DNA of 32,000 nucleotides, taken from assembly GCF_008065095.1 (NCBI RefSeq), contig NZ_CP042911.1, positions 3,840,001 to 3,872,000 on the forward strand, in the 5' to 3' direction. The stretch comes from Gemmata obscuriglobus. Lineage in GTDB: Bacteria; Planctomycetota; Planctomycetia; Gemmatales; Gemmataceae. The first letter of the stretch is position 1. Each line of letters starts with the position of its first letter. Position numbers and translations under genes: made by a program. The notes beneath the pieces were generated by a model. It saw nothing but the letters and a program-made list of their open reading frames with translations. It searched no databases and was not told the origin of the DNA. Positions 1 to 32,000 of the stretch are shown piece by piece.

Positions 1-1
1 T

Positions 2-1075
2 CGCGATGTCGTCGTCATCGACCTCGGGAACAAAGTGGGGCTGCTCCCGAAAGACGCCAGCACCTTCTCGGAAATCGAACTGACCGACGGTTCGACGTTC
101 CGCGTCGCCAAGTTCGCGCTCAAAGACAAGGCGTTCGCGGTCGATCAGTTCCCGGCCCCGGCGGGTGTCGGGTTGCCGAAATTGGATATCCCGGTTTCGG
201 CCGTGTTCTCGGCGATGAAGCGGGCCGACGACCAGAAGGTGCGGGACAACTGGAAGAAGATGCTGGGCACCCGGGGCAAACGGGACCTTTACGTGATCGC
301 CCAGGAGACCGGGTTCACGTTCATCCAGGGCACAGTGCTCGGCGGCGGTGCGGACGAGAAGGGGCGCCCGGTCGTGAACTTCGAGAAGGAGGCCGGGGGT
401 AAGGAAGACCTTTTGCTCACCCGGTCGGCGGGGCTCGTGTTCCACCAGCCGCAGCCCGCCTCGATACCCGCGACACTGTGCAAAGTGACCGACGTGTTCG
501 GTCACTCGCTCACCGCGGCCAACATCGCCCTCACGCCGGACGGCGTCACGGTGACCACCGTGGCAGGCGTGAAGGTGACGTACCCCTCGACGGCCGCGCT
601 GGTGCGGTTCGACTACGCGCTCGGGAACGTTGCGTATTTGTCGGACCTCGACCCGCAGCTCGAGGTGCCCGAACTCGCGCCGGAAGAAAAGGGCAAGCGC
701 CTCAACCAGCCCGCGGCGTACCTTAAAGATCGCTCCTTCGCCAACGAGGCGATCAAGCTCGACAACCAGACCTTCCCGAAGGGTGTCGTGCTGGCGCCGG
801 ACACGGTTGCCACGTTCAACCTCAACGGCGACTACTCGCAGTTCAAGGCGACGGCCGGCATCGACGAGAACGGGGCGGACGCCTCCGCCGCCGCGCGGGT
901 CACGATCGAGGGCGACGGGCAGGTGCTCTTTTCCGAACTGCTGAAGCGAAAAGATAAGCCGAAGGGGTTGGTTTTGGCCGTGAAGGGCGTCAAACAGTTG
1001 CGGGTCATTGTCGAGACCGACACGCCGCTGAACGGGAACTACGTCACGCTCGCGGACGCCCGTGTTCAGAAGTAA
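2..1075 (+). CDS. NPCBM/NEW2 domain-containing protein, 5' end outside the window
   Basis: The frame is open from nt 2; the listed ORF 35..1075 begins at an internal GTG. TAA at 1073-1075. The C-terminal ~150 aa fit the NPCBM/NEW2 carbohydrate-binding-module pattern (YLSDLDP, FPKGVVLAPDT, YSQFKATAGIDENG, LRVIVETD..GNYVTLADARV). Confidence 0.7.
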   Translation, partial: RDVVVIDLGNKVGLLPKDASTFSEIELTDGSTFRVAKFALKDKAFAVDQFPAPAGVGLPKLDIPVSAVFSAMKRADDQKVRDNWKKMLGTRGKRDLYVIAQETGFTFIQGTVLGGGADEKGRPVVNFEKEAGGKEDLLLTRSAGLVFHQPQPASIPATLCKVTDVFGHSLTAANIALTPDGVTVTTVAGVKVTYPSTAALVRFDYALGNVAYLSDLDPQLEVPELAPEEKGKRLNQPAAYLKDRSFANEAIKLDNQTFPKGVVLAPDTVATFNLNGDYSQFKATAGIDENGADASAAARVTIEGDGQVLFSELLKRKDKPKGLVLAVKGVKQLRVIVETDTPLNGNYVTLADARVQK

Positions 1076-1170
1076 CCGCGACGCGGTCGGGCGGCGGGCG
1101 CCGCGCCGGCCGGTTACGCTTTGAGCCCCACGCGGGGCAACCGTCTGGCAGGCAGGGGCTCGCGCCCCTG

Positions 1171-3015
1171 ATGGTTTTTCCGGGGCCGCACCACATGACC
1201 CGATTGCTCTCCGCGCTCCTGACCGCCCTCGCGGGGGCGGTTGTGTCCGTGTCGGTCGCGCCCGCCGCGCCGGTCGAGGTGGACCGGTCCGTCCTCGACG
1301 CGCAGAAGCAGCGCATCGCGGCCATCAAGAAGGTTCACCCGGCGGTCGTGGCGGTGTGCATGCCCGACGGCGGCGGGTGCGGGTCCGGGGTGCTGATCGA
1401 CCCCGAGGGGTACGCGCTTACCAACTTCCACGTCGTCCAGCCGACCGGGCCGTTCCCCACCGCTGGGCTCGCAGACGGTGTGCTCTATCAGGCCGTCGTG
1501 TGCGGCATCGACAAAGTCGGGGACGTGGCGCTCATCAAGCTCGTGCCGAAAGAGAAGGGCAAGCCGTTCCCCTTCGTCCAACTCGCCGACAGCGACAAGG
1601 TGAAGGCCGGCGACTGGTCGCTGGCGATGGGCAACCCGTTCTCGCTGGCGATGGATTTCACCCCCACGGTGACCTACGGCATCGTGAGTGGTGTGAACCG
1701 CTACCAGCCGCCCGAAGGGAAGGGGCTTCTGGAGTACACGGACTGCATCCAAATCGAGACATCGATCAACCCGGGCAACTCGGGCGGCCCGCTGTTCAAC
1801 ATGAACGGCGAACTGATCGGTATCAACGGCCGCGGGTCGTTCGAGAAGCGCGGCCGCGTGAACTCCGGGGTCGGCTACGCGATCTCGATCAACCAGATCA
1901 AGAACTTTATGGGGCACCTGCGGGCGGGGATCGACTCCGACCACGCCACCCTCGGCGCCTCGGTCGGCTCCGGGAGCGACGAAGGGCAGCTCCCGGCGAT
2001 GGTGGTCAAGCAGATCCTGGAGGAGAGCGACGCGGCGCGGCGCGGGATCGAGAACGGCGATCAGTTGCTGGACTTCGGGTTCGGCCGCCCGATGACCAGC
2101 GTGAACGCGTACAAAAACGCCCTGGGCATCTACCCCAAGGAGTGGCGCGTCCCGCTCACGGTCCGACGCAACAACACGACCCAGGAGTACCTGGTGCGGC
2201 TGATGGGCAACCAGGAGAAGGAGCGGGAGCAGCCGCCGGGGGCGGGCGGGCCGCCGATGCCGCCGCAACCGGCCCCGCGGCCCGCGGCCCCCGCGCCCAA
2301 GGGCGGAGACGCGACCACCGCCGGCATGTACGTGGCGAAGCCGGGCTACTCCAACTGGTACTTCAACGCCCTCGAACGCGATAAGGTGCTGGCGGCCTTC
2401 AAAAAGCAGGCGGGCGATTTCTCGGCGGTGCCGAACTCGCTGCTGATCGAGGGCGCGTTCAAAATGCCCGACCGAGAAGGGCCGATGCGGGCCGAGGTGG
2501 TCGAGGCGAAGGACGGGGCGAAAATCGCTCTCAAGCTGAACATCGAGACCACCCTGGAGCCGCTGAAGCAAAGCGACCTCACGCAGCAGAAGATGCCGCT
2601 CGGGAGCGGCGGGCTGATGATGGCGCTGTACCACTACCACCGGTTCCTGGCGCTCGGCGAGAAGGGGTTCGAGGGGCTGTTCGCGCACGGGGGTAACGAG
2701 CCGTTCTACCCGTACCCGGTGGACGGGAGCGTTCCGAAGTCGCTCGCGGCGCTGCGGGTCGACTGCGCGGTGCTCCTGACCAAGCACGGATCGGTTGACG
2801 GCAAGTGGTACTTCTCCCTCAAGGACCACACGCTCTTGGGCTTGGAGTGCTACGTTGCGAAGGACTCGAAGGACGGGCTCGAAGCCGACCCGTGCGAACT
2901 GTACTTCTCGAGTTACAAAGACTTCGACGGGCGGAAGCTCCCGACCCGCATTGAGGTCCGCTCCAGCGACAAGCGGTATGCGGTACTCGAGACCGCGAAG
3001 TGGACACTCAAGTAG
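1171..3015 (+). CDS. HtrA/DegP-like (S1C) trypsin-fold serine protease with a PDZ-like segment and a ~240-aa C-terminal extension; predicted active
   Basis: ATG at 1171; an alternative ATG at 1195 gives the signal peptide MTRLLSALLTALAGA. Triad motifs are intact: ALTNFHVV (His), GDVALIKL (Asp), GNSGGPLF (Ser). TAG at 3013-3015. Confidence 0.85.
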   Translation: MVFPGPHHMTRLLSALLTALAGAVVSVSVAPAAPVEVDRSVLDAQKQRIAAIKKVHPAVVAVCMPDGGGCGSGVLIDPEGYALTNFHVVQPTGPFPTAGLADGVLYQAVVCGIDKVGDVALIKLVPKEKGKPFPFVQLADSDKVKAGDWSLAMGNPFSLAMDFTPTVTYGIVSGVNRYQPPEGKGLLEYTDCIQIETSINPGNSGGPLFNMNGELIGINGRGSFEKRGRVNSGVGYAISINQIKNFMGHLRAGIDSDHATLGASVGSGSDEGQLPAMVVKQILEESDAARRGIENGDQLLDFGFGRPMTSVNAYKNALGIYPKEWRVPLTVRRNNTTQEYLVRLMGNQEKEREQPPGAGGPPMPPQPAPRPAAPAPKGGDATTAGMYVAKPGYSNWYFNALERDKVLAAFKKQAGDFSAVPNSLLIEGAFKMPDREGPMRAEVVEAKDGAKIALKLNIETTLEPLKQSDLTQQKMPLGSGGLMMALYHYHRFLALGEKGFEGLFAHGGNEPFYPYPVDGSVPKSLAALRVDCAVLLTKHGSVDGKWYFSLKDHTLLGLECYVAKDSKDGLEADPCELYFSSYKDFDGRKLPTRIEVRSSDKRYAVLETAKWTLK

Positions 3016-3133
3016 GCGGTAGCGGGCGACGGGCTCGCACGGGGCCGCGCCTCGTGCGGGTGTCGCCTTCATGCCGTGATTGGTTGGTACGAACGCACTC
3101 CGGCCCTGCTCGCCACAAGCACGACGATCACCC

Positions 3134-4321
3134 ATGCTCACGCGATACTCAGCACTGCTTGCCGTTGTGACGGTTTTCGCGGCGCCGGCGGCCGGTCGGG
3201 CGGCCGATCCGTTCGCCGAGACCGTGGACAAGGCCAACCGGAAGCTCGTGAAGATCTTCGGGGCCGGCGGGTTCCAGCGGCTCAACAACTACGGCACCGG
3301 GATCGTCATCAGCAGCGAGGGCCACATCCTCACCGTCGCGAGCCAACTGCTCGACACGTCGGACCTGGTGGTCCACATGCACGACGGGCAGCGGCTCCGA
3401 GCGCAGGTGGTCGCGACCGAACCGCTGCTCGACGCCGCGCTCATCAAGATCAAGGTCGAGGGCAAGAAGATCGACGAGCCCAACGGGCTGAACCTCGGCG
3501 AGAAGGAGTACTTCAACTTCGAGGAGGCGGTGAAGCGCGGCCCGGCGGCCCCGGGTGACTGGGTGCTGGCGCTGAGCAACACGTTCGAGATCGCGCTCCG
3601 CGAGGAGTCGCTCAGCGCGCAGCGCGGCGTGATCTCGGCGTACACGAAAATGGCCGGCCGCCGCGGCATCTTCGAGTTCCCGTACACCGGCGAGGTGTAC
3701 GTTGTGGACGCGATCACCAACAACCCCGGCGCCGCCGGCGGCGCGCTGCTCACCCGCAAGGGCGAACTGATCGGCATCATCGGCCGGGAGATCAAGAACA
3801 CGCTCACCGAGACCTGGATGAACTACGCCATCCCGATCACCGGGAAGGTCGAGTTCCGGGACCGGGTCACGGTCAAGGACAAGGACGGCAAGGACGTTGA
3901 GGAAGAGAAGACGGTCGCGGTCACGATCCCGGACTTCGTCCGGGCCGCGATGAAAGGCGAGTACAAGACGCGCAAGCGGCCGGACATCGCCGCGGGGCAG
4001 GGCGGGTATCACGGCATCGTGTTCGTGCCCAACGTGCTCGAGCGCACGCCGGCGTTCGTCGAGGACGTGGTGCCCGGGTCGCCGGCGGACAAGGCCGGGT
4101 TGCGGCCCGACGACCTCGTCAGCTTCATTGACGGCGAACCAGTGGTCAGCATCAAGGCGTTCGGCGACTTCATGCGCAAGAACACCCGCGCCGGTACCGT
4201 CGTGCGGCTCGAGGTGCGCCGCGGAGAGGCGCTCCAGACGATCGAAATGACGCTCGGGCAGCACCCGGCCAAGCCGAAGGCCCCGACCACCCCGGCGCCC
4301 CCGCCTGCTAACAAGAAGTGA
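3134..4321 (+). CDS. HtrA-like protein with C-terminal PDZ domain; predicted catalytically inactive (His->Ser, Ser->Ala)
   Basis: ATG at 3134 gives the signal peptide MLTRYSALLAVVTVFAAPAAG; the listed start at 3080 is a TTG. The HtrA layout is kept (GTGIVISSEGHILT, DAALIKI, GELIGIIG), but the His motif reads TVASQLL and the Ser motif reads NPGAAGGALL. PDZ segment: VVPGSPADKAGLRPDDLVSFIDGEPV. Confidence 0.8.
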   Translation: MLTRYSALLAVVTVFAAPAAGRAADPFAETVDKANRKLVKIFGAGGFQRLNNYGTGIVISSEGHILTVASQLLDTSDLVVHMHDGQRLRAQVVATEPLLDAALIKIKVEGKKIDEPNGLNLGEKEYFNFEEAVKRGPAAPGDWVLALSNTFEIALREESLSAQRGVISAYTKMAGRRGIFEFPYTGEVYVVDAITNNPGAAGGALLTRKGELIGIIGREIKNTLTETWMNYAIPITGKVEFRDRVTVKDKDGKDVEEEKTVAVTIPDFVRAAMKGEYKTRKRPDIAAGQGGYHGIVFVPNVLERTPAFVEDVVPGSPADKAGLRPDDLVSFIDGEPVVSIKAFGDFMRKNTRAGTVVRLEVRRGEALQTIEMTLGQHPAKPKAPTTPAPPPANKK

Positions 4322-4368
4322 ACCGGCCGGCGCGAACCGCAACTGGAAGCCACACGGGAAAGATACCG

Positions 4369-6594
4369 ATGACGCACCTGGCCCTTGACCGCGCGCGCCT
4401 GTGGGTGGCGCTGGCGGTACTCGCCGTGGCCGCAACGGCGGCCGTCGCGCAACCCGCCGCTGATGTAAACGAGGCGACCGAGAAGGCCATGAAGGCGGCC
4501 GTGGCGAAGGTTGCGCCGGCCGTCGTGCAGGTCACCATGTCCGGGGGCACCGACTTCTTCAAGGAGCAACCGAAGAACGGGCCGCCCGGCGCCCGCCCGG
4601 CGCCGGGCATGCGCAAGGGCACCGGCCCGACCACTGGGCTGATCGTGTCCCCGCAGGGGCACGTCATCACCAGCAGCTTCAACTTCGTGGGCAACAACCT
4701 TGCGGACGCGAAGCAGATCACCGCCTGTGAGGTCGCGATCCCGGGCAAGGACCGTCGGTTCGTGTACCACGTGATCGGGCGGGACGAGACCCGAATGCTC
4801 ACACTCCTGGCGCCCGCGGACAAAACCAAAGCCCCCACGGGACTGACGCCGGCTCAACCGCTGCCGAAGGCGGACGTGGAGATCGGCCAGTGGGCGCTGG
4901 CGCTCGGTCGTGCGCTCGACACGAACGTGGAGAGCTTGCCCGCGATGAGCGTCGGCATCGTCAGCGCGACGAACCGAATTTGGGGCAAGGCGATTCAGAC
5001 CGACGCCAAAGCCTCACCGGTCAACTACGGCGGGCCGCTCGTGAGCGTGGACGGGCGGGTTTACGGCGTCGTCGTTCCCGCGTCGAGCCGGGCCGAAGGC
5101 GAGACCGCCGGCGTGGACGTGTACGACGGCGGCATTGGTTTCGCCGTGCCGCTGGAAGACGTTCTCAAGGTCCTGCCCAAACTGCAACAAGGTACCGGTG
5201 AGAAACCGGTCGTTCTGCGCCGCGGGCTGCTCGGAATCACGCAACAGGGCACCGGGATGTACATCCCGCCGGTCGTCGGGTCCGTTCAGCCCGATTCGGC
5301 CGCCGCCCGCGCCGGGATCAAGGTGGGCGACACCATCACCGAAATCAACGGGACGAAGGTGCCGACGTATTCCACCCTCCAGCACGTGATGGGGCCGCTC
5401 TACGAAGACGACGTGATCTCGCTGAAGGTCTCACGTGGCGGTAAGGACGTTGAATTTAAAGGCGTTAAGTTGCTCGGTACGAGTGCCGCGTTCGTGAGCG
5501 CGTACTTCGGCGTGCTGCCGATGCGCGACGATCCGGGACCGGGGGTTGAGGTCCGCTTCGTGTACCCCAAGAGCCCCGCCGACACCGCGGGCATTAAGGC
5601 CGGCGACCGGATCATGAAGTTCGGCCCCGGCACACCGGTACCGGTCCAGAACCGCCAAGCTCTCATGCAGGTGGCGCAGCGCCTCACGCCCGGCACCGAG
5701 GTGAAGGTCGAGGTGAAGCGTAAGGAAGGCGGGAAGGTCGAAACGCTCACCACCACGCTCACCCCGGCTCCGAACGAGGTGCCTGAGAAATTGCCGCTGC
5801 CCTCCAGCGCGGGGAAAGCCCTCGAAGGGCAGCCGAAACCGAAGGAGAACCCGAAGGATCCGTTCCCCAAAAAGGACCCGTTCGGCAAGGCACCGTTCTC
5901 GGACGTGCGCGCGGAGACACAAGACGAGAAGAAGGACGACCCGAAGAAGGACAAGCCGAAGGTCGAAACCGGCTTCCTGACCCGCAACGACCAGGCTCTC
6001 GGGCGCGAATACTGGCTATACGTGCCGGACAATTACGACGCAAACGTGTCGCACGGGTTGGTCGTGTGGTTCCACCCCGCCGGGCAGGGAGGGAAGGATG
6101 GTGAGAAGATGTCCACGACGTTCCGCAACTTTGCCGAGGACAATCACTTCATCGTGATGGGGCCGAAGGCCGGCGCCGAGGCCGGCTGGCGCCCGGGCGA
6201 GACGGAACTCGTCGTGAACGATGTGAAGGCCGTGATGGGGGAGTACACGATTGACAAAACCCGCGTGGTGGCCCACGGGTTGGGGAACGGCGGTGAGATG
6301 GCGTTCTACGTCGGGTTCAACGCGCGCGACCTGTTCCGCGGTGTCGCCCCGGTCGGCGCCGCGCTCGGCAACCCGCCCAAAGACAACATCCCCAACCAGC
6401 CGCTGTCGTTCTTTATAACCGCTGGTGACAAGGACCCGCTGCTGAAGGACATCCAGGCCAGCCAAAAATTGCTGGCCGAGCAGAAGCGGTTCCCAGTGAT
6501 CTTTCGCGAGATGAAGGAGTCGGGCAAGGAGTACTACGACCAGCGCACGTTCACCGATTTCCTGAACTGGCTCGACTCGCTCGACCGGATCTAA
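4369..6594 (+). CDS. Multidomain secreted protein: degenerate HtrA-like domain, two PDZ domains, a Lys/Pro-rich linker and an esterase-like alpha/beta-hydrolase domain lacking the Ser nucleophile
   Basis: ATG at 4369 gives MTHLALDRARLWVALAVLAVAATAAVA. An alternative GTG at 4318 overlaps the upstream TGA (GTGA). The protease-like motifs are degenerate (TSSFNFV, VNYGGPLV). PDZ segments: DSAAARAGIKVGDTITEING and KSPADTAGIKAGDRIMKFG. C-terminal esterase-like motifs: HGLVVWFHPAGQGG and VVAHGLGNGGEMAFYVG. TAA at 6592-6594. Confidence 0.8.
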   Translation: MTHLALDRARLWVALAVLAVAATAAVAQPAADVNEATEKAMKAAVAKVAPAVVQVTMSGGTDFFKEQPKNGPPGARPAPGMRKGTGPTTGLIVSPQGHVITSSFNFVGNNLADAKQITACEVAIPGKDRRFVYHVIGRDETRMLTLLAPADKTKAPTGLTPAQPLPKADVEIGQWALALGRALDTNVESLPAMSVGIVSATNRIWGKAIQTDAKASPVNYGGPLVSVDGRVYGVVVPASSRAEGETAGVDVYDGGIGFAVPLEDVLKVLPKLQQGTGEKPVVLRRGLLGITQQGTGMYIPPVVGSVQPDSAAARAGIKVGDTITEINGTKVPTYSTLQHVMGPLYEDDVISLKVSRGGKDVEFKGVKLLGTSAAFVSAYFGVLPMRDDPGPGVEVRFVYPKSPADTAGIKAGDRIMKFGPGTPVPVQNRQALMQVAQRLTPGTEVKVEVKRKEGGKVETLTTTLTPAPNEVPEKLPLPSSAGKALEGQPKPKENPKDPFPKKDPFGKAPFSDVRAETQDEKKDDPKKDKPKVETGFLTRNDQALGREYWLYVPDNYDANVSHGLVVWFHPAGQGGKDGEKMSTTFRNFAEDNHFIVMGPKAGAEAGWRPGETELVVNDVKAVMGEYTIDKTRVVAHGLGNGGEMAFYVGFNARDLFRGVAPVGAALGNPPKDNIPNQPLSFFITAGDKDPLLKDIQASQKLLAEQKRFPVIFREMKESGKEYYDQRTFTDFLNWLDSLDRI

Positions 6595-6601
6595 CGCGGT
6601 C

Positions 6602-6701
6602 GGATGTCCTCCAGCGGTCCGGCCCCAGGTCGTAACGTCGAAGACCATCCTGAGAAGGTCTTCGACGTTACGACCTGGGGCCGGACCGCTGGAGGACATC
6701 C
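6602..6701. repeat. Perfect 45-bp inverted repeat (hairpin with 10-nt loop) between convergent genes; possible bidirectional terminator or palindromic element
   Basis: 6602-6646 (GGATGTCCTCCAGCGGTCCGGCCCCAGGTCGTAACGTCGAAGACC) is the exact reverse complement of 6657-6701. The loop is ATCCTGAGAA. It lies 7 nt from each flanking stop codon. Confidence 0.95.
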
Positions 6702-6708
6702 ACCAGTG

Positions 6709-7344
6709 TCACTTCAGTTCAACGTTCCAGTAGGCGTTGTCGATGAACGACTGCCACGACTGGTACTTCTTCTGAGTCAGCTTGAGGTTCAACAGCGGGC
6801 TGCGCTTCGGCTTCTCCGGCTTGCGGATCAGCGTCATGTTGGCCTGACGCGGGGTCCGTCCGCCCTTGCGAACGTTGCAGTCCACGCAGGCGCAGACGAT
6901 ATTGTCCCAGGTGGTCCCTCCACCTTGCGAGCGCGGGGTCACGTGGTCCAGCGACAGTTCCGTGGTCGGGAACTTCTTCCCGCAGTACTGGCACTGGTTG
7001 TGGTCGCGGGCGAAGATATTCCGCCTGTTGAACTTCACCGTCTGCTTGGGCATCTTGTCGTAGCCGAGCAACCGGACGACCCGCGGCGACAGCAGCTCCG
7101 AACTCGCGGTGCGGACCCAGTCGTCGTCCTCCTGGCGGAAGTTGGCGGCCCGGAACGCGCTAAGCTCCGACCACGACTCGAAACTGTATGTCGCGAACTG
7201 CCCCTCCTCCATGCTGACCACTTCGGCCAAGTTCTTGCACAACAGGCAGAACGCTCGACGGACGGAGATGACGTGTACGGCCATGAACGTCTTGTTCAGC
7301 ACCAACACGCTCGAGTCAAGGGCCGAGTACGAGCCGACATTCAT
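6709..7344 (-). CDS. HNH endonuclease (widely conserved ~200-aa standalone family)
   Basis: ATG at 7344 (MNVGSYSALDSSVLVLNKTF); the listed start at 7395 is a TTG. HNH core: CQYCGKKFPTTELSLDHVTPRSQGGGTTWDNIVCACVDCNVRKGGRTP. Confidence 0.85.
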   Translation of the reverse strand: MNVGSYSALDSSVLVLNKTFMAVHVISVRRAFCLLCKNLAEVVSMEEGQFATYSFESWSELSAFRAANFRQEDDDWVRTASSELLSPRVVRLLGYDKMPKQTVKFNRRNIFARDHNQCQYCGKKFPTTELSLDHVTPRSQGGGTTWDNIVCACVDCNVRKGGRTPRQANMTLIRKPEKPKRSPLLNLKLTQKKYQSWQSFIDNAYWNVELK

Positions 7345-7578
7345 AGCGGTCCGGCCTTTCTCAGTTAGGTGCGGCCCGGCGTCGGCGAAGGGCAACGACC
7401 GCGGGGGCCACTCGTCAAGAGGAGAGGCGCGAGCGGGCGAACAGGTTCGTCCCCAGGGACATCATAACCGCACGTTTTGACGCCGTGCAAGTGCCGACAA
7501 GCCCGGTTCGTCGCCGGTTTCACACAGACTTCACCGGGTGACGGACCAGCCGGTACGAGCGCAAAAATCGGACGCTCT

Positions 7579-8736
7579 TTAGGGCCGACACACGTGCCTG
7601 GCGAGTCGGGCGGTCGATTCGGTAAGTTCACTGTCGGTGCCGACGACCCGGAGGCGGTAGCGGGTCACCCGGACGAGCCCGTTCGGCGTGGCGAACGTCG
7701 CGCGGCCGTCGGTGCGCCCCGGGTACACCAGACCCACCCGCGGCGCACCGGTCAGCCCGGCGTAAGCCAGCACTTGGTGAAGGTCGGCCGGGTCGAGAGC
7801 CGTCGTCTTCCATTTGGCGTCGAGTACGCCGCGCGCGACGGCACGCTTACGGACCAGCACGTCGGGGCGCAGGGTCACCGGTCCGAGTGCGAACGCGGGG
7901 TGTGCGTCAACAGACCACCCAGGGCGATCCGCCAGCTCGCGCCGCAGCGAGCGAAAAAGGTACCGCTCGAACGCTTGGCCCAGATCGAGCAGGAACGCGT
8001 CCGAACCGGTTCGGAGCGGGTCGGCAACTGAGAAGCCCTGTTGAATGATAGCGCAGAGGTCAAGCAGCGCGTGGTAGCCGACCGCGCGGGGCTCTGTCCG
8101 GGCCGCGCTGAAGTCGGCGTCGGTGCCGTGGACGTTCGGTACCTCGGCGAGCGGGCGGGCCGCTGTTTCGATGCGTTCGCGCGTCGCGCGGGGCACATCG
8201 GGATGTGTGCCGAGGGTCGTTGCAGCAGACCGGGCGATACGGTTCCACGGGGTGTTCAGGTCGAACGACGGTTCGTCGATGTGGAAGTGCCCGGGAAACG
8301 CCTGGCTCGCGGCGTCGCGCATTTGCGCGGCCGTCCGGAGCTTGCCGCGCAGGAACGGCGACACCGACTCGACCTCGCCATACCCTGCGACCAACCCGGC
8401 GCGCGCGACCGCTTCGAGTTGATCCGCAAAGGCCGTAGCCAGTGTGCCGAGCAGCCCACCTTCGGGGATGCGTGTGGTGCCTCCGGTTGGGTGAACGCCG
8501 GAACCGAGAAGGAACTGGAGGTTCGGCCACGGGATTTTCGGCCCGATGAGATAGCGCGCGGCCGGACCGGTGAAGAACCCGACGTAGCCGCGGGGGGTGA
8601 GCGTGTACGTACCGCGCTCGAAGGTGGGACTGATGTCGATCAAGTGCCGCGCGGGGCCGAGCAGGAAATCGACCTCGGCGCGCGGGAGCTTGACCGCGCG
8701 TGGTCGCCGTTCGGTCAGGGCGATCGTGCGCGTCAC
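7579..8736 (-). CDS. mcrC: McrC-like PD-(D/E)xK nuclease subunit of a McrBC-family system
   Basis: GTG at 8736 overlaps the upstream TGA (GTGA), with GAGGAG 11 nt upstream; the listed start at 8784 is a TTG. McrC-type motifs: RGYVGFFTGPAARYLIGPKIPW, FLLDLGQAFERYLF, RPDVLV..GVLDAKWK, DLHQVLAYAG. Confidence 0.8.
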   Translation of the reverse strand: MTRTIALTERRPRAVKLPRAEVDFLLGPARHLIDISPTFERGTYTLTPRGYVGFFTGPAARYLIGPKIPWPNLQFLLGSGVHPTGGTTRIPEGGLLGTLATAFADQLEAVARAGLVAGYGEVESVSPFLRGKLRTAAQMRDAASQAFPGHFHIDEPSFDLNTPWNRIARSAATTLGTHPDVPRATRERIETAARPLAEVPNVHGTDADFSAARTEPRAVGYHALLDLCAIIQQGFSVADPLRTGSDAFLLDLGQAFERYLFRSLRRELADRPGWSVDAHPAFALGPVTLRPDVLVRKRAVARGVLDAKWKTTALDPADLHQVLAYAGLTGAPRVGLVYPGRTDGRATFATPNGLVRVTRYRLRVVGTDSELTESTARLARHVCRP

Positions 8737-10256
8737 GGGTCGTTCATCTCCTCGGCTGGTGCGCGTCGCTGGTCCGGGTTCCAAAGCTGATAGCCGGCAC
8801 CTTGCCCTGTCCCGCTCTCGTCAAGTTCTTTGGAGGGCGAACTGGGCGGTGAATTCGGCCAGAAGTACGTCACGGCAACGCGATCCGGGTGCGTGCGGTA
8901 CACCGGCGGCTGGCCATCGAACGGCCCGACGGGCACCGCGGGTAAGAACGCCGGCACTAATTCGGCAAGCGCGCGCGGGAAGCGGCCTGTCTTGATCCGG
9001 TGTCGTTCGCACGCGAGGCATACCGACGCTGCAAGCAGATCGGCGCGCGTCTGAAGTGACCTCTCGGCGATGCGCTCGAACGCAGGGATCATCCGACGCA
9101 TCACGGTGTACCGAATGTCGATCGGTGGGCCGCTCGGAATTTGTATCTTTTTGAGCGCGGATAACTGTTCGTGTGGAGGCAAATTCGACACCGCAACGCA
9201 CTGAGAGCAAATCTCCAGGCACTTCGCCCGGTCTCCAGGAAGTAGCGCTTTGTATGCCCGAAACGCCGCATAGTGAGCCGGCTTTGGCGCCCCAAACCCC
9301 GCGTAGTTGAACAGGCTCTCCAGCGGGATCGTTTCGTTCTGAACTCCGGTGAAGAAGTGGTCGAGCATCGCGCGCTCGCCGCGCATCCCGTACCGGAACC
9401 AAGGCACATCCGCTTCCGTAAGTAGCTCGGCTTGCAGTTCCGCGAGCTCGTCGGTCGGTTCGCCCCACGCGAGCGTTTGCATCGTACTGTCCGCCGCCGC
9501 ACGAGCGCAGGAGATGCGCGTCATCTGCGAGAGGAGTACCGGTTCGTCACCGAACGAGCGGGCGACAGCGAGCGCCGCACGGGCCGCGGTGATGCCGCGG
9601 TTGGGGTTCCCGTGCAGCGCTTCCCAACGTGCGTCGTACTCGAGCACGGTGATCACCCGCCGCGCTTGGGCCAAGTGGGGGAGCAATGTGGCAACCGGGT
9701 CCGGGCCGACCGTGAGCGGGTACGTGCCGGGCCGCTGGGCGCGGCGCAGATCAACTGCGCGGTCACGCAGCGTTCGGGTCGGCTCGGCCATTTTCGCGGC
9801 GTGCGCCAGCCCATCTTTGTCGGGCCGGTGGTTGTGCGCACGCCCCTGTTGCCACCTTGTCCGAGTTAGTTCCTCTTGCCACTCGTTCCAAGGCTCTGGC
9901 ACCTCACCAGCGAGAGCGAGAACCCGCGCGTTGAGATCTCCATCGGCCGGCGGCGGCATGTGCCGGGCGCGTTCCGCCAGGACTGCGTCCAGGCGCCAAC
10001 CCGGTTCTTCGGCGTCGAGTCGCTGCATGACCCGGTCCAGTTCGCGCTGCCCCACACGGCCCACCTGCCATCGGCCGACGAACAAGACCAGCGCCACCAT
10101 TGCGACCGCGCCGCCACGCCACAGCGCGAGTTTGCGGAGCCGACGCAGGCGCGAGTGTGGAGGGGACGGCAGATCATCTTCGGGATCGGTCACGTGTGGC
10201 GCTCCGCGGTCGTTGGGCTCCCGAGATGACGCCCGCGCCGCAGCGCCGTTTCGCAC
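8733..10256 (-). CDS. Membrane-anchored protein of unknown function: one N-terminal TM helix and a large helical extracytoplasmic domain
   Basis: GTG at 10256, or GTG at 10193 with GGAG 8 nt upstream. TM segment LALWRGGAVAMVALVLFVGRW. Plausible amino-acid composition, unlike the overlapping shadow ORFs. The C-terminal motif LACERHRIKTGRFPRALAELVPAFLPAVPVGPFDGQPPVY resembles pseudopilin GspG-type motifs. The stop overlaps the mcrC-like start. Confidence 0.65.
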   Translation of the reverse strand: MRNGAAARASSREPNDRGAPHVTDPEDDLPSPPHSRLRRLRKLALWRGGAVAMVALVLFVGRWQVGRVGQRELDRVMQRLDAEEPGWRLDAVLAERARHMPPPADGDLNARVLALAGEVPEPWNEWQEELTRTRWQQGRAHNHRPDKDGLAHAAKMAEPTRTLRDRAVDLRRAQRPGTYPLTVGPDPVATLLPHLAQARRVITVLEYDARWEALHGNPNRGITAARAALAVARSFGDEPVLLSQMTRISCARAAADSTMQTLAWGEPTDELAELQAELLTEADVPWFRYGMRGERAMLDHFFTGVQNETIPLESLFNYAGFGAPKPAHYAAFRAYKALLPGDRAKCLEICSQCVAVSNLPPHEQLSALKKIQIPSGPPIDIRYTVMRRMIPAFERIAERSLQTRADLLAASVCLACERHRIKTGRFPRALAELVPAFLPAVPVGPFDGQPPVYRTHPDRVAVTYFWPNSPPSSPSKELDESGTGQGAGYQLWNPDQRRAPAEEMNDP

Positions 10257-10448
10257 GCCCGGCGTAATCGGTCAGCCGGGCCGTTCGCTGTTAACGTCTG
10301 CGTGGCATTCGGGCTCCTGATTCATGGTCCGGTTGCGGGCGCCTTTTTGCGCCGCGCAAACAGGACTGTCTGTGCCACAAGAAACAAGCACAAAATACTG
10401 GATCGTGAATGGCGCCCGCGGTGTCTGTCGATCAGTCATCGGTTGAAA

Positions 10449-13073
10449 TCAGGGCTCATCGTTCGGCACCGAGGGCTTCGGCTTGCGGCGTCTCTCGCCG
10501 GCCCCGACGAGCCGTTCCGGCGTGTAGTCGGCGAGCCGCTCCTCGCGCCCGCCGAGGTAGTCGAGCAGCACCGGGCGCACGTGGTGCGTCCACACCGCCG
10601 CCAGTTTATCGTGATCCAACTCGGGCACCATGAAGAAGCTGTGCCCGATCTGCCGGTCCGGCCCGAGGTCGCGGGCGAGCCGGCGGTTCAGTTCCTCGAA
10701 CAACAGCACCACCCGCGGGTTGAACGTCGGGTCGGTCGGTTCGGCGTCGGCGCGGGATTCGAGCCACGAGGCGAGCACCACGGCGTCCGCGGGCATGTCC
10801 ACGAACGAGAACCGCCGCCGCAGCGCGTGGTCGAGCGACACCGCCGAGCGGTCCAGCGGGTTCATCGTCGCGAGGACGAACACGTTCTCCGGCAGGCGGA
10901 ACTCGCGCCGGGAGTACGGCAGCGTGATCGCCTGGTCGCGATACTCCAGCAGGTACAGCAGTTCGCCGAAGATGCGTGAGACGTTACCGCGGTTCAACTC
11001 GTCCACGATGAGGACGTGCGGCTCGCTGGGCCGCGCGCGGGCCTGCTCGGCGAACTGGCACAGCAGCCCGTCCTCCACGGGGAACGCGATCTCGCCGCGT
11101 GCGCTCCCTTCAACCGGCCGCGCCCGGATGCCCTCCACGAACTCTTCGTAGCTGTACGAGGGGTGGAACTGGACCAGCCGCACGCAGTCGGCTCGGTCGC
11201 CCGCCAGCAGCCGCGCCAGGCACCGGGCGACGTGCGTTTTCCCGGTCCCCGGCACGCCCTGGAGCACGAGCTGCCGCTTCAACCGCAGCAGGCCGAGCAC
11301 GCGGTCGAGCCAGACTTCCGACAGGAACGTTTCGCGGTGGAACGACGCCGGGTCGTAGGGCGGGGCGCCGTCCGGGGCTCCGGCCCGGCGCGAGAGCAGC
11401 GCCCGCGGGTCGCCCTCGGCCGCGCAGGCGAACGCCGGCAGCAGCCGGTCGAAGGTGAGCAGGATTTCGCCCGTCAGGTCCTCGCGGCGCAAGAGCGGCG
11501 ACTCGGACGGCAGCCGCTTGCCGATCGCCAGCGTTTTGTGAACCGCCCACGCCCGTAGGTCCGCGGCCGACCGCACCGCGACTTCGGTCGTCAGGTCGTC
11601 GTCCGTCCAGAATCGGCACTCCGCGAACACGTTGCCCGTGTGGAGCGCGCGGAAGATTGCGTCCGCGTGTTCCTGGATGTTGCGGCGGAACTGCTTGCCC
11701 GCTTCGCGCGCCGAGCGGCCCAGGTGGAACCCGTAGTGGACTCCATCGTCCGCGACCCGAACGAAGAACTGCGCGTCCGCGCGCTTGTTCGCCAGGGCCT
11801 TCCGGTAGAAGGTGATCCACTGCACCGGCTGGTAAGGGCCGCCGCGCCCGAAGTCGTTCTTGCAGATGCTCGTGACCGCCCGCCCGCTCCGCGCGTCGCA
11901 CTCCAGGTCCCAGCCGTGCTCGCGGTTCAGGACCGGGTGGATGTACCGCTCCGCGACGGCCTCGCACAGCTCCACCAGCGGCTCGCGCAGCACGAACTGG
12001 TAGCGGTCGCGGTGCTCGGCCATCCAGTCTTTGGCGTTGGCTTCGGCCAGTTCGCCCAGGAACGCGAACGTGTCCGAGCAGAACCCCGCGAACCCGTCGC
12101 CGCCCGGCTCGGGGCACCGCGCGTCCGCGACGGCGGTCACCACGTCGGCCAGTTCGAGCGGGTGAACTTTGAAGCGGTCGCGCAGCACCGCGGAAACCTC
12201 GCACCAGAGGGCGGCGCGATCGTTTTCGGGCAGTGCGGGGAGGTACGCGTCGTCGAGGGCGGGGAGGGCGGTTTCCCAGCGCCCGTCCGGAAATGCCGTT
12301 CGGAACGCCCCGAACGCTGCGGGCGAGTCGCCGGCGGCGCTTGCGGCTGCGAACTCGCGGACCGCGTTGAGGCACTCGTCGGGGGTGGACCGCATCCGGT
12401 GGGCGAGCGGCACGCGGGTGCGCACCTCCCGCACGGCCTGCTCCACACGGCCGGGTGTCGCGGCCCACGCGAACGCGCCATCGGGGACGGAACCGGTCGG
12501 GAACTCGCGGCCACGGGTACGCGACACCCGCTCCAGAAACTGCCCGACCTCGAACGGGGGCAAGTCCGGGGCGTGCCGGCGGACCGCATCGAACCCGCGA
12601 CTCACGGCCTCAAATCGCGCGCGGACATCCGCTCCGCCGTCGCGAAGCATTCCCAGCCTTTGGAGCCCGGTTTCCGTAGCCGGGCACCACACCGGACCGG
12701 TATCGGGATCAATGCGACTGAGTATCGCGGACCAGAACGCCGGCCCGAGTCCCGGGAGGGTGTACACCCCACCCGGTGTCAGACAGTGCGCCAAACGGTC
12801 CGGGAGCGGATCGCTCGCGCGCACGAGGTGGTTCAGCGCGTGCCGGATCAATCGCACCCGCTGCGACACAAGTTCGGGGCGAAATAGAATCGGTTGTGTC
12901 GTGCGGATAAAGGTGTCGAGGGCGGTCGCCAATTCTTCGTCGGTGGCACTGTCGAGAAACCGGACGTTGAGACGAGCCGGCGCAGACGCGAATGGAGCCA
13001 CTCCTCGGGCCGCGCGAAACGCGGTCAGAAGTGGAGCCAAGGGTAACACACGTAATCGAAACCCGGACGACAT
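10449..13073 (-). CDS. mcrB: McrB-family AAA+ GTPase with a long N-terminal extension (unknown helical region plus DUF2461-like module)
   Basis: ATG at 13073; the listed start at 13151 is a TTG. McrB signatures: LQGVPGTGKTH (Walker A), HVLIVDELNRGNVSRIFGELLYLLE, VLATMNPLDRS, DHALRRRFSFV. DUF2461/TIGR02453-like stretch: FLGELAEANAKDWMAEHRDRYQFVLREPL, ICKNDFGRGGPYQ, FFVRVADDGVHYGFHLG. Confidence 0.85.
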   Translation of the reverse strand: MSSGFRLRVLPLAPLLTAFRAARGVAPFASAPARLNVRFLDSATDEELATALDTFIRTTQPILFRPELVSQRVRLIRHALNHLVRASDPLPDRLAHCLTPGGVYTLPGLGPAFWSAILSRIDPDTGPVWCPATETGLQRLGMLRDGGADVRARFEAVSRGFDAVRRHAPDLPPFEVGQFLERVSRTRGREFPTGSVPDGAFAWAATPGRVEQAVREVRTRVPLAHRMRSTPDECLNAVREFAAASAAGDSPAAFGAFRTAFPDGRWETALPALDDAYLPALPENDRAALWCEVSAVLRDRFKVHPLELADVVTAVADARCPEPGGDGFAGFCSDTFAFLGELAEANAKDWMAEHRDRYQFVLREPLVELCEAVAERYIHPVLNREHGWDLECDARSGRAVTSICKNDFGRGGPYQPVQWITFYRKALANKRADAQFFVRVADDGVHYGFHLGRSAREAGKQFRRNIQEHADAIFRALHTGNVFAECRFWTDDDLTTEVAVRSAADLRAWAVHKTLAIGKRLPSESPLLRREDLTGEILLTFDRLLPAFACAAEGDPRALLSRRAGAPDGAPPYDPASFHRETFLSEVWLDRVLGLLRLKRQLVLQGVPGTGKTHVARCLARLLAGDRADCVRLVQFHPSYSYEEFVEGIRARPVEGSARGEIAFPVEDGLLCQFAEQARARPSEPHVLIVDELNRGNVSRIFGELLYLLEYRDQAITLPYSRREFRLPENVFVLATMNPLDRSAVSLDHALRRRFSFVDMPADAVVLASWLESRADAEPTDPTFNPRVVLLFEELNRRLARDLGPDRQIGHSFFMVPELDHDKLAAVWTHHVRPVLLDYLGGREERLADYTPERLVGAGERRRKPKPSVPNDEP

Positions 13074-13174
13074 CTTACAACGTCTCGCGAAGCGAGGAAC
13101 GGGGTAGATCGTATCAGATTTGAGTGCTGCTGAAGAGGTGGGTTTCGACAAAGAGACGTGAACTTGGCAGAAAC

Positions 13175-13238
13175 AAAAAAGTCCCGCCGGAGGTCACTAC
13201 AGCGTCGCCCATTCACTGTAGGTACCAACCGGCGGGAC
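13175..13238 (-). terminator. Terminator-like branched hairpin followed by a T6 run on the minus strand, upstream of the mcrB-like gene
   Basis: The minus strand reads GTCCCGCCGG - 38 nt containing a CTACAG/CTGTAG sub-hairpin - CCGGCGGGAC - TTTTTTGTTT. The outer stem is 10 bp (13181-13190 with 13229-13238). Confidence 0.4.
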
Positions 13239-13386
13239 AAAGGAATAATACACCGGCTTTTTTCAGAGGCAAGCTGACTGTCTGTTTTTTCGGCGGATCG
13301 CGGCCTCGTGTCCGAAAAGCCGACACCGCTAACGCCCAGTACGGCCTGGATTTGGACGCTTGCCAAATATCTAAACAATAAGATCG

Positions 13387-13427
13387 ATGTGCCGCATGAT
13401 GTCGCCCGTTGCAGCCATGCGGCGCAT
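13387..13427. other. 12-bp hairpin (one G.U pair) with a 17-nt loop in an AT-rich intergenic region
   Basis: ATGTGCCGCATG (13387-13398) pairs with CATGCGGCGCAT (13416-13427). The loop carries GTCGCCCGTT, which resembles the loop motif GTCGCCCATT of the hairpin at 13197-13221. Confidence 0.3.
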
Positions 13428-13537
13428 ATCATGGTGTAAGATAATAGTTAACTTGGACTTCATACGATCTGCACCGCTAACGAACCGTCATCGTGTAGAA
13501 ATAGTGTGATATTAGACGCCCGAGAGGGGAGCTCTCC

Positions 13538-14293
13538 GTGCTCGATGCCATCGTGATCTCGGACATCCACCTCGGCAGCGAAAACTGTCAGGCCAAGTAC
13601 CTCGCTCACTTTTTACACACCGTGCGCCGCGGCGATCTTAAAGCCCGGCACCTTGTCCTTAACGGCGATGTCTTCGATTCGATCGACTTCCGCCGGCTGA
13701 AGAAGAACCACTGGAAGATTCTCTCCGAGCTACGGAAGCTCGCTGACGAGATGGAAGTGGTTTGGATCAACGGCAACCACGACGGCACCGCCGAGGTCGT
13801 TTCTCATTTGCTCGGGGTCCGCTGCGCGGACGAAACGGTCGTGGAGAGTGGCGGGCGGAAGATCCTCTTCCTGCACGGGCACCGGTTCGACGAGTTCATT
13901 ACCCGCTACCCGTTCATCACCTGGGTGGCGGACCGGGTGTACAACTTCCTCCAGAAGATCGACCAGTCACACACGTTCGCCAAGTTCGCCAAACAGCGCA
14001 GCAAGACCTTCCTACGCTGCACCCAAAAGATCGAGGCCGACGCGGTCAAGTACGCCGCCAAGCGGGGGTGCGACGTGGTGTGCTGCGGGCACACTCACCT
14101 TCCCGTCGCGAACGAGACCGGGCCGATCCGGTACTACAACAGCGGGTGCTGGACCGAGAAGCCCTGTCACTACCTCACGGTCGTGAACGGCGTTGTCAAC
14201 GTGTGCTCGTACACCGAAGAGGTGTCCGACGAGGTTCTCAACATGGTCGATCCGCCGGCCCTGGCGCCGGCGGTGCTGGCTTCGGTCGCGTGA
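13538..14293 (+). CDS. Calcineurin-like metallophosphoesterase (LpxH-like layout)
   Basis: GTG at 13538 with GGGGAG 6 nt upstream. Motifs: VISDIHLGS, LNGDVFDS, INGNHD, LHGHRFD, CCGHTHLP. Confidence 0.85.
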   Translation: MLDAIVISDIHLGSENCQAKYLAHFLHTVRRGDLKARHLVLNGDVFDSIDFRRLKKNHWKILSELRKLADEMEVVWINGNHDGTAEVVSHLLGVRCADETVVESGGRKILFLHGHRFDEFITRYPFITWVADRVYNFLQKIDQSHTFAKFAKQRSKTFLRCTQKIEADAVKYAAKRGCDVVCCGHTHLPVANETGPIRYYNSGCWTEKPCHYLTVVNGVVNVCSYTEEVSDEVLNMVDPPALAPAVLASVA

Positions 14294-14294
14294 G

Positions 14295-15713
14295 CTACCG
14301 TGTCTCTTCCGACTCGGGCTCCGGTGCGACGATTTCCTCTACCACCGGTTTCGTCGGGTCGATCACGAGCCAAGTTAGCACCCCCAACCCGTACACCACC
14401 GCGTACATCGTGAAGCACGTCACGTAGCCCGTTCCGCTGACGACATCGACTTCCTTACCGTCCACCATCTGCTTCACGGTGTAGGTCTCGAGGATCAGGC
14501 CGGTGATGAGGTTGCCGAGGGCGGCGCCGAGGTTCCCGACCATGTTCATCGCCCCGGACACGATCGCGGAGTACCGGCGCCCGATGTCCTGCGCCGTCGC
14601 CCACGACGGCCCCATGATGAGGTCGTTGGTGAACCCCACCAGGATCAGGCACCCGGCGAACACCCACAAGTTGCCGCCGGTGAACGCCGCTGCGGCGGCG
14701 TAACAGCACCCCGCTAGCCCGTAGCCCAGCATCCCGTAGATGCGCCGCCCCCACTTCCGATCGCCCGTTCGGCGGATATAGCGGTCGGTCAGCAGCCCGC
14801 CGAGCAAACAGCCCGCCATTCCCACGAGCAACGGCGCGCCGCCGAGTAGCGCGAGGAGCAATTTCCCGCCGTCGGTCGCGTTTCCCGATGGGAACTGATC
14901 CTTGAGCGTTTTCGGCAGGTAGTACATCAGGAAGTACCAGTTGAAATTGGTCACCGTGTACATCGCGCAGAGGGCCAGCACGTTCCGGTTGGTGAAGATG
15001 CGGCCCCATGGCACCGCTTCGTTCACTTGCGTTGCGCCCTTTCCGGCGTTGATGAGTTCGTCCTCGGCCGCATTCACGTCCGGGTGTTCGGCCGGGCGGT
15101 TGCGGAAGGTCGCGTAGAACGCCACGCACCACAGAGCCGCGACTGCCGCGAACACGCCCAGCGCTTGCCGCCACGTCAGCCCGCCGATCACCACCAGCAG
15201 CACCCACACGAAGGGCGTGAGCCCGCCCATGAGGCGGGCCGACATCCACACAAGTCCCTTCGCGCTCCCCCGCTTGTCTTCCGGGAACCAGTTGTAAATC
15301 GCCTTCGAGATGTTGGGGAACGCGCCGGCCTCGCCGATGCCGAACAGGAACTGCATCGCGACCAGCACCCCGAACCCGATCACCACGATTTCGGTGCCGG
15401 GGAGGGCGTAACCCGCGAACGCGGTCAGCCCGACGAACAGCGAAAACCACGCAACGACCCGCAGGAGGGTGATGCGCGGGCCGAACCGGTCGCCCATCCA
15501 CCCCGCCGGGATTTCAAAGAGGGCGTAGGCGATCTGAAACGCCACGAGGACGAGGTAAAACCGCTTCTCGGGCTGCCCGACGGCGGCCATGAGGTCGCCC
15601 TTGGCGCTGCCGTACATGGCGCGGTCGAGGTAGGTAATCATCGCGAGCAGGCACAACAGGAAGAGCATTCGGTAGCGAACGGTCGTCGGCGCGGCAGGCA
15701 GCGTGGCGCTCAT
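14295..15713 (-). CDS. MFS transporter (anion:cation symporter-like)
   Basis: ATG at 15713 (MSATLPAAPTTVRYRMLFLLCLLAMITYLDRA). About 12 hydrophobic segments. The stop is 1 nt from the stop of the convergent upstream gene. Confidence 0.85.
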   Translation of the reverse strand: MSATLPAAPTTVRYRMLFLLCLLAMITYLDRAMYGSAKGDLMAAVGQPEKRFYLVLVAFQIAYALFEIPAGWMGDRFGPRITLLRVVAWFSLFVGLTAFAGYALPGTEIVVIGFGVLVAMQFLFGIGEAGAFPNISKAIYNWFPEDKRGSAKGLVWMSARLMGGLTPFVWVLLVVIGGLTWRQALGVFAAVAALWCVAFYATFRNRPAEHPDVNAAEDELINAGKGATQVNEAVPWGRIFTNRNVLALCAMYTVTNFNWYFLMYYLPKTLKDQFPSGNATDGGKLLLALLGGAPLLVGMAGCLLGGLLTDRYIRRTGDRKWGRRIYGMLGYGLAGCCYAAAAAFTGGNLWVFAGCLILVGFTNDLIMGPSWATAQDIGRRYSAIVSGAMNMVGNLGAALGNLITGLILETYTVKQMVDGKEVDVVSGTGYVTCFTMYAVVYGLGVLTWLVIDPTKPVVEEIVAPEPESEETR

Positions 15714-15908
15714 TACTGGCGGACTCGGGGAGGGCAGGGGAGAAAGCGCCCAATGTAGCCCGGCACGCGGGTTGCGCGAAACGAAAACTGGTTGCCGCGA
15801 ACGGGCGACGCGGGGTACGATCGTCACAACCGCGCGGCGCCGGGGCGGAGCTAGCGTCAACTGCGGCGTAACGCCGCGGGTGGTTTGTAACGCCGAGCAG
15901 TTCGAGTT

Positions 15909-15949
15909 GAGTCCTACGGGCATTCCCAGGTGTAATGCCCGTGGGACTC
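15909..15949. other. 16-bp hairpin (one G.U pair) with a 9-nt loop
   Basis: GAGTCCTACGGGCATT - CCCAGGTGT - AATGCCCGTGGGACTC. It lies downstream of the 16050-16424 gene and ~200 nt upstream of the MFS start. No U-tract. Confidence 0.4.
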
Positions 15950-16049
15950 GTGCCACAGAACGAGAGTAGCCCCCCGCGCCGCGCGAGCGTCAAAACGCCG
16001 ACTGGCCGGAGCCACGTGGGTTCCGGCCCGTCGGTGTGTTTATCCTCAG

Positions 16050-16424
16050 CTACGGCTTCTTCGGATCTGGGGCCGGCACCACGTTGACCTTTCCCTGCGC
16101 CACCACGACCGAAAACGACTGGGTGTCGGCTTTGCAGTTCAGTTTCCCGCTCCAAACGGGCCTCTGCGGGCTGGTCACCTCGTAGACCTCGTAGCTCTTT
16201 TCTCCGGCGGTGTTCTGAAACTCCCGGAACGACTCGCCGCCGAGCAACTTTGTTGGTTTCCCGCGCACCGGCTTCCCGTTTATGAACGTCACTTCTTGAA
16301 CGACGAGCGCCTTGTTCGTGTCGTTCTTGATGGTGACCCACCCGGCGTCGGCGCAAGTTGCCACGGTCGCGGTCACGAGGACCGCCGCGGCAAGCGCGTA
16401 CAGTTTGGAGCGGATCGCGAACAT
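16050..16424 (-). CDS. Small secreted protein of unknown function
   Basis: ATG at 16424. Signal peptide MFAIRSKLYALAAAVLVTATVATCADA. High GC3. Confidence 0.6.
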   Translation of the reverse strand: MFAIRSKLYALAAAVLVTATVATCADAGWVTIKNDTNKALVVQEVTFINGKPVRGKPTKLLGGESFREFQNTAGEKSYEVYEVTSPQRPVWSGKLNCKADTQSFSVVVAQGKVNVVPAPDPKKP

Positions 16425-16549
16425 GGGGCAGCTCGGTCTGACACCGGGACCGACCGCGGGTCTAGATAACCCACGGTTTCTCCCCAACGAACGCGGCGTC
16501 AGACCGTGCTTGCGCAGACAATCGCGAAAAAGAGTCCGATCTCGCTAAC

Positions 16550-17461
16550 TCACGCCGCGGTGCGGGGTTCGGGCTTGCCCTGCCGTGCGTTTTGGTCAAA
16601 TTCCCGCACCACGTCCACCGCAAATTGGATCGCGGGACCGGTCCACTCGACCATGTTGGCGGTGTAGCCTGCTTTCACTCCGGCCTGAGTGACGTGCGCG
16701 AGTAACGCGCCGACCGGGCACAGCTTTTGAGACGCAAGTTTCGCATCGTACTCGCGCAACCGGCGGTGCAACTCCTGGCCGTTCGTCGGCAGATTGACCG
16801 GCTTCCCAGCGTCCGCTTTTGCCCCTTCAGTTTTGTGTACGTCTGGGTTGGTGGGTTCGACTTTGGGCACCGCGGTGTTCGGTTGCACCGCGGCGACTGA
16901 TGGGACCGACGGCTTTGGGGGCGCTTCGGGCTTGGGCACATCCTTCTTCGGTGCGGGCGCGACAACCCCAACGGGCGCCACGTTTGCAGACTGTGATTTT
17001 GCATTCGGGAGTGCCCAGGCCGGGAGCGGCGGCGGTTGAACAATTTGCTTCTTCACCGAGTCATAATCGACCCAGGCCGCGGACAACCGGTAGAGGTATC
17101 GGCCGATGCCGAATTTCACAGCGGCGCGCTTGAGCGCGTCGCTGAACGCCGCCTTGAGGCGGTCGCCGAGATCGGGTTGCTCGCTCGGCGATCCGACATC
17201 GGTTTTGGTGATCCAGTTGTCCCCGATCTTGCAGCGGAGCTTACACATCACCGAGCCGTCCGGGAGTATCTCGTACACGTCCTCCCAGTGCTCCACACCG
17301 AGCACATCGTCCAGCCGGTCCTGAATGAGGCGGGCGTCGACATACGCCATCGCCAGACACCGGTTGTTCTTGACCATCTGCGGTTTGAACTTCACGTCGC
17401 GCGGCTCGAACGGGTCCGCGAGCGCGGCGGTGAGTGCGACGACCCGCGGGTCGCGCGGCAT
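16550..17461 (-). CDS. Rad52/Rad22-family single-strand annealing protein with a Pro-rich linker and an extra C-terminal domain
   Basis: ATG at 17461. Motifs: VKFKPQMVKNNRCLAMAYVDARLIQDRLDDVLGVEHWE and LKAAFSDALKRAAVKFGIGRYLYRL, followed by PPLPAWALP. Confidence 0.75.
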   Translation of the reverse strand: MPRDPRVVALTAALADPFEPRDVKFKPQMVKNNRCLAMAYVDARLIQDRLDDVLGVEHWEDVYEILPDGSVMCKLRCKIGDNWITKTDVGSPSEQPDLGDRLKAAFSDALKRAAVKFGIGRYLYRLSAAWVDYDSVKKQIVQPPPLPAWALPNAKSQSANVAPVGVVAPAPKKDVPKPEAPPKPSVPSVAAVQPNTAVPKVEPTNPDVHKTEGAKADAGKPVNLPTNGQELHRRLREYDAKLASQKLCPVGALLAHVTQAGVKAGYTANMVEWTGPAIQFAVDVVREFDQNARQGKPEPRTAA

Positions 17462-17640
17462 GGCGGCTTCAGTAGACACTGCGCACCCTCCCTCAACGAC
17501 TGATGTGTTGAGGGTAGTGTACGGGTGTATTTGGGGCGGGACGATGTCAGTTGGCGCTCCGGCGCGACCGATTGTTCCGGGTGTGCGGATCGGGTTGAGC
17601 GATTGCACCGCGCTGACGGCGGTGGCAGGACGAACCGCAA

Positions 17641-18360
17641 TTATGCCGCCTTGCGGGGTGCGAGTAGACGTTTCCACCACGGCAAATGCTTCGGCTTTGA
17701 TTTGGGCTTTGGCGGGGGGGGCGGTGGCTCCTCGCTTTTTTCTTCTTCCGCTTCGGTGGCCCCTTCCGATTTGGCTTCGGCCGCTTCCAGGTCGCGTGCC
17801 GACACGGCTTGCAGCAAGACGCCGAGTACGACGAAGCCGACCACCAGGCCGTTGAGCGGCGCGACGTTACGGGCGACCCAATCACCCGTATCGAGGGTCC
17901 AAACTTGCTCGGCCAGCAGTATTCCGGCGTGGCCTGCGAAGAGGACGCCCAACAGGCTGGTGAGCAGCATCGTCCAGAGGCGGTAGAGCAGGATTCCGAA
18001 CAGTCCGCCGCACAGGAACACGGCCCACAATTCTTGCGCCTGAGGGAACACCCACTGAGCCGCGAGCCATGCCCCGCAGCCGCCGGCCACGAACGCCAGC
18101 ACCTTCGCCAGTTCCAGGGCGAGTAGCCCCGCCGACACCGCCAACAGGATGCCCACCGCCATCACCTGTGTCCCGCCGGACGTCCGGCCGGCGTTCAGGC
18201 CGATGAGCCCGGACGCCAGGGTGATGCCCGCGACGACCCAGAACCGGTGCCACCGCCACCCGAACAGCCACAGCGCGACGCCAAGCACCGTAATGGTGCC
18301 GGCCATGGCACCGGTCATGCCGCGGGCCTCGGCGAGGATGTCGGGTGCGATCAACTGCAC
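17641..18360 (-). CDS. Polytopic membrane protein with a Glu/Pro/Lys-rich C-terminal tail
   Basis: GTG at 18360, or ATG at 18318 with GAGG 8 nt upstream. About 6 hydrophobic segments. Tail: EAEEEKSEEPPPPPPKPKSKPKHLPWW. Confidence 0.7.
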   Translation of the reverse strand: MQLIAPDILAEARGMTGAMAGTITVLGVALWLFGWRWHRFWVVAGITLASGLIGLNAGRTSGGTQVMAVGILLAVSAGLLALELAKVLAFVAGGCGAWLAAQWVFPQAQELWAVFLCGGLFGILLYRLWTMLLTSLLGVLFAGHAGILLAEQVWTLDTGDWVARNVAPLNGLVVGFVVLGVLLQAVSARDLEAAEAKSEGATEAEEEKSEEPPPPPPKPKSKPKHLPWWKRLLAPRKAA

Positions 18361-18525
18361 GGTTCACGCTCGGGATGCGGAGGGGACGCGTCCATTCGTC
18401 CAACCTTAAGGGCGGACCGCGCGGGGTGTCAAGTTGGGTCCGGTCCGAGCGCGGCGGGATTCCGGACGGCGCTAACCGGTGTTTCCGGTTCTTTGCGTGC
18501 GCCCGCACCCGGACTGCTACATTTG

Positions 18526-19638
18526 ATGTGTGCAGGCGCGAATTGCGCCGCCAGATCTGTGAGGGCAGGGGTCGTGCCGCCAATTCAGTTCGTCGTGGAC
18601 CGCCGGGACGCCGGGCAAACACTGGCCGCGGTATTGAAGTCGCGGTTCGGGTTGTCGTGGGCGCAGGCGAAGCGGCTCGTGGAGAAGCGGCACGTCAAGG
18701 TGAGCGGGCAGGTGGAGACCGATGTGGCCCGGCGGCTGAAACTCGGCAAGCGGGTCGAACTCGCGGCCGGGACGGTCGAGATCAAGCAGGCGCTCCCGTC
18801 GAAGAAAACCGGCGCGGCGAAGAAAGCCGAGCCGGGGAAGAAAGCAACCGAACGCCCGCGGCCACCTGCGCCGCGTCCGAAGCCGGCTCTGGAGTTGGGG
18901 CTGTCGCCTGACGCGATTGTGTACGTGGACGACGCGGTTGTGGTGGTGAACAAGCCCGCGGGCCTCACCACGATGCGCCACAAGGAAGAGGCCGAGGAGT
19001 TCGGGGCGCACGGGCAGCGGTTCCTCACGAAGACGCTCGCGGGCCTGCTCCCGACGTTGCTCGGGACGCCGGACCGAGCGGTGACCGCGGTCCACCGGTT
19101 GGACCGCGACACGTCCGGCCTCGTGGTCTTCGCCCGTACCCGGGCGGCGGGCGAAAACCTCACGGCCCAGTTCCGCAAGCACAGCACGGAACGGCGCTAC
19201 CTGGCGCTCACGCGCGGGGTGCCGAAGCCGGGGCGCATCGCGTCGGTGTTCGTATCCGATCGCGGCGACGGCCGGCGCGGCACCACCACCGATCTTGCTG
19301 CGGACGGAAAGCGAGCCGTCACGCACGTGGCGGTGCTGGAACCACTCGGTCCGTTCGCTCTGGTCGAATGCCGGCTCGAAACGGGCCGCACGCACCAGGT
19401 CCGTATTCACCTGGGTGAGGCCGGCGCGCCGCTGTGCGGGGAAGGCGTCTACGATCGGCCGATCGACGGCCAACCGCTGCCCGACGGGAGCGGGGCGCAG
19501 CGGCCGATGCTGCACGCCACCCGCCTCGGCTTCGCGCACCCCGATACGGGGGCAGCCGTGAGCTGGGAGGTGCCGCCGCCGGAGGACTTCCGACGGCTGC
19601 TGGCGAAGCTGCGGGTCGCTAGCGAACCGGAAGAATGA
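18526..19638 (+). CDS. RluA-family pseudouridine synthase (RluD-like, with N-terminal S4 domain)
   Basis: ATG at 18526; GTG alternatives at 18559 and 18574. S4-like segment: LSWAQAKRLVEKRHVKVSGQ. Catalytic motif: HRLDRDTSGLVVFART. Also THQVRIHL. A Lys/Pro-rich insert separates the S4 and catalytic domains. Confidence 0.85.
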   Translation: MCAGANCAARSVRAGVVPPIQFVVDRRDAGQTLAAVLKSRFGLSWAQAKRLVEKRHVKVSGQVETDVARRLKLGKRVELAAGTVEIKQALPSKKTGAAKKAEPGKKATERPRPPAPRPKPALELGLSPDAIVYVDDAVVVVNKPAGLTTMRHKEEAEEFGAHGQRFLTKTLAGLLPTLLGTPDRAVTAVHRLDRDTSGLVVFARTRAAGENLTAQFRKHSTERRYLALTRGVPKPGRIASVFVSDRGDGRRGTTTDLAADGKRAVTHVAVLEPLGPFALVECRLETGRTHQVRIHLGEAGAPLCGEGVYDRPIDGQPLPDGSGAQRPMLHATRLGFAHPDTGAAVSWEVPPPEDFRRLLAKLRVASEPEE

Positions 19639-19750
19639 GGTCGGGCGGGGGGGGGAGCTACTCAGCGATAAGGCGTGTGGTTCGCGAGGTGTGGTCGCCT
19701 CAGGTAACTCGCCTCACGCGCGGCGACATTTTAATCAGCACCTGGGGCGG

Positions 19751-19984
19751 TCAACACCCGCCGCGTCGAACGCGTGCCCAGCGCGCGAGGACATACGAAC
19801 ACACCGCCCTCTGCTGGGTGCCGAGACGCGGCGGAAGTCGAGAGCGGTTCGGCAGCGTGCAGATGGTCGCCGCATCCTCGTTTGCGTGCTCGCGATCGGC
19901 CCGCAACGTATGTTCCTCGGTGCCCGAGATCGGAACCCAGGTCTCGTTGACCAACCCCACGGGTTGCCTGTCGATGCACACCAT
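19751..19984 (-). CDS. Hypothetical small protein (77 aa), weak call
   Basis: ATG at 19984 (MVCIDRQPVGLVNETWVPISGTEEHTL). High GC3 in this frame. No recognisable domain. Confidence 0.25.
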   Translation of the reverse strand: MVCIDRQPVGLVNETWVPISGTEEHTLRADREHANEDAATICTLPNRSRLPPRLGTQQRAVCSYVLARWARVRRGGC

Positions 19985-20111
19985 TTCCCGGACGGGGAGA
20001 CCGGAATCCGTTCCCGCGCGTGGTCGCGTTAAGGGCCACTTGCACAGCACCGGCGCCCGCACCAACCGGGGCCGGGACGCGCGGGCGACCGCGGAAACCA
20101 AGGGGCCGCGG

Positions 20112-20384
20112 GTGGCGCCGGAGCCGTGGAGGCCGAGCCCGCTCCTTGCGGCCGTGGTGGCTTTCGGCGTGGTCGGGCTGGTGTTCGGGTCGAACGAGTC
20201 GCTCGGGCTGCGGTGGTTCGGGGGCGCGCCGTACACGATAATCCTGTTGGCACAGCCGGCGTCTTGGCTCGCCCTTCGGGTGCTCGCGCGTGTGTTAGAC
20301 CGGTCGCTCGATCTGGCCCTGGATCTGGTGCTGTTTTGCTGGCGGCGGTTCGGCGCGAAGAGCGGGCGGAATGAACTAAGGTAA
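20112..20384 (+). CDS. Hypothetical small membrane protein (two hydrophobic segments), start uncertain
   Basis: GTG at 20112, or ATG at 19974. Hydrophobic segments: PLLAAVVAFGVVGLVFG and YTIILLAQPASWLALRVLA. High GC3. TAA at 20382-20384. Confidence 0.35.
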   Translation: MAPEPWRPSPLLAAVVAFGVVGLVFGSNESLGLRWFGGAPYTIILLAQPASWLALRVLARVLDRSLDLALDLVLFCWRRFGAKSGRNELR

Positions 20385-20525
20385 CGCACTGGCACACGCG
20401 GCGCCCGAGCCGCCGCCGACGCGGCCACGCGCCCGTTGGTGCCTTGCGTCCGACCGTGCAAGGTCGCAAATCGCTTGCTTTCGGCGGGTTCTCGGCGTTT
20501 TCGCCGCTTCTGGTATTATGTGGGT

Positions 20526-21710
20526 ATGAACCCTGCACCCGATGCCGCCCCGCTGCCAGTAGTCAAGCTCAAGATCGAGCGCCGGTCGTCGCACCCCTGG
20601 ATCTTCCAGAAGATGGTCGAGCGCCCCGTTGCGCGCATCCCGCCGGGTAGCGTTGTGGACATCGTCAACAGCACCGGTCAGTGGGTCGCGCGGGGGTTCT
20701 ACAACGGGCATTCTCGCATCACCCTGCGCGTGCTGACCACCCAGTCGGACGAGGTAATCGACGCGGCCTACTTCGCCCGCAAACTCGGTGACGCGGTGGC
20801 GTTCCGGCGCGACACGCTCAAGCTCGATGACGTCACAAACGCGTACCGGCTCGTTCACTCCGAGGCCGACGGGCTGAGCGGACTCGTGGTGGACCGGTTC
20901 GGCAACACGTTGGTGCTGGAGTTCTTCGCGGCGGGCATGTACAAGCAGCGGGCCGCGATCATGGACGCGCTGCGGGTGCACTACCCGGACGCCAAGTTCT
21001 ATTACTTCGCCGAAGAGCACGTCGGGAAGCAGGAGTCGTTCGACTGCCGCCCGCCGGAGCCACCCGCGCCGGACGTGATTAACGAGCACGGGTTGAAGTT
21101 CCGCGTGGCCCCCGGGAGCAAACACAAGACCGGCTTTTTCGTGGACCAGCGGGACAACCGCAAGACCCTCGCCGGGCTATGCGCCGGGAAGCGTGTGCTG
21201 GACATCTGTTGTAATACGGGCGGGTTCGGCGTGTACGCGAAGGCGCTCGGCGGCGCGGCGGAGGTGGTCGGGCTCGACCTCGACGAGCAGGCGCTGGACA
21301 TGGCCAAACAGAACGCCAAACTCAACGGCGCGCAAGTGCGGTACGTTCAGGCGGACCTGTTCGCGTGGCTACGTGATGTGATCCCGAACGGGGAGCGGTT
21401 CGACACGGTCATCCTCGACCCGGCCAAACTGACCCGGGACCGTGAGGATGTCGAATCGGCACTCAAAAAGTATTGCGACATGAACCGGCTGGCGATGCTC
21501 GTGGTGAAGCCCGGCGGGGTGCTCCTGTCGTGCTCGTGTACGGGGCTGGTGAGTGAGGCCGATTTCCTCGAATCCATTCGCCGGGCGGCGTGGCAGGCGG
21601 GGCGGAACGTGCAGGTGTTCAAGATCACCGGCGCCGCCCCAGACCACCCGTTCCTGCTGAACGTGCCCGAGGGCCGATACCTGAAGGCTGTGTTCTGCCG
21701 TGTCGATTGA
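20526..21710 (+). CDS. rlmI: Class I SAM-dependent rRNA (cytosine-C5) methyltransferase, RlmI-like
   Basis: ATG at 20526. PUA-like N-terminus: HPWIFQKMV...GQWVARGFYN. Other motifs: YRLVHSEADGLSGLVVDRFG, KTGFFVDQRDNR. SAM motif: VLDICCNTGGFGVYA. Also FDTVILDPAK. Confidence 0.85.
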   Translation: MNPAPDAAPLPVVKLKIERRSSHPWIFQKMVERPVARIPPGSVVDIVNSTGQWVARGFYNGHSRITLRVLTTQSDEVIDAAYFARKLGDAVAFRRDTLKLDDVTNAYRLVHSEADGLSGLVVDRFGNTLVLEFFAAGMYKQRAAIMDALRVHYPDAKFYYFAEEHVGKQESFDCRPPEPPAPDVINEHGLKFRVAPGSKHKTGFFVDQRDNRKTLAGLCAGKRVLDICCNTGGFGVYAKALGGAAEVVGLDLDEQALDMAKQNAKLNGAQVRYVQADLFAWLRDVIPNGERFDTVILDPAKLTRDREDVESALKKYCDMNRLAMLVVKPGGVLLSCSCTGLVSEADFLESIRRAAWQAGRNVQVFKITGAAPDHPFLLNVPEGRYLKAVFCRVD

Positions 21711-21996
21711 ACCCGTGCGAACCCGCGGGGATGGGGCTTGAACCCGTGCCGTTGTTGGGGTTCGCGCTCGCCCGCGGCGCCACAATGGTTCCGTTGTGCC
21801 GTGCCCCGGGGCACAAGCTCACCACGCGGCTGACCGGTAATGGTGCAGTTTGCGAAGGGCTACGGCCAAATAACAGGTTGCCGGCGGGCGGTCCCCAACT
21901 CGAGAAACCCTCGCTCTCACTCGCCGCACCCTGCCTTTGGTAAAATCAATCCGCTCTTGGCTCTGAACAGGGCTACTCAGACTGGTGTTTCGGACA

Positions 21997-22389
21997 TTAC
22001 CAAACGGCGGCGAGCCAGTTTTTCAGGGCGTTGTGAAATTCCGTGAGGTCTCGACCGTCGGCCGCTTCCTTGGCAAAGTGCATCTCCCAGTGCTGGAGCC
22101 GCAACGCGCCGAGCATGTCCGCGAATGTGGGCGTGTTCTGGCCCATGTACCATGGCCGGTCCCGGTGGACCTGGGAGCCCTCGCGACCGGGGCCCGCGTA
22201 CCACAGGATCGTCAGCGCTTGGACAAACCACGCCATCGGGTGCTCCCGCTCGACGCTCTTGGCCACCCGCACGCACGGGTCGTGTAAACCGAGGAGCTGT
22301 TTGCTCTCGAAAAAGACGACCTCAATGCTCCACCGGCGACAGTACCCGCGGATCACGAACTCGGCCGAAACGGTCGGGCTGGTTGCCAC
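21997..22389 (-). pseudogene. C-terminal fragment of an IS4/IS701-superfamily DDE transposase
   Basis: The YCRRWSIEVVFFESKQLLGL motif (Y-x2-R-x3-E-x6-K) is present. The N-terminal catalytic part is absent because an unrelated IS fragment begins immediately upstream. Confidence 0.75.
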
Positions 22390-22406
22390 GAGGACCTCGT
22401 CCCGCC

Positions 22407-22625
22407 ACCTACGGGTTGTTCCGCGACTGGCGGCTGTGCGGCACCTGGGAGAAGGTTCACGCCACCCGGCGAGAGGAGGTCCGCATCGAGGCCGGTGCCC
22501 CTCCGACCCCGGAAACTTTGCGGGTGGACGCGCAGACGGTCAAGACGACCCACCGCGGCGGCCCCGAGGGGTACGACGGGGGGAAAAAGGTGAACGGCCG
22601 CAAGCGGTTCATCGGGGTCCAGGGC
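22407..22625 (+). pseudogene. Internal fragment of an IS5-family transposase
   Basis: TYGLFRDWRLCGTWEKVH...VDAQTVKTTHRGGPEGYDGGKKVNGRKRFIGV matches the central IS5-family region. There is no start codon and no C-terminal DDE region. Confidence 0.7.
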
Positions 22626-22629
22626 TATT

Positions 22630-22821
22630 TCATTGTTCAAGTTGTGTACCCTTGAGGAGGTCAAGGGCCTCGTCCGGGCGAACTTGGAATCGGTGAGTCG
22701 CGGCTCGGGTGCTTGCGGCCTCCACGCCGTGGAGTAAGTGGATCGCGACATTCCGCAACGCCGCCAGGACCTGCGTCGCGTTCCCCTTGCGGACCCGACA
22801 ACGGTCCTCGTCGAACGTCAC
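22630..22821 (-). pseudogene. C-terminal fragment of an ISAs1-family transposase
   Basis: VTFDEDRCRVRKGNATQVLAALRNVAIHLL matches the ISAs1 C-terminal signature. It begins 2 codons after the CDF stop codon, in the same frame. Confidence 0.65.
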
Positions 22822-22827
22822 GCGTCG

Positions 22828-23781
22828 TCAGTGGGCGATCGCCTGTTCTTCGGTGTGCGGATGTTCCCCCGTGCACGGGTGGACTTCAACGGTGACGTGA
22901 ACGATCTCCTCATGCACCTGGAGCCGGCGCCGGTACTCGTCAGGCGGGAGCGGGTCGGCCGCCACCAGGGCCACGATGCAGGCGAACTTGTCCGGCCCGA
23001 CCCGCCAAACGTGCAGATCCACGACGACCGCATCCCCGTCGTCGAGAACCTCGCGAATCTCTGCCACGACCGCCGCGTCCATTTCGCGATCGAGCAGCAC
23101 CCGCCCGGTTCGGCCGAGCAAGCCCCAGGCCCAAGTGGTGATCACAACGGCCCCGACGATACCCATCACGGGATCGAGAACGTCCCAACCGAAGAACCGG
23201 CCGCCGAGCAGGGCCACGATCGCAAACACCGAAGTGAGGGCGTCGGCCAGAACGTGCAGGTACGCGGCCCGCAGATTCAAGTCGTGGCCGCGGCCGTGAT
23301 CGTGACCGTGCGAATGGACGTGCCCGTCGTGTCCGTGAAGCAGCCACGCGCTCAGCAGGTTCACGGCCAACCCCACGGCCGCGACGAGGATCGCGTCGCC
23401 GTACCGGATCGGCACCGGGTTCAGGAGCCGGACGACCGACTCGTAAACCATGAACAGCGCGACCAGCCCCAAGATAATCGCGCTCGCGAACCCGGCCAGC
23501 ACGCCCACTTTCCAGGTTCCGAACGCGAACCGCGGGTCGGCGGCGTGCCGCCGGGCGTACCGGTACGCGAACGCGGCGATGCCCAGCGCGGCGACGTGCG
23601 TGCCCATGTGCAAACCGTCGGCCAACAGGGCCATCGAGTTGGTCAGCGAGCCGGCCACGAGTTCGGCGACCATCATCGCCGCGGCGAGCAACACGACCCG
23701 GCGCGTGCCGCGTTCGCCGGATGGGTTGCCGGGGTCGAAGTCGTGATCGTGCCACGGGCGCGTTCGGTGCGTGTGGTGCAT
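22828..23781 (-). CDS. Cation diffusion facilitator (CDF) metal exporter, Zn/Co/Cd-type with a His-rich loop
   Basis: ATG at 23781 (MHHTHRTRPWHDHDFD). Motifs: SMALLADGLHMGTH and HVLADALTS. His-rich loop: HGHDGHVHSHGHDHGRGHD. Six hydrophobic segments. Confidence 0.9.
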   Translation of the reverse strand: MHHTHRTRPWHDHDFDPGNPSGERGTRRVVLLAAAMMVAELVAGSLTNSMALLADGLHMGTHVAALGIAAFAYRYARRHAADPRFAFGTWKVGVLAGFASAIILGLVALFMVYESVVRLLNPVPIRYGDAILVAAVGLAVNLLSAWLLHGHDGHVHSHGHDHGRGHDLNLRAAYLHVLADALTSVFAIVALLGGRFFGWDVLDPVMGIVGAVVITTWAWGLLGRTGRVLLDREMDAAVVAEIREVLDDGDAVVVDLHVWRVGPDKFACIVALVAADPLPPDEYRRRLQVHEEIVHVTVEVHPCTGEHPHTEEQAIAH

Positions 23782-24012
23782 CGGGATACCCCGGGCGGTC
23801 AGGAGGTTGGCGCCGATCTCGGCCGCCCGTCGTGGTCGTGAAATGGGTCCGGCGGCTCGCTCGGGTGTCACTCTCGGCTCGACGGCCACTCCCGTTTGCT
23901 CAGGCGCCTACATCACCTCTTCCGCACCGCTCCGGGCGTCTCCGAGTCGGACGCGGTGGCACTCGACAAGGCGAACCGGTCACGGCCGACCAAATTATGC
24001 CACGGAATTAAC

Positions 24013-24041
24013 TTGGCGCACTTGGTAAAACTAAGTAATAG
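24013..24041 (+). promoter_or_regulatory. Candidate sigma70-like promoter for the DUF1559 operon
   Basis: TTGGCG (24013-24018), a 17-nt spacer, then TAATAG (24036-24041), about 50 nt upstream of ATG 24093 in an AT-rich patch. The planctomycete promoter consensus is poorly known. Confidence 0.25.
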
Positions 24042-24092
24042 TATGTTCTCGTTTTACCTACTCTCGCCAGCGGTTTCAGAAAGAGAACCCCA

Positions 24093-25175
24093 ATGGAGCG
24101 TCCGAACCGTACCCGCGCCGCGTTTACGCTGATCGAGTTGCTGGTGGTGATCGCGATCATTGCGATCCTGATCGGGCTCCTGCTCCCGGCGGTGCAGAAG
24201 GTGCGCGAAGCCGCCGCCCGGATGAGCAGCCAGAACAATCTCAAACAGCTCGGCCTGGCCCTTCACAGTTACGAGGGCGCCAACAGCGTTCTGCCGGGGA
24301 TGAAGTCGGCCGGGGAGAGCAACGCCACCTCGTTCGGCTACTCGGTCCACGCCCAACTGCTGCCGTACATCGAGCAGGAGAACTTGGGCAAGCAGATCGA
24401 CATGACCCAGCCGCTGTTCGTGGGTGTGTTTCCGACCCCGTCGTTCCAACTGAACCCGTCGGTCGCCGGCACCGCCGGAACGGTGGTGAGAACCTTCCTC
24501 TGCCCCGGCGACGCCCAGCAGCCGCTGTTCACGATCAACTCGGGCGGCGGAACGCACGCCGGCACCAGCTACGTCGTCAACCTCGGCTCCGGGCTGGCCG
24601 GAGCGGGCGCCGCGGCACCGAACGGGTACGACACCCGGTTCCCGTCCGACGGCATGTTCTTCTACGGCCCCGGCCTGAAATTCGGCGACATCGCGGACGG
24701 CACCTCGAACACCATGTTCATGTCCCAGTGCCTGCTCGGGCTGAACCAGAACCTGACCAAGCCGTTCGCCGACCTGACGCCGGACGAGAAGCGGCGGCAG
24801 ACGGCCAGCCTGTCGGGCAAGGGCTTGTTCACCGGGCCGAGCGGGGCGAACCCCGGCTACGGGGCCAGCCCGCCCATCGGGAGCGCCGAGTACCTGTCGG
24901 CCACGTCCTGGCGCGGCAACCGGGGCGGGTCGTGGATCTGGGCCAACGCCTCGGTCAACGGGTTCACCGCCGGCCTCGGCCCGAACAGCCCGGAGCCCGA
25001 CTCGACCGCGCACGGCATGGGGTTCCTGTCCGCGCGCAGCAATTTCCGTGGCGGCGTCAACGTGTGCCTCGGCGACGGCAGCGTACGGTTCGTGCGCGAC
25101 GCGATCGCGCTCACCACCTGGCGGGCGCTCGCGACGCGCGCCGGCGGCGAAGTGGCCGGCGGCAACGACTTCTAA
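24093..25175 (+). CDS. DUF1559 protein with N-terminal prepilin-type cleavage/methylation motif (H-X9-DG family, His replaced by Phe)
   Basis: N-terminus: [38 protein letters not shown]-terminus: [21 protein letters not shown] at 25173-25175. Confidence 0.9.
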
Positions 25176-25199
25176 CTCACCTCGGTCGGAGAACGTCCC

Positions 25200-26591
25200 A
25201 TGTTTCCGCTGTTACTGCTCGCGGGTTGCGCCGGTGCGGACCCGACCCCGCCCGCCGACACGTGGCGGGGCTTCCGCAACGACGGGTCCAGTTGCACGAC
25301 CGCCCGCGACCTGCCCCTGACCTGGGGGCCGAACGAGAACGTGGCGTGGCGCGCCGCGCTGCCGGGGTACGGGCAGTCGTCGCCGGTGGTGTGGAAGGGC
25401 CGCGTGTTCGTGACCGCCGTTGAGGGGCCGGAGAAGGAGAAGTTGCTGGTCGTCGCGGTGGACGCGCGGACCGGCGCGGTGGCCTGGAAGAAGGAGTTCG
25501 CGGCCTCCCAGAAGGGGAAGAACAACCCGATGATGAGCCGCGCCGGCCCGACCCCGGTGGCGGACGCCGAGGGCGTCTACTGCCTGTTCGAGAGCGGCGA
25601 CCTGCTCGCGCTCACGCACGACGGCGGCACCCTGTGGCACCGGTCGCTCGCGAAGGAGCACGGCGAGATCAAGAACAACCACGGGCTGGGCAGTTCGCTC
25701 GCCGAGGCCGGGCGCGCGGTGTTCGTGCAGGTCGATCACGCCGGCCCGTCGTACCTGCTCGCGGTGTGCAAGGCCGACGGCAAGGAACTGTGGAAAACGG
25801 AGCGGCCCGGCCGCACGTCGTGGACCTCGCCGGTCGTCACGACGTTCAACAACAAGGCCGCGGTTCTCGCCAGCGGGGGCGGCACGCTCACCGCCTACGA
25901 CGCGGCGACCGGCAAGGAACTGGCCGCGCTCGACGGCCTCACCGGGAACACCATCCCGTCGCCGACGGCCGCCGGCGATCTGATCGCGGTCGGCGCCGGC
26001 GAGAACCGCATGAAGCCGGACCTCAAGGCGTCCGCCAAGTCGAACTGTCTGGTGCGGTTCGGCGCGCGGGACGGGAGGCCCGCGTTCGAGCCGGTTTGGA
26101 ACGGCACGAAGGCGGTCAGCCACCACGCCAGCCCGGTCGTTCACCAGGGCCACGTGTACTTCGTCACCAAACTCGGGCTCGTCCACTGCCTCGACCTGAA
26201 GACCGGGGCGGAGCGGTACGCGGAGCGGCTCGACGACGAAACGTGGGCCACCCCGGTCGGGGCCGGGGACCGGGTGTACTTCTTCGGCAAGTCGGGCGTC
26301 ACCACGGTGCTCAGGGCCGGCGGCGAGTTCGAGAAACTGGCGGTCAACCGGCTGTGGTCGAAGGAGGACTACGCGGCGCGCCTGGACGCCGCGAAGAGGG
26401 CCGCGGCGGACGCGCTGCCGAAGCCGCCGGAGGGCAAGGGGCCGGGGGGCGGCCCGCCGGTGCCGAAGGCGGAACTCGAAGCGACCCGGTACTCGGCCGT
26501 GGGCGACGTGGTGTACGGCGTCGCGGCCGTGGACCGCGCGCTGTTCGTCCGCACCGGGACCGAACTCGTTTGCATCCGCCCGGCCAAGTGA
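25200..26591 (+). CDS. PQQ-like (BamB-like) beta-propeller repeat lipoprotein
   Basis: Lipobox in MFPLLLLAGCAG. Repeated propeller motifs: SSPVVWKGRVFV, VVAVDARTGAVAWK, LTAYDAATGKEL, VHCLDLKTGAE. Confidence 0.8.
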   Translation: MFPLLLLAGCAGADPTPPADTWRGFRNDGSSCTTARDLPLTWGPNENVAWRAALPGYGQSSPVVWKGRVFVTAVEGPEKEKLLVVAVDARTGAVAWKKEFAASQKGKNNPMMSRAGPTPVADAEGVYCLFESGDLLALTHDGGTLWHRSLAKEHGEIKNNHGLGSSLAEAGRAVFVQVDHAGPSYLLAVCKADGKELWKTERPGRTSWTSPVVTTFNNKAAVLASGGGTLTAYDAATGKELAALDGLTGNTIPSPTAAGDLIAVGAGENRMKPDLKASAKSNCLVRFGARDGRPAFEPVWNGTKAVSHHASPVVHQGHVYFVTKLGLVHCLDLKTGAERYAERLDDETWATPVGAGDRVYFFGKSGVTTVLRAGGEFEKLAVNRLWSKEDYAARLDAAKRAAADALPKPPEGKGPGGGPPVPKAELEATRYSAVGDVVYGVAAVDRALFVRTGTELVCIRPAK

Positions 26592-26613
26592 CACTTCCGA
26601 GAGGGGAACGAAA

Positions 26614-28005
26614 ATGCGCTGCGCGCTGTGGTTCGTGCTGACGGCCGCACTCGGCGGGGCCGTCGCGGGGGGCGACGACAAGGCGCCCGCGAAGGCGAAG
26701 CCGCCGGCACCGATCGTCCGGCTGTTCGTTCAGGACATGAAGACGTGTTCGGTGAAGTGGGCCGACGTGCGGGTGGGGGCGGACCAGGAACTGCTGCTCG
26801 ACCCGCTCGCCGATGTGGCCGGGTTCAAGAAGCTCGACCCGGCGAAGCAGAAGCTGGTCCAGATGCGCGAGTCCGGCAGCCTCGTGTGTGTCGGCGTCCG
26901 GGACGACGCCGACGGCGCGTTCGAGAGCGGGTGGGTGCTCATGCAGTCCGGCGTCGGGTACGCCGACCACGGGGACCACGGGCACTGGACGTACAAGGCG
27001 GCGCCCGCGGTGATCGACAGCCGGCTCGACGCCAAGCAGGGGAACCCGGCCCACCTGTACCGCTACGACGGGTGGTTCTACCTCGCCAACGACAAGCTCA
27101 ACGGGTACACCCGCATCGACCCCGAGGGGTACGCCACGAACGACGCGCGGTCGCTGGGCCAGGGGAAGCCGCTGTTCGTGACCGGCGGGGGCGGGCACAT
27201 CACCCTGGCGGTCGTCGACAACAAGGTCGGGTACGCGTGCTGGATCGACGGCGGCGGGCCGAACAAGGGGCGCGTCGACGTGTCCCCGGTGGGCATCGGC
27301 GCGAGGCCCGAGCCGGCGTACTCGTTCGCGCTACCGACCGGCGGCATCCACGGGGCCGCCGCGTGCGCCGGGAAGGTGTTCTTCGCGCCGTCCGCGGGCG
27401 TGTGCTGGGTGGACGCGGACCCCGGGCTGAAGCTCAAGGCCGATCAGGTCCAGGTGCGGCACATCGACCTCGGCACGGAGGGCGACAAGCCGCGCCGCAC
27501 CGGGGCGTTCGTCACCCACGGGCACCACGTCCTGTTCGTCACCGGCAAGGAGGCGCCCAACTTGGCCGTGCTGGACGCCAAGAGCGCCGAGCCGAAGCCG
27601 GTGTTCCTCCCGCTCGCGGTCAAAAAGGGCACACACGCGGTTACGCCGGAGGTGGTCACGTCGGTGGACGGGAAGACCTACGCGCTGGTGTTCCACGACC
27701 GGGTGAAGGACAGCGACGCGGCCGACGCGCTGGAGGTCATCGCGCTCGACCCGAACGGGGACGGCGATTTCTCCGACATGAAGTCGGTGAAGGTGCTGGC
27801 GGTCGGGAGGAGCGCGGTCGAGGGGCACTTCGGGCACCACGACCTCGCGTTCGACGCGAACCGCAAGTACGGGTTCTTCACCAACCCCGGTGACGGCACG
27901 CTCTCGGTCCTGTCGCTCAAGACGCTCGACGTGGTGGCCACGTTCACCGTCGGCGGCACCCCGGCGGCGCTCGTCGCCCGCGGCGGGGAAGACCACGACG
28001 ACTGA
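26614..28005 (+). CDS. Secreted beta-propeller protein, AztD-like candidate periplasmic zinc metallochaperone
   Basis: Signal peptide MRCALWFVLTAALGGAVAG. The YADHGDHGHWTYKAAPAV...GNPAHLY segment resembles my recollection of the HGDHxH region of AztD-type proteins. C-terminal propeller-like repeat: GDGTLSVLSLKTLDVVATFTVGG. The CDS is confident; the function is only moderately supported. Confidence 0.6.
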   Translation: MRCALWFVLTAALGGAVAGGDDKAPAKAKPPAPIVRLFVQDMKTCSVKWADVRVGADQELLLDPLADVAGFKKLDPAKQKLVQMRESGSLVCVGVRDDADGAFESGWVLMQSGVGYADHGDHGHWTYKAAPAVIDSRLDAKQGNPAHLYRYDGWFYLANDKLNGYTRIDPEGYATNDARSLGQGKPLFVTGGGGHITLAVVDNKVGYACWIDGGGPNKGRVDVSPVGIGARPEPAYSFALPTGGIHGAAACAGKVFFAPSAGVCWVDADPGLKLKADQVQVRHIDLGTEGDKPRRTGAFVTHGHHVLFVTGKEAPNLAVLDAKSAEPKPVFLPLAVKKGTHAVTPEVVTSVDGKTYALVFHDRVKDSDAADALEVIALDPNGDGDFSDMKSVKVLAVGRSAVEGHFGHHDLAFDANRKYGFFTNPGDGTLSVLSLKTLDVVATFTVGGTPAALVARGGEDHDD

Positions 28006-28031
28006 CCCCAACCTCCGCCCGGAGCCGAATC

Positions 28032-28340
28032 ATGCGCGCGACGAATCGACTACTGGCCGTGGTGCTGCTCGGCCTCGCGACGGTCGCCGCGAGGGGTGCA
28101 GTAACAAGCCCGGCGGCGGTGACGGCGGCAGCGGTTTCACCGGCTCCGGCCGGGTGCGGGTGGCGGCGACGTACAGCATCCTCGGCGATCTGGTGAGGAA
28201 CGTCGTCGGGGACGGGGCCGAGGTGGTCACGCTGGTCGGCCCGGACGGGGACGCCCGCACGTTCGACCCGTCGCCGCAGGACGGGATGACGATCGCCGAC
28301 GCCGCGGTCGTCTTCGAGGCCGAGTTCGACGGCCCCACGG
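28032..28340 (+). pseudogene. Frameshifted 5' fragment of a TroA/ZnuA/AztC-type metal ABC transporter substrate-binding lipoprotein
   Basis: ATG at 28032 with GGAG upstream gives the signal peptide MRATNRLLAVVLLGLATVAA in one frame. The lipobox Cys and the mature sequence GCSNKP...RVRVAATYSILGDLVRNVVGDGAEVVTLVGPDGDARTFDPSPQD continue in another frame, with an indel near the G-run at 28093-28096. Only ~100 of the expected ~300 aa are present. Confidence 0.65.
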
Positions 28341-28341
28341 C

Positions 28342-28503
28342 GACCGCCGGCAGGAGCTCGTGTTCATCGGCCAGAAGATGGACGAGCCGGCGGTCCGCGC
28401 TGCGCTCGACGCTGCCCTGATGACCGATGCCGAGATGGCCGGCGGCCCGGCGGTGTGGTCGAAGATCCGCGACCCCCTCCCCGAGTGGCCCGACCCGGAC
28501 TAG
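28342..28503 (+). pseudogene. 3' remnant of a COG0523 (CobW-like) GTPase gene
   Basis: In a third frame, DRRQELVFIGQKMDEPAVRAALDAALM...* parallels the C-terminus of the intact COG0523 gene (SNKLIFIGRNLDRTALTDGFKSCL). There is no GTPase domain. TAG at 28501-28503. Confidence 0.55.
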
Positions 28504-28561
28504 GCGCTGGCCACCGCGACCGCCAACGACCTTCACACCGACCGCACGCTCCGGAGCCGAA

Positions 28562-29506
28562 ATGACCCGCTGCCGAAGGCCCGCGTTCACGCTGATCGAA
28601 CTCTTGGTAGTGATCGCGATCATCGCAATCCTGATCGGACTGTTGCTGCCCGCAGTGCAGAAGGTGCGCGAGGCGGCGGCGCGGATGCAGTGCTCCAACA
28701 ACCTGAAACAACTGGGCCTCGGGTTGCACAACTTCGAGAGCGCCCGCGGCGAGTTCCCGGTGAACCTCGGCACCGTGCGGAACCCCGGCCCGCGGCACCC
28801 GTGGACCGTCGTCATCCTGCCGTTCATCGAGCAGGACAACCTGTTCAAGCAGATCCGCCTCGACGTGGCGTGGTTCGACCCGCCGAACCGCGACGCGATC
28901 AAGACCCCGGTGAAGATTTACCAGTGCCCGTCCGCGACCGCCCGTGAGCCGGCGTTCACCGAGGTGCTGGTGCCCACGGTCGGTGGCACCATGACCCGCA
29001 TCGAGGGCGGGCGGTGGGACTACGGGCCGTTCAGCGGGGTCAACGGGGCGTACCTCGCACAGCCGCCGGCTGACGTGCGCGCGGTGTTTGACGGCGGCGG
29101 GAACCGGTGGTCGGACATGACCGACGGGCTGTCGAACACCGCGATGGTGTCCGAGTGCGCCAACCGGCAGCAGTTGTGGAAGCGGCGGACGCAGGTGACG
29201 GACACGGTGGCCGAGAACAACCCGTGCGGCGCCGGCGGGCCGGGGTGCGTGAACGGCGGGATCTGGGCCGACTGGAACAAGAACATGCGGATCGACGGCG
29301 CGACCGCCGACGGGAACGCGTCGAACGGGGGCGCGTGCGCGGTCAACTGCACCAACCAGTGGGAGGTGTACAGCACGCACACCGGCGGGGCGAACTGCCT
29401 GTTCGGCGACGGGTCGGTCCGGTTCCTCAAGGCGTCGCTCACCTACCCGACGCTGGCCGCGATGATCACCCGCGCCGGCGGCGAGGTCCCGGCGGGAGAC
29501 AACTGA
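28562..29506 (+). CDS. DUF1559 protein with N-terminal prepilin-type cleavage/methylation motif (H-X9-DG intact)
   Basis: ATG at 28562. N-terminus: [38 protein letters not shown]-terminus: [17 protein letters not shown]. Confidence 0.9.
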
Positions 29507-29928
29507 TGCGTGCGACCTTCGCGGCGCTGGTAATGGCCGGGGTGATGGGTTGTGGCGGCCCGAAGGCCGATGACGCGCCGGGGCCGGTCCGGACGCACGG
29601 CCGCGCCGTCAGCGGGGGCAAACCGGCCGCGGGCGCGGTGCTGGTGTTCCATGCCGTCGGCGGCACCGGTGGACGTCTGCCGCCCCGCGCCCGAGCCGGC
29701 CCCGACGGCCGCTTCGCCGTCACCTCCGCCGACGGCGGCGACGGACTGCCCGAAGGAGAATACGCCGTGACCGTCGAGTGGCGGAGCGGGTCCGGCGAGA
29801 ACGGCGACGACGGCCGTAACCTGGTGAGCGAGAAGTACACCCGCCCGGCCACCACCCCGCTGAAGGCGGCCGTCCGCCGCGGCCCCGACGGGCGTTGCGC
29901 GCTACCGGACTTCGCCCTCACACCCTGA
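29506..29928 (+). CDS. Small lipoprotein, likely a carboxypeptidase-regulatory-like beta-sandwich, as commonly paired with DUF1559 genes
   Basis: ATG at 29506 overlaps the upstream TGA (TGATG). Lipobox in [18 protein letters not shown]. Also GRAVSGGKPAAGAVLVFH...EGEYAVTVEW. Confidence 0.7.
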   Translation: MRATFAALVMAGVMGCGGPKADDAPGPVRTHGRAVSGGKPAAGAVLVFHAVGGTGGRLPPRARAGPDGRFAVTSADGGDGLPEGEYAVTVEWRSGSGENGDDGRNLVSEKYTRPATTPLKAAVRRGPDGRCALPDFALTP

Positions 29929-29943
29929 GCGGAAGGCCCCGCG

Positions 29944-30213
29944 ATGGTCAACGGATACAGCAGCGGTCGGAAGTCCGACCCGGTCGTCCTCGGCCGCATC
30001 CGGGGGTGGATGCGCGACGCGCTCGGTCGGCCCGACGCCGTCGTCGTGGTCACCGAGCGGCGGTGCGCCGAGGGCGGCGGCCCGGACGTGGAAACGGTCG
30101 TCGCCGTGACGGGCGAGCCGGGCCGGGCGCGGCACCACACGTTGCCCAAGGCCGCGGCCGACATCACCCGCACGGACGTTTTGTCCCTGGCCGCCCGTGG
30201 CACCCACGGCTGA
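29944..30213 (+). CDS. Hypothetical protein (89 aa)
   Basis: ATG at 29944. High GC3. No recognisable motif. Lies between the lipoprotein gene and the COG0523 gene. Confidence 0.45.
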   Translation: MVNGYSSGRKSDPVVLGRIRGWMRDALGRPDAVVVVTERRCAEGGGPDVETVVAVTGEPGRARHHTLPKAAADITRTDVLSLAARGTHG

Positions 30214-30273
30214 GCGGGGTATGATAACGAAGTATATTCAAGTAAAACATCGTTTTCCGACGGGGGTTAAGCC

Positions 30274-31620
30274 ATGCCCGCGACCAACGACCGCGTCCCG
30301 GTCACCGTCCTCACCGGGTTCCTCGGCTCCGGCAAGACGACGCTCCTGAACCACATCCTGACCGCGAACCACGGCAAGCGGATCGCGGTCATCGAGAACG
30401 AGTTCGGTGAGGTCGGGATCGACCAGGACCTGGTGATCCGCGCGGAAGAGGAAGTCTTCGAGATGAACAACGGGTGCATCTGTTGCACCGTCCGCGGGGA
30501 CCTGATCCGCATCCTCGGCAACCTGATGAAGCGGAAGGACAAGTTCGACTACATCGTGGTCGAGACCACCGGCATGGCCGACCCCGGGCCGGTCGCCCAG
30601 ACGTTCTTTGTGGACGACGAGGTGGGGCGCAAGACCCGGCTCGACGGGATCGTCACGCTGATCGACGCCAAGCACGTCCACGACCACTGGGACTCGGACG
30701 AGGTGCGGACCCAGATCGCGTTCGCCGACGTGCTCCTGCTGAACAAGACCGACCTCGTCTCGGCGCGCGAACTGGACGCGCTCGAGGCGCGCATCAAGGG
30801 CATGAACGGCGCGGCGAAACTGTACCGGACGCGGAACTCGGTCGTGGAGATGGACCGCATCCTGAACGTCGGCGGGTTCAACCTGGACCGGGCGCTTGAG
30901 GTGGACCCGCAGTTCCTCGAACCGGAGTACCCGTTCGAGTGGGGCGGCGTCTACGAACTCGTGGCCGGGGAGTACGCGTTCGTTTGCGGCGACGGCCCGG
31001 ACCCGGCGATGAACGTGGCGCTGCTGCCGTGCCCGTCGGCCGACGAGGCGGGGCGGAAAGCGGTCGAGACGGACGCGGTGCTGCTGTTCAGCGACGAGGA
31101 GCACGGGGTCGCGCCGGGAGACCCTCTGCCCGTCGGCAAGCGGCTCTCGCAGCTCCAACTGCCGGAGGGCGGTCCGAAGCGGTTCCCCGTGCCGATCGCC
31201 GAAGCCGGGTGCTACGCGCTGTTCACCGAACACGGGCCGGACGAGTTCGGGGCGGAACTGGTCGGACCGGCCGGCGCGCTCGCCCCGACCGCGACCCACG
31301 AGTACAAGCCGGACCACGAGCACGACGACGAGGTGTCGTCGGTCGGGATCACGGTGCCCGGCGACCTGGACATGGACCGGCTCAACGCCTGGATGAGCGA
31401 GCTGCTCCAGACGCGAGGGACGGACATCTTCCGCATGAAGGGCGTGCTGAGCATCAAGGGCGACAAGAACCGGTTCGTGTTTCAGGGCGTTCACATGCTG
31501 CTCGACGCCCGTCCGGACCGACCGTGGGGAGCCGCGCCGCGCTCGAACAAGCTCATCTTCATCGGCCGCAACCTGGACCGAACCGCGCTGACGGATGGGT
31601 TCAAGTCATGCTTGGCGTGA
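30274..31620 (+). CDS. COG0523-family (CobW/ZigA/YjiA-like) metallochaperone GTPase with a ~120-aa insertion before the CobW_C domain
   Basis: Walker A: GFLGSGKTTLLN. Metal motif: NGCICCTVRGDL. Also ETTGMADP and LLNKTDL. His/Asp-rich THEYKPDHEHDDE. C-terminal segment: FRMKGVL...FQGVH...LIFIGRNLD. Confidence 0.9.
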   Translation: MPATNDRVPVTVLTGFLGSGKTTLLNHILTANHGKRIAVIENEFGEVGIDQDLVIRAEEEVFEMNNGCICCTVRGDLIRILGNLMKRKDKFDYIVVETTGMADPGPVAQTFFVDDEVGRKTRLDGIVTLIDAKHVHDHWDSDEVRTQIAFADVLLLNKTDLVSARELDALEARIKGMNGAAKLYRTRNSVVEMDRILNVGGFNLDRALEVDPQFLEPEYPFEWGGVYELVAGEYAFVCGDGPDPAMNVALLPCPSADEAGRKAVETDAVLLFSDEEHGVAPGDPLPVGKRLSQLQLPEGGPKRFPVPIAEAGCYALFTEHGPDEFGAELVGPAGALAPTATHEYKPDHEHDDEVSSVGITVPGDLDMDRLNAWMSELLQTRGTDIFRMKGVLSIKGDKNRFVFQGVHMLLDARPDRPWGAAPRSNKLIFIGRNLDRTALTDGFKSCLA

Positions 31621-32000
31621 GCGGCTGGTTCGGCGGGGTGAAACTCACCGAAGTCTGGCGGGGCGGGATCGAGGACCACGTGATTTCGCTCGCGTGGTCG
31701 CCCGACGACCGGTTCGTTGCCGTGGCCGGGGCCGCCGGGCCGGTCGTGGTTCTGGACGCCGTCACCGGTTCCGCGCGGCACCAACTGCCCGGTCACCGGG
31801 GCGGCGCGACCGCGGTGACGTGGGCGGACGAGGGCACGGTCGTCTCGGCCGGCCAGGACGGCCGGGTCCGCGTCTGGGACGCCGCGACCGGGGCCGAGCG
31901 GTTCGCCCTCGACGCCGGGGCGCGGTGGGTGGAATCGGTGGCCGTCAGCCCGTGCGGAACGTACCTCGCGTCCGCGGCCGGCAAGAAGGTGCGGTTGTGG
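31608..32000 (+). CDS. WD40-repeat protein, 3' end outside the window
   Basis: ATG at 31608 overlaps the COG0523 3' end by 13 nt. The frame is open to the window edge. WD-like repeats: ISLAWSPDDRFVAVAG, TAVTWADEGTVVSAGQDGRVRVWD, VAVSPCGTYLASAAGKKVRLW. Confidence 0.75.
   Translation, partial: MLGVSGWFGGVKLTEVWRGGIEDHVISLAWSPDDRFVAVAGAAGPVVVLDAVTGSARHQLPGHRGGATAVTWADEGTVVSAGQDGRVRVWDAATGAERFALDAGARWVESVAVSPCGTYLASAAGKKVRLW

What the first reader, a model, noticed from the sequence alone, without database searches (positions are those of the whole stretch)
7579..13151. McrBC-family locus interrupted by a translationally coupled membrane-anchored gene
Seen in sequence: the ORF at 10449-13073/13151 (-) carries McrB-family GTPase signatures (GVPGTGKTH, LIVDELNRGN, FGELLYLLE, ATMNPLDRS, LRRRFSF). 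The ORF at 7579-8736 (-) carries McrC hallmarks (YVGFF..YLIGPKI, FLLDLGQAFERY, PD-(D/E)xK-like RPDVLV...VLDAKWK, DLHQVLAY). Canonical McrBC is a two-gene unit with B directly followed by C. Here a 486-507 aa ORF with a single N-terminal TM helix lies between them. Its TGA overlaps the McrC GTG (GTGA at 8733-8736), with a GAGGAG Shine-Dalgarno 11 nt upstream, so it appears translationally coupled to the nuclease. A ~190-250 nt gap separates it from the GTPase gene. Inference: this may be a three-component, possibly envelope-tethered, McrBC-derived defence system rather than a plain type IV restriction enzyme.
Basis: partly seen in the sequence, partly recalled or inferred. Interest (0 to 1): 0.8.

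Follow-up and report, generated by a model that had tools for sequence, protein, structure and literature searches.

The report
McrBC operon with embedded membrane-protein gene
A DNA-cutting defence-type gene pair (McrB/McrC) in Gemmata-family bacteria has carried, since the family's ancestor, one to four copies of a membrane-anchored, outward-facing protein gene wedged between its two halves; this layout has not been described, and its functional meaning is plausible but unproven.

Summary
On the minus strand lie a McrB-type GTPase (10449-13073), a 486-aa single-pass membrane protein ("MID", 8733-10193) and McrC (7579-8736). MID's TGA overlaps McrC's GTG.

The B-MID-C order is not a one-genome insertion. 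It recurs in about 30 Gemmataceae genome loci at one syntenic chromosomal slot, plus about 11 partial metagenome loci. The GTGA overlap is kept in nearly all of them.

It is not an obligate three-part machine:
- MID copy number runs from 0 to 4.
- B-C loci without MID occur (at least 7).
- Intact MID genes occur without McrC (at least 5).
- Urbifossiella-type loci keep MID-McrC without an adjacent McrB.

MID belongs to a huge family with no Pfam, NCBIfam or PADLOC model (39,308 cluster representatives). Other members are fused to ABC-2 permeases or follow ECF sigma genes. Its helical-repeat body is predicted to face the periplasm. Only a roughly 20-aa acidic, proline-rich tail, conserved in this window's subtype, is cytoplasmic.

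McrB is also atypical, with an uncharacterised helical region plus a DUF2461/DUF1054-fold region before a canonical NxxD GTPase. The adjacent HNH gene is an independent, highly conserved neighbour.

Verdict: a new variant of McrBC. MID is most likely a facultative, co-translated envelope accessory. A trans-envelope sensing or tethering role is possible but unproven.

The parts
10449..13073 (-). mcrB-like gene (874 aa from ATG 13073; the longest ORF extends to TTG 13151). Layout: N-terminal helical region, DUF2461/DUF1054-fold region, then McrB GTPase plus lid.
11436..12071 (-). DUF2461 region of McrB (residues 361-572 in the 900-aa ORF numbering).
   Evidence: Pfam PF09365, 2.6e-14. The AF2 model matches DUF1054 structures 3mqz and 2a8e (probability 1.0, target TM 0.61-0.68). 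Function unknown.
10587..11333 (-). McrB AAA+ GTPase core with Walker A GVPGTGKT, Walker B DELNRGN and the NxxD signature MNPLDR.
   Evidence: E. coli McrB 6hz4, 6e-45, over residues 607-855. Pfam AAA_5. Motifs mostly conserved in A3; the residues flanking Walker B and the xx of NxxD vary.
10194..10448 (-). 255-nt mcrB-MID spacer. Relatives carry a second (beta-type) MID paralogue here.
   Evidence: No recognisable MID remnant. No minus-strand terminator-like site lies within it.
8733..10193 (-). MID gene: 486-aa bitopic membrane protein (alternative start GTG 10256, 507 aa). Alpha-type member of a giant uncharacterised family.
10131..10193 (-). Predicted cytoplasmic tail VTDPEDDLPSPPHSRLRRLRK. 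The acidic/proline motif is conserved in alpha-type MIDs.
   Evidence: column conservation 0.76 against 0.71 for the whole protein. pLDDT about 50.
10074..10130 (-). Single transmembrane helix (LALWRGGAVAMVALVLFVG), predicted N-in / C-out.
   Evidence: Hydropathy and charge bias: net charge favours N-in in 58 of 62 homologues. Topology of the ABC-2 permease fusions agrees.
8736..10073 (-). Predicted extracytoplasmic body of MID: juxtamembrane helix, all-alpha repeat domain and a small C-terminal beta-sheet.
   Evidence: AF2 mean pLDDT 91. No significant PDB or BFVD structural match.
8733..8736 (-). GTGA: the mcrC GTG start overlaps the MID TGA stop.
   Evidence: The same overlap is present in nearly all related loci, including Fimbriiglobus.
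8747..8752 (-). GAGGAG Shine-Dalgarno-like hexamer, 10 nt before the mcrC GTG, inside the MID coding sequence.
   Evidence: It recurs in the Gemmata/Frigoriglobus clade.
7579..8736 (-). mcrC gene (385 aa): DUF2357-type N-terminal region plus PD-(D/E)xK nuclease.
   Evidence: Pfam McrBC 6e-32. Catalytic residues invariant. Weak match to T. gammatolerans McrC 6ut5_G across the nuclease motif.
7813..7866 (-). PD...D-A-K catalytic motif of McrC (P291, D292, D306, K308).
   Evidence: Invariant in alignment A1.
13074..13537 (.). Lower-GC divergent intergenic region between mcrB and the metallophosphoesterase gene. It holds a sigma-70-like site at 13245-13272 (minus strand).
   Evidence: This is a consensus match only.

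Best explanation
This is a Gemmataceae-lineage McrBC-type GTP-dependent nuclease operon.

McrB: it has a canonical NxxD GTPase. In place of the E. coli 5mC-reading domain it carries about 600 aa made of an uncharacterised helical region and a DUF2461/DUF1054-fold region.

McrC: a standard PD-(D/E)xK nuclease.

MID: genes for a bitopic envelope protein were inserted between mcrB and mcrC in the ancestor of the family. They have since duplicated, diverged and been lost repeatedly. The copy next to mcrC is translated through a conserved GTGA stop/start overlap, so McrC is made together with MID.

Inferred mechanism:
- McrB hexamers load on DNA through the N-terminal region and activate McrC cleavage, as in canonical McrBC.
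- MID sits in the cytoplasmic membrane with its helical-repeat body in the periplasm.
- In the alpha-type found in this window, MID exposes a conserved acidic, proline-rich 20-aa tail to the cytoplasm.
- MID is therefore a facultative accessory that positions or modulates the nuclease at the membrane, rather than an obligate third subunit.

Shown: gene identities, conserved order, conserved overlap, purifying selection, variable copy number.
Inferred: topology, any MID-McrC/McrB contact, and the defence role.
For: Identities.

Conserved arrangement: the order MFS - metallophosphoesterase - McrB - MID(n) - McrC - HNH - HtrA occurs in about 30 genome loci, plus about 11 partial MID-McrC-HNH metagenome loci.

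Ancestry: Fimbriiglobus loci, the most divergent clade in a midpoint-rooted NJ tree, carry 2-4 MIDs. MID-less loci are nested inside MID-bearing clades, so MID is ancestral. MID-less loci keep 60-370-nt scars and the GTGA.

Coupling: the GTGA overlap is conserved in nearly all loci.

MID-McrC stays together where McrB is not adjacent (L029, L031, L097, L099, L100). An Urbifossiella McrB sits alone on its own contig.

Selection: dN/dS is similar for B, MID and C (0.20, 0.27 and 0.21).

Tail: in alpha-type MIDs it is as conserved as the folded body and is duplicated along with the gene.

Subfamily: in the word-limited search, the hits attributed to the two complete genomes checked (Frigoriglobus tundricola, Gemmata sp. 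SH-PL17) all map to this locus. No other MID-like ORF lies in the window.
Against: - McrBC persists without MID in at least 7 loci (L017, L019, L024, L074, L076, L080, L081).
- Intact MID genes persist next to HNH without McrC in at least 5 loci (L087, L095, L096, L105, L109).
- The MID family has 39,308 cluster representatives, mostly elsewhere. Examples are ABC-2 permease fusions, positions after ECF sigma genes, and DUF1501 or PSCyt neighbourhoods.
- The bulk of MID is predicted periplasmic. In some B+C loci the cytoplasmic tail is only about 5-9 aa (L030, L032), so direct contact cannot be general.
- All loci descend from one ancestor, so conserved order amounts to one evolutionary event plus persistence.
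- There are no experimental data, no multimer model and no literature.
Confidence: 0.45

Rival explanations
1. Operon passenger. MID is a functionally independent periplasm-facing envelope protein, one of tens of thousands in its family. It was inserted once between mcrB and mcrC and has stayed because it is useful in its own right and because mcrC translation became dependent on the overlap. McrBC works as an ordinary cytoplasmic type IV-like nuclease with no physical or signalling link to MID. At most the two are complementary layers that happen to be co-expressed.
For: - MID-only and B-C-only loci both exist with intact genes.
- The giant family sits in unrelated contexts.
- Predicted periplasmic body, with minimal tails in many lineages.
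- No PADLOC defence model matches MID.
Against: - The position between the two subunits and the GTGA coupling are kept across genera.
- The MID-McrC pair is retained when McrB is not adjacent.
- A conserved cytoplasmic tail occurs specifically in the McrBC-linked alpha clade.
- Hits from the two complete genomes checked all fall in this locus, in a word-limited search.
Confidence: 0.38
2. Domesticated housekeeping module. The whole cassette is a vertically inherited core function of Gemmataceae, for example linking nucleoid or DNA processing to the invaginated membrane, and is not immunity.
For: - Fixed chromosomal slot among housekeeping genes, with no mobile-element signs and flat GC across the genes.
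- The McrB DUF2461 and GTPase parts are conserved as well as the flanking genes, at 50-100% identity.
Against: The cassette is absent or partial in many relatives that keep the flanking HNH-HtrA synteny. Examples are L083 and L088 (DUF1559-HNH-HtrA), L089 (B only) and the MID-only loci. This patchiness is typical of accessory or defence genes.
Confidence: 0.08
3. Plain two-gene McrBC interrupted by an insertion specific to this genome (the refutation case named by the first reader).
For: Canonical McrBC systems, and the non-Gemmataceae hits L038-L041, show the McrC match roughly 0.2-1.4 kb downstream of the McrB GTPase match with no MID-like sequence between.
Against: The arrangement recurs in about 30 genome loci plus about 11 partial metagenome loci across several genera, with orthologous MIDs.
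Confidence: 0.02

Closest known systems
E. coli / Thermococcus McrBC (type IV, GTP-dependent, modification-dependent restriction)
   Same: - McrB AAA+ GTPase with Walker A/B, NxxD signature and lid (6hz4, 6e-45).
- McrC with the PF10117 fold and a PD-(D/E)xK motif.
- Same strand and gene order, B before C.
   Different: - The N-terminal region is not the 5mC-binding domain. It is a roughly 335-aa helical region plus a DUF2461/DUF1054 fold.
- mcrB and mcrC are separated by 1-4 membrane-protein genes.
- mcrC is translationally coupled to MID, not to mcrB.
- The NCBIfam equivalog cut-offs are not reached (144 against 637 bits; 31 against 338 bits).
CoCoNuT and CoCoNuT-like McrBC variants (Bell et al. 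2024, PMC11090510)
   Same: They are McrBC derivatives with extra components. That survey notes a CoCoNuT-like clade whose GTPase is fused to an FtsB-like transmembrane/coiled-coil domain.
   Different: - This locus has the NxxD motif, not NxD.
- The AF2 models show no extended coiled coils; tandem nucleases and RNA-linked domains were not searched for beyond the Pfam scans.
- The membrane element here is a separate gene, not a fusion.
- A text search of the paper found no mention of Planctomycetes or TIGR02453, and no paper in the library pairs McrBC with DUF2461.
Defence systems with membrane sensors or anchors (Zorya ZorAB, Kiwa KwaA, Shield ShdA); the comparison is from general knowledge
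   Same: The logic is similar: a membrane protein encoded together with a cytoplasmic nuclease.
   Different: No sequence or profile similarity (PADLOC gives no hit for MID). MID is single-pass with a large outward domain, is not a motor or channel, and is not fused to a nuclease.
Extracytoplasmic domains of anti-sigma factors and ABC-2 permease C-terminal extensions in Planctomycetes
   Same: Distant MID homologues lie directly after ECF sigma genes (P0108, P0111) or are fused after the last transmembrane helix of ABC-2 permeases (P0101, P0424, P0436, P0445, P0469).
   Different: The window protein has no anti-sigma or permease part, and its neighbours are McrB and McrC.

Membership tests
McrB (AAA+ GTPase of McrBC) | AAA+ core with Walker A, Walker B and the McrB-specific NxxD GTP signature. 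| tested here: met
   GVPGTGKT, DELNRGN and MNPLDR are read in the ORF; their core positions are invariant or >=90% conserved in 45 homologues, apart from the xx of NxxD. PF07728 4e-18. 6hz4 6e-45. Homologues carry a precomputed PF28529 McrB_lid annotation.
McrB (E. coli equivalog) | N-terminal modified-cytosine-binding domain and a full-length equivalog score. | tested here: not met
   NF008457 scores 144.5 bits against a cut-off of 637 and covers only the GTPase half. The N-terminus is a helical region plus DUF2461.
McrC | PF10117 (DUF2357 plus nuclease) above the gathering score, with an intact PD-(D/E)xK motif. | tested here: met
   111.2 bits against 23.9. P291, D292, D306 and K308 are invariant.
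Canonical McrBC operon | mcrB directly followed by (or overlapping) mcrC as a two-gene unit. | tested here: not met
   A 1.46-kb MID gene and a 255-nt spacer lie between them. The same holds, with 1-4 MIDs, in most related loci.
Type IV restriction (function) | GTP-dependent cleavage of modified foreign DNA. | not testable with these tools
   Inferred from homology only. The ligand of the DUF2461/DUF1054 fold is unknown.
CoCoNuT | NxD GTPase motif, long coiled coils and tandem nucleases. | tested here: not met
   The motif is NxxD (MNPLDR). There are no long coiled coils in the AF2 models. Criteria taken from PMC11090510.
Known defence-system membrane components (PADLOC set) | A profile match of MID to any PADLOC model. 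| tested here: not met
   0 families at E <= 0.1.
Any curated protein family, for MID | A Pfam or NCBIfam match. | tested here: not met
   None for the window protein, for 62 homologues or for fragments. No PDB sequence or fold match. No BFVD match.
Pseudopilin-like (GspG/DUF1559) head domain, for the MID C-terminus | Profile or fold similarity to T2SS pseudopilins. | tested here: inconclusive
   hhalign against the window's DUF1559 protein gives probability 5.8%. Motif resemblance only; this is a lead from memory, not a test.
Bitopic N-in / C-out membrane protein, for MID | A single transmembrane helix with a positive-inside bias. | tested here: met
   One hydrophobic helix. Net charge favours N-in in 58 of 62 homologues. 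Fusions after ABC-2 permeases show K/R-rich loops before the MID helix. No dedicated topology predictor and no experiment were available.

The most novel reading that the evidence does not exclude
Trans-envelope-controlled restriction. The periplasmic helical-repeat domain of MID senses an envelope event such as phage adsorption, DNA entry or surface damage. Through its transmembrane helix and conserved acidic/proline cytoplasmic tail it recruits or licenses the co-translated McrC-McrB nuclease at the membrane. This would be the first type IV restriction system gated by an extracytoplasmic sensor. The fast-diversifying MID paralogue array (0-4 copies) would act as its specificity repertoire.
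Probability: 0.25. Interest if true: 0.8.

Novelty: new variant of a known kind. Interest (0 to 1): 0.58.

Why it matters
McrBC is the textbook two-gene type IV restriction system. The searches of the held paper library found no description of a family-wide variant that has membrane-protein genes translationally coupled to the nuclease and a DUF2461-type McrB N-terminus.

If MID modulates the nuclease, this would link envelope sensing to restriction. It would also give a first functional handle on a giant planctomycete protein family (about 39,000 cluster representatives) that has no model or annotation.

If MID does not modulate the nuclease, the locus is still a clean natural experiment. B-MID-C, B-C, MID-C, MID-only and B-only variants all sit at one chromosomal slot. 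They can be used to test how operon-embedded passengers persist.

The work also flags DUF2461/DUF1054 as a candidate nucleic-acid-recognition module of an McrB.

Tried and rejected
Searches that found nothing:
- MID has no match in Pfam, NCBIfam or PADLOC, whether tested as the whole protein, as 62 homologues or as fragments.
- A PDB sequence-profile search gave only a chance hit to moesin.
- Foldseek against PDB and BFVD returned only generic helical repeats (E >= 0.08, TM < 0.2).
- A pseudopilin-like C-terminus was tested by hhalign and got 5.8% probability, so it is kept only as a lead.
- The helical N-terminus of McrB gave no Pfam hit even at E <= 10. Its MutY matches (E about 0.8) are not significant. 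The 'PGLGP' HhH-like motif is a by-eye observation.
- The 255-nt mcrB-MID spacer holds no remnant of a lost paralogue. Only the last roughly 50 nt match the region upstream of MID in L003.
- The spacer shows no minus-strand terminator within it and no unusual RNA fold (z = -0.8).

Ideas rejected:
- 'Core housekeeping cassette'. I favoured this after the genome scan. The metagenome scan then showed that the cassette is absent or partial in many relatives.
- 'HNH is the fourth component'. In 27 of 45 loci with enough upstream sequence, the HNH gene has no McrC next to it. Its dN/dS is 0.05, against about 0.2-0.3 for the cassette.
- 'The cytoplasmic tail is a universal docking peptide'. Tails are only 5-9 aa in several B+C loci.
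- CoCoNuT membership, because the motif is NxxD.

Literature searches on McrBC with DUF2461, Planctomycetes, Gemmata or transmembrane found nothing relevant.
Full report
**1. What is in the window**

Three co-oriented minus-strand ORFs are present as described.

- **The upstream ORF is an McrB-type GTPase.** Pfam finds AAA_5 (4e-18) and DUF2461 (3e-14). NCBIfam McrB matches residues 607-849 at 4e-42, far below the equivalog cut-off. The E. coli McrB structure 6hz4 matches at 6e-45. Walker A (GVPGTGKT), Walker B (DELNRGN) and the canonical NxxD signature (MNPLDR) are present, and nearly all their positions are conserved in 45 homologues.
- **The downstream ORF is McrC.** PF10117 scores 111 bits against a cut-off of 23.9. 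PD...DAK (P291, D292, D306, K308) is invariant in 18 homologues.
- **The middle ORF ("MID") has no curated family.** It has no Pfam, NCBIfam or PADLOC match.
- **The junction is as reported.** GTGA lies at 8733-8736, and GAGGAG lies 10 nt upstream of the GTG.
- **Two start codons are refined.** Homologue N-termini place the MID start at GTG 10193 (486 aa) and the mcrB start at ATG 13073 (874 aa).
- **Source and setting.** The closest genomes are Gemmata algarum JC673 and JC717, at about 95% amino-acid identity. The surrounding window carries ordinary chromosomal genes: HtrA-type proteases, an MFS transporter, a metallophosphoesterase, a Rad52-family protein, a pseudouridine synthase and CobW. 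There are no mobile-element signs and GC is flat across the genes.

**2. Does the order recur?**

Yes. Contexts of MID homologues in Gemmata sp. SH-PL17, Frigoriglobus tundricola and an SRA contig show the same layout: MFS - metallophosphoesterase(-) - McrB(DUF2461-AAA_5-lid) - MID x 2-3 - McrC - HNH - HtrA.

I then scanned one genome per GTDB species with a McrC alignment and ran tblastn with the window proteins. This gave about 34 Gemmataceae loci, of which about 30 span the B-to-C interval. MID copy number between B and C was as follows.

| MID copies | Loci |
|---|---|
| 0 | L017, L019, L024 |
| 1 | window and 9 others |
| 2 | about 12 |
| 3 | L002, L008 |
| 4 | L035 (Fimbriiglobus) |

- In a midpoint-rooted McrC NJ tree, the MID-less loci are nested inside MID-bearing clades. 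The most divergent Fimbriiglobus clade has 2-4 copies.
- MID-less loci keep 60-370-nt gaps between B and C.
- MID was therefore ancestral to the family's locus and was lost secondarily.
- The MID tree shows at least two paralogue lineages: alpha next to McrC (the window's type) and beta next to McrB. Duplications and losses are repeated.
- The GTG(A) overlap between the last MID and mcrC is present in nearly every locus, including Fimbriiglobus.
- Pairwise dN/dS between the window and L003 is 0.20 for B, 0.27 for MID and 0.21 for C.

**3. It is not an obligate triad**

A metagenome scan seeded with the neighbouring HNH protein gave 45 loci with at least 1.5 kb upstream of HNH. They fall into these classes.

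| Arrangement upstream of HNH | Loci |
|---|---|
| MID-C-HNH | 11 |
| C-HNH, upstream unresolved (L068, L121, L129) | 3 |
| B-C-HNH without MID | 4 |
| B-HNH without C | 1 |
| MID(-MID)-HNH without McrC, ORFs intact with their TM helix | 5-7 |
| None of the three genes | about 19 |

- The last class includes loci that keep the HNH-HtrA synteny but have a DUF1559 gene in the slot.
- In Urbifossiella-type loci, MID-McrC-HNH follows a PQQ_2 propeller gene with no McrB. An Urbifossiella McrB lies alone on its own contig.
- The cassette is therefore a long-lived but variable occupant of one chromosomal slot. MID-McrC is the tightest pair. Each element can persist without the others.
- HNH is an independent neighbour. 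It shows 75-98% identity and dN/dS of 0.05-0.09, and 27 of the 45 loci have no McrC upstream.

**4. What MID is**

- **Structure.** AlphaFold2 with 62 homologues gives mean pLDDT 91. The model has a disordered N-terminal tail, one long helix containing the TM segment, an all-alpha repeat body and a small C-terminal beta-sheet.
- **No known relatives.** Nothing solved or viral matches beyond generic helical repeats.
- **Family size.** A profile search of 1.84 billion cluster representatives finds 39,308 relatives at E <= 1e-3 and 4,754 at E <= 1e-30. Despite this, no Pfam model exists.
- **Contexts of distant members.** Some are fused after ABC-2 permeases. Some follow ECF sigma genes. Others lie in unrelated neighbourhoods.
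- **Topology.** Net charge bias favours N-in/C-out in 58 of 62 members. The permease fusions show K/R-rich cytoplasmic loops before the MID helix. About 430 aa are therefore predicted to be periplasmic.
- **The tail.** Alpha-type MIDs (Gemmata, Frigoriglobus, this window) share the cytoplasmic tail MTDPD(D/E)DFAPPPPRSRFRRLRK. It is as conserved as the folded body (0.76 against 0.71). Other lineages, including some B+C loci, have tails of only 5-9 residues.

**5. What McrB adds**

- The roughly 575-aa N-terminal extension models well (pLDDT 87).
- Its DUF2461 part adopts the DUF1054 fold (3mqz and 2a8e; probability 1.0), and that fold has no known function.
- The helical N-terminus has no significant match.
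- The ligand that triggers this McrBC is therefore unknown.
- The most comprehensive McrBC survey held in the library (PMC11090510) does not mention Planctomycetes or a membrane gene between B and C, and no paper in the library pairs McrBC with DUF2461.
- Other literature searches found nothing relevant.

**6. Interpretation**

*Best explanation (confidence about 0.45).* This is a McrBC-type nuclease operon with a facultative, co-translated envelope accessory. In this window's alpha-type, the conserved cytoplasmic tail is the only plausible contact to McrC or McrB. It could position or modulate the nuclease at the membrane.

*Main rival (about 0.38).* MID is an independent periplasm-facing protein that merely shares the operon.

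*Less likely.*
- A housekeeping reading (about 0.08) is weakened by the patchy presence of the cassette.
- A genome-specific insertion is refuted.

**7. Verdict**

This is a new variant of a known kind, with moderate to high interest. It is a conserved, undescribed McrBC architecture that touches a giant unannotated protein family, but the functional link is still inferential.

Noticed in passing
window 6709-7344 (-): A 211-aa HNH protein lies downstream of mcrC. It is 75-98% identical across all related loci, with dN/dS of 0.05-0.09. It has partial NCBIfam matches to the IscB/Cas9d HNH region. In 27 of 45 metagenome loci it occurs with no McrC upstream. It looks like a very conserved independent gene of unknown role.
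   Followed up: partly
window 8733-10193 and the proteins: The MID family has 39,308 cluster representatives at 50% identity but no Pfam, NCBIfam or PADLOC model. The domain recurs fused after ABC-2 permeases (P0101, P0424, P0436, P0445, P0469). Distant members follow ECF sigma genes (P0108, P0111).
   Followed up: partly
window 16550-17680 (-): A Rad52/Rad22-family ORF (Pfam 1.4e-12). A Rad52_Rad22 gene also lies in the flank of the locus in Gemmata sp. SH-PL17 (L001).
   Followed up: no
window 13074-13537: The only clearly lower-GC stretch near the locus (window 13001-14000 is 55.5% GC, against about 62-73% elsewhere). It is the divergent intergenic region between mcrB and the metallophosphoesterase gene and holds one sigma-70-like site.
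   Followed up: no
window 25200-28005 (+); L029 7172-8410; L031 1152-2477: The window has a PQQ_2 beta-propeller gene followed by a 463-aa ORF with no Pfam match. In Urbifossiella-type loci a PQQ_2 propeller gene sits directly upstream of MID-McrC. The 463-aa ORF is not MID-like (hmmsearch).
   Followed up: partly
L034 4033-5217: An orphan McrC homologue (33% identity, PF10117 4e-41) lies beside an O-methyltransferase and a tyrosine phosphatase in a Gemmataceae MAG. No McrB, MID or HNH is nearby.
   Followed up: partly
L143 268-2883; L029; L031: In Urbifossiella, McrB (DUF2461-AAA_5-lid) is encoded alone on its own contig, while MID-McrC-HNH stay together elsewhere. The system appears to be split.
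   Followed up: partly
L005 and L026: Contigs labelled Singulisphaera sp. and Isosphaera sp. (MAGs) carry the Gemmataceae cassette and much of its flanking synteny at 52-64% McrC identity. They are probably mis-binned or mislabelled.
   Followed up: no
L008 535-3456; P0361: Two MID copies lie in one open reading frame in L008. P0361 (1018 aa) has two MID-matching stretches. Tandem MID-MID fusions therefore seem to exist.
   Followed up: no
window 12700-12800 (McrB N-terminal region): An invariant 'PGLGP' stretch resembles a helix-hairpin-helix motif. Foldseek hits to MutY are not significant (E about 0.8).
   Followed up: partly

Follow-up and report, generated by a model that had tools for sequence, protein, structure and literature searches.

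The gene examined here, from Gemmata obscuriglobus, encodes a McrB-type GTPase preceded by a very long N-terminal region, and the question that it raises is what that region, part of which resembles the orphan family DUF2461, is doing in the reader position of a restriction protein. The window is the whole stretch of DNA analysed, 32,000 nucleotides of contig NZ_CP042911.1, and the features of the locus are collected in Table 1; residues are numbered from M27 of the open reading frame unless the 900-residue frame is named.

Table 1. Features of the mcrB locus, in window coordinates
Feature	Coordinates	Strand	Basis or remark
HNH endonuclease, at the end of the conserved cluster	6709..7395	-	PF14279 and PF01844
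mcrC homologue	7579..8736	-	PF10117, E 6e-32
X507, hypothetical protein with N-terminal membrane anchor, between mcrB and mcrC	8733..10256	-	position conserved
mcrB homologue, 874 aa from M27	10449..13073	-	ORF, homologue alignment, Pfam and NCBIfam matches
McrB-type AAA+ GTPase, residues 576-860	10494..11348	-	Pfam, NCBIfam, alignment, translation
NxxD motif NPLD (MNPLD)	10851-10862	-	translation
Walker A GVPGTGKT	11235-11258	-	translation
Divergent DUF2461 domain, residues 326-572, YktB/DUF1054/PF0168-like alpha+beta fold	11358..12098	-	Pfam, Foldseek, alignment with stand-alone members
N2, second helical subdomain, residues 200-322	12108..12476	-	AF2
N1, basic all-helical domain, residues 1-190, pI 11.0	12504..13073	-	AF2 pLDDT 92; without family match
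HhH-like hairpin YTLPGLGPAFWSAILSRI, residues 104-121	12711..12764	-	alignment, translation

The mcrB open reading frame (10449..13151, minus strand) runs for 900 codons back to a TTG at 13151, and alignment with 40 homologues places the true start at M27 (nt 13073). A preliminary description, made from the letters of the window, had put about 600 residues ahead of the GTPase; the long N-terminal region stands, and its length falls to about 575 residues once the M27 start is applied. The assignment of the protein to the McrB family holds in full, and all of the peptides quoted in that description are found in the translation. PRK11331, the model built for E. coli McrB, aligns with residues 607-849 of the 900-residue frame (E = 4e-42), and AAA_5 of Pfam matches residues 628-781 in the same numbering (E 4e-18). 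The PRK11331 match spans model positions 176-419 of 459 and scores below the equivalog cutoff, as is expected because the N-terminus differs from that of E. coli McrB. In the homologue alignment the Walker B sequence VDELNRGN is invariant in 41 sequences; N738 and D741 of the NxxD signature of GTP specificity are invariant too, and the homologues are annotated with McrB_lid (PF28529). The window protein is a McrB-family GTPase with canonical, invariant motifs.

Residues ~353-575 (nt ~11427-12095) had been read as DUF2461/TIGR02453. The first half of this label is secure: PF09365 (DUF2461) matches inside that span, at residues 361-572 of the 900-residue frame (nt ~11436-12071, E = 2.6e-14), with 54.1 bits against a gathering cutoff of 22.8 and coverage of model positions 2-204 of 208. 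The second half is not, the TIGR02453 match being weak (37 bits, where the cutoff is 105). The DUF2461/TIGR02453 family carries the signature RxxRDxRFxxDKxPYK, which is visible as RxxRDxRFxxxxxPYK in two stand-alone DUF2461 proteins (P0268 and P0269); aligned with these, the window domain has a degenerate version, SICKNDFGRG-GPYQ, that retains only the I, K/R-N and P-Y positions. The domain as a whole can nonetheless be aligned with the canonical stand-alone members, with F..F..L, W, Y..W and G positions in common. Residues W350, Y414 and W419 are conserved across the wider DUF2461 family, and E391, K/R405, N406, R424, D433 and Q435 are conserved within the McrB-linked set; such a combination of aromatic and polar residues would be in keeping with a binding pocket.

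Structural comparison points in the same direction as Pfam. Foldseek with the AF2 model of the domain returns 3mqz and 2a8e, both with probability 1.0 and with target TM-scores of 0.59-0.66, and 1yb3 (PF0168) at probability 0.72. No sequence-profile link between DUF2461 and YktB/DUF1054/PF0168 was found (~16% identity); profile searches of the PDB with DUF2461-only and broadened DUF2461 profiles gave chance-level matches only, and Foldseek of the N-terminal plus DUF2461 model against viral structures gave no match. AF2 models N1, N2 and DUF2461 as one unit (pLDDT 87, pTM 0.82), and a linker of about 25 residues joins the DUF2461 domain to the AAA+ GTPase. The family had been described as lacking an assigned function, and the searchable literature agrees: DUF2461 has four incidental mentions, and searches covering it, TIGR02453, PF09365, COG5587, DUF1054 and YktB found no functional data. 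Near the stand-alone DUF2461 genes closest to the McrB branch, which lie on short contigs, one neighbour looks by eye like a MazG-type pyrophosphohydrolase.

The region ahead of DUF2461 (~27-350 of the 900-residue frame) had been called unrecognised, and it is: residues 1-322 have no Pfam match even at E <= 10 (N1, N2 and N1+N2 each scanned) and no NCBIfam or PADLOC family at the cut-offs used. The region has 24 invariant positions over 14 sequences, down to 35% identity, and is therefore a real domain rather than a spacer. The core of N1, hairpin included, is kept in distant DUF2461-McrB proteins, and within the hairpin Y104, G108, G110 and W114 are invariant. The earlier comparison of this element to a helix-hairpin-helix has the conserved G-h-G hairpin in its favour and becomes faint beyond it: hhalign of the N-terminal profile against E. 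coli EndoIII (approximate sequence) aligns just the 9-residue hairpin, at probability 0.16, and the weak recurring Foldseek matches of the N-terminal model to the MutY N-domain have probabilities of 0.15-0.35 and TM-scores of 0.22-0.32. In a stretch left unaligned by hhalign, the position that we take by visual comparison to be that of the EndoIII catalytic Asp falls on Cys or Ser (WCPA) in N1. Residues 208-260 of N2 weakly resemble ribosomal protein bS20 (profile match E 0.27; Foldseek 8cwo_T at probability 0.2). PDB sequence and profile searches that included the N-terminal region produced chance-level matches only (CRABP2, bS20, SNARE), Foldseek of the N-terminal model against the PDB produced nothing significant, and a word-indexed search for homologues that started from the N-terminal profile was uninformative, with just 7 fragments. 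In the reading preferred below, the conserved G-h-G hairpin of N1 would probably grip the DNA backbone.

A survey of DUF2461 architectures, an avenue suggested in the preliminary description, brought to light dozens of McrB GTPase fusions. The DUF2461-only profile retrieved 777 representatives; among the best 147 of these, 87 are at least 450 aa long, and 78 of the 87 carry DUF2461 directly before a McrB GTPase. The arrangement thus occurs in at least 78 clusters (50% identity) from several phyla, and Pfam scans of 19 representatives confirm it in 11. The N-terminal additions to these proteins vary (N1-like, HARE-HTH, Mrr_N, others, or none at all), and the minimal members, of 520-565 aa, have no other N-terminal domain. 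Pfam identifies HARE-HTH, Mrr_N, DUF7664 and NERD as further partners of DUF2461, the DUF2461-NERD nuclease fusion being without a GTPase. The mcrC gene directly follows the DUF2461-mcrB gene in 4 of 4 contexts outside Gemmata, two of which are defence islands. What stays constant across this multi-phylum McrB subclass is the core formed by DUF2461 and the GTPase, and the breadth of the McrB fusions, the adjoining mcrC genes and the NERD fusion together tie this DUF2461 subfamily to restriction. Databases already label such proteins automatically as "DUF2461 family protein" or "McrB family protein"; literature searches found no paper describing the DUF2461-McrB layout or the Gemmataceae locus. 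The proposal of a new McrB specificity class survives as an undescribed McrB subclass, and it is weakened on the point of specificity, since DUF2461 is constant next to the GTPase and the reader-like domains vary upstream of it.

How might such a protein work? The reading preferred here, held tentatively and given close to an even chance, is that the protein provides both the motor and the target recognition of a McrBC-type (type IV) system; DUF2461 would be a target sensor coupled to the GTPase and helped by the modules upstream. DUF2461 is taken as the sensor because it is the sole domain in the reader position of the minimal members. The N-terminal 575 residues (N1, N2 and the divergent DUF2461) would form one compact recognition head, in which the basic helical N1 would bind DNA through its G-h-G hairpin and DUF2461 would act as a pocket-type sensor of a base or nucleotide feature of the nucleic-acid target; across the subclass, variable upstream DNA-binding modules such as N1, Mrr_N or HARE-HTH would help DUF2461 to engage its target. 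Engagement would then lead to McrB ring assembly and GTP hydrolysis, and McrC, with its PD-DxK nuclease, would cleave. Several observations sit awkwardly with a sensor: N1 lacks significant similarity to any DNA-binding fold, DUF2461 has a degenerate signature motif and is acidic in most long forms, and no function is on record for YktB/DUF1054 or PF0168, which share its fold.

The presence of Mrr_N and HARE-HTH, bona fide type IV reader domains, upstream of DUF2461 means that DUF2461 could instead be an adaptor. It would then regulate hexamer assembly, McrC interaction or the GTPase, perhaps under the control of a small molecule or a protein, and recognition would fall to the upstream modules only (N1/N2 here; Mrr_N or HARE-HTH elsewhere). 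This is a real possibility, set below an even chance. The constant position and short linker of DUF2461 beside variable N-termini would fit such a role, as would the loss of its signature motif and the fact that N1 is the basic, hairpin-bearing domain. The charge of DUF2461 can be cited on the same side, with a mean net charge of -9.3 in the long forms (n=44) against +0.25 in the minimal forms (n=8; p = 0.001), but this contrast is not specific to DUF2461, because the N-terminal extensions of the long forms are acidic too; net charge was accordingly set aside as a test of DNA binding by DUF2461, since the difference is significant but the long proteins are acidic throughout, which confounds it. 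An adaptor is harder to reconcile with the minimal DUF2461-GTPase proteins, which are paired with McrC and have no other candidate DNA-binding domain, and with the DUF2461-NERD fusion, which has no GTPase to regulate.

In the window, mcrC is not adjacent to mcrB because X507 intervenes. The X507 protein has no Pfam, NCBIfam or PADLOC match, and its homologues, paralogues among them, are seen in Gemmataceae only; the closest is annotated 21 residues shorter, implying a start near nt 10193. The idea that X507 might be an essential third subunit was dropped, since at several Gemmataceae loci mcrC comes right after mcrB and X507 is missing. Its stop codon overlaps the likely mcrC start, a GTG at 8736, in the sequence GTGA. 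The McrC nuclease motif PD...DAKWK (PD-(D/E)xK) is invariant in 36 orthologues, and McrC co-diverges with McrB (rho 0.94). The HNH endonuclease is unusually conserved, at 77-99% identity among orthologues; that of Gemmata sp. SH-PL17 has 211 aa, 17 residues fewer, pointing to the ATG near 7344 as the start of the window gene. In Limnoglobus the HNH gene lies directly 3' of mcrB, and a type II restriction-modification pair (XhoI-like) abuts the cluster.

At least 102 species representatives of Gemmataceae carry the mcrB locus. Its synteny with Metallophos, MFS and Rad52 genes is conserved, and in the window the neighbours of the cluster are housekeeping genes. McrB pairwise distances follow those of an unrelated neighbour (rho 0.85). 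The locus is inherited vertically in the core chromosome, and vertical inheritance across a whole family is atypical for a defence gene. These facts invite the view that domestication has taken place in Gemmataceae: the McrB with N1, N2 and DUF2461, either alone or together with McrC, X507 and the HNH protein, would now serve housekeeping DNA or RNA metabolism instead of restricting phages or plasmids. Intact mcrB genes without mcrC within 10 kb in some genomes (L002, L022-L025 and L038) would fit, as would the failure of PADLOC to assign the McrB homologue to a McrB-type family or to match McrC at all. Domestication is nevertheless improbable: neither the GTPase motifs nor the McrC nuclease motif varies, the closest relatives outside Gemmata form canonical pairs with mcrC and lie in defence islands, the Limnoglobus cluster has its restriction-modification neighbour, and vertical retention is compatible with a defence role. 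The last alternative, a chance or compositional DUF2461 match in a GC-rich, Arg/Ala-rich protein, could appeal to the low TIGR02453 score and the unconserved signature but is effectively refuted, its probability negligible, by a PF09365 score 31 bits above the gathering threshold over 203 of 208 model positions, by the same match in every homologue and in distant fusions, by the fold matches to DUF1054 structures and by the alignment with stand-alone members.

The DUF2461 family is widespread in bacteria but almost absent from the literature, and the McrB link is its first functional context. A divergent branch fixed beside the McrB GTPase in many restriction operons, and also fused to NERD, offers a testable one, nucleic-acid surveillance, and the minimal two-gene versions (a ~545-aa McrB plus McrC) are tractable for finding what the class restricts. 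A wider proposal, speculative and on balance doubtful, is that the DUF2461/YktB/PF0168-like fold senses features of nucleic acids, such as modified bases, nucleotides or DNA ends, and that this hitherto unnoticed sensor gates McrBC- and NERD-type nucleases. Under the same proposal, one system of this kind, combined with an HNH nuclease and a partner anchored in the membrane, may have become fixed in Gemmataceae as a core-genome module that is inherited vertically. If true, the nucleic-acid-sensor reading would provide the first function for a large orphan superfamily. For Gemmataceae, a rare McrBC locus kept vertically across the whole family bears on how defence genes are fixed or repurposed.

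Among known proteins, the HhH-GPD glycosylases (MutY, EndoIII) have an LPGxG hairpin between two helices, as N1 does with LPGLG, but N1 has no significant profile or fold similarity to them. The stand-alone DUF2461/TIGR02453 proteins (~220 aa) are homologous to the window domain, which differs in being fused to a GTPase, in the replacement of its signature and in scoring below the TIGR02453 cutoff. The structural-genomics proteins YktB/DUF1054 (2a8e, 3mqz) and PF0168 (1yb3) share its fold by Foldseek. McrBC of E. coli K-12 (EcoKMcrBC) is the prototype type IV GTP-dependent restriction system. Like the window locus, it has an AAA+ GTPase with Walker A/B, NxxD and RRRF motifs, an extra region N-terminal to the GTPase, and a McrC partner with a PD-(D/E)xK nuclease encoded downstream of mcrB. 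Its reader is the ~160-aa DUF3578/ADAM domain for 5mC, whereas the window protein has ~575 aa (N1, N2, DUF2461) of dissimilar fold; the window locus further differs in having X507 between mcrB and mcrC and an HNH gene after them, and in its vertical inheritance in the core chromosome. McrB homologues with alternative readers include that of Thermococcus gammatolerans with its YTH-like domain, fusions to EVE, PUA, Mrr_N and HARE-HTH, and the CoCoNuT systems, and DUF2461 is absent from the domains described in that census (PMC11090510), to which DUF2461-McrB adds an undescribed class. The window protein has the NxxD signature, unlike the NxD of CoCoNuTs. All of them follow one principle, in which a conserved GTPase is combined with an N-terminal module that can be exchanged, and some DUF2461-McrB proteins bear Mrr_N or HARE-HTH just as the alternative-reader proteins do; in contrast to those exchangeable modules, DUF2461 is the constant one.

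The minus-strand reading frame of the McrB homologue (10449..13151) exists, and all of the peptides that the preliminary description quotes from it are found in the window protein. That description was right overall but began the protein too far upstream. All 40 of 40 aligned homologues begin at the position of M27 in the maximal ORF (nt 13073), and the window protein is therefore 874 aa long; residues are counted from this methionine unless marked as ORF residues. The reading of a central segment as DUF2461 is borne out by Pfam, in which PF09365 matches ORF residues 361-572 (model positions 2-204 of 208) with E = 2.6e-14; the score is 54.1 bits and the gathering score 22.8. TIGR02453, with which the segment had also been compared, reaches just 37 bits, well short of its cutoff of 105. 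Further downstream, Pfam places AAA_5 at ORF residues 628-781, and the NCBIfam model for E. coli McrB fits the C-terminal 243 residues (E = 4e-42). Direct translation gives GVPGTGKT for Walker A and NPLD for NxxD, the McrB signature; both are invariant across the family.

Modules, genes and partner domains discussed in the text
Feature	Location	Strand	Description
N1	residues 1-190		all-helical, basic; pI 11.0 in window, family mean 8.7
N2	residues 200-322		second helical bundle
DUF2461	residues 326-572		alpha+beta domain; linker of ~25 residues to GTPase
X507	8733-10256	-	507 aa, no family match; N-terminal membrane anchor predicted
mcrC	7579-8736, after X507	-	PF10117, E = 6e-32
HNH endonuclease	6709-7395	-	closes cluster
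Rad52/Rad22-family protein	16550-17680	-	PF04098, E 1e-12; synteny with locus kept in Gemmata-like genomes
Three consecutive HtrA-like genes	1171-3015, 3080-4321, 4318-6594	+	trypsin-like peptidases; PDZ also in last two
HARE-HTH	P0197		extra partner of DUF2461 (Pfam)
DUF7664	P0177		extra partner (Pfam)
DUF8426	P0228		extra partner (precomputed table)
Mrr_N	P0212		extra partner (Pfam)
DUF2461-NERD nuclease fusion	P0223 (L088 6001-8178)		GTPase absent (Pfam)

Three modules, N1, N2 and DUF2461, are visible in the modelled N-terminal 575 residues. The AlphaFold2 model of residues 1-578, built on a 41-sequence alignment, has a mean pLDDT of 87.4, and its pTM of 0.82 suggests that this region forms a single compact body and not beads on a string; residues 1-326 modelled by themselves reach a pLDDT of 91.7. 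N1 contains a hairpin, YTLPGLGPAFWSAILSRI, between two helices, with Y104, G108, G110, W114, W129 and P131 invariant. In very distant relatives the hairpin and the next helix are the best-conserved part of N1 ('GLGxAxxTxILxxxxPxxYxVWNxxSExGLxxLG'), which points to a probable functional element. Residues 208-260 of N2 (window 12294-12452, minus strand; IEQAVREVRTRVPLAHRMR...) are weakly like bS20, an RNA-binding helical ribosomal protein (profile E 0.27, Foldseek probability ~0.2), a likeness recorded here as a curiosity.

The region before DUF2461 had been called unrecognised, and indeed N1 and N2 match no Pfam family even at E <= 10. A helix-hairpin-helix element had also been proposed there, and of this idea the conserved hairpin survives. 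Foldseek found no significant structural neighbour of N1/N2 in the PDB; the sole recurring, biologically sensible matches were MutY N-terminal domains (probability 0.15-0.35, TM 0.22-0.32). When the N-terminal profile was compared with E. coli endonuclease III in hhalign, the 9-residue hairpin alone was aligned (probability 0.16), and a fold search of a viral structure library gave no match. The resemblance is thus probably motif-level and not a family assignment, because the MutY hits are weak and the hhalign, Pfam and viral-structure tests came up empty. The same structure search was productive for DUF2461, which matched 3mqz and 2a8e at probability 1.00 (target TM-scores 0.59 and 0.66) and Pyrococcus PF0168 (1yb3) at 0.72. 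Both 3mqz and 2a8e are DUF1054 proteins from structural genomics, the latter being B. subtilis YktB. Sequence profiles of DUF2461 do not reach any of the three structures; no function is known for them, and the YktB/DUF1054 literature is incidental.

A search with residues 1-574 returned 226 clusters at 90% identity. Among the 120 of these that were listed, nearly all full-length members have DUF2461, AAA_5 and McrB_lid, and all named members are Gemmataceae, the best match being Gemmata algarum (97% identity). Scanning one genome per GTDB species found the N+DUF2461 module in 102 species; essentially all of the 80 listed are Gemmata, Frigoriglobus, Urbifossiella, Fimbriiglobus, Zavarzinella, Limnoglobus or unclassified Gemmataceae/Gemmatales MAGs. 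A few MAG records labelled Alcaligenaceae, Acidobacteriota, Singulisphaera or Isosphaera are taken to be putative binning or labelling errors.

DUF2461 itself is more widely joined to McrB. When 1.84 billion representatives were searched exhaustively in HMMER with a profile built from just the DUF2461 segment, there were 777 matches at E <= 1e-3 (189 at E <= 1e-10), and our own HMMs for N1, N2, DUF2461 and the GTPase were mapped onto the best 147. Of these, 87 reach 450 aa or more, and in 78 of the 87 DUF2461 stands directly before a McrB-type GTPase; Pfam confirmed DUF2461 with AAA_5 in 11 of 19 scanned representatives. The N-termini of McrB proteins are highly variable, and in the 78 fusions the start of DUF2461 ranges from residue 1 to 984, the minimal members (520-565 aa) consisting of DUF2461, the GTPase and nothing else. 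An N1-like domain occurs in 23 proteins, one of them in a cluster with a Promineifilum (Chloroflexota) protein. The named members include Acidobacteriota, Candidatus Eisenbacteria and Chloroflexota in addition to Planctomycetota. In all four readable non-Gemmata McrB contexts mcrC is the next gene after mcrB and either overlaps or abuts it, and in two of the four the flanking genes encode helicases, Eco57I-type enzymes, or a DUF3427 helicase with an HTH-M78 pair. The survey of DUF2461 architectures proposed in the preliminary description thus yielded fusions to the McrB GTPase and, in P0223, to a NERD nuclease. The latter is a second nuclease context for the domain, and its gene lies among integrase, Fic, PIN, SNF2 helicase and MmeI-like genes. 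The mcrC adjacency, the defence-type neighbours and this island firmly tie this branch of DUF2461 to restriction and defence.

When McrB-linked DUF2461 domains are aligned with stand-alone ones, F328, F338, W350, L369, P380, Y414, W419 and G448 are retained across the whole set, and the alignment shows the two groups to be true homologues. Where the stand-alone P0268 and P0269 have the family signature I(N/Y)RD(I/T)RF(P/S)KDKSPYR, the window McrB has SICKNDFGRG--GPYQ, and other fusions vary. One stand-alone DUF2461 near the McrB-linked branch (L090 2-328, a single short contig) has directly upstream a gene that by eye is MazG-type nucleotide pyrophosphohydrolase-like. The minimal proteins, with DUF2461 as the sole domain in the reader position, and the NERD partnership argue that DUF2461 engages the target itself, and they speak against a purely adaptor or regulatory role. 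Such a role, a somewhat less likely alternative, would fit the domain's constant place adjoining the GTPase, with Mrr_N and HARE-HTH, established reader or DNA-binding domains, upstream, an arrangement arguing that DUF2461 is not an exchangeable specificity module. The net charge of DUF2461 (means of +0.25 for 8 minimal and -9.3 for 44 long proteins; Mann-Whitney p = 0.001) is not decisive, because the N-terminal extensions of the long proteins are as acidic as their DUF2461. A sensor or reader role is tentatively favoured over the adaptor.

Three same-strand genes follow mcrB in the window: X507, mcrC and an HNH endonuclease gene. At 8733-8736 the TGA stop of X507 and the probable GTG start of mcrC overlap as GTGA; Gemmata SH-PL17 has the identical 4-nt overlap and two X507 paralogues. 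X507, whose N-terminus is a basic tail followed by a hydrophobic segment, belongs to a Gemmataceae-only paralogous family and is duplicated in some genomes. When window proteins were compared with 83 related loci by tblastn, the order mcrB - X507 (one or two copies) - mcrC - HNH was kept down to 42% McrB identity; in five loci lacking X507 mcrC comes straight after mcrB, and X507 is therefore not obligatory. Without exception, 36 McrC orthologues carry the motif PD...D(A)KWK. HNH identity across Gemmataceae (77-99%) is far above that of McrB (about 40-97%) and McrC (about 30-95%). At the Limnoglobus roseus locus, where mcrC is absent, the HNH gene comes straight after mcrB, and an XhoI-like R-M pair comes next. 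In several Gemmataceae genomes (L002, L022-L025 and L038) the 10 kb downstream of an intact N1-N2-DUF2461 mcrB contain neither mcrC nor X507 nor HNH. In PADLOC the McrB homologue fell into no McrB-type family and drew nothing beyond weak 'REase_II' matches in its AAA+ region; McrC had no match at all.

Pairwise McrB distances track McrC distances (rho 0.94) as well as those of the unrelated Metallophos neighbour (0.85) and of HNH (0.77), which indicates vertical co-divergence of the locus; a vertically fixed mcrB locus of this kind is unusual. Within the Gemmata/Frigoriglobus/Urbifossiella group synteny extends upstream to the Metallophos, MFS and Rad52 genes, and the remaining window genes are housekeeping (HtrA proteases, a pseudouridine synthase, an rRNA-type methyltransferase, DUF1559 proteins, CobW). 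Two adjacent 463-aa ORFs at 25200-28005 (+), the first a PQQ/BamB-like beta-propeller and the second without a Pfam match, may be tandem paralogues. GC falls to 0.555 at 13001-14000, against about 0.65-0.71 elsewhere, over the divergent mcrB/metallophosphoesterase intergenic region and the first half of the metallophosphoesterase gene; a sigma-70-like site lies upstream of mcrB at 13245-13272 (-). Domestication of the Gemmataceae system for a non-defence role is improbable, and ordinary restriction appears more likely, because nuclease and GTPase are intact and relatives lie in defence contexts.

DUF2461 had been described as having no assigned function, and full-text searches for it and its synonyms agree, finding four incidental mentions only and no functional work. 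It is unmentioned in the text and in part of the supplements of the 2024 McrBC census, which defers classifying fused specificity domains (PMC11090510). Databases auto-label the fusion proteins 'DUF2461 family' or 'McrB family', so that the fusion has been visible but unexamined; it gives this orphan family a testable context. The window system has all of the defining features of McrBC that sequence can test and is a predicted McrBC by function as well as by membership. Its N-terminal modules set it apart from E. coli McrBC as well as from the YTH, EVE, PUA and CoCoNuT variants already described.
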